From Eledone cirrhosa (taxonomy: Eukaryota): DNA of 64,000 nucleotides. A model generated the notes under the pieces. That model worked only from the letters and a program-made list of their open reading frames with translations. It had not been told where the DNA came from and made no database searches. Below, in pieces: positions 1-64,000 of this stretch (positions within the stretch are counted from its first letter, which is position 1; every line of letters starts with the position of its first letter). A program made the position numbers and the translations under genes. Location: positions 1,612,001 to 1,676,000 of the forward strand of contig OZ024747.1 in assembly GCA_964016885.1 (NCBI GenBank). The letters run 5' to 3'.

Positions 1-24
1 TCCATGCATGCCCCAGCTGACCAG
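1..24 (+). CDS. LMAN1: LMAN1/ERGIC-53, 3' end of an exon (SMHAPADQ), end of the lectin domain region
   Basis: Ends in CAG|GTATGT donor, phase 0, compatible with the next exon. Only 24 nt are visible. Confidence 0.55.
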
Positions 25-104
25 GTATGTGCTTCTTTTGTCAAAACCATTTAATCTTAGTTTCTTCCAAATTACAAACCTTTTTAGTTGCTTCTTACTA
101 TATG

Positions 105-430
105 CAGGGGTACAAGTGTAGGTACACTGCAGAATGTCAGGGGTACAAGTGTAGGTACACTGCAGAATGTCAGGGGTACAAGTGTAGGTACACTGCAGAA
201 TGTCAGGGGTACAAGTGTAGGTACACTGCAGAATGTCAGGGGTACAAGTGTAGGTACACTGCAGAATGTCAGGGGTACAAGTGTAGGTACACTGCAGAAT
301 GTCAGGGGTACAAGTGTAGGTACACTGCAGAATGTCAGGGGTACAAGTGTAGGTACACTGCAGAATGTCAGGGGTACAAGTGTAGGTACACTGCAGAATG
401 TCAGGGGTACAAGTGTAGGTACACTGCAGG
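105..430. repeat. 33-bp minisatellite, about 10 near-perfect copies
   Basis: Unit caggggtacaagtgtaggtacactgcagaatgt; 11-aa periodic ORFs. Confidence 0.95.
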
Positions 431-568
431 GCTATCACTATCATCATCATCACCGTTTAACATCATTTCTTCCACGTTGGCGTTGTCTATGTGAATTAAA
501 CAAATGAGAAGAATGAACCTCAAGTTTGGAATATTTACCACTAATTGCCTCACACACATACTTGAAAA

Positions 569-892
569 GTGGTAGTGCTGGGGCCTTGAAGAAGGCTCCC
601 AGTCTGCCTCTCAACTACACAGGTGGTAGTGCTGGGGCCTTGAAGAAGGCTCCTAGTCTGCCTCTCAACTACATAGGTGGTAGTGCTGTGGCCTTGAAGA
701 AGGCTCCCAGTCTGCCTCTCAACTACACAGGTGGTAGTGCTGGGGCCTTGAAGAAGGCTCCTAGTCTGCCTCTCAACTACACAGGTGGTAGTGCTGGGGC
801 CTTGAAGAAGGCTCCTAGTCTGCCTCTCAACTACACAGGTGGTAGTGCTGGGGCCTTGAAGAAGGCTCCCAGTCTGCCTCTCAACTACACAG
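569..892. repeat. 54-bp minisatellite, 6 copies
   Basis: Unit ggtggtagtgctggggccttgaagaaggctcccagtctgcctctcaactacaca; 18-aa periodic ORF. Confidence 0.95.
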
Positions 893-1065
893 CCAATACA
901 CTGAAATGGTGCACAAAAAATTTCACACTGTAAAACGGTTGGCATTAGGAAGGGCATCCAGCTCTAATTAACGAAGCCAAAAAGTAGAATGTATGAGCAA
1001 GATGTGACCTCTTGACCTGTCTAGCCTCAAAACAGTCTAACTCATGGAAGCATGGAAAATAGATG

Positions 1066-1292
1066 TTAAATAGTGATGATAAATGTTTCTACTTTTGGCA
1101 CAAGGCCAGCAATTACACCAGTGCATTACTGGTACTTTATTTTATCGACCCCGTAAGGATGAAAGGCAAAGTTAACCTTGGCGGGATTAACTTTGCTTTT
1201 CATCCTTACGGGGTCGATAAAATAAAGTACCAGTAATGTACTGGGGGATTGCTGGCCTTGTGCCAAAAGTAGAAACAATTATCACTATTTAA
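1066..1292. mobile_element. Fold-back pair of SINE 3' halves
   Basis: 1084-1176 is the near reverse complement of 1187-1277. Both match the SINE seen more completely at 40464-40645. Confidence 0.85.
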
Positions 1293-1563
1293 ATAGTGAT
1301 GATAATGATGGTAATAAATCATGATAAAATGCACCCAGTACACCCTGTAAAGTGGTTGGCATTAGAAAAGGCATCCAGCCATAGAAATTAGGCTAATAAT
1401 GGAAGATATGAGCAAGCAGTGTTCTCCAATCTTTGACAACTCATCCAAGCATGAACAATGGATGTATGATGATGATGTGTGTGTTTGCTAATGTTGCCAT
1501 TTTGTTGTAAAATAAAACAATAGAGAGGTTATTTTGTGTAATTTGTGTATTGTCTACTTTCAG

Positions 1564-1661
1564 ATGGACATGGGGGCGTCAAAGGTGTCAGACGATGAGA
1601 AGAAGAAACTTGATGAAGAATTCAAAGAGTATTACAAAAAACTTGAACAGGCTAAAGAAGA
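1564..1661 (+). CDS. LMAN1: LMAN1 exon, stalk (MDMGASKVSDDEKKKLDEEFKEYYKKLEQAKE)
   Basis: tttcag acceptor and GA|gtgagt donor (phase 2). Charged helix resembles the ERGIC-53 post-lectin stalk. Confidence 0.85.
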
Positions 1662-1669
1662 GTGAGTTT

Positions 1670-2530
1670 AGTGTTGTTGGTAGTGATATTAGTGGTGGTG
1701 TTGTTGTAGTGGTGGTGCTGTTGTAGTACTGCTGTTGTAGTAGTGGTGCTGTTGTAGTGGTGTTGTTGTTATGGTGGTGGTGTTGTTGTAGAGGTGGTGC
1801 TGTGGTGGTGGTGTTGTAGTGGTGGTAGTAGTGGCACTGCTGTTGTAGTGGTGGTGTTGTATGTAGAGGTGGTGCTGTTGTAGTGCTGCTGTTGTAGAGG
1901 TGGTGCTGTTGTAGTGGTGCTGTTGTAGTGGTCATGTTGTTGTAGTGGTACTGCTGCTGTTGTTGTAGTGGTGGTGCTGTTGTTGTAGAGGTGGTGCTGT
2001 TGTAGTTGTGTTTTAGTGTTACTGCTGTTGTAGTGGTACTGCTGTTGTAGTGGTGTTGTTGTAGTGCTGCTGTTGTGGTGGTGGTGGTGTTGTTGTAGTG
2101 GTGGTGTTGTAGAGGTGGTGTTTTATGGTGGTGGTGTTGTGGTGGTGGTGCTGTTGTAGTGGTGTTGTTGTAGTGGTGTTGTTGTAGTGGTGGTGTTGCT
2201 GTAGTGGTGGTGTTGCTGTAGTGGTGCTGCTGTTGTGGTGGTGGTGTTGTTGTAGAGGTGGTGTTGTAGTGGTGGTGTTGTTGTAGTGGTGTTGTTGTAG
2301 TGCTGCTGTTGTGGTGGTGGTGGTGTTGTTGTAGAGGTGGTGTTGTGGTGGTGGTGCTGTTGTAGTGGTGTTGTTGTAGTGGTGGTGTTGTTGTAGTGCT
2401 GCTGTTGTGGTGGTGGTGTTGTTGTAGAGGTGGTGTTGTTGTGGTGTTGTAGTGGTGCTGTTGTGGTGGTGGTGGTAATTGTAGTGGTGCTGCTGTTGTG
2501 GTGGTGGTGTTGTAGTGATGCTGCTGTGGT
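1670..2530. repeat. Degenerate (GTG/GTT/GTA)n low-complexity tract
   Basis: Direct inspection. Confidence 0.9.
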
Positions 2531-2824
2531 TCAGCCCCAGGTGAGTGAGCTGACCCATATAATCAAAGGTTTTCTAACCATAAACATTACATATTGTCTA
2601 CTGTATCCTGTCTCTTGCAAGACTCTGTAATATGGTCGGCATTAGGAAGGGCATCCAAGCCAACACACAGATCTGTATGTGATGCTCTCCTAACCTGACT
2701 TGTCTAACCCATTCAAGTGTAGAAAATGGACTTTAAATGATGACAGTAGAGCTTAATTTATATCTATCTCTAGTTGGTCACACAATCATATAGAGGTTTC
2801 TTCATTGGTTTGTGACTCTCTCTA

Positions 2825-5800
2825 GTGTTGTTGTTGGAGGTGAGTTATGGTGGTAGTGTTGTTGTTGTTGTTGTTGGAGGTGAGTTATGGTGGTAGTGTT
2901 GTTGTTGTTGTTGGAGGTGAGTTATGGTGGTAGTGTTGTTGTTGTTGTTGGAGGTGAGTTATGGTGGTAGTGTTGTTGTTGTTGTTGTTGGAGGTGAGTT
3001 ATGGTGGTAGTGTTGTTGTTGTTGTTGTTGGAGGTGAGTTATGGTGGTAGTGTTGTTGTTGTTGTTGTTGTTGGAGGAGAGTTATGGTGGTAGTGTTGTT
3101 GTTGGAGGTGAGTTATGGTGGTAGTGTTGTTGTTGGTGGTGGGTTATGGTGGTAGTGTTGTTGTTGGTGGTGGGTTATGGTGGTAGTGTTGTTGTTGGGT
3201 GGGTTATGGTGGTAGTGTTGTTGTTGGAGGTGGGTATGGTGGAGTGTTGTTGTTGGTGGTGGTTATGGTGGTAGTGTTGTTGTTGGAGGTGGGTTATGGT
3301 GGTAGTGTTGTTGTTGGTGGTGGGTTATGGTGGTAGTGTTGTTGTTGGTGGTGGGTTATGGTGGTAGTGTTGTTGTTGGTGGTGGGTTATGGTGGTAGTG
3401 TTGTTGTTGGAGGTGGGTTATGGTGGTAGTGTTGTTGTTGGTGGTGGGTTATGGTGGTAGTGTTGTTGTGGTGGTGGGTTATGGTGGTAGGTTTTTGGAG
3501 GTGGGTTATGGTGTAGTGTTGTTGTGGTGGTGGGTTATGGTGGTAGTGTTGTTGTTGGTGGTGGGTTATGGTGGTAGTGTTGTTGGAGGTGGGTTATGGT
3601 GGTAGTGTTGTTGTTGGTGGTGGGTTATGGTGGTAGTGTTGTTGGTGGTGAGTTATGGTGGTAGTGTTGTTGTTGGTGGTGGTTATGGTGGTAGTGTTGT
3701 GTTGGAGGTGGGTTATGGTGGTAGTGTTGTTGTTGGTGGTGGGTTATGGTGGTAGTGTTGTTGTTGGTGGTGGGTTATGGTGGTAGTGTTGTGTTGGTGG
3801 GGTTATGGTGGTAGTGTTGTTGTGGTGGTGGGTTATGGTGGTAGTGTTGTTGTTGGTGGTGGGTTATGGTGGTAGTGTTGTTGTTGGTGGTGGGTTATGG
3901 TGGTAGTGTTGTTGTTGGAGGTGGGTTATGGTGGTAGTGTTGTTGTTGGTGGTGGGTTTGGTGGTAGTGTTGTTGTGGTGGTGGGTTATGGTGGTAGTGT
4001 TGTTGTTGGTGGTGGGTTATGGTGGTAGTGTTGTGTTGGAGGTGGGTTATGGTGGTAGTGTTGTTGTTGGTGGTGGGTTATGGTGGTAGTGTTGTTGTGG
4101 TGTGGTTATGGTGGTAGTGTTGGGGGTGGGTTATGGTGGTAGTGTTGTTGTTGGTGGTGGGTTATGGTGGTAGTGTTGTGTTGGTGGTGGGTTATGGTGG
4201 TAGTGTTGTTGGAGGTGGGTATGGTGGTAGTGTTGTTGGAGGTGGTTTGGGGTGTGTTGTTGGTGGAGTTATGGTGGTGTGTTGTGGTGGTGGGTTATGG
4301 TGGTAGTGTTGTTGGAGGTGGGTTATGGTGGTAGTGTTGTTGTTGGTGGTGGGTTATGGTGGTAGTGTTGTTGGAGGTGGGTTATGGTGGTAGTGTGTGT
4401 TGGTGGTGGGTTTGGTGGTAGTGTTGTTGGAGGTGGGTATGGTGGTAGTGTTGTTGTTGGTGGTGGGTTATGGTGGTAGTGTTGTTGGTGGTGGGTTATG
4501 GTGGTAGTGTTGTTGTTGGAGGTGGGTTATGGTGGTAGTGTTGTGTTGGTGGTGGGTTATGGTGGTAGTGTTGTTGTTGGAGGTGGGTTATGGTGGTAGT
4601 GTTGTTGGTGGTGGGTTATGGTGGTAGTGTTGTTGTTGGTGGGTGGGTTATGGTGGTAGTGTTGTTGGAGGTGGGTTATGGTGGTAGTGTGTGTTGGTGG
4701 TGGGTTATGGTGGTAGTGTTGTTGGAGGTGGGTTATGGTGGTAGTGTTGTTGGTTGGGTGGTGGGGTTATGGTGGTAGTGTTGTTGTTGGAGGTGGGTTA
4801 TGGTGGTAGTGTTGTTGTTGGTGGTGGGTTATGGTGGTAGTGTTGTTGTTGGTGGTGGGTTATGGTGGTAGTGTTGTTGTGGTGGTGGGTTATGGTGGTA
4901 GTGTTGTTGTTGGTGGTGGGTTATTGGTGGTAGTGTTGGTGTTGGTGGTGGGGTTATGGTGGTAGTGTTGTGGTGGTGGGTTATGGTGGTAGTGTTGTTG
5001 TTGGTGGTGGGTTATGGTGGTAGTGTTGTTGGAGGTGGGTTATGGTGGTAGTGTTGTTGTTGGTGGTGGGTTATGGTGGTAGTGTTGTTGGAGGTGGGTT
5101 ATGGTGGTAGTGTTGTTGTTGGAGGTGGGTTATGGTGGTAGTGTTGTTGGAGGTGGGTTATGGTGGTAGTGTTGTTGTTGGAGGTGGGTTATGGTGGTAG
5201 TGTTGTTGGTGGTGAGTTATGGTGGTAGTGTTGTTGTTGGTGGTGGGTTATGGTGGTAGTGTTGTTGTTGGTGGTGGGTTATGGTGGTAGTGTTGTTGGT
5301 GGTGGGTTATGGTGGTAGTGTTGTTGTTGGTGGTGGGTTATGGTGGTAGTGTTGTTGTTGGGGGGTTATGGTGGTAGTGTTGTTGAGGTGGGTTATGGTG
5401 GTAGTGTTGTTGTGGTGGTGGGTTATGGTGGTAGTGTTGTTGTTGGTGGTGGTTATGGTGGTAGTGTTGTTGGTGGTGGGTTATGGTGGTAGTGTGTGGG
5501 TGGTTATGGTGGTAGTGTTGTTGTTGGAGGTGGGTTATGGTGGTAGTGTTGTGTTGGTGGTGGGTTATGGTGGTAGTGTTGTTGGTGGTGGGTTATGGTG
5601 GTAGTGTTGTTGTTGGAGGTGGGTTATGGTGGTAGTGTTGTTGTTGGTGGGTTATGGTGGTAGTGTTGTTGGAGGTGGGTTATGGTGGTAGTGTTGTTGT
5701 TGGTGGGTTATGGTGGTAGTGTTGTTGTTGGGTGGTGGGTTATGGTGGTAGTGTTGTTGTTGGTGGGTTATGGTGGTAGTGTTGTTGGAGGTGGGTTATG

Positions 5801-8512
5801 GTGGTAGTGTTGTTGTTGGTGGGTTATGGTGGTAGTGTTGTTGTTGGTGGTGGGTTATGGTGGTAGTGTTGTTGTTGGTGGGTTATGGTGGTAGTGTTGT
5901 TGGAGGTGGGTTATGGTGGTAGTGTTGTTGTTGGTGGGTTATGGTGGTAGTGTTGTTGGAGGTGGGTTATGGTGGTAGTGTTGTTGTTGGTGGTGGGTTA
6001 TGGTGGTAGTGTTGTTGTTGGTGGTGGGTTATGGTGGTAGTGTTGTTGTTGGAGGTGGGTTATGGTGGTAGTGTTGTTGTTGGTGGTGGGTTATGGTGGT
6101 AGTGTTGTTGTGGTGGTGGGTTATGGTGGTAGTGTTGTTGTTGGAGGTGGGTTATGGTGGTAGTGTTGTTGTTGGTGGGTTATGGTGGTAGTGTTGTTGT
6201 TGGAGGTGGGTTATGGTGGTTTGTTGGAGGTGGGTTATGGTGGTAGTGTTGTTGTTGGAGGTGGGTTATGGTGGTAGTGTTGTTGTTGGTGGTGGGTTAT
6301 GGTGGTAGTGTTGTTGTTGGTGGTGGGTTATGGTGGTAGTGTTGTTGTTGGTGGTGAGTTATGGTGGTAGTGTTGATGTTGGTGGTGGGTTATGGTGGTA
6401 GTGTTGTTGTTGGAGGTGGGTTATGGTGGTAGTGTTGTTGTTGGTGGGTTATGGTGGTAGTGTTGTTGGAGGTGGGTTATGGTGGTAGTGTTGTTGTTGG
6501 AGGTGGGTTATGGTGGTAGTGTTGTTGTTGGTGGTGGGTTATGGTGGTAGTGTTGTTGGAGGTGGGTTATGGTGGTAGTGTTGTTGTTGGTGGTGGGTTA
6601 TGGTGGTAGTGTTGTTGTTGGTGGTGGGTTATGGTGGTAGTGTTGTTGTTGGTGGTGGGTTATGGTGGTAGTGTTGTTGGAGGTGGGTTATGGTGGTAGT
6701 GTTGTTGTTGGTGGTGGGTTATGGTGGTAGTGTTGTTGTTGGTGGTGGGTTATGGTGGTAGTGTTGTTGGAGGTGGGTTATGGTGGTAGTGTTGTTGTTG
6801 GTGGTGGGTTATGGTGGTAGTGTTGTTGTTGGTGGTGGGTTATGGTGGTAGTGTTGTTGTTGGTGGTGGGTTATGGTGGTAGTGTTGTTGGAGGTGGGTT
6901 ATGGTGGTAGTGTTGTTGTTGGTGGTGGGTTATGGTGGTAGTGTTGTTGTTGGTGGTGGGTTATGGTGGTAGTGTTGTTGTTGGTGGTGGGTTATGGTGG
7001 TAGTGTTGTTGGAGGTGGGTTATGGTGGTAGTGTTGTTGTTGGTGGTGGGTTATGGTGGTAGTGTTGTTGTTGGTGGTGGGTTATGGTGGTAGTGTTGTT
7101 GGAGGTGGGTTATGGTGGTAGTGTTGTTGTTGGTGGTGGGTTATGGTGGTAGTGTTGTTGTTGGTGGTGGGTTATGGTGGTAGTGTTGTTGTTGGTGGTG
7201 GGTTATGGTGGTAGTGTTGTTGGAGGTGGGTTATGGTGGTAGTGTTGTTGTTGGTGGTGGGTTATGGTGGTAGTGTTGTTGGTGGTGGGTTATGGTGGTA
7301 GTGTTGTTGTTGGAGGTGGGTTATGGTGGTAGTGTTGTTGTTGGTGGGTTATGGTGGTAGTGTTGTTGGTGGTGGGTTATGGTGGTAGTGTTGTTGTTGG
7401 TGGTGGGTTATGGTGGTAGTGTTGTTGGTGGTGGGTTATGGTGGTAGTGTTGTTGTTGGAGGTGGGTTATGGTGGTAGTGTTGTTGTTGGTGGGTTATGG
7501 TGGTAGTGTTGTTGGAGGTGGGTTATGGTGGTAGTGTTGTTGTTGGAGGTGGGTTATGGTGGTAGTGTTGTTGTTGGTGGTGGGTTATGGTGGTAGTGTT
7601 GTTGGAGGTGGGTTATGGTGGTAGTGTTGTTGTTGGAGGTGGGTTATGGTGGTAGTGTTGTTGTTGGTGGTGGGTTATGGTGGTAGTGTTGTTGTTGGTG
7701 GTGGGTTATGGTGGTAGTGTTGTTGTTGGTGGTGGGTTATGGTGGTAGTGTTGTTGTTGGAGGTGGGTTATGGTGGTAGTGTTGTTGTTGGTGGTGGGTT
7801 ATGGTGGTAGTGTTGTTGTTGGAGGTGGGTTATGGTGGTAGTGTTGTTGTTGGTGGTGGGTTATGGTGGTAGTGTTGTTGTTGGTGGTGGGTTATGGTGG
7901 TAGTGTTGTTGTTGGTGGTGGGTTATGGTGGTAGTGTTGTTGTTGGAGGTGGGTTATGGTGGTAGTGTTGTTGTTGGTGGTGGGTTATGGTGGTAGTGTT
8001 GTTGTTGGAGGTGGGTTATGGTGGTAGTGTTGTTGTTGGTGGTGGGTTATGGTGGTAGTGTTGTTGTTGGTGGTGGGTTATGGTGGTAGTGTTGTTGTTG
8101 GTGGTGGGTTATGGTGGTAGTGTTGTTGGAGGTGGGTTATGGTGGTAGTGTTGTTGTTGGTGGTGGGTTATGGTGGTAGTGTTGTTGTTGGTGGTGGGTT
8201 ATGGTGGTAGTGTTGTTGTTGGAGGTGGGTTATGGTGGTAGTGTTGTTGTTGGTGGTGGGTTATGGTGGTAGTGTTGTTGTTGGAGGTGGGTTATGGTGG
8301 TAGTGTTGTTGTTGGTGGTGGGTTATGGTGGTAGTGTTGTTGTTGGTGGTGGGTTATGGTGGTAGTGTTGTTGTTGTTGTTGGAGGTGGTGAGTTATGGT
8401 GGTAGTGTTGTTGTTGTTGGTGGTGGGTTATGGTGGTAGTGTTGTTGTTGGAGGTGGTGAGTTATGGTGGTAGTGTTGTTGTTGTTGGTGGTGGGTTATG
8501 GTGGTAGTGTTG
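2825..8512. repeat. G/T-rich satellite, 28-31-bp unit (gttatggtggtagtgttgttgttggtggtgg), about 5.7 kb
   Basis: Direct inspection; essentially no C on the + strand. Confidence 0.95.
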
Positions 8513-8544
8513 CTATTCTAGATCAACTCTCATTCAGCAGACTG

Positions 8545-8710
8545 ACAACACACCTGTCCCACCCCACAACACCTACCCTGCCCCACCCCACACCTACCCC
8601 ACCCCACAACACCCACCCCACCCCACAACACCTGCCCCACCCCACAACACCTGCCCCACCCCACAACACCTGTCCCACCCCACAACACCTGCCCCACCCC
8701 ACAACACCTG
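8545..8710. repeat. C-rich 19-bp minisatellite (acaacacctgccccacccc)
   Basis: Direct inspection; ends about 30 nt before an acceptor. Confidence 0.85.
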
Positions 8711-8743
8711 TCTTATACATTTCTATCTCTCTCCATGTTTCAG

Positions 8744-8804
8744 TTATAAAAAAGAAAATCCAGACAAAGCAAAAGATGAATATGACATTGATGTTGATAA
8801 ATGG
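8744..8804 (+). CDS. LMAN1: LMAN1 exon (DYKKENPDKAKDEYDIDVDKW)
   Basis: tttcag acceptor, TGG|gtgagt donor. 61 nt completes the phase-2 codon and ends in phase 0. Confidence 0.85.
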
Positions 8805-8809
8805 GTGAG

Positions 8810-9482
8810 TTTGTTGTTGTAATGGTGTGGTGGGGTGGTGGTGTGTTGTAGTGGTGGTCGTGGTGTAATGGTGGGGTGGTGGTGGTGTGTTGTAGTGGTG
8901 GTCGTGGTGTAATGGTGGGGTGGTGGTGGGGGTGGGTGAGGGGAGGGGGGTGTTGTAATGGTGGGGGGGGGTTGTAGTGGTGGTCGTGGTGTAATGGTGG
9001 GGTGGTGGTGGTGTGTTGTAGTGGCGGTCGTGGTGTAATGGTGGGGTGGTGGTGGTGTAATGGTGGGGTGGTGGTGGTGTGTTGTAATGGTGGGGTGGTG
9101 GTGGTGGTGTGTTGTAATGGTGGGGTGGTGGTGGTGTGTTGTAGTGGTGGTCGTGGTGGTGGTGTGTTGTAATGGTGGGGTGGTGGTGGTGTGTTGTAGT
9201 GGTGGTCGTGGTGTAATGGTGGGGTGGTGGTGGTGTGTTGTAATGGTGGGGTGGTCGTGGTCGTGGTGTAATGGTGGGGTGGTGGTGGTGTGTTGTAATG
9301 GTGGGGTGGTGGTGGTGGGGGGGGTATGTTGTAATGGTGGGGGGGGTGGTGGTATGTTGTAGTGGTGTGGTGTGGTGGTGGTGGTGTGTTGTTGTGGTAG
9401 AGGTGGTGTGTTGTGGTGGAGGTGGTGTAGTGGTGGTGGTGTTGTGGTGGAGGTGGTGTAGTGGTGTGGTGGTGGTGTGTTG
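8810..9482. repeat. G-rich degenerate minisatellite (gtaatggtggggtggtggtggtgtgtt)
   Basis: Direct inspection. Confidence 0.85.
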
Positions 9483-9640
9483 TTCATCCACTACCCTTCC
9501 TGTATGTGGAGGTGGTGGATGTGTGTGTAGTAAACATGAGGTTAATGGTGGTGGTAGACATGGGACTGTGTGTATGTAATGTTGTGGCTATTGTATCACC
9601 CAAAGATGCTCACCTTAAATCTGTTTCTTCCAATTTACAG

Positions 9641-9823
9641 TTTGAGAGTCAGGGTGAGAGGGAACTGAAACAGATATTTGAAGGTCAAAACAACATGTAC
9701 GCAACACTCCGGGAGCTGAACAAGAGGTTAGACGAGTTGTCTGGACGCCAGGAATTGATCCTGTCAAAGGTGACTTCCATTCAGGCACCTGTGGCAGGAC
9801 AACCACCAATCCAACATGGACAG
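9641..9823 (+). CDS. LMAN1: LMAN1 exon (FESQGERELKQIFEGQN...HGQ)
   Basis: Recognisable ERGIC-53 motif FES.G.REL.Q.FEGQN. ttacag acceptor, CAG|gtaact donor, 183 nt. Confidence 0.93.
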
Positions 9824-9924
9824 GTAACTATTTCTCTCTTCCATAGTGTAGAAATATGTTTCTACACTACATTAGTTTCTTTATTCTATAGAATGTGTGT
9901 TCTATGAGTGATTCTGTAGAGCAG

Positions 9925-10815
9925 TGGGGCTTGTGTTATGTCTAACACATGTTGTGGGGTTGTGTTATGTCTAACCCATGTTGTGGGGGTTGTGTTATGT
10001 CTAACACATGTTGTGGGGCTTGTGTTATGTCTAACACATGTTGTGGGGTTGTGTTATGTCTAACCCATGTTGTGGGGGTTGTGTTATGTCTAACCCATGT
10101 TGTGGGGGTTGTGTTATGTCTAACCCATGTTGTGGGGTTGTGTTATGTCTAACCCATGTTGTGGGGTTGTGTTATGTCTAACCCATGTTGTGGGGGTTGT
10201 GTTATGTCTAACCCATGTTGTGGGGGTTGTGTTATGTCTAACCCATGTTGTGGGGGTTGTGTTATGTCTAACCCATGTTGTGGGGTTGTGTTATGTCTAA
10301 CCCATGTTGTGGGGTTGTGTTATGTCTAACCCATGTTGTGGGGGTTGTGTTATGTCTAACCCATGTTGTGGGGGTTGTGTTATGTCTAACCCATGTTGTG
10401 GGGGTTGTGTTATGTCTAACACATGTTGTGGGGGTTGTGTTATGTCTAACACATGTTGTGGGGGTTGTGTTATGTCTAACCCTTGTTGTGGGGGTTGTGT
10501 TATGTCTAACCCTTGTTGTGGGGGTTGTGTTATGTTTAACACATGTTGTGGGGCTTGTGTTATGTCTAACACATGTTGTGGGGGTTGTGTTATGTCTAAC
10601 CCATGTTGTGGGGTTGTGTTATGTTTAACCCATGTTGTAGGGCTTGTGTTATGTTTAACACATGTTGTGGACGTTGTGTTATGTCTAACACATGTTGTGG
10701 ACGTTGTGTTATGTCTAACACATGTTGTGGGGGTTGTGTTATGTCTAACACATGTTGTGGGGGTTGTGTTATGTCTAACACATGTTGTGGGGGTTGTGTT
10801 ATGTCTAACCCATGC
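9925..10815. repeat. 29-30-bp minisatellite (ttgtgttatgtctaacccatgttgtggggg)
   Basis: Direct inspection. Confidence 0.95.
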
Positions 10816-11410
10816 TAACGGGGAAAAATGGACGTGAAATGCTGTTGATGTTTATATAGTGTTTGTTTTGTGGGAGTTGTGTTAATTATGGCAGATGGTA
10901 TATATGTAGATTATGTGTTGTATGAGTGGCTGGTGATATATCAGGCGTGTTATAACGGCATAGAGTTATGGCCCTTTACCATCTGAGTTGAAAATCAAAC
11001 CAAGATTAGCTTTGCCTTTCATCCTTACACAGATTGATAAAATAAAGTACCAGTAACACACTGGGGTTGATTTAATCAACTTTCCCCTCCCCCAAGATTG
11101 CTGGTCTTGTCCCTAAATCAGAAACCATTATTATTATTAATGGCGGTGGATTGGCAGTATGGTTTCAGTGCCTTACACTCTTCCAAGTCTTTAGATTCTG
11201 GCTTGAAATCCGTCCAAAGTCAGTTTTACCCTTCACCTTTCCAGGGTTGAAACAAAGTACCATGTACTGGGGTTGATAGAACCAATTTCTCCTCCCACTC
11301 AAATTTGCTGGGCTTCTGCCTAAATGAAAAAGAAAACAAACATTAGTTATTATTATTATTGTTGTTTGTCGGGGACTGTATTGTTTGTTAATATTTGACT
11401 ATTAATTTAG

Positions 11411-11505
11411 GGCTCAGGAGTTCCAGTGGACACAATTAGGAGACATGAAGTTGATACGGTATTAAACAATCAGAATGATTTCCGAGCACAGATGTCAGAA
11501 ATAAG
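11411..11505 (+). CDS. LMAN1: LMAN1 exon ([31 protein letters not shown])
   Basis: tttag acceptor, AG|gtaat donor (phase 2). Resembles the coiled-coil 'E.DTV...Q' segment. Confidence 0.85.
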
Positions 11506-11524
11506 GTAATGAGGGCTCTGTTAT

Positions 11525-12874
<1,350 letters not shown>

Positions 12875-13389
12875 TGGTGGCTGCCAACTCGTTTTTCGAG
12901 TACGGCCACTACTTTATATCCATGTAGGAGAACCCCTACTGATGCGCTGAACGAGTGTGACTCTTTAGTCCAGCCAGTGACTTGAAAACTCTGGTACAAA
13001 CACTACACTTGTGACAATTATTGACACATAGTGCTGGGCCCATGGTACCATGTGACGACAAGTGCAGAGAGATCTCCAGATATAAAGCAATGCCTGTGCC
13101 GTGAAGCTTTTATAGTGAGCAAAGGCACTGCACAAAGCCAGTCCCACTCTCTTAACCAAGATGATATTTACCAAAAAGAAGAACAAGTCAACATCATTGG
13201 ATACCATGAGGGTTGCAGGTGTTATATCTGAGTTTTCCTTCTAGAATTCTGCCTTGACAAAGGCTAAGGGGTCATCTCTCTCGGTGATTTTGGATGGCCA
13301 TTGACTCTTAAGAGCTTCTTTGCCCTTTGACAGGTTTTGTTTTTAGTCCTGCAGGATGTCCAAAGTCACCCTTCTCACCAAGAAACCTT
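12875..13389 (-). mobile_element. Non-autonomous RTE-derived element, 5'-shortened copy
   Basis: Near-identical to 17632-18148. The minus strand ends in a C2H2-like peptide ([22 protein letters not shown]) followed by an (AT)n tail. Confidence 0.7.
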
Positions 13390-13399
13390 GCAGCGGGAC

Positions 13400-15822
13400 A
13401 GGCAGATAGTGTCTAATACCAAGGCATACCCTGGGGAAGAATGTACCCCACAGCATAGGTTAGTTGTTAGTGATATCTCAGTAAGCAAGAGATGGAATGA
13501 GACATATAGGAAGGTGTGGATAAGAAAGGTCTGGAAGCTAAAAGACCTTTCACTAAAATTCAAATTTAGGAAAGCCCTTCAAGATGTGTATGACGAAAAA
13601 GAAGACGATTTAGAGACGTATGACATAGATAATAACTGGAAGTTCTTACGTGACAACTTGCTGCAGGCTACTGATGAAACCTGTGGCTGGAGCAGAGCTC
13701 CAACCAGACAGAGAGTGACCTGGTGGTGGAACAGCACAGTAGATAAGGCTATTAGAGACAAAAGACTAGCATGGAAGGCTTGGAAAAAGGGTGGGAGTAG
13801 GGAAGAATATACAGCCACTAAGAGAGAAGCTAGACGTCAGGTGTACTTAGCACGCAGGGAGGCAGAGAGTAGGAGGTTTGCCAATGTTCTGCGACGGGAA
13901 GGTCAGAGGCGTGCGGTGTTCCACATTGCAAGGCAGTGTGTCAATGCAAATCAGGATGTTGTTGGTGATAAATGTGTCCGGGATGATGCCGGTGTACTTA
14001 GTGTCACGAATGACCAGAAAAAGGAGGCCTGGAAATGTCATTATGAGAGACTGATGAATGTGGAGAACGAATGGGAGAGAGAGAAATTACCCTTGGTAGA
14101 TCTGACAGAGGGACCAGCTATTGAGATTGACGAATATAGGGTCCAAGAGGCGATTAGGGAAATGAAAAATGGTAAGGCGGTCGGACCATCGGGAATAGTT
14201 GCTGAGATGCTGAAGGCATCGGGGGACGTAGGCACTAAACTGGTTGCACGCATCATCAATCAGGCTATATATGGTGGTGTCATACCCAAAGACTGGTGCA
14301 GCAGTATTCTCATAAATTGCTACAAAGGTAAAGGGGATGCTTTGGAGAGGAGCAATTATAGGGGTATAAAACTGATAGATCAGGTTATGAAAGTGGCAGA
14401 AAGGATTTTAGCACAACTAAATAGAGAAAGGGTCAAACTAGATGAGATGCAGTTTGGTTTTGTGCCTGGGAAGAGTACAACAGATGCCCTCTTCTTGGTG
14501 AGACAAATGCAAGATAGGTTCTTAGAGAAGAATAAGCCACTATACTTAGCCTTTGTTGACCTAGAGAAGGCCTTTGATAGGGTACCCCGATCTGTCATCT
14601 GGTGGTCCCTAAGGAAGCTAGGTGTTGAGGAATGGCTTGTGAGGACAGTGCAAACTTTGTACAGAGGTACTCTCAGTAAAGTCAGGGTAGGAATGGAGTT
14701 TAGTGAGGAATTCCAGATACAAGTAGGAGTACATCAGGGTTCGGTCCTCAGCCCGCTCTTGTTCATTATAGTCCTCCAAGCCATAACAGAGGAGTTTAAG
14801 ACTGGCTGTCCATGGGAACTTCTCTATGCTGACGATCTGGCTCTTATAGCAGAATCAGTAGAGGAGCTAGAGAATAAATTCCGGCTATGGAAACAGCAGT
14901 TGGAAGCAAGAGGACTGAGAGTAAATCTAGCTAAGACAAAAGTGTTGATGAGTAGAAAAGAGGACAAAACCCTGATTCCGTCAGGGAAATGGCCATGTTC
15001 GATATGCAGAAAAGGAACTGGCATAAATTCTATAAAATGCACACAATGCAGGTCCTGGGTACACAAGAGATGTAGCGGGATAGCAGGCAAACTAACAGGT
15101 AGGGAGAAATATGTATGCAGTAGATGTACAGGGAAATTAGACAGTAGAAGTCGCACTGATAGACACATTTTTCAAATGCGAGAGGGCGCTATAGAAGTGG
15201 TGGATAGCTTCCGGTACCTGGGAGATCAGATTAGCATGGGAGGAGGGTGTTCCGAGGCTATAGTATCTAGAATAAGGACGGGTTGGAAGAAGTTTAGGGA
15301 GCTGCTTCCTCTGTTGACGAAGAAGGGTTTCTCCCTGCGTACGAAAGGCCGGTTGTATGATGCCTGTGTGAGGAGTGCGATGCTGCATGGTAGTGAGACA
15401 TGGGCAGCAACCGCAGAGGATATGCGATGGCTGGAGAGAAATGAGGCAAGCATGCTCCGTTGGATGTGCAGTGTAAATGTGCGTGAACGACCCAGCATAA
15501 ATGTGTTGAGAGAGAAACTGTGTCTGAGAGGGATAGAATGTAGTGTACGGGAGAGGAGACTGAGGTGGTATGGACATGTGATGCGCATGGAGGATGACCG
15601 ATGGGTGAAGAAGTGCCAGGAAATGCCAGTTGAAGGAAGACGTGGTAGAGGTAGACCACGAAAAACATGGGCGGAGGTGGTGAGAACGGACCTCGGATCA
15701 TTGAAGCTCACGGTGGAGATGACGAGGGACTGTGACGAGTGGAGAGATGCTGTGCTGAATAAGACCCGTCCCACCCTTGCAAGCAGGGAAAAGCGGACGT
15801 AAAATGATGATGATGATGATGA
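13400..15822 (+). mobile_element. 5'-truncated RTE-clade LINE: end of APE endonuclease, uninterrupted RT, PHD-like finger, (GAT)n tail
   Basis: ORF 13337-15802 has QHRLVV (APE end), NYRGIKL, QFGF, FVDLEKAFDRV, GVHQGSVLSPLLF, LYADD, FRYLG, GRPRKTW. Tail aaatgatgatgat follows the stop. The first ~20 codons come from the adjacent inverted element. Confidence 0.95.
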
Positions 15823-15851
15823 TACATACATATATATATACATACATATAC

Positions 15852-15894
<43 letters not shown>

Positions 15895-16281
15895 CGTACA
15901 TATATATATATATATATACATACATATATATATATATACATACATACATATATACATACATACATATATATATATACATACATACATATATATATACATA
16001 CATACATATATATATACATACATACATATATATATATATACATACATACATATATATATATATACATACATATATATATATATATATATACATACATATA
16101 TATATATATATATATACATACATATATATATATATATATATACATACATATATATATATATATATATACATACATATATATATATATATATATACATACA
16201 TATATATATATATATATATACATACATATATAAAATAAAGTTAAATAAAAGTCAAATGATTAAAATTTAGCTTCGTTTATT

Positions 16282-16336
16282 ACTGCTATATATATTTCAG
16301 TGACAGCCATCTTTGGCTGTGACCTCTTCAGGCAGT
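16282..16336 (-). ncRNA. Minimal type-I hammerhead motif (inverted copy of 16464-16518)
   Basis: Reverse complement of the + copy. Confidence 0.83.
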
Positions 16337-16463
16337 TTGAATTAGTATGGTATAGACAAGTACATATGAATTAACAACCCAACAAGGAACTGGGCATATC
16401 AGAGTATTGACAATATCATACACCTAAACAACATATGTACTTGTCTATACCATACTAATTCAA

Positions 16464-16518
16464 ACTGCCTGAAGAGGTCACAGCCAAAGATGGCTGTCAC
16501 TGAAATATATATAGCAGT
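16464..16518 (+). ncRNA. Minimal type-I hammerhead ribozyme motif
   Basis: actgc-CTGAAGA-stem II (ggtcacagcca aaga tggctgtcact)-GAAA-tatata-TA-gcagt. Stem I is complementary and stem III palindromic. Confidence 0.85.
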
Positions 16519-16666
16519 AATAAACGAAGCTAAATTTTAATCATTTGACTTTTATTTAACTTTATTTTACACTACTCCGGAGTAACCAAACCAACCTGCG
16601 CACTTCGTCGAGTGCTCCAGCCTGCATACTGAGGTGTTGGTATACAACCAACATAAACTCAAAATC

Positions 16667-16750
<84 letters not shown>

Positions 16751-16775
16751 CATATATATACATATATATATATAC

Positions 16776-16806
<31 letters not shown>

Positions 16807-16807
16807 C

Positions 16808-16838
<31 letters not shown>

Positions 16839-17012
16839 CATATATATATATACATACATACATACATATATATATATACATATATATATACATATATATA
16901 TACATATACATATATATATACATATATATATACATATATATACATATATATACATACATATATATATATACATACATATATATATATACATACATATATA
17001 TATATATATATA

Positions 17013-17175
17013 TCATCATCATCATCAGGTTTAGCGTCCGTGTTCCACGCTTGCATGGGTTTGGACGGGAGTTTTCCCACTTGAGGCAAGAGTGGTTGTC
17101 TTGCTCGCATAGGACTGTCTGGCGGGTTTTCTACAGTTGGATGCCCTTCCTAACACCAACCACATTTACAGTGTG
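17013..17175 (-). mobile_element. SINE 3' part with RTE-like tail and (GAT)n
   Basis: Reverse complement reads tgtaaatgtggttggtgttaggaagggcatcc...ccatgcaagcgtggaacacggacgctaaacctgatgatgat. Related copies lie near 930-1080, 1345-1478, 2625-2745 and 32350-32660. Confidence 0.7.
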
Positions 17176-17548
17176 GGGCTGGGAGGTTTTTACTGTGTTG
17201 CCTACACGGCCACATTACAGCGTGGACTGTGTGTTTTTTTGTCGTGACACCTACATGATCTCATTTGTTTCGGCCTGGATGTTGTGGGACCAACATAACT
17301 TTACATTGAAAGGGGCGGTGAGGATGGGGTGGAGGTGGTGGGACGGGGGGGGGGGGGGTTTTGATAGAGATGCCTACTGACTGTAGTAGGTTTTTACTTT
17401 GTATTTAGGTAAGGCGGGTCTTCTCTATTACTGAGTACCGCCAAAGGTCTCGGTCCAGTGACATTGTCTTGGAGAGGTGTAAGCGTCTGATATATGCATA
17501 GTTTTATTGTTCTACAATATTACTCACCTACATTATATATATACATAC

Positions 17549-17585
<37 letters not shown>

Positions 17586-17631
17586 CATACATATATATAT
17601 ATATATACATACATATATATATATATATATA

Positions 17632-18240
17632 TGGTGGCTGCCAACTCGTTTTCGAGTACGGCCACTACTTTATATCCATGTAGGAGAACCCCTACTGATG
17701 CGCTGAACGAGTGTGACTTTTTAGTCCAGCCAGCGACTTGAAAACTCTGGTACAAACACTACACTTGTGACAATTATTGACACATAGTGCTGGGCCCTTG
17801 GTACCAGGTGATGACAAGTGCAGAGAGATCTCCAGATATAGAGCAATGCCTGTGCCGTGAAGCTTTTATAGTGAGCAAAGGCACTGCACAAAGCCAGTCC
17901 CACTCTCTTAACCAAGATGATATTTACCAAAAAGAAGAACGAGTCAACATCATTGGATACCATCAGAGTTGCAGGTGTTATATCAGAGTTTTCCTTCTCC
18001 TAGAATTCTGCCTTGACAAAGGCTATGGGGTCATCTCTCCCGGTGATTTTGGATGGCCATTGACTCTTAAGAGCTCCTTTGCCCTTTGACAGGTTTTGTT
18101 TTTAGTCCTGCAGGATGTCCAAAGTCACCCTCCTCACTAAGAAACCTCGGTGGGGTTGCCAGTTTAGTCGCCAATGACCCGACCATGAGGCAGGTTGTAC
18201 TGGGATACATGTTACCAGTAGCACCAACTGGTGACCTGAC
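17632..18240 (-). mobile_element. Non-autonomous (bipartite-like) RTE-derived element, longer copy
   Basis: Direct repeat of 12875-13389 plus ~90 nt of extra 5' sequence. C2H2-like 3' end; inserted in (TA)n. Confidence 0.7.
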
Positions 18241-18295
18241 ATAAATATGTATGTATATATATATATATATACCGTAAACTCTTGGTAGATTTATC

Positions 18296-18349
<54 letters not shown>

Positions 18350-18372
18350 CATACATATATATATATATATAT

Positions 18373-18443
<71 letters not shown>

Positions 18444-18567
18444 GTAGGTGAGTAATATTGTAGAACAATAAAACTATGCATATATCAGATAAGTATCTCT
18501 CAACAGTTGGTAGAACTGGAGTATATATTAAAGAAGAAATTAAAAGATGGTTAAAAAAGTTCCATAT

Positions 18568-18635
18568 ATTTTATTATGTGCATTTCGAAAACAACATCAT
18601 CCTGGGACAAAAATTGTGTTCTCATCAGATAAAAT
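18568..18635 (-). ncRNA. Hammerhead motif in the inverted 5' pLTR
   Basis: Reverse complement of 21360-21427 with stem III tgcaca (palindrome imperfect). Confidence 0.75.
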
Positions 18636-21359
18636 AAGGTAACATGATATGTGGCCTAAAAACACTTTCAACAGGAAAGTGCAAAGTCTGCATATGACAG
18701 AAATATAAGAGTAAGAAAAAGATAGGAAAATAGAAAAGGAAAGAAGGAGAAAAAGGACAAAGAAAGAGAAGAGAGGAAAAAAGAAAGAAGGAAGAGAGAG
18801 AGAGACTTTTAATCAGGAACGCTGTCAAAATGAAACTAGCTGTAAATAATGGTTAAAAAGTAAATTGATGAGGTGTATGTGCGAATATTATGGTTGGGTT
18901 CATCTGATGTAATAGACTGGTTCAATGAGCTAAATAATGAAAACAAACTGAAATTTATTCAATTAGACATTGCTAGCTATTACTCTTCTATTTCTCCTTC
19001 ACTCCTAAACAAGGCTCTCTCATATGCGTTAAAATACACGGACATTACTTGTGAAGAAATAAACATCATTCTCACCGCAAGGAAAACCATCTTGGAATTT
19101 AACAATGAATATTAGACAAGAGCGGATACTTCCAACAATTTCGACATCACCATGGGTTCGTTGGATTCAGCTCAATTGACCGACTTGGTTGGAATCTTCA
19201 TCTTGAACTCTTTAAACCGGAAAATTCCTCAACTTTGCGGTGGAATTTATCGTGATGATGCTCTTTTTACTGTCTCTAATTGTAACAAAGTAAACTTTAA
19301 TATTATTAAGAAAAATATACTTGATCTATTTAAGCATCTTAACTTAAAAATTGAATTTGAGAATAATGATAAATTAGCAAATTTTCTTGATATATCCCTT
19401 AATCTAGATACTGGCCTATATTACCCATATCATAAGGATAATGAGAACTTAAATTACGTTAACTTTAAATCTAACCACCCTAATAATGTTAAAACTGCTA
19501 TAGTCAGAAGTGTAGAAAAAGGAATTTCTAATTTATCCTCTAATAAAGATATCTTCGAAGCTAATGGCAATTATTATAATAATGCGCTATCTAGGGCTGG
19601 ATATCCAGACAAAATTAGGTATACTAAGGAAACTTATCTTGGCAGAACTTATAGTAACTATAGTAATGTAGCTAGTAATAATCATACCACTAACAAAAGG
19701 AGGAGACTAGATATAAAAATATCCTTTGGTACAACGCTCCCTTCTCTCTTTCCGTTATTAATAATATCCCTAAATTATTTTTTAGGGCTTCCCTCCTTCA
19801 CATATATATAGCAAGATTTTCAATAAGCATACTATTAAATTCTCATATTCCACTACTTCCAACACTTCTAAAATTATCTCAAGACATAATTCTAAAATAT
19901 TAAATAATAACACATATGCATCCAACCATGAGAGTCATAATAATAACACTATAAGGCCCAACGTCAATGTAAACTCTAGGCAAAATAACACAAGTATAAA
20001 TACAACGTCAAACGTAAATTTGAGGAATACATCAAATACTAATGTAAATCTGGAAACTTTAGCACCTCCTTTAGTTAATTCCACCACTCCAGTTCCTAAT
20101 ATAATTAATCCTGGGCCACTTGCAAATAACTCTGTAAATAATCTTAATCGTAAATGCAACTGCCCTATTAGAACTAATTGTCCTCTTAGTAATTTCTGTC
20201 TCGATAAAAACCTAGTATACAAATGTAAAGTGGTAATTAGTATCAATACCTATACCTACATTGGCTCTACTTCTACCTCTTTTAAAGCAAGATTCTATAA
20301 TCATTCTTCTACATTTAAATATCCACTTAAAAGGACCAACACCGCACTCTCAGAACTTATTTGGTCCTTAAAAGACAAAAACATTAATTACGAAATTTCT
20401 TGGCGTAAAATCTACAACGCTTCTCCATACTCCAATGCTTCCATATCTAGTGTTTGTAATTTATGTCTAGTTGAAAAATTTACCATTATCTCGAATTTTA
20501 ACTCAATAATAAATAGAACAGATTTATTTGGTCTTTGCAATCATAAATCCTTCAAGACCTTTCACAAAGTATATAGCTAATGTCCTATAACATATTCCAC
20601 AAATAACGGTTAATTTTTTACACATATTTTTTACACATATTTCATTATATTCTACAATGTATTAATTTAGTTTTCTCAGCATATATTAAGCCTTTGACCT
20701 TTTTTCTATAGCCTTAAATTTTCGCTCAAACCTCCGTAGATTTTGTAAACAAATTATGACGTCATATGTTTTTCTATGTTTATAAATCATTCTAGCAATT
20801 TCCTTTATTTACTTGTTGATATAAAATATTAATTAAATAGTATACCCCACATATATTGATTTTTAATAGAAATTTTTAATTTTGACATAGACTATTTTTT
20901 TAATTTAATTTAATTTTATTTTATTTTAAAAACCTTTTTTATACTTATTTTAATTTAATTTTATTTTATTTTATTAATACATTTTTACACTTCTTAATCC
21001 AATTTTTTAGTATTTAAACCCAATATAAAATAATATACCCAGTTTCTATATTTTAGACCTCTAATATTTGAATACTATCTATAATATTCGCACATACACC
21101 TCATCAATTTACTTTTTAACCGTTATTTACAGCTAGTTTCATTTTGACAGCGTTCCTGATCAAAAGTCTCTCTCTTTCTCTTTCTCTCTCTTCCTTCTTT
21201 CTTTTTTCCTTTTTTCATCTCTTCTCTTTCTTTTTTCTTTTTCTCCTTCTTCTTTCCTTTTCTATTTTCCTATCTTTTTCTTACTCTTATATTTCTGTCA
21301 TATGTAGACTTTGCACTTTCCTGTTGAAAGTGTTTTTAGGCCTCGTATCATGTTACCTT

Positions 21360-21427
21360 ATTTTATCTGATGAGAACACAATTTTTGTCCTAGGATGATG
21401 TTGTTTTCGAAATGCGCATAATAAAAT
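21360..21427 (+). ncRNA. Minimal type-I hammerhead motif in the 3' pLTR of the Penelope-like element
   Basis: attttat-CTGATGA-gaacaca...tgttgttttc-GAAA-tgcgca-TA-ataaaat. 7-bp stem I, palindromic stem III. Confidence 0.87.
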
Positions 21428-21522
21428 ATATGGAACTTTTTTAACCATCTTTTAATTTCTTATTCTCTATATATATATGTGTATTTGTTTTGCAAGATTC
21501 TTGATGTGATGAAAGCGATATT

Positions 21523-21926
21523 GTTATATTTGGAGATGGTCATGTTGCCAGTATTGCCAATAAAAAGAAATACAAGCACCGTATAAAAAACAAACAAACA
21601 AAGAACAGTAAGGAAACAAACCCACACATGCATAAAATACACAGACATGACAAACATTAAGACACACAGAGGCAAAGGTGCAAATGTATGCTCAGACACG
21701 AATCATGAAAAATGCACCATAAAACAAAAGACAGGATGAACTAACAGATTAAGACCAGAAAGAAGAGGAGGCACAACAGAGAACAGAGTCATTGAGGAGG
21801 TCACAGAATGTGTGATGAAAGAACTTTGACAAACGAATGACTAGTAATAAAGATAAAGTGAAAATCATATGGTGACTGTTTCTTTTTATTGGCAATGCGG
21901 GCAACATGACCATCTCCAAATATAAC
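21523..21926. mobile_element. Short element with ~48-bp imperfect terminal inverted repeats (MITE-like)
   Basis: gttatatttggagatggtcatgttgcc...ttgccaataaaaagaaa at 21523-21570 versus its reverse complement at 21879-21926. Confidence 0.55.
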
Positions 21927-22019
21927 TATATATATATGTGTGTGTATGTATATATATATATATATATTAGCTAAGTTTGGAGGAAGGGGCAATGTCCATA
22001 GCCTACACGTCTTTTGAAA

Positions 22020-22260
22020 TCAGTAGGAAGGATGCCTTTAACATTTCACTTAAATTTCGACAGCTGCAAGGATGGAGTTCCAGAAGGCCAACCTTCTGAG
22101 GAGGAAGGATTGTGTATAGTGGTTAGTGGTGAAGTTTGAGGACTGGCACATAACATGGGTGGTAAGAAGAGGAGAGACAAGTGAGTAGAAGGTAGAATTG
22201 ACATGAGACCAGTCAGTTTTGGGGGAGCATAGGCCATTATAATGGTAGAAAAGAGAGATA
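22020..22260 (-). mobile_element. Degraded 3' end of a CR1/Jockey-type LINE
   Basis: Minus-strand peptide SLFYHYNGLCS...YTQSFLLR...FWNS resembles LINE ORF2 C-termini. Confidence 0.5.
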
Positions 22261-22669
22261 GAGAGAGTGGTGGTAATAGTAACTGGAGTGATAGAGATGA
22301 TTATAATCCTTTCTATCATTGGCACAAAGTCAGCAGTTTGGGCAGAAAGGAAAATCGATTATATCGACCTCAATACATAACTGGTACTTTATTTTATTAA
22401 CCGCTGAAGGATGAAAAGTAAAGTTGTCTTCAGTGGGTTTTGAATTCAGAATGTAGAAAGTTGATACTAATTGTCGCTAAGGGTTTTATCTGACACTCCA
22501 CCAATTCTACAAATTCACCACCCTGATGATGATAATGAGGAATGATGGAGGAATTGGATACATGTGAATCAGATGTCTTCCTTCCTCAGCATAATGGGTA
22601 TCTTAGTAGATTCATGGAAGAGAGGGTTCTCACTAAATCCTAACCTCCATCACCACCACAAACACTTTT

Positions 22670-23400
22670 ACTTTTAGCGACCATTTTGCTGTTCTTATGC
22701 TGGTGGGTTACCAGTCATCCTGATCCAGTGTCATTTCCTATGTGAGGTTCAGTTTTCTGAGGTCAGTCTTCAGCACTTTGTCCCATGTCTTCCTTGGTCT
22801 TCCTCTTTCACAGGTTCCATCCACTTCAAGCATTTCACAGGTTTCACCTCTTTCACAGGTTCCATCCACTTCAAGCACTTGGCACTTATTTACATATCAC
22901 ATGTCCATACCAGTGCAGGCATCTCCCTTGCACATGACATCTGATTTCAGCTTTTCCCTCAGCTAGTTTGTGCTCTATTGTTCATGCATAATAACATTAC
23001 ACATCCAATACAGCCTGTATACTTCATTTTCTTTTCCCAACCATTGCAAATTCATTACATTCAAGACCCACATCTCACTACCATGTGTCCTTTACTCAGA
23101 ATGAGAAGCTTCAAACCTCTTCCACCCGGTTTTCACTAATATGCTTTTGGTACATCCATCTCTCCTATTAATTGTTGGTAGTAAAAGCCATCAACTATTA
23201 TTTCAAGTGAATCTTCTGAGTATTTGAGGGAGTTTATTTCATGTGTTCTATTACTGCTGACTATTCCTGGCCATCTATCACACATCAAGTCTACCTTCTC
23301 GGTCAACCTACCTGTGATTTCACCTACATCTCCTGTGCATTCATTGCCCAAACTATGTACTAGTGTAGACTGTCTACCTATTCCTTTTCTGTTTGAGAAT
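22670..23400 (-). mobile_element. Old degraded RTE fragment
   Basis: Minus strand [13 protein letters not shown] and SLEIIVDGFYY, colinear with the 13400-15822 RTE. Confidence 0.7.
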
Positions 23401-23600
23401 GGCTATTGCTTTGATGATAGCAGGGTAATATATATATATATATATATATACAGTATTTTCCGTTGTGTTGTAATATAAATATTACACACAGTAGATTATC
23501 AGCTCACGTAGAGTTTGCTCGACGGTTCCAGTTGTAGTTCCAAAAGTAATCCGGAGAAAAATAGAAAGATTTGAATGGATACAGTTTAGTTGAAAGGAAT

Positions 23601-23717
23601 TTATTGACACGTGTTTCTATAACAGTTACATAACCTAAAACAGCTATCTACAAACTTTTAGTTATGCAGACATTCAATATTTCAATGTTATTATTTACTG
23701 TCATTTCATCAGAATAA
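23601..23717 (-). ncRNA. Hammerhead motif (inverted copy of 25744-25860)
   Basis: Reverse complement of the + copy with intact core. Confidence 0.8.
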
Positions 23718-24273
23718 TATTACTGAGGACCTATTTAGTTTTTATAGAGAATATTAGGAGGGAGGGGTGAAGTTGTTAGAAGAATAGTTGAAGGAGTGGT
23801 TTTTCGATAGCAGTGAGAATTCTTGGTGGCAGTGAGTAATTAGATTCCCATCTGTTGTTTTGACATTTTTTATAGAATATATTATTGGTTATTTTTCTAA
23901 ATCTATAGAAGGATTAGAGATAGTAAAGATATGCGTGGTTGGTTTTGTGTTTGCACTTAATTAACATTCAGACTTAAATTTTTCTTTCAAGTGTACGTAT
24001 CCTTTCACCCACGCATTCACACACAAATATATTTGCACACCTCTACAAAATACATATACTCACAATTCACATATTCATACTTACATATATATACACATGC
24101 ATACACATATATATACACACATGTATTCATGTACATACATACGCGCTCATGTGTATACATTTTCGTACTCAACTTATCTTTATATACACACGTATAGACA
24201 CACACATATATACATACATACTCTAGTCCATGTGTACACACATACACATACATACACATCCATATACACATAT

Positions 24274-24338
<65 letters not shown>

Positions 24339-24361
24339 CATATATACACACATATACATAT

Positions 24362-24392
<31 letters not shown>

Positions 24393-25094
24393 AGCACTTT
24401 AATACATGAATACACTTACATCTAACTATACACATCAAACATATATATATATTTACTTATTTATATACATTTTCACATATATATACATACTTATGGACGT
24501 TTTTAGACACATTCATTATCGCATATTTGTACCTATTCTCATCAGCATATCTTTTCATTATTAGTATGGTAATTTAAGGTTATTAATATATGTTGAGAAG
24601 AGATTGTTTTTATATTTTTCTAACTAGATTAAGGTTTATATAGTTGGGGGATGTCCCTCTTTTATGTAATATTCGGCTTGTAGTGGGAAAAAAGGGTGTA
24701 ATCTTGAGATTTATTACATAATCACACACAAGAAGAAACTGCTGAATAACAGAATTGAACGAACATTATTCTGCCGTCACAGAACTAAAACCCTTTTTTC
24801 CCACTACAAGCCGAATATTACATAAAAGAGGGACATCCCCCAACTATATAAACCTTAATCTAGTTAGAAAAATATAAAAACAATCTCTTCTCAACATATA
24901 TTAATAACCTTAAATTACCATACTAATAATGAAAAGATATGCTGATGAGAATAGGTACAAATATGCGATAATGAATGTGTCTAAAAACGTCCATAAGTAT
25001 GTATATATATGTGAAAATGTATATAAATAAGTAAATATATATATATGTTTGATGTGTATAGTTAGATGTAAGTGTATTCATGTATTAAAGTGCT

Positions 25095-25125
<31 letters not shown>

Positions 25126-25142
25126 ATATGTATATGTGTGTA

Positions 25143-25185
<43 letters not shown>

Positions 25186-25743
25186 ATATGTGTATATGGA
25201 TGTGTATGTATGTGTATGTGTGTACACATGGACTAGAGTATGTATGTATATATGTGTGTGTGTCTATACGTGTGTATATAAAGATAAGTTGAGTACGAAA
25301 ATGTATACACATGAGCGCGTATGTATGTACATGAATACATGTGTGTATATATATGTGTATGCATGTGTATATATATGTAAGTATGAATATGTGAATTGTG
25401 AGTATATGTATTTTGTAGAGGTGTGCAAATATATTTGTGTGTGAATGCGTGGGTGAAAGGATACGTACACTTGAAAGAAAAATTTAAGTCTGAATGTTAA
25501 TTAAGTGCAAACACAAAACCAACCACGCATATCTTTACTATCTCTAATCCTTCTATAGATTTAGAAAAATAACCAATAATATATTCTATAAAAAATGTCA
25601 AAACAACAGATGGGAATCTAATTACTCACTGCCACCAAGAATTCTCACTGCTATCGAAAAACCACTCCTTCAACTATTCTTCTAACAACTTCACCCCTCC
25701 CTCCTAATATTCTCTATAAAAACTAAATAGGTCCTCAGTAATA

Positions 25744-25860
25744 TTATTCTGATGAAATGACAGTAAATAATAACATGGAAATATTGAATGTCTGCATAAC
25801 TAAAAGTTTGTAGATAGCTGTTTTAGGTTATGTAACTGTTATAGAAACACGTGTCAATAA
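25744..25860 (+). ncRNA. Type-I hammerhead motif with long stem II insertion
   Basis: ttatt-CTGATGA-aatgacagt...actgttata-GAAA-cacgtg-TC-aataa. GUC triplet, palindromic stem III. Confidence 0.82.
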
Positions 25861-26047
25861 ATTCCTTTCAACTAAACTGTATCCATTCAAATCTTTCTAT
25901 ATATATAATAAAGAATCATTTAATTGATTGACGATCACTTTGTTAAAACAACAGGAATACTCACTTCTGTTATATTGATCTCTTCAGAATCCCTTGATAT
26001 TTACCAATACATGTCCATATAATGGTAAATATTACTTTTATTTCATG

Positions 26048-26112
26048 AATTCTGAAGAGATTAATATAACAGGAGTGCATATTCCCGTTATTTAATGAAA
26101 TGGTCATCAATT
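26048..26112 (+). ncRNA. Minimal type-I hammerhead motif in an older fold-back (about 25914-26124)
   Basis: aatt-CTGAAGA-gattaatataac...gttatttaat-GAAA-tggtca-TC-aatt. The diverged inverted copy at ~25921-25990 has lost GAAA. Confidence 0.7.
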
Positions 26113-26369
26113 ATTTAAATGATTTAATTTAAATCCTGGTTATTTTTTATTCATATATCTATATGTTCTGGGATATTATAAAACTACTGTGGTCGGAAAT
26201 ATACTGATTAGGTTAGCCCTGAACTGTCTCTTACCTATCTTGCTGTGGACTATAAAATCACATTTGAGCTTTAAAATATTCTTTGCCTTTATATGGTTGT
26301 ATTATCAACTTATCTGAACTATTGTATATATATTTTATAACTGTCTATGTTCTTAACTAATGTTTTTGT

Positions 26370-28960
26370 ATGTTTATATATTGTCTATTGTATCTATATA
26401 TTGACTACTGTGTCTATATATTGACTACTGTGTCTATATATTGTCTACTGTGTCTATATATTGTCTATTGTGTCTATATATTGTCTACTGTGTCTATATA
26501 TTGTCTATTGTGTCTATATATTGTCTACTGTGTCTATATATTGACTACTGTGTCTATATATTGTCTACTGTGTCTATATATTGTCTACTGTGTCTATATG
26601 TTGTCTACTGTGTCTATATATTGTCTATATATTGTCTATATGTTGTCTACTGTGTCTATATATTGTCTATTGTATCTATATATTGTCTACTGTGTCTATA
26701 TATTGTCTATTGTATCTATATATTGTCTACTGTGTCTATATATTGTCTACTGTGTCTATATATTGACTACTGTGTCTATATATTGTCTACTGTGTCTATA
26801 TATTGTCTATTGTGTCTATATATTGTCTACTGTGTCTATATATTGTCTATTGTGTCTATATATTGACTACTGTGTCTATATATTGTCTACTGTGTCTATA
26901 TATTGTCTACTGTGTCTATATATTGACTACTGTGTCTATATATTGACTACTGTGTCTATATATTGTCTACTGTGTCTATATATTGACTACTGTGTCTATA
27001 TATTGTCTATTGTGTCTATATATTGTCTACTGTGTCTATATATTGTCTACTGTGTCTATATATTGTCTACTGTGTCTATATGTTGTCTACTGTGTCTATA
27101 TATTGTCTACTGTGTCTATATATTGTCTACTGTGTCTATATATTGTCTACTGTGTCTATATATTGTTTACTGTGTCTATATATTGTCTACTGTGTCTATA
27201 TATTGTCTATTGTGTCTATATATTGTCTACTGTGTCTATATATTGTCTACTGTGTCTATATATTGTCTACTGTGTCTATATATTGTCTACTGTGTCTATA
27301 TATTGTCTACTGTGTCTATATGTTGTCTACTGTGTCTATATATTGTCTACTGTGTCTATATATTGTCTACTGTGTCTATATATTGTCTATTGTATCTATA
27401 TATTGTCTACTGTGTCTATATATTGTCTACTGTGTCTATATATTGACTACTGTGTCTATATATTGTCTACTGTGTCTATATATTGTCTACTGTGTCTATA
27501 TATTGACTACTGTGTCTATATATTGACTACTGTGTCTATATATTGTCTACTGTGTCTATATATTGTCTACTGTGTCTATATATTGTCTACTGTGTCTATA
27601 TATTGTCTACTGTGTCTATATATTGTCTATTGTGTCTATATATTGTCTACTGTGTCTATATATTGTCTACTGTGTCTATATATTGTCTACTGTGTCTATA
27701 TATTGTCTACTGTGTCTATATATTGTCTACTGTGTCTATATGTTGTCTACTGTGTCTATATATTGTCTACTGTGTTTATATATTGTCTACTGTGTCTATA
27801 TATTGTCTATTGTATCTATATATTGTCTACTGTGTCTATATATTGTCTTCTGTGTCTATATATTGACTACTGTGTCTATATATTGTCTACTGTGTCTATA
27901 TATTGTCTACTGTGTCTATATATTGACTACTGTGTCTATATATTGACTACTGTGTCTATATATTGTCTACTGTGTCTATATATTGTCTACTGTGTCTATA
28001 TATTGTCTACTGTGTCTACATATTGTCTATTGTATCTATATATTGTCTATTGTATCTATATATTGTCTACTGTGTCTATATATTGTCTACTGTGTCTATA
28101 TGTTGTCTACTGTGTCTATATATTGTCTACTGTGTCTATATATTGTCTACTGTGTCTATATATTGTCTACTGTGTCTATATTTTGTCTACTGTGTCTATA
28201 TATTGTCTACTGTGTCTATATATTGACTACTGTGTCTATATATTGTCTACTGTGTCTATATATTGTCTATTGTATCTATATATTGTCTACTGTGTCTATA
28301 TGTTGTCTACTGTGTCTATATATTGTCTACTGTGTCTATATATTGACTACTGTGTCTATATATTGTCTACTGTGTCTATATATTGTCTACTGTGTCTATA
28401 TATTGACTACTGTGTCTATATATTGTCTACTGTGTCTATATATTGTCTACTGTGTCTATATATTGTCTACTGTGTCTATATATTGTCTACTGTGTCTATA
28501 TATTGTCTACTGTGTCTATATGTTGTCTACTGTGTCTATATATTGTCTACTGTGTCTATATATTGTCTACTGTGTCTATATATTGTCTACTGTGTCTATA
28601 TATTGTCTACTGTGTCTATATATTGTCTATTGTATCTATATATTGTCTACTTTGTCTATATGTTGTGTACTGTGTCTATATATTGTCTACTGTGTCTATA
28701 TATTGTCTATTGTGTCTATATATTGTCTACTGTTTCTATATATTGTCTACTGTGTCTATATATTGTCTACTGTGTCTATATATTGTCTACTGTGTCTATA
28801 TATTGTCTACTGTGTCTATATATTGTCTACTGTGTCTATATATTGTCTACTGTGTCTATATATTGACTACTGTGTCTATATATTGTCTACTGTGTCTATA
28901 TATTGTCTACTGTGTCTATATATTGTCTACTGTGTCTATATATTGTCTACTGTGTCTATG
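26370..28960. repeat. 20-bp satellite (tattgtctactgtgtctata), about 130 copies
   Basis: Exact 20-nt register visible across lines. Confidence 0.97.
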
Positions 28961-28993
28961 TTTTTAATTAATGTTTTTGATCCTCTTTTGCAG

Positions 28994-29159
28994 GCAACTG
29001 ATTAATGTTATCAAAGAAAAAGCTGACCATTTTGGTGGTGGTGGTGGTGGTGGTGGTGGAGGAGGAGGTAACATGCAATTACAAATGACATTACATGAAG
29101 TGAAAGACACCATCAAACAAGTTCGCACCGACACAGCAAGCATCTTAAACACATCTCAG
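28994..29159 (+). CDS. LMAN1: LMAN1 exon (QLINVIKEKADHF-polyG-NMQLQMTLHEVKDTIKQVRTDTASILNTSQ)
   Basis: ttttgcag acceptor, CAG|gtatgg donor. 166 nt fits phases 2 to 0. Confidence 0.85.
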
Positions 29160-29373
29160 GTATGGAATTTATTAAATGGAATCTTGCAGAGCTTTTGTAG
29201 TTCTGAGTTCTGAGGTCAAATCTCACCTTTCATTGTTATAGGGTTGATAAAACAAGGTATCAGTAATGCACTGGGGTTGATTTAATCGACCCCGCTGCAA
29301 ATTGTTGGCCTTGTACCTAAATCAGAAACCATTGTTATTAGTTGGCAATATTTTAGGCTTGCTGTATTTTATA

Positions 29374-31830
29374 TATACCAGATGTGACACTATTACTACA
29401 GCTCTCCTCTATACCAGATGTCACACTATTACTACAGCTCTCCTCTATACCAGATGTCACACTATTACTACAGCTCTCCTCTATACCAGATGTGACACTA
29501 TTACTACAGCTCTCTTCTATACCAGATGTGACACTATTACTACAGCTCTCCTCTATACCAGATGTGACACTATTACTACAGCTCTCCTCTATACCAGATG
29601 TGACACTATTACTACAGCTCTCCTCTATACCAGATGTGACACTATTACTACAGCTCTCTTCTATACCAGATGTGACACTATTACTACAGCTCTCCTCTAT
29701 ACCAGATGTCACACTATTACTACAGCTCTCCTCTATACCAGATGTGATACTATTACTACAGCTCTCCTCTATACCAGATGTGACACTATTATTACAGCTC
29801 TCCTCTATACCAGATGTGACAGTTATTACAGCTCTCCTCTATACCAGATGTGACACTATTACTACAGCTCTCCTCTATACCAGATGTGACACTATTATTA
29901 CAGCTCTCCTCTATACCAGATATGACACTATTACTACAGCTATCCTCTATACCATATGTGACACTATTACTACAGCTCTCCTCTATACCAGATGTGACAC
30001 TATTACTACAGCTCTCCTCTATACCAGATGTGACACCATTACTACAGCTCTCCTCTATACCAGATGTGACACTATTACTACAGCTCTCCTCTATACCAGA
30101 TGTGACACTATTACTACAGCTCTCCTCTATACCAGATGTGACACTATTACTATAGCTCTCCTCTATACCAGATGTGACACCATTACTACAGCTCTCCTCT
30201 TTACCAGATGTGACACTATTACTACAGCTCTCCACTATACCAGATATGACACTTTTACTACAGCTCTCTTCTATACCAGATGTGACACTATTACTACAGC
30301 TCTCCTCTATACCAGATGTGACACTATTACTACAGCTCTCCTCTATACCAGATATGAGACTATTACTACAGCTATCCTCTATACCATATGTGACACTATT
30401 ACTACAGCTCTCCTCTATACCAGATGTGATACTATTACTACAGCTCTCCTCTATACCAGATGTGACACTATTATTACAGCTCTCCTCTATACCAGATGTG
30501 ACAGTTATTACAGCTCTCCTCTATACCAGATGTGACACTATTACTACAGCTCTCCTCTATACCAGATGTGACACTATTATTACAGCTCTCCTCTATACCA
30601 GATGTGACACTATTACTACAGCTCTCCTCTATACCAGATGTCACACTATTACTACAGCTCTCCTCTATACCAGATGTGACACTATTACTACAGCTCTCCT
30701 CTATACCAGATGTCACACTATTACTACAGCTCTCCTCTATACCAGATGTCACACTATTACTACAGCTCTCCTCTTTACCAGATGTTACACTATTACTACA
30801 GCTCTCCTCTATACCAGATGTGACACCATTACTACAGCTCTCCTCTATACCAGATGTGACACTATTACTACAGCTCTCCTCTATACCAGATGTCACACTA
30901 TTACTACAGCTCTCCTCTATACCAGATGTCACACTATTACTACAGCTCTCCTCTATACCAGATGTGAATCTATTACTACAGCTCTCCTCTATACCAGATG
31001 TGACACTATTACTACAGCTCTCCCCTATACCAGATGTGACACTATTACTACAGCTCTCCTCTATACCAGATATGACACTTTTACTACAGCTCTCTTCTAT
31101 ACCAGATGTGACACTATTACTACAGCTCTCTATACCAGATGTGACACTATTACTACAGCTCTCCTCTATACCAGATGTGACACTATTACTACAGCTCTCC
31201 TCTATACCAGATGTGACACTATTACGACAGCTCTCCTCTATACCAGATGTCACACTATTACTATAGCTCTCCTCTATACCAGATATGACACTATTACTAT
31301 AGCTCTCCTCTATACCAGATATGACACTATTACTACAGCTCTCCTCTATACCAGATGTCACACTATTACTACAGCTCTCCTCTATACCAGATTTGACACT
31401 ATTACTACAGCTCTCCTCTATACCAGATTTGACACTATTACTACAGCTCTCCTCTATACCAGATGTGACACTATTACTACAGCTCTCCTCTATACTAGAT
31501 ATGACACTATTACTACAGCTCTCTTCTATACCAGATGTCACACTTTTACTACAGCTCTCCTCTATACCAGATGTCACACTATTACTATAGTTCTCCTCTA
31601 TACCAGATGTCACACTATTACTACAGCTCTCCTCTATACCAGATATGACACTATTACTACAGCTCTCCTCTATACCAGATGTGACACTATTACTACAGCT
31701 CTCCTCTATACCAGATGTGACACTATTACTACAGCTCTCCTCTATACCAGATGTCACACTATTACTATAGCTCACCTCTATACCAGATGTCCATGTATTA
31801 CTGTTGTCTGTACATTTCTATACCAGATGT
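29374..31830. repeat. 36-bp minisatellite (tataccagatgtgacactattactacagctctcctc)
   Basis: 12-aa periodic ORFs; direct inspection. Confidence 0.97.
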
Positions 31831-31904
31831 CTCTGTATAGCTCTTCTCCTCTATCTTATCCACACTTGCAGCATTTGTCTCACTTTATGATGTAATATTT
31901 GCAG

Positions 31905-32008
31905 GGATCCGGTACATCATGCCCCAACATCAACTGTATATCTCCAAAAGTGTTTTTCATTGGTTTATCTGTACAGATTGCAGCCCTTTTCATCTATGCC
32001 ATGTACAA
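31905..32008 (+). CDS. LMAN1: LMAN1 exon with two membrane-proximal Cys and TM helix (GSGTSCPNINCISPKVFFIGLSVQIAALFIYAMY)
   Basis: tttgcag acceptor, AA|gtaagt donor. Cys pair and polar Gln in the TM as in ERGIC-53. Confidence 0.92.
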
Positions 32009-32908
32009 GTAAGTATTTAACTCCTTCTTAAACTCATAAGTCTTACTTTAGAGTTCAGTTTTATTGTTTGCTTACACATATTCCTGATGATTTCATACAA
32101 ATGAAACAGTTCTAGTCCTGTAGAAATCATTTCTATCTTAGATTTGATGTTTACACACTACTGCTGTATTGAGTACTGTGGTTACCCCCGATTGAAGCTG
32201 GGACTTAGCTTGTATTTCAGCTCTGCTATATTTGTTATATTACATCGAGCTATAGTCACGTTTGTAACTGGGTAATATTTATTATTACTCACCATATATA
32301 TATATAGTTAGAAGTATATATATATACATAAGTATATCTATTTACTTTCACACTGTAAAGTGGTTGGTGATAGGAAGGATATCCAGCCATAGAAAGCTTG
32401 CCTAATAAAGGTTAGAAGAACTTTCCAGTTGTGTGAAAGACTTGACAACTTCCCTAGTGTTGCTGATCTACATGATAAACTTACTCAGTAAAGTGGTTGG
32501 TGATAGAAAGGGCATCTAGCTGCAGAAATCCTGCCATGATAAAATACAAGATGCAAACCCCTGACCCATCTGTGACATGAGTAGCTCTGCTTGAGTACCG
32601 ACTTTAGGAAGACCCATCTAACCCTTGCTATCGGGGAAAATGGATAATGGATGATGATTATATTCCCCTCTACTGTGTGTATTCAGTTTAAGATAGGTAC
32701 ATCATATCCCTGACTTTATGGGGAAACTAAAAAGCTTTACATCAAGAAGGGTATCTAGCTGTAAAACATTATCCCAAAAAGGATCCATAATGGGAATGAA
32801 GCTTGTAATGGGGCCTGCAAGGCTTAGCCCTTGCTGTTATAGGGGGAGATACCTTAAAATAGTTGTGTTGTTGTAGTAACTGTATTCCTCCATTTTGTGT
32901 ATTTGCAG

Positions 32909-32945
32909 GCAAAGCAAGGAAGCACAAGCCAAGAAATTTTATTGA
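32909..32945 (+). CDS. LMAN1: LMAN1 terminal coding exon (KQSKEAQAKKFY*)
   Basis: tttgcag acceptor. KKFY matches the KKFF-type ER exit/retrieval signal. TGA at 32943-32945. Confidence 0.93.
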
Positions 32946-33039
32946 AGACATTGTTTTTGTTTGTTATTGTTTCAATCTCTCTCCTCTTCCATCTCACTTG
33001 ACCATGTTGTGTCTCAGACTCACACAGAACGGCTGGGTG

Positions 33040-33082
33040 ACTGGGTGTGTGTGTGAGAGAATGACAGGTACATTTCACTTGG

Positions 33083-33145
<63 letters not shown>

Positions 33146-33258
33146 CAGGTACATTTCACTTGGAAATACTGTGTGTGTGTGAGAGAATGACAAGTACATT
33201 TCACTTGGAAATACTCTGTGTGTGTGTGTGTGTGTGACAGGTACATTTCACTTGGAAT
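33040..33258. repeat. 4 copies of tgacaggtacatttcacttggaaatact separated by (TG)n, in the LMAN1 3' UTR
   Basis: Direct inspection. AATAAA hexamers follow near 33432 and 33481. Confidence 0.8.
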
Positions 33259-33964
33259 CCTAAAGAGGTACATGAGACCAACCCCTAAGTCTCTGTCTGT
33301 CTCACTACATATCTACTGTGTATGTATGTATATGTGTGTGTCTGTGTATGTATGTATATGATTGTGTGTATGTATGTATATGTGTGTGTCTGTATGTATG
33401 TATATGTTTGTGTGTGTGTGCATCCGATTAAATAAATCTGTTATTTTTTTTTTTACTGCAAATTGTATAAAAGAGAGAGAAATAAAATAATTTAAAAAAT
33501 GTATTAAAAAAAAAGAGACAATGTAAAGTTGATCTGTGGTGGTGGTGGGAGAGGTGGTGGTGGTGGTAGAGGTGGTAGTAGTGGCGGTGGTGGTAGAGGT
33601 GGTGGTGGTGGTGGTGGTGGGAGAGTTGGTGGTGGTGGTGAATTAGACCTAACTATTGATGAATAAAAGTGTTTATATTGCAGTAGACTTACAAACCAAG
33701 TACCCCTCCTCCCACCAGAATTATGGTGGAGAAGTGAAATTACTGACATGTTTACTGTTACATCTCAGCTACTATTAGTTCCTCAGTAGTCTGTAGTCCT
33801 ATGATCACCGTTCATACCACCAAACACTGGCACCAGTAAATCTGGAGAAGGACACGAGAGAGCCCAGGATTTGCTGCCAACAACTAAGGCTAAACTATAG
33901 ATGTAAACAATGATAATGGTTATTCCAATAAACAGAAAAACATTGATATTAATAGTAGTATCAG

Positions 33965-35648
33965 TAATACTACTACTGATAATACCAGTAGTAGTAGTAC
34001 TGATAATACCAGTAGTAGTAGTACTGATAATACCAGTAGTAGTACTGATAATACCAGTAGTAGTAGTACTGATAATACCAGTAGTAGTAGTACTGATAAT
34101 ACCAGTAGTAGTACTGATAATACCAGTAGTAGTAGTACTGATAATACCAGTAGTAGTAGTACTGATAATACCAGTAGTAGTAGTACTGATAATACCAATA
34201 GTAGTAGTACTGATAATACCAGTAGTAGTACTGATAATACCAGTAGTAGTACTGATAATACCAATAGTAGTAGTACTGATAATACCAGTAGTAGTAGTAC
34301 TGATAATACCAGTAGTAGTAGTACTGATAATAGTAGTAGTAGTAGTACTGATAATAGTAGTAGTAGTAGTACTGATAATACCAGTAGTAGTAGTACTGAT
34401 AATAGTAGTAGTACTGATAATACCAGTAGTAGTACTGATAATACCAGTAGTAGTACTGATAATACCAGTAGTAGTACTGATAATACCAGTAGTAGTAGTA
34501 CTGATAATACCAGTAGTAGTAGTACTGATAATACCAATAGTAGTAGTACTGATAATACCAGTAGTAGTAGTACTGATAATACCAGTAGTAGTAGTACTGA
34601 TAATACCAATAGTAGTAGTACTGATAATACCAGTAGTAGTAGTACTGATAATACCAGTAGTAGTAGTACTGATAATACCAGTAGTAGTAGTACTGATAAT
34701 ACCAGTAGTAGTAGTACTGATAATACCAGTAGTAGTAGTACTGATAATACCAATAGTAGTAGTACTGATAATACCAGTAGTAGTAGTACTGATAATACCA
34801 GTAGTAGTAGTACTGATAATACCAGTAGTAGTAGTACTGATAATACCAGTAGTAGTAGTACTGATAATACCAATAGTAGTAGTACTGATAATACCAGTAG
34901 TAGTAGTACTGATAATACCAGTAGTAGTAGTACTGATAATACCAGTAGTAGTACTGATAATACCAGTAGTAGTAGTACTGATAATACCAGTAGTAGTAGT
35001 ACTGATAATAGTAGTAGTAGTAGTACTGATAATAGTAGTAGTAGTAGTACTGATAATACCAGTAGTAGTAGTACTGATAATAGTAGTAGTACTGATAATA
35101 CCAATAGTAGTACTGATAATACCAGTAGTAGTACTGATAATACCAGTAGTAGTAGTACTGATAATACCAGTAGTAGTACTGATAATACCAGTAGTAGTAG
35201 TACTGATAATACCAGTAGTAGTAGTACTGATAATAGTAGTAGTAGTAGTAGTACTGATAATAGTAGTAGTAGTAGTACTGATAATAGTAGTAGTAGTAGT
35301 AGTACTGATAATACCAGTAGTAGTAGTACTGATAATAGTAGTAGTACTGATAATACCAATAGTAGTACTGATAATACCAGTAGTAGTACTGATAATACCA
35401 GTAGTAGTAGTACTGATAATACCAGTAGTAGTAGTACTGATAATAGTAGTAGTAGTAGTACTGATAATACCAGTAGTAGTAGTACTGATAATACCAGTAG
35501 TAGTAGTACTGATAATACCAGTAGTAGTAGTACTGATAATACCAGTAGTAGTAGTACTGATAATACCAGTAGTAGTAGTACTGATAATACCAGTAGTAGT
35601 ACTGATAATACCAGTAGTAGTACTGATAATACCAGTAGTAGTACTGAT
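33965..35648. repeat. 21-24-bp minisatellite (gtactgataatacca(gta)n)
   Basis: Direct inspection. Confidence 0.95.
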
Positions 35649-36230
35649 GGCCATCATGCTGGTAATGAGGGTACGGTAGACCGTGAAGTGAGTGGTGGAA
35701 CATGGGAATATAATAGTTAAAACAAAAATTAATTACTAATAAATTAGTAATAGTACATTTAATATCATTGTCAGTACATTTTATATATTATATTTCAAAT
35801 TAATAGATATAGATATAGAGAGAGGATGATATATCTTATGAGCAGACACAGTATCTTGTATATATACAAAGCACATATTTCTAGGAAAAATATGGACTTT
35901 AGATGGAAAAAAATCTAAATCCTAATAAGCACTATTCCATGATTTGAAGGACCAGAACATAAAATCTATCTGAGAAATCGATCATCAATCACCAACTACC
36001 AATTGTGGTTAAGTGATGGGACACGTGAATCAATCATGAGAGGAAATCATCAATATTTAATGTTTGATATTTAACGTAAGTAATGTAAGTATTATTTCTA
36101 GCATCACTATCATCGCCTTCATTATTATAAATGTTGTTATTGTCTTGTGATGGAGATTTGGGGTTTAATTAATGAATGCAAAGTAAATTTACACAACAGT
36201 CTCGAATGTCTTCAACAAGAAATTATAGGC

Positions 36231-36298
<68 letters not shown>

Positions 36299-36508
36299 TT
36301 ATTTGAAGGAAATCGGAAAAGAAAATAGTTTTTACATTTAATGAAAAACTGAAATCAAAGTATGAAGTGAATCAAAATTTGGAGACATTGAAAGAAAAAT
36401 AAAGAATATTATACTCTATATATATTCTTTTATTATCATAGTTTCAGTCATTTCACTGCAAACATGTGACACCACTTTCAAGAGATTTAATTGATTGTAT
36501 CAAACCCA

Positions 36509-36905
36509 GGCATGTGGTTATGTGGCTAGAGGTTTGTGGCTCAAGATCATAAGGTTGTGAGATCAATTCCCAGAGACATGCTGTCTTTGAGCAAGACACT
36601 TTATTTCACATTGCTCCAGTCCACTTGAGTGACACATTCGGTGTCACCCTGAATCTCCCTGAGAACTATGTTAAGGGTACATGTGTCTGCGGAATGCTCA
36701 GCCACTTGCACTAGATGGACTGTGCATGTAATTCGAAGGGCCAGTCTTGTCACATTTGGTGTCACACTGAATCTCCCTGAGAACTATGTTATTGGTATGC
36801 ATGTTTGAGGAATGCTCAGCCACTTGCCCATACATTTCACAAGCAGGCTGTTCCATTGGAATACTTGTGATAACCGATGAAGTGCCACTAAATCAAACCC
36901 AGTAC
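36509..36905 (+). mobile_element. tRNA-derived SINE with an internal ~80-bp direct duplication
   Basis: Degenerate tRNA-like head, then tgagcaagacactttatttcacattgctccagtccac. 36629-36709 is repeated at 36749-36827. Confidence 0.6.
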
Positions 36906-37075
36906 TCACTTTAAAGAAATGTCTGGAACTTCTTATATTGTTTTGTTTTTTATTGGTGACCTGTAAAATTAGAGGACATAAGCAAACAGTAAATATAAAC
37001 ATACACACATACCTACATATATCATATATTATTCAAAATATTAATAAATGAAAAATATTATCATAACCAAAGTAT

Positions 37076-37140
37076 ATATTTTATTATACATATTTCAAAG
37101 GTACAATGGTGTTTCAGTACGTTTTCATCAGATAAAATAT
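37076..37140 (-). ncRNA. Solo minimal type-I hammerhead motif
   Basis: Minus strand: atattttat-CTGATGA-aaacgtac...gtaccttt-GAAA-tatgta-TA-ataaaatat. 9-bp perfect stem I. Confidence 0.8.
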
Positions 37141-39064
37141 ATGAGAGATTGGTTATACGACATACCCCTCAGGTCTTGAATCGTCAATTCCTGTAGTGGG
37201 CTACCACTACATAGTCATGCATTCCCACACAGACAGCTGTTGTATTTAAAAGCTTTTCCAGTTGTAATGATTCCACCTTTCATTCAGACATATATATATT
37301 TAGAACTACATTATCTAATGCACAGCACAGTAAGTTATACTGACTGTAATTGTTGTTTAGCCTCAAGTTATTCTTGATCCAATAAGGTGGCAGATTGGTA
37401 GTCATTAGAACCTTGGAACAAATACTTTACATTATTTGTTTGGATTCTCTGTTCTCGAAGGTCAAATCTTACCGAGGTCAACTTTGCCTTTCATCCTTTC
37501 GAGGTCGTTAAAAAATATACCAGTCTAGTACTGGGGTCCATTCTTCCTCTGCATCTCTCTCTCATTTTCTATAATTCTCTGGAAGAAATCTGGTATGTTC
37601 AGACCTGGAGAAGGGATCTGCTCTGTCAGATTTAAAATGCCCAAGAAAAGCTGTATGCCACTACTCCATCAGGAGTTACGAGAGCATTCCATTACCATAT
37701 CAAGATTTATCCAGCAGACCTATGAGTAAAAATATATATACATACATACTCCAAGACAGTAATATTTGGGGATGCAATAGCTGCGATCTGTTGACCCCTG
37801 AATGACGATAGAATAAAACTTCATTTCACTAAATGAAAAGTTAAATGTAAGGGAGATAACTTATTAAAAAAAGTTTATAAGAGTTATCTAAACAAGCTAC
37901 CCAAAATGGCGGCGAATGTTTTTTTCCTTTATTATTCAACATAAATCTTTGTTTCATATTTATGTTGAAAGGTCCTTGAATATCTCAACTATAATAATAG
38001 TAATGTAAATGTTTAAAACAATTTCTATCGCTATTTAACAATCTTTTACTGTAAATTAACAAGTCAGGTTAATCGTGGGCAATTCAGAAGTTCATTAATA
38101 ATTATATCAGAGTTAAAAGAATTGTCAAACCACCATTTATCTGAAAATCAGTGTTTAACAGTATTACAAAGTAAAGCCACACACATCAATATCTATATAC
38201 TTCGATTTTGTATTTGTTTGCAAGATTTTTATCTGAAAACGTGTGTTGAAACAGATATAGTTATACTTTAGGAGGGTCATTCTGCCAGTAAAAACACACG
38301 TCGAGGTTAGTTTTTCCTTTTGTCCTTACGGAGGTCGATAAAATAGAGCAATTGTAACGCACTGGTCGATTTAATCGGCTTTTCCTTCCCCATTGCTGTC
38401 CTTTTGCCTAAATCAGAAATCATTATTTGCCAGGATTGTGATACAAACGAATTTATAAATGAGACAGGGCTAAATAAACAGATTTTGGCATATATAATAG
38501 TCTCTGATTTAGACACAAGGTCAACAGGAGGAGAAAGTCGATTAAATCAACCCCAGTGAATTACTAATACTTTATTTTATCGACCCCCGTAACAATGAAA
38601 GGCTAAGCTAACTTCGGTGGGATTTGAACTAAAAACATAAAGGGACGTAACTGTATGCCACAAATTGTTCGACAATCTGCCGATCCACCGCATTATTTTA
38701 GCATATATAATACAAACGTCTTCGTGTGTTTTATATCGAATTATAATAATATTCGATTGGTTTGCAAACGCATCGATTATCATTATTATTTTATATAAAC
38801 CTCACGAATGTATTTAAGTATCTGCCTTGTTAGGGCGAAAACAAATTTTATTTTTAATACAAACGTCGTAGCAGCGAGTTTTTCTGAGTGATCTCCCTTA
38901 GATGTCAGGCATTCATCTCTTTCCAAGATGTTTGTTGTTTGATATAACTTGTTAATATACGATAGTAATGAGAAAGGGTTTTAATTAAGAGATTCTACCA
39001 AATATTTTAATACTCAAACAAATGAATGCAAAAAGCTTGAGTCGTTGAGATTTCCTTCACTTTC

Positions 39065-39278
39065 ATAATCACCATCATCATCACCGTCACCACCATCACC
39101 ATCACCAACACCATCATCATCATTATCATTATAACCACCACAATCATCATCATCATCACCATCGTCATCATCATCACCATCATCATCATCACCACCGCAG
39201 CCACCAGCATCATCAACATCAACATCATCATCATCATCATCATTATCGCTTCCACCACCGCCGAGGCCACCATCACCA
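39065..39278. repeat. (CAT/CAC)n tract
   Basis: Direct inspection. Confidence 0.85.
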
Positions 39279-39643
39279 ATTGTTGGTTATAATATATTTA
39301 TAGCCACAGTTTCGTATTTTGAATATATTTCCATGAAATGCTAATTACGTGAATTCTATTAACAATTAAATACGTTTTAATGAACTTTTTTTAAAGGAAG
39401 TTGGTATATGAAAGTCAATATGGATGTTGAATAGTTTGACATCCATAGGTTTTGTAACTTTTACTAAAGTTAGAAAACACCAGCTTTTCTTCTTAAAAAA
39501 GTAAAATATTTTGTTAATAGTTTGGGCTTTAAAAATATTTTATAATCTATTAATTTCTTTCAATATTTCAAATATATGTAGTGTATATATGTAGGTATAT
39601 CTTACACATATATTTGTGAGTGTGTTACTTCTACACAAATAGA

Positions 39644-39851
39644 CAGTGTGTGAGTCAGCCCATCATTAACTGCAAGAACTGGAGGCTGTACTTCCGTTTC
39701 CTTACTTGGGAACAACAGACAGCTTGTCATTGGCTACAACATATATTACATACTACATAACTTGATAGAACTATATAACAGTATACCAAACTATTCACAA
39801 CTACTATATCTTACCAGAATATTGAAACAGTAACAATATAAACAACTGTTG
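39644..39851 (+). promoter_or_regulatory. Conserved promoter and non-coding first exon of protocadherin A
   Basis: ~210-bp block repeated before each gene. It contains TGAGTCA, ACTTCCG and ATTGG and ends in TG|GTAAGT. The TSS cannot be located. Confidence 0.75.
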
Positions 39852-40103
39852 GTAAGTATTTCTATAAAGTTATTCTCTGTTTTATAAATGAGTTATTTGG
39901 TCAAATCTTTTATGTTTTAGCTACAATCCTAGTAAAACGATAATAGCAGTAGCACAGTTTATAAACTTCAAACATTTCATGTCACTTTAGTAAGTTCTTA
40001 AGTCATCAAATACTCACTATAGCTTCTACAAATATAAAATATTTGTAGTAAACAAGAATATCAAGATATCCTTTCAATTTAATAGTATCAAATATTTATA
40101 ATA

Positions 40104-40301
40104 CGAGGGTCGGCTGAAAAGTTCATAGGCTGACCAAGATACTCTCATGGAATAACCAAATGAGGTTTATTTTTCGAGACACTCTTTGGAAAGAAACAAT
40201 GCTGTTATTAATAATAAGAGTTAAAGTTAATGCATGCAAGATTTCACAGCTCTAGCATCACTCGAACATAGTCAGCCTATTAACTTTTCAGCCCACCCTC
40301 G
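40104..40301. mobile_element. Mariner-type MITE, 198 bp
   Basis: TA|cgagggtcggctgaaaagttcataggctgac ... gtcagcctattaacttttcagcccaccctcg|TA. ~31-bp TIRs, TA duplication. Confidence 0.9.
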
Positions 40302-40463
40302 TATATAGTTTTCTTTTCAATATCATACATTTATTCTAGAAAGTACTTCAGTTAATAAATAATGGGATATTACCATAAATCAGTTTAGTATAACATATGC
40401 AGTCTTTTCAGTTGTAGAAGCTACATACAATAAATAAAGAGCAATCTATTGTTAATGAAATAT

Positions 40464-40645
40464 TTGTTTCTACTTTAGGCACAAGGCCAGCAATTACCCA
40501 GTTCATTACTGGTACTTTATTTTATCGACCCCGTAAGGATGAAAGGCAAAGTCAACCTCGGCGGGATTTGAACTCAGATCGTAAAGGGACGTAACTATGC
40601 TGGAAAGCATGGCGTCCGACCCTCTACCGATACTGCCAAACCGTT
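40464..40645 (-). mobile_element. tRNA-derived cephalopod-type SINE, near full length
   Basis: Box A-like tggcagtatcggt, box B gagttcaaatc, then gactttgcctttcatccttacggggtcgataaaataaagtaccag. Other copies near 10960-11330, 22310-22520, 29200-29335, 37386-37540 and 38300-38690. Confidence 0.85.
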
Positions 40646-40762
40646 AATGTTAATGAAATATTGAAGTCCAGATCGCATAGTGTTGACAAGGGAGGCCACT
40701 CTAAATTGTTTCAGGGATATCGTAAAATGTGTAGTAATTAGTTTTATGAATCTCTCTCTCGT

Positions 40763-40861
<99 letters not shown>

Positions 40862-40963
40862 ATAATGTTACTATTTGTGTAGATTCCCGAGATGTCGGGG
40901 AGGGGAGTAACCACAGTTAGAAAAAGGTACTCAATACCTTAGTAGAGTATAGGGATGTTTATT

Positions 40964-41083
40964 GTATACAGAAATGATTTCTACAGGACTATATCTGTTT
41001 CATTCGTATGAAATCATCAGGAAATTCCTGATGATTTCATACGAATGAAACAGTTCTAGTCCTGTAGCAATCATTTCTGTATA
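40964..41083. repeat. ~120-bp imperfect palindrome
   Basis: tatacagaaatgatttctacaggact...catcaggaa / ttcctgatg...agtcctgtagcaatcatttctgtata. A single arm also occurs at 32081-32135. Confidence 0.85.
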
Positions 41084-41628
41084 TATATATGAATTTCCAT
41101 AAAATAGCAGGATCTCAGTGTGATGGTTAGTAAACGCTGATTACTATATGTATAGTAAAAGGTCGAGTTAAGATATAACCACATATTGTGCGGAGAGATT
41201 GTGAGCTCAACTCGCTAACCACTAAGCCATGTGTCTTCACAATTCATACACATACAGATACATGTTGGGCCTACTCTATGTCTACTAAATTCATTCACAA
41301 AACATTGGTTGATTCAAAGCTATAATAGAAGACAGTTTCAACCTCACTGCTGTGCTTGACTATGTGGTTGTAAAGTAAACATCCTTTTTATGTTATATAT
41401 TGATAACATAGGTATCACAGGGTTAAAGGAACTTAAAGCTATAAGGAAAGCTCTTGAAATAGAATTAGGACCTCTTGCCTAGTATCAGGAAGATCTTTTC
41501 CAGATTATAGTAGAAACCCACAAAATATATCCTTACCCACAAGACATTTATGTTGTCAATTGACCTGACAAATAAATAACTAAGTCTTTATCAAAGTGAA
41601 TTTCTTAACTTTACAGACATGCCACCAC

Positions 41629-41880
<252 letters not shown>

Positions 41881-41941
41881 TTTATAATCAATATACTTCA
41901 ATTTCAGGTAACTTGACTAAATACCAAGGAAGACCATAGAC

Positions 41942-44368
41942 ATGTTGCCCATTGTATTGTTGTTGTTGTTAATGGCTGACAACTGCTGGTGTCTGGATCA
42001 TATCTATCATGTGAAAGAGAACAATGATATACACAGCTATATTGGAGATATTGTTACTGATACACACTTACTGGATAATATAACATCTGGGGATGATAGA
42101 AAGAAACTGAAATTTAATGTACTCCAGGATAGTACTGATGAAACTGTTCAGTTATTTAATGTTACATCTGGAGGACAACTGTACACAGCTGCCATATTGG
42201 ATGCTGAAACTCTGTGTCAATATAATGTGGAATGTTTCAGGATATTGGAAATAGCAGTTCAATATAACCATTCTTATATGAAGATATTAGAAATAAAAGT
42301 TATGATAGATGATGTCAATGATAATTATCCTGTGTTTCCAAACAAGGAATTTACCCTACAATTTGATGAAGATGATTTCATAGGAACAAAGGGGGCTATT
42401 CCAAATGCTTTTGATAAAGATGTCAGTATTAAGAATTCTGATCTCTCATATCATTTTAACCAAGATGTCGATATTCCTTTCAAATTGTTTTTTTCTAAGA
42501 AACCAGATGGTACTGATATATTACAGATAATTTTAGAAGATAACTTAGATCGTGAGAAGAAAGACATTTATAATATCCAGTTAATAGCTACAGATGGAGG
42601 ATCTCCACCAAAGGAAGGTGTACTGGATATAAAAATATTGGTGGAGGACATAAATGATAATTCCCCTGTATTCTCCCAGGATATCTACAATGTAACTGTA
42701 AATGATAAACACCAGATAAACAAACCTGTTGTAAGGTTGTCAGCTACAGATTTAGATGAAGGAGAAAATGGAAGAATTTCTTATGTCTTTAATAAAGCTA
42801 AAACAACAAATAAGATAAAAGAATCCTTTAAACTGGATGAAATAACTGGAGAATTGTTTCTGAAGAACAAATTTAGTTTTAGTAAAATCTATACATTGTT
42901 TATTGAAGCCAGAGATAATGGTAAACCACCGATGTCTTCAACAGTCACAGTTCTTATAAATGGTATCAGTCACTTTAACAATCCACCAAACATTGATGTC
43001 AAGTTTGTCTTAAAGTCAACTGGAAACACAGCTGTCATCTCAGAAGCAACTCTAATTCACAGCTTTGTTGCTTATGTCAAAGTTACTGACAATGATAGTG
43101 AAGTTAATGGACAAGTGAAGTGTTATTTAGAAAATAAATACCTTCAGTTAATCTCAATATCTCAGAAGAAATATAAAGTTGTTGTAAAGAGTAAAATAGA
43201 TAGAGAGAGTGAGAAGAGTTTTAATTTCACGATTAAATGTCAAGATAAAGGTTTACCTCCATTGAGAGTAGAGAAAGAGTTTTCTATGTTAGTTACTGAT
43301 ATAAATGATGTGAAACCTAAGTTTAGTGAGGATATATTTAAATTTCTCACCTATGAAAATGAAGATAAAGACTTCCCTGTTGGATATATCAATGCTACAG
43401 ACCCAGATCTTGGAGATGGAGGACAATTTATCTATTCTCTTTTAAATAATGGAAAAGATATTCTACCATTTCAGATATCAAATCTGGGATTTATTTCTAC
43501 AACTCAGTCACTAGATAGAGAAGAAAAGAAGATGTATGAGTTTAAAGTTTTAGTAAAAGATAAAGGAAGACCATCACTAGAGAACACAGCAAATGTTATT
43601 GTTGAAGTTATGGATTTAAATGATAATGTTCCATATTTCAGTTTCCCTAATGTTAACCCTTTTAGTCTTGATGTTCACTACCATCCTCACAGTGAACATG
43701 ATATCACAGTTATAAGGGCCTCTGATAGAGATAGTCAACATAATGCCTTCCTTACATATGAAATAGTAAGAGGTAATAAGAAAGAGTTATTTAGAATTAA
43801 TCCTCACTCTGGTGTCTTATCTTTCTCTCGGTCAGTTTACCAAAATGATGCTGGACTCTATCAACTAGAATTAAGTGTAAAAGATAATGGTAGTCCAGTT
43901 CTGTCATCAACAACAACTTTATCTTTGACTTTAACAGTTAGTAACAACACATCAAAGATATTTAAGACATCTTTAAAGACAACAACATTAAGTAAAGGTC
44001 TTCCTTTTAATGTGATAATTATTATTGTTATAGCAACTGTGGTAGTATCAGTTGTTATAGTGATCTCTATATCAATCTGTATAGTTCATAGACTAAAGCA
44101 GACAGATAGTAACTATAGTAGTGGTAGTAGTAGTAGTAGTAGTGGTGATGGTGGTGGTGGTAGTGTTGATATGTACCACAAGGTTACACCTACATTAGAT
44201 ATACAGTCAAAATATATCTTTGATCCAACTTGTGTTGATCCTGGAGTACATTATACCATGGGGAGAAATGTGAAAAAATCTCAACCAATGATAGACAGAG
44301 AAGATATTCACTGCAGAACTCTGCCATGTGACAGATGGGGTAATCCAACTTTCAGACCTCATCAACAG
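41942..44368 (+). CDS. Protocadherin A, large exon: signal peptide, EC1-EC6, TM, juxtamembrane
   Basis: DVNDNYP, LDRE, DINDNSP and ATDxD cadherin motifs; EC1 C-X5-C. Acceptor tttcag at 41907, CAG|gtaaga donor. Confidence 0.96.
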
Positions 44369-44993
44369 GTAAGATAACTTTAGAATAATATCTTATAACT
44401 TTGAAACATCTCTGTCTATTTTCACATGATTTAGTAATTTCTTTAAAATATATTATTTTAATTTTATATAAAACTATCTAATGACAAGGAGATATCAGAT
44501 TTGCCATACTTCATGATGTTTTATGTATATAATCTAAATCTTTATCATTCAATATTATAGGAACTGTTTTATTGTGATAAATTATTTCAGGGTTTCTTTT
44601 GAAGTTTATAATTTATCTAAAAGAACCATCCATTTAAGTGATAATGTTTTCTGTCATCCAGAGAAGCACATTCTTGAAATGTTTCCAATAACGTAAAAAT
44701 TAATGTAACACATAGCTGGGTGTGTATCTATCTATATTTTAAATAATCAGATTGTATATTGATTAAATTATAATATATGATTTGTAATAAATATTTTCAC
44801 TGATCCTCAAATCTTCTAAACCACATGCTATTATGTAATCTGGTGTTGATGTCTGTTAGATGAGAAAATATTTTGTAAGAATTAAAATAGTGTTGAGACA
44901 ATTTATACCAATATTTCTAACTGGAGTCACAAGAAGAATGTTTTGTTCTGTGACTCTCAATTCTATGTTGTACATGTATCTCATTAACTTTAG

Positions 44994-45144
44994 ATGTTTG
45001 TTCCAAGAGAAGAAAGTATGTCTCCAGGTTACAGAGAACTAAACAATACTGACCAATTCAGTGACATGTCAACATTATCATCTCACACTGATAGTGGTCA
45101 TGGTTTGAGTGTTGGTAGTGCTGGACATTATGAGGAACTGCCAG
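44994..45144 (+). CDS. Protocadherin A cytoplasmic exon (CM1-like SHTDSGHG.S)
   Basis: ctttag acceptor, CCAG|gtaagt donor, 151 nt (phase 0 to 1). Conserved in all three genes. Confidence 0.9.
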
Positions 45145-45230
45145 GTAAGTCTGAAATACTCTCTCTAATCTTTTTCCTTACCTCGTTTTCTTTACCCCTC
45201 TGTCTGTCTCTCACACATACCCAAATATTT

Positions 45231-45610
45231 CATCATCATCATCTGGCGGCCTCAGCTGAAATAGAATCAACAATTGATCTCCACGTGGGTCTGTTGTTCA
45301 TTGCTGTTGCCAAGTCCTGGATTTCAATAGCAAAATCTCTGGAGATGACATCTGGATAGGAGAGCTTACACACCCTGTTGTTAGTGAGTGCTTGTGGTTT
45401 CCAAAACACAAATGGGGACACAGTCTCATAGGTGGCACAATGGCAGTGACCAGAAAATATTAATCTCCTTTTATGTACAACAACAGATATGTGTGGCAGG
45501 CTGGCATATATCTCTCTCAAAGTCAGATGTCACCATCTTATGTCCTGAATGCATTGAAGCAGGCGAGTGCAAGTGCCATCAAGTTACTTTTGTTGTTTGG
45601 ATGAAAGCAG
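45231..45610 (-). mobile_element. 3' fragment of an RTE-type LINE in PCDH-A intron 3
   Basis: Minus ORF RRLIFSGHC...FWKP...DVISRD...AMNNRPTWR with a (GAT)n tail. Confidence 0.75.
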
Positions 45611-46035
45611 CCATGTTTCACTTCTATATAGTCAGACATTTACTCTCACTCTCTGTCTTTCTCCCTCATCTCTCTCTCATCTTTTTCCTTACCTCTTTTT
45701 CTCTACCCCTGTCTCTCTCTCACAAATACCCAGACATTTACTCTCACTCTCTTTCACTGTTTTTATTAATTTTAGATCTCAAAATATTCAATGTTTTAAT
45801 CAGAAGTATGTACTTTACAAAACACATTCAGTTCATATTACACTAAAACTAGTTCCACAATTATACACAGCTTTATCTTTTCGATTCTAATACTTATTGA
45901 AAATCATCAAATTCTATACTTTCTCTCTTTCATTAGTTTTGATCTCTAGATATTAAAAAGTTTAATCAGAATCTTCTATTTTATAGATCTCCCATAAATC
46001 TATATTGTACAAAATATACGTTTATATATTTCCAG

Positions 46036-46376
46036 ATCTGTGTCGTTATCAAAGTGACAATACATGGAACAGGAGAAATCAACTTCCACACACACTGACA
46101 AGATCAAGAGGAGATAACAACATTGGATATCATATTCAACCTAATGTTAACACTTCCTGTGATCAGCACCAAATACCTTTCACTATAACTGGTACCACAT
46201 CTAACATAACTGAACAACCATCTACAATGACAAGTAACTTTACTTCAAAGAGTAAACCACCTCTACCAGCTGTACCTAAAGTAACAACAGTACCAAAGGT
46301 ACCTTCAATACCTCAGGTACCTTCTCTGACTATAGTAAAAAACTTACATAGCAGCTCTATGGAAGCCCTGAATTAA
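46036..46376 (+). CDS. Protocadherin A terminal exon (...SMEALN*)
   Basis: tttccag acceptor, phase 1, 341 nt in all three genes. Confidence 0.88.
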
Positions 46377-46475
46377 TATTACCATCTCTCAAGCAATCAT
46401 TAATCCATACATATTGATATATATAATCATTAATAAACTATTCCTCTAGATATATATTATAACAACCTTCTACAG

Positions 46476-48118
46476 TTGCAATGACAAGTGACTTTACTTC
46501 AAACAGTAAACTAACTCTACCAGCTGTACCTAACAACACTGTCAAAGGTACCATTAGTACCTCAGGTACCTCCTCCATCTACAACAGTAAACTAACTCTA
46601 CCAGCTGTACCTAACAACACTATCAAAGGTACCATTAGTACCTCAGGTACCTCCTCTATCTACAACAGTAAACCAGCACTACCAGCTGTACCTAACAACA
46701 CTATCAAAGGTACCATTAGTACCCCAGGTACCTCCTCTATCTACAACAGTAAACCAGCACTACCAGCTGTACCTAACAACACTATCAAAGGTACCATTAG
46801 TACCCCAGGTACCTCCTCTATCTACAACAGTAAACCAGCACTACCAGCTGTACCTAACAACACTATCAAAGGTACCATTAGTACCCCAGGTACCTCCTCT
46901 ATCTACAACAGTAAACCAGCACTACCAGCTGTACCTAACAACACTATCAAAGGTACCATTAGTACCTCAGGTACCTCCTCTATCTACAACAGTAAACCAG
47001 CACTACCAGCTGTACCTAACAACACTATCAAAGGTACCATTAGTACCTCAGGTACCTCCTCTATCTACAACAGTAAACCAGCACTACCAGCTGTACCTAA
47101 CAACACTATCAAAGGTACCATTAGTACCCCAGGTACCTCCTCTATCTACAACAGTAAACCAGCACTACCAGCTGTACCTAACAACACTATCAAAGGTACC
47201 ATTAGTACCCCAGGTACCTCCTCTATCTACAACAGTAAACCAGCACTACCAGCTGTACCTAACAACACTATCAAAGGTACCATTAGTACCCCAGGTACCT
47301 CCTCTATCTACAACAGTAAACCAGCACTACCAGCTGTACCTAACAACACTATCAAAGGTACCATTAGTACCTCAGGTACCTCCTCTATCTACAACAGTAA
47401 ACCAGCACTACCAGCTGTACCTAACAACACTATCAAAGGTACCATTAGTACCTCAGGTACCTCCTCTATCTACAACAGTAAACTAACTCTACCAGATGTA
47501 CCTAACAACACTATCAAAGGTACCATTAGTACCTCAGGTACCTCCTCTATCTACAACAGTAAACTAACTCTACCAGCTGTACCTAACAACACTAACAAAG
47601 GTACCATTAGTACCTCAGGTACCTCCTCTATCTACAACAGTAAACTAACTCTACCAACTGTACCTAACAACACTATCAAAGGTACCATTAGTACCACAGG
47701 TACCTCCTATATCTACAACAGTAAACTAACTCTACCAACTGTACCTAACAACACTAACAAAGGTACCATTAGTACCTCAGGTACCTCCTCTATCTACAAC
47801 AGTAAACCAGCACTACCAGCTGTACCTAACAACACTATCAAAGGTACCATTAGTACCTCAGGTACCTCCTCTATCTACAACAGTAAACTAACTCTACCAG
47901 CTGTACCTAACAACACTATCAAAGGTACCATTAGTACCTCCTCTATCTACAACAGTAAACTATCTCTACCAGCTGTACCTAACAACACTATCAAAGGTAC
48001 CATTAGTACCTCAGGTACCTCCTCTATCTACAACAGTAAACTAACTCTACCAGCTGTACCTAACAACACTAACAAAGGTACCATTAGAATCTCAGGTACC
48101 TACTATATCTACAACTAA
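46476..48118 (+). repeat. 81-bp tandem array (about 20 units), open 545-aa frame; possible alternative last exon of PCDH-A
   Basis: 27-aa period YNSKPALPAVPNNTIKGTISTSGTSSI, preceded by ccttctacag. Confidence 0.9.
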
Positions 48119-48835
48119 CACTAAAATATTATAAAACTAATAGTAGGAAGAATGCCACACTAAATACCATGTAGTATTCTGTTATATATCTTTGTGGACT
48201 GAGATCAAATCCTACCCCAGTTCACCTTTGTTATATTCTCCCAGAGGTCTTCTACAACCCTCACCAAATACAGTTTAATTGTCTTAATTACAATATCAAA
48301 CATAACTTTACCTTATATAATGGTAAACTATATATAGTACAACAAATATTTGATATGAAAATATATATAGAGGGATAAATTATTCAAATATTAACATTTT
48401 ATCAAGAAATATGAGAGAATATTTTATAGAATTTATATAACATCTCTATAACATTTCTTAAAGATATATTTATTTTGAACCACAGTTTCGTATATTCAAA
48501 TGAGTTCAATTATTTTATAATATAATTAATTACTTAAAATATTATTTTAATAAATTTTTTATGATAGATTTGTTAAGTAAAGAAGTTTGTTAACTCAACC
48601 AGAAAAGTTGAAACTATAGAATTGAAAAAGTTTTCAAAGTCTTACTAAAGTCATAAAATAAGATTTCATCATTGAAATTATAATATAATTAATTTAATAA
48701 TTAATATTTCTTATATATTTCATTGTTTTAAACATTTTAGATATTAAATATTTCCACCCATTGAATTATAAATGTTCTAGTCACACACATCTATATGTAT
48801 CTCTATATATATATGTGTGTGTAAGTAAATATAAT

Positions 48836-49042
48836 AGTGTGTGAGTCAGCCCATCATTAACTGCAAGAACTGGAGGCTGTACTTCCGTTTCCTTACTTGG
48901 GAACAACAGACAGCTTGTCATTGGCTACAACACATATTACATACTACATAACTTGATAGAACTATATAACAGTATACCAAACTACTCACAACTACTATAT
49001 CTTACCAGAATATTGAAACAGTAACAATATAAACAACTGTTG
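48836..49042 (+). promoter_or_regulatory. Conserved promoter and non-coding first exon of protocadherin B
   Basis: Near-identical to 39644-39851; TG|GTAAGT donor. Confidence 0.75.
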
Positions 49043-50293
49043 GTAAGTATTTTTATAAAGTTATTCTCTGTTTTATAAATTAGATATTTAGATATTTGGT
49101 AAAGTCTCTCTATGTCTCTAAGTTACCATCTTGGTAAAACTACATCACTATAACAGTGAAATACTTCCAGAATAACAATATCATTTTAATAAGTTATTTT
49201 ATTAAGTTTTCATAATATATTTTTCTACAATTATTTTAAGATTGTTGCTTTTAAAAGAACACAAATATAATTTAATATTTAGAAAACTATTTCATTTATT
49301 ATAATGTTTAAAATATATTTTCTAATATTCCTAAACTAGTTATAATATAAATCAGTGAAACGTTATATTAATAATAATATAAATCAGTGAAACGTTATAT
49401 TAATAATAATAATATATTTGTTTGTTATTTCCAATGATAAGATATTGTTTAGTTTTGTTGGTTTATTATTGTTATAGTGTTAAATATATTGTATGTTATC
49501 CTAGAATGTGAGATGTAACCAGGATGTAGTATTGATTGTAAGGGAAGTTACTCTTAATGACTTTAATGATGGTTTAACTTGCTGGAAATAGTAGCTACAT
49601 GTTCCTCAAATATCATCTTATCGTCTTTATAAAGAGAACATATTGGATAACATATTCCTGGATATATATAAAAAGATGGTGCTTTCCTAGCTTGGATATG
49701 TTTAATCATTAGTCTGCCCTACAATGTTGACCAGGTGCTAATCAAAGACAGATACAACCCTTAATATAGCAGTCTCAACCATACAGTCTACGAACTACTT
49801 CTCTATGGCCCTTGGGAGAACAATGGAAAATTTGTCCCCAAAATTTTGTACTAATTCATATATCTCACTTACTATCGCAGAATCTCTCTACAATTTACTT
49901 TCCATCATCATCTCATCAATTTGAGATCAGCTCTCACCATCTCCACCCAGGTGTTCCTTAGGTTTCATGTATTGTGGCTTCTGTTCACTGGGATTTCCAG
50001 TCTCTTATTCACCCAGCAATCATCATCCATGTGCATCACATGTCCATACCAGTGCAGTCTCCTCTCCACCATGCTATTTCAGATTTCTATTACACCCAGT
50101 TTTTCTCTCAGTTCAACCATTCTTTGTCATTTATACACATTAACACTGCACATCCATCAAAACATTGATAAATATATCAACATTTAGAGATAAATTTCAT
50201 GGGAATATATGTTAAGTATTATTTTCATAGATTTATGAACTCTACATTTGTGAATATCAATTGTTTACTATAAACTTCTATTTCAGATTAACA

Positions 50294-52711
50294 ATGTCTC
50301 CATTGATATTGTTGTTGTTGTTGTTAATGGCTGACAACTGCTGGTGTCTGGATCATATCTATCATGTGAAAGAGAACAATGATATACACAGCTATATTGG
50401 AGATATTGTTACTGATACACACTTACTGGATAATATAACATCTGGGGATGATAGAAAGAAACTGAGATTTAATGTACTCCAGGATAGTACTGATGAAACT
50501 GTTCAGTTATTTAATGTTACATCTGGAGGACAACTGTACACAGCTGCCATATTGGATGCTGAAACTCTGTGTCAATATAATGTGGAATGTTTCAGGATAT
50601 TGGAAATAGCAGTTCAATATAGCCATTCTTATATGAAGATATTAGAAATCAAAGTTATGATAGAAGATGTCAATGATAATTACCCTGTGTTTCCAAACAA
50701 GGACTTTATTCTGCAATTTGATGAAAATGTATTGATAGGAACAAAGTATACAATTCCAAATGCTTTTGATAAAGATGTCAGTATTGAGAATTCTGATCTG
50801 TCTTATCAACTCAACAAAGATGTCGATATTCCTTTTAAAATCTTTGTTTCCAATAAACCTGATGGAACAGACTTTCTACAACTTGTTTTAGAAGATAACT
50901 TAGATCGAGAGAAGAAAGACATTTATAATATCCAGTTAATAGCTACAGATGGAGGATCTCCACGAAAGGAAGGTGTACTGGATATGAAAATATTGGTGGA
51001 GGACATAAATGATAATTCGCCTGTATTTTTCCTGGATATCTACAATGTAACTGTAAATGATAAACACCAGATAAACAAACCTGTTGTAAGATTGTCAGCT
51101 ACAGATTTAGATGAAGGAGAAAATGAAAGAATTTCTTATGTCTTTAATAAAGCTAAAACAACAAATAAGATAAAAGAATCCTTTAAACTGGATGAAATAA
51201 CTGGAGAATTGTTTCTGAAGGACAAATTTAGTTTTAGTAAACTCTACGAGCTATTTATTGAAGCCAGAGATAATGGTAAACCACCGATGTCTTCAACAGT
51301 TACAGTTCTTATAAATGGTATCAGTCACTTTAACAATCCACCAAACATTGATGTCAAGTTTCTCTTAAAGTCAACTGGAAACACAGCTGTCATCTCAGAA
51401 GCAACTCTAATTCACAGCTTTGTTGCTTATGTCAAAGTTACTGACAATGATAATGAAGTTAATGGACAAGTGAAGTGTTATTTAGAAAATAAATACCTTC
51501 AGTTAATCTCAATATCTCAGAAGAAATATAAAGTTGTTGTAAAGAGTAAAATAGATAGAGAGAGTGAGAAGAGTTTTAATTTCACGATTAAATGTCAAGA
51601 TAAAGGTTTACCTCCATTGAGAGTAGAGAAAGAGTTTTCTATGTTAGTTACTGATATAAATGATGTGAAACCTAAGTTTAGTGAGGATATATTTAAATTT
51701 CTCACCTATGAAAATGAAGATAAAGACTTCCCTGTTGGATATATCAATGCTACAGACCCAGATCTTGGAGATGGAGGACAATTGATCTATTCTCTTTTAA
51801 ATAATGGGAAAGATATTCTACCATTTCAGATATCAAATCTGGGATTTATTTCTACAACTCAGTCACTAGATAGAGAAGAAAAGAAGATGTATGAGTTTAA
51901 TGTTTTAGTAAAAGATAAAGGAAGACCATCACTAGAGAACACAGCAAATGTTATTGTTGAAGTTATGGATTTAAATGATAATGTTCCATATTTCAGTTTC
52001 CCTAATGTTAACCCTTTTAGTCTTGATGTTCACTACCATCCTCACAGTGAACATGATATCACAGTTATAAGGGCCTCTGATAGAGATAGTCAACATAATG
52101 CCTTCCTTACATATGAAATAGTAAGAGGTAATAAGAAAGAGTTATTTAGAATTAATCCTCACTCTGGTGTCTTATCTTTCTCTCGGTCAGTTTACCAAAA
52201 TGATGCTGGACTCTATCAACTAGAATTAAGTGTAAAAGATAATGGTAGTCCAGTTCTGTCATCAACAACAACTTTATCTTTGACTTTAACAGTTAGTAAC
52301 AACACATCAAAGATATTTAAGACATCTTTAAAGACAACAACATTAAGTAAAGGTCTTCCTTTTAATGTGATAATTATTATTGTTATAGCAACTGTGGTTG
52401 TATCAGTTGTTATAGTGATCTCTATATCAATCTGTATAGTTCATAGACTAAAGCAGACAGATAGTAACTATAGTAGTGGTAGTAGTAGTAGTGGTGGTGG
52501 TGGTAGTGTTGATATGTACCACAAGGTTACACCTACATTAAATATACAGTCAAAATATATCTTTGATCCAACTTGTGTTGATCCTGGAGTACATTATACC
52601 ATGGGGAGAAATGTGAAGAAATCTCAACCAATGATAGACAGAGAAGATATTCACTGCAGAACTCTACCAGGTGACAGATGGGGTAATCCAGCTTTCAGAC
52701 CTCATCAACAG
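50294..52711 (+). CDS. Protocadherin B, large exon (SP, EC1-6, TM)
   Basis: Acceptor tttcag at 50286, ATG at 50294, CAG|gtaaga donor, cadherin motifs. Confidence 0.96.
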
Positions 52712-53121
52712 GTAAGATAACTTTAGAATAATATCTTATAACTTTGAAACATGTCTGTCACTTTTCAAATCATTTGTAATATATAGTTGTATATTTTATA
52801 TAACCCTATATAATGACAGGGAGAGTTAAACATAATTTGTCATATATTTTACAGTTTTATACTAAAATATTCAGTGTTGAATTACTAAATATTTATTGCA
52901 AAATATATTCAAAATATATCAATAATTGTAAATTTTCTGCCAACAGATATTTTTGGATTTATTTTGAAATTAATAATTAAATGAATGGAATATTTCAAGT
53001 TAAGTTTTTTGCCATGTTAAGAAGCAATTTCTTGAAATGTATTTCTAACTGGAGTCACAAGAAGAATGTTTTGTTCTGTAACTCTCAATTCTATGTTGTA
53101 CATGTCTCTCATTAACTTTAG

Positions 53122-53272
53122 ATGTTTGTTCCAAGAGAAGAAAGTATGTCTCCAGGTTACAGAGAACTAAACAATACTGACCAATTCAGTGAGATGTCAA
53201 CATTATCATCTCACACTGATAGTGGTCATGGTTGGAGTGTTGGTAGTGCTGGACATTATGAAGAACTGCCAG
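53122..53272 (+). CDS. Protocadherin B cytoplasmic exon (CM1-like)
   Basis: 151 nt, canonical sites. Confidence 0.9.
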
Positions 53273-53490
53273 GTAAGTCTGAAATACTCAATATTTCTAC
53301 CAAAAATCTCTTATCCTTATAATTATTAGTGTATTTTAGTACTTTTAATTATTAAAACATCATATTATTCCAATGTAGTTTGTTAGCTGGTAAAATTCTT
53401 TCCAAGACCAGAATTATGTATTTTTAAAATTTACTTTCATTTTATTTTGTACAAAATTTGATTCTGTCCCCTAAATCAACCTATTTCCAG

Positions 53491-53831
53491 ATCTGTGTCG
53501 TTATCAAAGTGACAAGACATGGAACAGGAGAAATCAACTTCCACACACACTGACAAGATCAAGAGGAGATAACAACATTGGATATCATTATCAACCTAAT
53601 ATTAACACTTCCTGTGATCAGCAGCAAATACCTTTCACTATAACTGGTACCACATCTAACATAACTGAACAACCATCTACAATGACAAGTAACTTTACTT
53701 CAAAGAGTAAACCACCTCTACCAGCTGTACCTAAAGTAACAACAGTACCAAAGGTACCATCAATACCTCAGGTACCTTCTCTGACTATAGTAAAAAACTT
53801 ACATAGCAGCTCTATGGAAGCCCTGAAATAA
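53491..53831 (+). CDS. Protocadherin B terminal exon (...SMEALK*)
   Basis: tttccag acceptor, 341 nt, homologous to 46036-46376. Confidence 0.88.
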
Positions 53832-53930
53832 TATTACCATCTCTCAAGCAATCATTAATCCATACATCTTGATATATATAATCATTAATAAACTATTCCT
53901 CTAGATATATATTATAACAACTTTCTACAG

Positions 53931-54124
53931 TTGCAATGACAACTGACTTTACTTCAAACAGTAAACTAACTCTACCAGCTGTACCTAACAACACTATCAA
54001 AGGTACCATTAGTACCTCAGGAACCTCCTCTATCTACAAAAGTAAACTAACTCTACCAACTGTACCTAACAACACTATCAAAGGTACCATTAGAATCTCA
54101 AGTACCTCCTCTATCTACAACTAA
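53931..54124 (+). repeat. 81-bp array, only about 2 units
   Basis: Same unit and same upstream ttctacag as in gene A. Confidence 0.85.
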
Positions 54125-54843
54125 CACTAAAATAATATAAAACTAACAGTAGGAAGAATGCCACACTAAATACCATGTAGTATTTTGTTATATATCTTTG
54201 TGGACTGAGTTCAAATCCTACCCCAGTTCACCTTTGTTATATTCTGCCAGGGGGTCTTCTACAACCCTCACCAAATACAGTTTAATTATCTTAATTACAA
54301 TATCAAACATAACTTTACCTTATATAATGGTAAACTATATATAGTACAACAAATATTTGATATGAAAATATATATAGAGTGATAAATTATTCAAATATTA
54401 ACATTTTATAAAGAAATATTTGAGGCAATATTTTATAGAATTTATATAACGTCTCTATAACATTTCTTAAAGATATATTTATTTAGAGCCACAGTTTCGT
54501 ATTTTCAAATGAGTTCAATTATTCTATAATATAATTAATTACTTAAAATATTGTTTTAATAAATTTTTATTATAGATTTGTTAATTAAAGAAGTTTGGAA
54601 ACTAAACCAGAAAAGTTGAAACTATTGACTTGAAAAGGTTTTCAAAGTCTTACTAAAGTCATACAAAAAGATTCTTTCATTGGAATTATAATTTAATTAA
54701 TTTAATAATTAATATTTATTACATATTTTATTGTTTTAAACATTCTAGATATTAAATATTTCCACCTATTGAATTATAAATGTTCTAGTCACACACATCT
54801 ATATGTATCTCTATATATATATGTGTGTGTAAGTAAATATAAT

Positions 54844-55050
54844 AGTGTGTGAATCAGCCCATCATTAACTGCAAGAACTGGAGGCTGTACTTCCGTTTCC
54901 TTACTTGGGAACAACAGACAGCTTGTCATTGGCTACAACACATATTACATACTACATAACTTGATAGAACTATATAACAGTATACCAAACTACTCACAAC
55001 TACTATATCTTACCAGAATATTGAAACAGTAACAATATAAACAACTGTTG
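54844..55050 (+). promoter_or_regulatory. Conserved promoter and non-coding first exon of protocadherin C
   Basis: Same block, with TGAGTCA changed to TGAATCA. Confidence 0.75.
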
Positions 55051-56291
55051 GTAAGTATTTCTATAAAGTTATTGTTTTATAAATTAGTTATTTAGATATT
55101 TGGTAAAGTCTCTCTATGTCTCTAAGTTACCATCTTGGTAAAACAACATCACTATAACAGTGAAATACTTCCAGTATAACAATATCATTTTAATAAGTTA
55201 TTTTATTAAGTTTTCATAATATATTTTTCTACAATTATTTTAAGATTGTTGCTTTTAAAAGAACACAAATATAATTTAATATTTACAAAATTATTTAATT
55301 TATTATAATGTTTAAAATATATTTTCTAATATTCCTAAGCTAGTTATAATATAAATCAGTGAAACGTTATATTAATAATAATATATTTGTTTATTATTTC
55401 TAATGATAAGATATTGTTTAGTTTTGTTGGTTTATTATTGTTATAGTGTTAAATATATTGTATGTTATCCTAGAATGTGAGATGTAACCAGGATGTAGCA
55501 TTGATTGTAAGGGAGGTTACTCTTAATGACTTTAATGAGGGAGCCTTTATGTGATGGTTTAACTTGCTGGAAATAGTAGCTACATATTCCTCAAATAACA
55601 TCTTATCCTCTTTATAAAGAGAACATATTGGATAACATATTCCTGGATATATATAGAAAGATGGGGTTTTCCTAACTTGGATATGTTTAATCATTAGTCT
55701 GCCCTTCAATGTTGACCAGGTGCTAATCAAGAACAGTAACAACCCTTAATACAGAGGTCTCAGCCATACAGCCCACAAACTACTTCTCTATGGCCCTTGA
55801 TAGAACAAAGGAAACTTGTCCCCTAAATTTTGTACTGCTTCATATATCTCACTTACTATCACACTATCTCTCTCCAATTTACTTTCCCCACATCATCTGC
55901 TCTGTGAACTTCATCAATTTGAGATCAACTCTCTCCATCTCCACCCAGGTGTTCCCTAGGTTTCATGTATTGTGGCTTCCCTTCACTGGGATTTCCAGTC
56001 TCTTATTCACCCAGCAATCATCATCCATGTGCATCACATGTCCATACCAGTGCAGTCTCCTCTCCACCATGCTATTTCAGATTTCTCTTACACCCAGTTT
56101 TTCTCTCAGTTCAACCATTCTTTGTCATTCATACACATTAACACTGCACATCCATCAAAACATTGATAAATATATCAACATTTAGAGATACATTTCATGG
56201 GAATATATGTTAAGTATTATTTTCATAGCTTTATGAACTCTACATTTGTGAATATCAATTGTTTACTATAAACTTCTATTTCAGATTAACA

Positions 56292-58706
56292 ATGTCTCCA
56301 TTGATATTGTTGTTGTTGTTAATGGCTGACAACTGCTGGTGTCTGGATCATATCTATCATGTGAAAGAGAACAATGATATACACAGCTATATTGGAGATA
56401 TTGTTACTGATACACACTTACTGGATAATATAACATCTGTGGATGATAGAAAGAAACTGAGATTTAATGTACTCCAGGATAGTACTGATGAAACTGTTCA
56501 GTTATTTAATGTTACATCTGGAGGACAACTGTACACAGCTGCCATATTGGATGCTGAAACTCTGTGTCAATATAATGTGGAATGTTTCAGGATATTGGAA
56601 ATAGCAGTTCAATATAGCCATTCTTATATGAAGATATTAGAAATCAAAGTTATGATAGAAGATGTCAATGATAATTATCCTGTGTTTCCAAACAAAGAAT
56701 TTCAACTAAAATTTGATGAAAGTGTGGCAAAAGGCTCCAAAGAAATAATACCAAATGCTATTGATAAAGATGTCAACATTCAGAACTCCAAAATTAATTA
56801 TAAAATCAAAGATAATTTAGATATCCCTTTCAAATTAGTTTTATCACATAAATCTGGAGAAGCTGATTTACTTGAACTGGTTTTAGAAGAGAATTTAGAT
56901 CGAGAAAGAAAATCTGATTATCATTTCCAACTAGCTGCTATAGATGGAGGATCTCCACCTAAAGAAGGTATACTGGATATAAAAATATTAGTGGAAGATA
57001 AAAATGATAATTCACCATTATTCTCTCAAAGTATTTATAATATCTCAATAAATGATAAACACCAGTTGAAGAAACCTGTATTTATATTTTCTGCTACAGA
57101 CTTGGATGAAGGTGAAAATGGGAGAATTTCTTACTTAATTAATTCTAAAACAACAGAAAAGTCAAAAATTGTTTTTAAATTAGATGAAGATACGGGAGAA
57201 TTGTTTCTGACAAAAGAATTTGAGTTTGGACGAATCTATGAATTATTTGTTGAAGCCAGAGATAATGGTAAACCTCCAAGATATTCGAGAGAAACACATG
57301 TTCTTATAAATGGTATCAGCCACTTTAACAATCCACCAAACATTGATGTCAAGTTTGTCTTAAAGTCAACTGGAAACACAGCTGTCATCTCAGAAGCAAC
57401 TCTAATTCACAGCTTTGTTGCTTATGTCAAAGTTACTGACAATGATAATGAAGTTAATGGACAAGTGAAGTGTTATTTAGAAAATAAATACCTTCAGTTA
57501 ATCTCAATATCTCAGAAGAAATATAAAGTTGTTGTAAAGAGTAAAATAGATAGAGAGAGTGAGAAGAGTTTTAATTTCACGATTAAATGTCAAGATAAAG
57601 GTTTACCTCCATTGAGAGTAGAGAAAGAGTTTTCTATGTTAGTTACTGATATAAATGATGTGAAACCTAAGTTTAGTGAGGATATATTTAAATTTCTCAC
57701 CTATGAAAATGAAGATAAAGACTTCCCTGTTGGATATATCAATGCTACAGACCCAGATCTTGGAGATGGAGGACAATTGATCTATTCTCTTTTAAATAAT
57801 GGGAAAGATATTCTACCATTTCAGATATCAAATCTGGGATTTATTTCTACAACTCAGTCACTAGATAGAGAAGAAAAGAAGATGTATGAGTTTAATGTTT
57901 TAGTAAAAGATAAAGGAAGACCATCACTAGAGAACACAGCAAATGTTATTGTTGAAGTTATGGATTTAAATGATAATGTTCCATATTTCAGTTTCCCTAA
58001 TGTTAACCCTTTTAGTCTTGATGTTCACTACCATCCTCACAGTGAACATGATATCACAGTTATAAGGGCCTCTGATAGAGATAGTCAACATAATGCCTTC
58101 CTTACATATGAAATAGTAAGAGGTAATAAGAAAGAGTTATTTAGAATTAATCCTCACTCTGGTGTCTTATCTTTCTCTCGGTCAGTTTACCAAAATGATG
58201 CTGGACTCTATCAACTAGAATTAAGTGTAAAAGATAATGGTAGTCCAGTTCTGTCATCAACAACAACTTTATCTTTGACTTTAACAGTTAGTAACAACAC
58301 ATCAAAGATATTTAAGACATCTTTAAAGACAACAACATTAAGTAAAGGTCTTCCTTTTAAAGTGATAATTATTATTGTTATAGCAACTGTGGTAGTATCA
58401 GTTGTTATAGTGATCTCTATATCAATCTGTATAGTTCATAGACTAAAGCAGACAGATAGTAACTATAGTAGTGGTAGTAGTAGTAGTAGTGGTGGTGGTA
58501 GTGTTGATATGTACCACAAGGTTACACCTACATTAAATATACAGTCAAAATATATCTTTGATCCAACTTGTGTTGATCCTGGAGTACATTATACCATGGG
58601 GAGAAATGTGAAGAAATCTCAACCAATGATAGACAGAGAAGATATTCACTGCAGAACTCTACCAGGTGACAGATGGGGTAATCCAGCTTTCAGACCTCAT
58701 CAACAG
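56292..58706 (+). CDS. Protocadherin C, large exon (SP, EC1-6, TM)
   Basis: Acceptor at 56284, ATG at 56292, CAG|gtaaga donor. EC2-EC3 divergent. Confidence 0.96.
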
Positions 58707-58774
58707 GTAAGATAACTTTAGAATAATATCTTATAACTTGGAAACATGTCTGTGACTTTTCAAATCATTTATGA

Positions 58775-59468
58775 CATCATCATCATTGTCTTACGTCCAC
58801 CTATCGCTGCTTGCAAGGGTGGGATCGGTCCTTTCCAGCACAGCATCCCTCCTTTCTCCTTTCGTCACGGTTCTCGTCATCTCCTCTGTGAGCTTCAGCG
58901 ATCTGAGGTCAGCTACCCCACCTTTGCTTGTATAGAGATTTTCGTTGTCTTCCTCTACTGCATCTTCCTTCCACTGGGATTTCTTGGCACTTCTTTACCC
59001 AGCAGTCATCTTCATTGCGTATCGCATATCCATATCAATGAAGTCTTCTCACCCACACACTACAGCCTATCCCTCTTATATACAGTTTCCCTCTCAACTC
59101 ATCTATGCTTGGTTGTTCACGCATATTGATGTTACACATCCAATGGAGCATACTTGCTTCATTTCTCTCCAGACGTCGCATATCCTCCACAGTTGCTGCC
59201 CATGTCTCACTACCATGCAGCATGGCGTAGCTCACACAGGCATCATATAACCAGCCTTTTGTTCGTAGGGAGAAACTCTTCTTTGTCAACAGAGGAAGCA
59301 GCTCCCTAAACTTCTTCCAACCTGTTCTTATATAGATACTATGGCCTTGGTGCACCCTCCTTCCTTGGTAATCTGGTCACCTAGGTATAGGAAGCTATCA
59401 ACCACCTCCATAGAACCTACCTATATTTGAAAAATACGTCTATCACTGCCACTTCTATTATCAAATTT
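58775..59468 (-). mobile_element. 5'-truncated RTE copy in PCDH-C intron 2, related to 13400-15822
   Basis: [18 protein letters not shown]...[10 protein letters not shown] near-identical peptide; (GAT)n tail. Absent at the same position of gene B. Confidence 0.92.
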
Positions 59469-59813
59469 ATAGTTGTATATTTTATATAACCCTATATCAT
59501 GACAAGGAGAGTTAAACATAATTTGTCATGTATCTTACAGTTTTATACTAAATTATTCAGTGTTGAATTACTAAATATTTATCGCAAAATATATTCAAAA
59601 TATATCGATAATTGTAAATTTTCTCCAAACATATATTTTTGGATTTATTTTGAAATTAATAATTAAATGAATGGAATATTTCAAGTGATAGTTAAGTTTT
59701 CTGCCATGTCAAGAAGCAATTTCTTGAAATGTATTTCTAACTGGAACCACAAGAAGAATGTTTTGTTCTGTGACTCTCAATTCTATGTTGTACATGTATC
59801 TCATTAACTTTAG

Positions 59814-59964
59814 ATGTTTGTTCCAAGAGAAGAAAGTATGTCTCCAGGTTACAGAGAACTAAACAATACTGACCAATTCAGTGAGATGTCAACATTATCA
59901 TCTCACACTGATAGTGGTCATGGTTGGAGTGTTGGTAGTGCTGGACATTATGAGGAACTGCCAG
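59814..59964 (+). CDS. Protocadherin C cytoplasmic exon (CM1-like)
   Basis: 151 nt, canonical sites. Confidence 0.9.
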
Positions 59965-60180
59965 GTAAGTCTGAAATACTCAATATTTCTACAAAAATCT
60001 CTTATCCATACAATGTTAAGCGTATTTTAATATTTCTAATTATTAAAACATCATTTTATTCCAATGTAGTTTGTTAATTAGTAAAATTCTTTCCAAGACC
60101 AGAATTATGTATTTTAAAATTTACTTTCACTTTATTTTGTACAAAATTTGATTCTGTCCCCTAAATCAACCTATTTCCAG

Positions 60181-60521
60181 ATCTGTGTCGTTATCAAAGT
60201 GACAATACATGGAACAGGAGAAATCAACTTCCACACACACTGACAAGATCAAGAGGAGATAACAACATAGGATATCATTATCAACCTAATATTAACACTT
60301 CCTGTGATCAGCACCAAATACCTTTCACTATAACTGGTACCACATCTAACATAACTGAACAACCATCTACAATGACAAGTGACTTTACTTCAAAGAGTAA
60401 ACCACCTCTACCAGCTGTACCTAGAGTAACAACAGTACCAAAGGTACCATCAATACCTCAGGTACCTTCTCTGACTATAGTAAAAAACTTACATAGCAGC
60501 TCTATGGAAGCCCTGAATTAA
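60181..60521 (+). CDS. Protocadherin C terminal exon (...SMEALN*)
   Basis: tttccag acceptor, 341 nt. Confidence 0.88.
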
Positions 60522-60620
60522 TATTACCATCTCTCAAGCAATCATTAATCCATACATATTGATATATATAATCATTAATAAACTATTCCTCTAGATATAT
60601 ATTATAACAACCTTCTACAG

Positions 60621-62210
60621 TTGCAAGGACAAGTGACTTTACTTCAAACAGTAAACTAACTCTACCAGCTGTACCTAACAACACTGTCAAAGGTACCATT
60701 AGTACCTCAGGTACCTCCTCTATCTACAACAGTAAACCAGCACTACCAGCTGTACCTAACAACACTATCAAAGGTACCATTAGTACCTCAGGTAACCTCC
60801 TCTATCTACAACAGTAAACTAACTCTACCAGCTGTACCTAACAACACTATCAAAGGTACCATTAGTACCTCAGGTACCTCCTCTATCTACAACAGTAAAC
60901 TAACTCTACCAGCTGTACCTAACAACACTATCAAAGGTACCATTAGTACCTCAGGTACCATTAGTACCTCAGGTACCTCCTCTATCTACAACAGTAAACT
61001 AACTCTACCAACTGTACCTAACAACACTATCAAAGGTACCATTAGTACCTCAGGTACCTCCTCTATCTACAACAGTAAACCAGCACTACCAGCTGTACCT
61101 AACAACACTATCAAAGGTACCATTAGTACCTCAGGTACCTCCTCTATCTACAACAGTAAACTAACTCTACCAGCTGTACCTAACAACACTATCAAAGGTA
61201 CCATTAGTACCTCAGGTACCTCCTCTATCTACAACAGTAAACCAGCACTACCAGCTGTACCTAACAACACTATCAAAGGTACCATTAGTACCCCAGGTAC
61301 CTCCTCTATCTACAACAGTAAACCAGCACTACCAGCTGTACCTAACAACACTATCAAAGGTACCATTAGTACCTCAGGTACCTCCTCTATCTACAACAGT
61401 AAACCAGCACTACCAGCTGTACCTAACAACACTATCAAAGGTACCATTAGTACCTCAGGTACCTCCTCTATCTACAACAGTAAACTAACTCTACCAGCTG
61501 TACCTAACAACACTATCAAAGGTACCATTAGTACCTCAGGTACCTCCTCTATCTACAACAGTAAACCAGCACTACCAGCTGTACCTAACAACACTATCAA
61601 AGGTACCATTAGTACCCCAGGTACCTCCTCTATCTACAACAGTAAACCAGCTCTACCAGCTGTACCTAACAACACTATTAAAGGTACCATCAGTACCTCA
61701 GGTACCTCCTCTATCTACAACAGTAAACTAACTCTACCAACTGTACCTAACAACACTATCAAAGGTACCATTAGTACCTCAGGTACCTCCTCTATCTACA
61801 ACAGTAAACTAACTCTACCAGCTGTACCTAACAACACTATCAAAGGTACCATTAGTACCTCAGGTACCTCCTCTATCTACAACAGTAAACCAGCACTACC
61901 AGCTGTACCTAACAACACTATCAAAGGTACCATTAGTACCTCAGGTACCTCCTCTATCTACAACAGTAAACTAACTCTACCAGCTGTACCTAACAACACT
62001 ATCAAAGGTACCATTAGTACCTCAGGTACCTCCTCTATCTACAACAGTAAACCAGCACTACCAGCTGTACCTAACAACACTATCAAAGGTACCATTAGTA
62101 CCTCAGGTACCTCCTCTATCTACAACAGTAAACTAACTCTACCAGATGTACCTAACAACACTATCAAAGGTACCATTAGAATCTCAGGTACCTCCTATAT
62201 CTACAACTAA
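60621..62210 (+). repeat. 81-bp tandem array (about 19 units) after PCDH-C
   Basis: Same unit; 1-nt insertion near 60794 and an 18-nt duplication near 60950. Confidence 0.9.
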
Positions 62211-62928
62211 CACTAAAATATTATAAAACTAACAGTAGGAAGAATGCCACATTAAATACCATGTGGTATTCTGTTATATATCTTTGTGGACTGAGATCAA
62301 ATCCTACCCCAGTTCACCTTTGTTATATTCTCCCAGGGGTCTTCTACAACCCTCACCAAATACAGTTTAATTGTCTTAATTACAATATCAAACATAACTT
62401 TACCTTATATAATGGTAAACTATATATAGTACAACAAATATTTGATATGAAAATATATATAGAGGGATAAATTATTCAAATATTAACATTTTATCAAGAA
62501 ATATCTGAGAGAATATTTTATAGAATTTATATAACATCTCTATAACATTTCTTAAAGATATATTTATTTAGAGCCACAGTTTCGTATTTTCAAATGAGTT
62601 CAATTATTCTATAATATAATTAATTACTTAAAATATTGTTTTAATAACATTTTATTATAGATTTGTTAAGTAAAGAAGTTTGTAAACACAACAGGAAAAG
62701 TTGAAACTATTGACTTGAAAAAGTTTTCAAAGTCTTACTAAAGTCATAAAATAAGGTTCCTTCATTGAAATTATAATTTAATTAATTTAATAATTAATAT
62801 CTATTATATATTTCATTGTTTTAAATATTTTAGATATTAAATATTTCCACCTATTGAATTATAAATGTTCTAGTCACACACATGTATATGTATCTCTATA
62901 TATATATGTGTGTGTAAGTAAATATAAT

Positions 62929-63135
62929 AGTGTGTGAGTCAGCCCATCATTAACTGCAAGAACTGGAGGCTGTACTTCCGTTTCCTTACTTGGGAACAAC
63001 AGACAGCTTGTCATTGGCTACAACACATATTACATACTACATAACTTGATAGAACTATATAACAGTATACCAAACTACTCACAACTACTATATCTTACCA
63101 GAATATTGAAACAGTAACAATATAAACAACTGTTG
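62929..63135 (+). promoter_or_regulatory. Promoter and non-coding first exon of a fourth protocadherin that continues beyond the window
   Basis: Same block followed by intron-1 sequence homologous to genes B and C. Confidence 0.75.
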
Positions 63136-64000
63136 GTAAGTATTTCTATAAAGTTATTCTCTGTTTTATAAATTAGTTATTTAGATATTTGGTAAAGTCT
63201 CTCTATGTCTCTAAGTTACCATCTTGGTAAAACTACATCACTATAATAGTAAAATACTTCCAGTATAACAATATCATTTTAATAAGTTATTTTATTAAGA
63301 TTTCATAATATATTTTTCTACAATTATTTTAAGATTGTTGCTTTTAAAAAAACACAAATATAATTTAATATTTACAAAATTATTTAATTTATTATAATGT
63401 TTAAAATATATTTTCTAATATTCCTAAACTAGTTATAATATAAATCAGTGAAACGTTATATTAATAATAATATAAATCAGTGAAAGGTTATATTAATAAT
63501 AATAATATATTTGTTTATTATTTCTAATGATAAGATATTGTTTAGTTTTGTTGGTTTATTATTGTTATAGTGTTAAATATATTGTATGTTATCCTAGAAT
63601 GTGAGATGTAACCAGGATGTAGCATTGATTGTAAGGGAAGTTACTCTTAATGACTTTAATGAGGGGGCCTTTATGTGATGGTTTAACTTGCTGGAAATAG
63701 TAGCTACATATTCCTCAAATAACATCTTTATAAAGAGAACAACATATTGGATAAAGTATTTTTAGATATATATAGAATATATGGGGTGTTCCTACCTTGC
63801 ATATGTTTAATCAGTAGTCTGCCCTTCAATGTTGACCAGGTGCTAATCAAGAACAGCAACAACCCTTAATACAAGGGTCTCAACCATACAGCCCACAAAC
63901 TACTTCTCTATGGCCCTTGATAGAAGAAAGGAAAATTTGTCCCCTAAATTTTGAACTGATTCATATATCCCACCTACTTCTATCTAGGTCACTTTATTAG

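Follow-up and report, generated by a model that had tools for sequence, protein, structure and literature searches.

A ten-copy protocadherin array in the octopod Eledone cirrhosa with a homogenised frame and old EC2-EC3 cassettes that are probably kept by selection

The window analysed here is a stretch of 64,000 nt from Eledone cirrhosa (GCA_964016885.1, contig OZ024747.1, positions 1,612,001 to 1,676,000 of the forward strand). It carries three + strand ORFs, each with six cadherin repeats, here named protocadherin A, B and C. These are the first three of ten whole-gene tandem copies (A-J; G000:C7, as assembled). The seven further copies (D-J) lie directly downstream of the window, with their coding exons at G000:C7:1677k-1728k. 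The copies are arranged head-to-tail as whole-gene duplicates with a near-identical repeat unit of 6-9 kb. Orthologues are present in other octopods, and the identity of the array to the orthologous set in Octopus and Argonauta is 70-76%. The ectodomain and the TM helix are located within one large exon, and each copy has its own 5' exon as well as its own exons 2 and 3 (10/10 copies). The positions of the features are given in Table 1.

Nine of the copies were intact. In the assembly, copy G was frameshifted and carried a 40-nt deletion in EC2; this pseudogene was excluded from every codon and protein analysis. Near-duplicates within the array are C/D, E/I and A/B/F. Additionally, the copies differ by private substitutions, repeat lengths and insertions, and an N gap and a stray additional exon 3 follow the last copy.

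Table 1. Positions of the protocadherin features within the window
Feature	Position	Strand	Remarks
Gene A, conserved upstream element (likely promoter and non-coding first exon)	39645..39851	+	207 nt; ends at GT donor
Gene A, large exon (signal peptide, EC1-EC6, stalk, TM, start of cytoplasmic tail)	41908..44368	+	ATG 41942
Gene A, domains	EC1 41993-42325; EC2 42326-42661; EC3 42662-42982; EC4-EC6 42983-43939	+	
Gene A, variable EC2-EC3 cassette	42342..42950	+	A/B/F/H lineage
Gene A, cytoplasmic exon 2	44994..45144	+	151 nt, AG..GT
Gene A, cytoplasmic exon 3, to stop	46036..46376	+	protein 972 aa
Gene B, likely promoter and non-coding first exon	48836..49042	+	
Gene B, large exon	50287..52711	+	ATG 50294; EC2 50681-51016; EC3 51017-51337
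Gene B, variable cassette	50697..51305	+	
Gene B, exon 2	53122..53272	+	
Gene B, exon 3, to stop	53491..53831	+	protein 969 aa
Gene C, likely promoter and non-coding first exon	54844..55050	+	
Gene C, large exon	56285..58706	+	ATG 56292; EC2 56676-57011; EC3 57012-57332
Gene C, variable cassette	56692..57297	+	C/D lineage
Gene C, exon 2	59814..59964	+	
Gene C, exon 3, to stop	60181..60521	+	protein 968 aa
Gene D, likely promoter and first exon	62929..63135	+	coding exons of D beyond the window

With six cadherin repeats, one TM helix and a cytoplasmic tail the encoded proteins are six-EC protocadherins. Pfam assigned PF00028 five times, together with an N-terminal PF08266 and a match for the sixth domain. 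The alignment-based fold model had a pLDDT of 88.7 and the single-sequence model one of 32.6. Best Foldseek matches of the model were protocadherin EC1-4 structures with 6vg1 at rank 1; this non-clustered delta2-type protocadherin was the closest solved sequence as well (E=1.7e-82). A homodimer prediction for EC1-4 of B, in which the predictor ignored the alignment, gave a score of 0.00 and speaks neither for nor against a dimer. The EC2-3 linker was canonical in 122/126 octopod sequences. At the EC3-4 linker DxNDN was absent in 126/126, and the DRE motif of EC3 was found in 0/126. The non-canonical EC3-4 calcium linker is a lineage-wide deviation and no ground for exclusion from the protocadherins. 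Since this linker is unlike that of vertebrate protocadherins, the dimer geometry may differ and a rigid EC1-4 dimer is not guaranteed.

The sequence-only reading of this DNA had described A, B and C as near-identical in EC1, EC4-EC6, TM and cytoplasmic exons, with EC2 different in all three and EC3 strongly different in C. Amino acid counts per domain bear this out. Differences for A-B/A-C/B-C amounted to 19/42/43 of 112 in EC2 and 6/32/35 of 108 in EC3. The constant ectodomain differed by 3/4/1 of 111 (EC1), 2/1/1 (EC4), 2/2/0 (EC5) and 0/0/0 (EC6), stalk and TM by 0/1/1, the cytoplasmic part of exon 1 by 7/8/1 (chiefly the length of a Ser/Gly tract) and exons 2 and 3 together by 7/6/5 of 163.

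Sliding-window and per-domain values of identity, dS and dN/dS over the cluster, by which the proposal of a constant frame was to be checked, gave no uniform divergence either, with EC2 and EC3 standing out. Over the 36 pairs of the nine intact copies the amino acid identity was 0.99, 0.65, 0.70, 0.98, 0.98 and 0.99 from EC1 to EC6, and dS was 0.009, 0.65, 0.57, 0.010, 0.014 and 0.003, respectively. The nucleotide difference was 0.23 in the island (~610 nt) versus 0.0075 in the remainder of the large exon, and 318/639 alignment columns were polymorphic within the island versus 46/1761 outside. The edges are as abrupt as had been noticed: between adjacent 60-nt windows the mean pairwise difference of the ten copies rose from 0.014 to 0.197 at the EC1/EC2 linker, and where EC3 ends it dropped from 0.107 to 0.023. 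In gene C the island was measured at 56692-57297, where about 56696-57300 had been read before.

Non-coding DNA of the array differed less, namely by 0.007 in promoter and first exon (mean, 10 copies) and by 0.032 in the first intron (7/10 copies). Since the coding island is more diverged than this non-coding DNA, it is old and retained. GC3 was flat (0.19-0.27), thus leaving no signature of GC-biased conversion. The dN/dS of EC2-3 was 0.34-0.37 (9 intact copies), and no value above 1, as for positive selection, was found in EC2-3; pN/pS among the few close pairs was 0.37, 0.45 and 0.25 (3, 4 and 2 pairs). Identical EC2-3 proteins were found between copies in 0/36, 0/780 and 1/190 pairs of the three arrays of this genome. 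Mapped on the secondary structure, the variable residues were spread through both EC2 and EC3 and not limited to one face. Several copies are close within the cassette (90-95% identity), and such copies may not represent distinct specificities.

The element upstream of each copy (207 nt) was near-identical throughout, with a mean difference of 0.7% among the 10 copies and one partial match elsewhere. Judged from their sequence, such near-identical promoters suggest that the copies are co-expressed or stochastically chosen rather than driven by copy-specific enhancers. Octopus single-cell data describe some PCDH as ubiquitous and others as cell-type enriched, and stochastic choice is not demonstrated there (PMC9712504). 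An AP-1/ETS-like pattern occurred once in four 40 kb blocks of other arrays; with this one simple pattern, a promoter motif common to all arrays was not found. A spliced contig agrees with the predicted exon junctions and thus indicates transcription. Furthermore, a contig from the spliced-RNA-bearing run X4 terminates exactly at 55050, the end of the likely first exon of gene C.

Near-identical repeats of 6-9 kb are hard to assemble, and the N gap and stray exon 3 behind the last copy would fit an artefact in which a collapsed or polished constant consensus was inserted into different loci. The sequence-only reading had named this as a refuting possibility. It was checked with short-read contigs assembled independently of the genome assembly; their depth reflects neither copy number nor expression level, and contig boundaries and joints were used. 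In the region of gene C single long contigs covered EC1 (56192-56677) and EC4-5 (57321-57965), and separate contigs were present per cassette type; organism A and another organism, taken from a different study, agreed in this. Because the constant parts thus collapse and the contigs split at the cassette edges, the pattern is not a product of assembly polish. X1/X3 are possibly the assembled sample. However, long contigs over the constant parts and separate ones per cassette type were found in two organisms, the copies carry private substitutions, differing repeat lengths and insertions, and the same pattern was seen in four independent assemblies of other species. An assembly artefact is refuted as the source of the cassette pattern, and we regard it as the most improbable of the alternatives.

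The cassette pattern, first read from three genes, recurs in two other arrays of this genome and in orthologous arrays of Octopus and Argonauta. The amino acid identities from EC1 to EC6 were 0.92/0.60/0.62/0.81/0.97/0.97 in an array of 40 genes, 0.93/0.77/0.75/0.98/0.98/0.98 in one of 20 genes and 0.56/0.54/0.53/0.65/0.72/0.82 among 10 dispersed genes of this genome. The orthologues of Argonauta hians (6 rows) reached 0.97 in EC1, 0.59 in EC2, 0.56 in EC3 and 0.97-0.99 in EC4-6. Their constant sequences are only 78-84% identical to those of the Eledone cirrhosa array and were therefore homogenised independently. A second Argonauta array (25 rows) gave 0.80/0.56/0.57/0.79/0.97/0.98. Homogenisation of EC1 (0.77-0.84) and EC4 (0.82-0.87) is just partial in three species of Octopus, which the sequence-only reading had missed, and in the array C2:238 divergence extends into late EC1 and EC4; the sharp limit to EC2-3 is thus not universal. 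The EC5/EC6 averages of O. bimaculoides are distorted by truncated or fused gene models (alternative value 0.93 on 3 and 1 pairs). Squid or cuttlefish sequences were not among the matches listed; the five sub-arrays of squid arose by a separate expansion.

Phylogenetic trees separate both parts of the gene. The nine copies formed a single clade in the trees of EC1 (SH-aLRT 99), EC4 (98) and EC5+6 (99) and fell into three clades in the EC2-3 tree. Here, C/D were sister to P0003/P0004 of Octopus (100/99) and E/I/J to four rows of O. sinensis/O. vulgaris (100/96). To force EC2-3 of the nine copies into one group costs 148 lnL (AU p=8e-8). The cassette lineage A/B/F/H was found without an Octopus sister and the Argonauta cassettes formed their own clade (82/91), so that trans-species lineages are common to Octopus only. 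The trees took in no vertebrate rows, and 7 truncated or fused gene models of O. bimaculoides were dropped from those of EC1, EC4 and EC5+6. The contrast between EC1, EC4 and EC5+6 on one side and EC2-3 on the other substantiates the earlier proposal of a variable cassette in a homogenised frame: the constant parts were homogenised within the species and the cassettes predate the split from Octopus.

The cassettes are themselves mosaics, a feature which had escaped the earlier reading. Identical runs were globally significant in 15/45 copy pairs, and incompatibility between near sites was 0.131 compared to 0.215 after shuffling (0/2000 shuffles). In copy J an EC2 of its own is followed by an EC3 of the E/I type, and the first 36-nt block of the gene B cassette is common to copy E, which belongs to another lineage. 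Both domains vary jointly, and in most cases they stay linked, with EC2 of one type accompanied by EC3 of that type (ABF, CD, EI). Natural chimeras among the copies are J, H and B/E.

Recent duplicates that took EC2-3 from unrelated protocadherins or from silent donors elsewhere would also have abrupt edges and a high dS. However, the ten array members make up the ten best genome matches of the C cassette (68-100%), matches found elsewhere are partial (66-70%; 40 of 89 candidates scored), and orthologous cassettes occupy the orthologous array in Octopus species. From these comparisons conversion by donor cassettes is largely refuted for the C cassette and is altogether very improbable.

The island may also have been retained passively. 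EC2-3 would then have diverged beyond the identity needed for recombination, with conversion resetting the flanks only and no selection acting on specificity. The dN/dS of well under 1 in EC2-3 and a dS peak that matches the dN peak in height are in agreement with this. Furthermore, dispersed genes are least constrained in EC1-3 (0.53-0.56 versus 0.82 in EC6), so that EC2-3 would diverge first. However, these dispersed genes conserve EC1 no better than EC2-3, and EC1 is nevertheless homogenised in the arrays. The island does exchange sequence, even across deep lineages (the B-E block, the J chimera), and it is EC2 and EC3 that are spared in each of the three arrays of this genome, in Argonauta and also in vertebrates. 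Turnover of whole genes, seen in the near-duplicates C/D, E/I and A/B/F and in pseudogene G, would be expected to eliminate lineages through drift, but two of them predate the Octopus split. On these verbal grounds we consider passive retention distinctly unlikely.

We rather favour, with a probability of roughly two in three, that the constant frame of the ten-copy array is homogenised and that old, shuffled EC2-EC3 cassettes are selectively kept as a predicted isoform-specific binding surface. Gene conversion and unequal crossover between copies would homogenise the constant parts, and selection would oppose a copy overwriting EC2-3 of its neighbour, so that the island persists. The cassettes would be kept distinct by selection because EC2-EC3 is predicted to make each isoform bind its own kind across cells. 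The evolutionary half of the earlier inference is supported by the whole tandem genes with their own 5' and cytoplasmic exons, the homogenised frame and the old cassettes.

For the functional half, a recognition code is proposed by analogy with vertebrate clustered protocadherins. According to passages of PMC5001838, EC2/EC3 is the specificity interface in vertebrate protocadherins and the antiparallel EC1-4 dimer is proposed to be ancestral for the family; in vertebrates EC1:EC4 carries specificity as well (PMC5106212). By analogy, EC2:EC3 would bind antiparallel in trans with isoform specificity, and each copy likely binds only its own kind through the cassette. With EC5-6 and tail uniform, the copies would be interchangeable as cis partners and would give one and the same signal, and they might serve as a neuronal identity code. 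Diversifying selection on the cassette for another role, i.e. heterophilic wiring of cell types as in delta-protocadherins, or the binding of pathogens or external ligands, would leave the same genomic signature. The non-canonical EC3-4 linker, the best match to the delta2-type 6vg1 and the cell-type-enriched PCDH expression in the octopus brain (PMC9712504) agree with such a role. However, EC2 and EC3 co-vary, as expected for the matching faces of an antiparallel homodimer, and the lineages are stable across genera and not rapidly replaced, which would be unlike an arms race. A role other than self-recognition is therefore unlikely in our opinion.

A wider proposal is that octopods built a vertebrate-style neuronal barcode independently, at least three times in separate arrays. 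It would combine whole genes, in which conversion keeps interchangeable promoters, cis domains and tails alike, with an EC2-EC3 lock-and-key cassette that persists across genera and gains new diversity from sub-block swaps and new EC2/EC3 pairings, and possibly with a dimer centred on EC2:EC3 that is freed by a calcium-poor EC3-4 hinge. This proposal is tentative, and we put its chances somewhat short of even.

Tandem expansion of coleoid PCDH was already known. Passages of PMC9068888 describe an expansion independent of the vertebrate clusters and advance no functional claim. Gene conversion is proposed there and in passages of PMC6339937 in general terms, the latter stating that the adhesion specificity of cephalopod protocadherins is not known. 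In the passages of the coleoid PCDH literature at hand no per-domain analysis, EC2-3 cassette or trans-species cassette lineages were found. The PCDH burst dated at 8-14 Ma in a passage of PMC9795677 is based on whole-gene distances and is probably biased young, because homogenisation affects such distances. Whole-gene trees and dates of recent octopod PCDH bursts are likely conversion-biased in general, and EC2-3 is preferable for orthology. The paralogues would be indistinguishable in single-cell RNA-seq from 3' ends and with most in situ probes, and current expression maps may merge them. Since the nine proteins, including the chimeras J, H and B/E, are 98-99% identical outside EC2-3, a difference in binding would map directly to the cassette.

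Among known systems, the Eledone array is one of the coleoid PCDH sub-arrays as in O. bimaculoides, D. pealeii, A. fangsiao and O. sinensis. The delta-protocadherins (Xenopus Pcdh8.1, PCDH17/18/19), nearest in solved sequence and fold, are single dispersed genes without conversion, and the EC3-4 linker of the delta-type 6vg1 is canonical, unlike that of the octopod sequences. In arthropod Dscam1 and chelicerate sDscam, mentioned in PMC6339937, the recognition domains likewise vary inside a constant frame and serve self-avoidance. They have an Ig fold, gain diversity by alternative splicing or promoters and are unrelated to protocadherins.

Vertebrate clustered Pcdh share with the array tandem head-to-tail paralogues and six EC and TM in one large exon, as described in passages of PMC4978886. 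Mouse alpha and zebrafish genes are further reported there with EC2-EC3 as the most divergent and least converted part, spared by conversion in the vertebrate clusters, with homogenised EC1/EC5/EC6 and a common tail. Identities given for mouse Pcdh-alpha are 95.9 (EC1), 69.3 (EC2), 58.5 (EC3), 85.5 (EC4), 98.0 (EC5) and 84.3 (EC6). The contrast is sharper in the octopod array, with 98-99% in EC4 and EC6 versus 85% in mouse alpha, and the octopod EC3-4 calcium linker is non-canonical, unlike in vertebrate clustered Pcdh. Moreover, in contrast to vertebrate alpha/gamma no variable exons are spliced to shared constant exons, and the tails are kept alike by homogenisation. The convergence reaches as far as which domains escape homogenisation. 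Our best reading is that the pattern converges on vertebrate clustered protocadherins without shared constant exons.

The window carries three plus-strand open reading frames of approximately 810 codons each (A, B and C), which encode six cadherin repeats (EC1 to EC6), a transmembrane (TM) helix and a short tail. An EC1 query against the species' own genome returned ten matches (copies A to J) of 96-100% identity within 71 kb of contig C7; beyond these none exceeded 55% (150 of 255 candidates scored). Every copy was a whole gene consisting of an upstream element (207 nt, with a GT donor at its end in 10 of 10 copies), a large exon, exon 2 (151 nt) and exon 3, and the predicted proteins of A, B and C measured 972, 969 and 968 aa, respectively. 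Contigs of sequencing run X4, whose kind is not on record, included at least two types of the variable EC2-EC3 stretch, here named cassette. One contig of this run was spliced at both GT..AG introns, with junctions exactly as predicted for copy E. The large exon was intact in nine copies, DNA downstream of the window included. A deletion leads to a frameshift in copy G, which is either a pseudogene or an assembly error.

Features in and around the protocadherin array (window positions unless contig C7 is named)
Feature	Position	Remark
Minisatellite arrays	3063-8512, 26371-31790, 33962-35643	very long, upstream of the array; 31-, 20-, 36- and 24-bp units
ERGIC-53/LMAN1-like exon	9596-9835	upstream neighbour of the array; E=5e-10 to 8jp4
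Reverse-transcriptase ORF	13331-15802	823 codons, PHD-like finger; non-LTR element
Upstream element	39645-39851, 48836-49042, 54844-55050, 62929-63135	99% identical in all ten copies
Upstream element elsewhere	C7:3294749	one partial match, 81%
Acceptor/signal-peptide start, A	41908-41965	J: downstream stretches L005/L006
81-bp tandem repeat	46502-48115, 53955-54120, 60647-62207	right after each stop
EC3-EC4 linker	51295-51345	and equivalents
Short-read contig, EC1	56192-56677	organism A
Variable island of C	56692-57297	
Short-read contig, C-type cassette	56744-57328	organism A
Short-read contig, EC4-EC5	57321-57965	organism A
Reverse-transcriptase fragment	58737-59376	related to the ORF; an insertion within the first intron of C
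Copy G (downstream stretch L003)	C7:1699.2k-1701.6k	40-nt deletion in EC2
Extra stray exon 3 (downstream stretch L007)	C7, ~1735.9k and 1741.0k	past an AT array, then a 200-N gap

The upstream element, containing words which we take to be AP-1-, ETS- and CCAAT-like, was kept even in A and J despite their differing flanks. These end copies share an acceptor and signal-peptide start that differs in the eight inner copies, which is the pattern that unequal crossover largely confined to the array interior should leave. The 81-bp repeat stems from the end of exon 3 and is possibly a 3' UTR or an alternative tail; it has about 20, 2, 19, 2, 4, 8, 5 and 16 units in A to H, with an open frame of 551 codons in A. 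At L007 the assembly of the array end may be incomplete.

As the sequence-only reading had proposed, A, B and C were near-identical outside EC2-EC3, with only 0-4 residue differences in EC1, EC4-6 and TM. Its view that EC2 diverges in all three (19, 42 and 43 of 112 residues in the pairs) and EC3 strongly in C (6, 32 and 35 of 108) was likewise borne out. When the nine intact copies were compared in all 36 pairs, identity was 0.99 in EC1, 0.65 in EC2, 0.70 in EC3 and 0.98-0.99 in EC4-6. In the same pairs dS was ~0.01 outside the island, 0.65 in EC2 and 0.57 in EC3, with dN/dS of 0.37 and 0.34 in the latter two. At the nucleotide level the copies differed by 0.23 within the island; the figures for the remaining exon, the upstream element and the first intron (seven copies with comparable introns) were 0.0075, 0.007 and 0.032, respectively. 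The island starts a few codons into EC2 and stops approximately ten codons short of the EC3 end. It is old rather than hypermutated.

At 85% identity EC2 fell into five types and EC3 into four. Identical EC2-3 proteins occurred in none of the 36 copy pairs and, in the other arrays, in none of 780 pairs and one of 190. A permutation test for runs of identity gave a global p<0.05 in 15 of 45 copy pairs; some short runs on conserved motifs may reflect constraint, but the long runs are clear. Copy J combines a private EC2 (dS 0.8-0.9) with an EC3 of the E/I type (dS 0.03-0.05), B and E have a common EC2 start, and the cassettes of G and H are patchworks, that of G being made of other types. Outside the array, no donor closer to the C cassette than array members was found in the genome (40 of 89 candidates scored).

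As a check on assembly artefacts, short-read contigs were inspected. In organism A, EC1 and EC4-5 were each spanned by one contig and the C-type cassette lay on a separate one; the depths of 69, 68 and 12, respectively, do not equal copy number and are consistent with flanks common to many copies. In a second organism from another study, contigs of C-type and E-type cassettes matched at ~91% and flanks at 95-97%. Runs X1 and X3 are possibly the assembled sample and hence not independent.

Two further arrays on contig C2 were compared with ten dispersed protocadherin genes as controls. From EC1 to EC6, identity was 0.92/0.60/0.62/0.81/0.97/0.97 in the array at 238 Mb (40 genes of 43 listed) and 0.93/0.77/0.75/0.98/0.98/0.98 in that at 239 Mb (20 genes: 18 of 24 listed from the EC1 search and two from a cassette search), and 0.56/0.54/0.53/0.65/0.72/0.82 in the controls. 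The same profile recurred among orthologues of the 238 Mb array, with 25 rows from Argonauta and 8 and 10 from Octopus. Within these arrays the units also had non-coding sequence in common.

A protein search identified 17 close relatives (70-76%) in O. vulgaris, O. sinensis, O. bimaculoides and Argonauta hians; among the matches listed, the next reached at most 57%. Members were taken from 10 of the 17 relative clusters, yielding 48 distinct EC2-3 rows after fused models had been split. The public models P0125, P0127, P0136, P0138, P0142 and P0146, with lengths of 1,900-6,600 aa, each fuse several neighbouring protocadherin genes from the orthologous array and are likely annotation errors. The nine copies formed a single clade for EC1 (46 rows, SH-aLRT 99), EC4 (47 rows, 98) and EC5+6 (41 rows, seven O. 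bimaculoides rows being left out; 99). For EC2-3 they fell into three starred clades, two with Octopus sisters, and a single-clade constraint was rejected (AU p=8e-8). This contrast indicates that the constant parts were reset after the Octopus split and that two cassette lineages are older than the split. The profile of Argonauta was equally sharp (EC1 0.97, EC2 0.59, EC3 0.56, EC4-6 0.97-0.99), with constant sequence of its own and cassettes in a separate clade. In Octopus EC5-6 were homogenised, EC1 and EC4 only partly (0.77-0.87); the 90% clustering of the database favours divergent members, which may lower within-species averages but could not create the contrast between domains. We regard homogenised constant parts with old, retained cassettes as highly probable (approximately 0.9).

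Recombination among near-identical neighbours would homogenise promoters, introns, EC1, EC4-6 and the tail. Overwriting of one copy's EC2-3 by that of a neighbour would likely be selected against because a specificity is lost, and small exchanges within cassettes could give rise to new specificities.

The EC1-4 model, built from a 126-row alignment (pLDDT 88.7), matched protocadherin EC1-4 structures, and calcium ligands and core residues were fixed in EC2-3. Per-site variability of EC2-3 in this array correlated with that of Octopus (rho 0.61) and Argonauta (0.41), values which partly owe to structural constraint and shared lineages. The EC2-3 linker was canonical in 122 of 126 octopod rows; in the EC3-4 linker DxNDN, and in EC3 DRE, occurred in 0 of 126. 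This suggests a calcium-poor, possibly flexible EC3-EC4 hinge in octopods, on which our literature search found nothing. In contrast, the Xenopus Pcdh8.1 chain has a canonical EC3-4 linker.

This domain profile has already been described in vertebrate clusters (PMC4978886, Table 1; Noonan 2004, as cited in the literature). For cephalopods, PMC9068888, PMC6339937, PMC10084454, PMC9795677 and PMC9712504 report arrays of whole genes and mention conversion as a possibility. In the literature searched, which most subscription journals lay outside, no analysis of such arrays by domain was found. The octopod pattern is real. In vertebrates, the main specificity interface is EC2/EC3 and EC1/EC4 largely provide affinity (PMC5001838), although EC1:EC4 also contributes to specificity (PMC5106212). 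In trans, binding remains strictly homophilic at identities as high as 92%, and in cis it is promiscuous (PMC8901172). Carried over to octopods by analogy, these binding rules would make homophilic specificity the probable cause of the evolutionary pattern.
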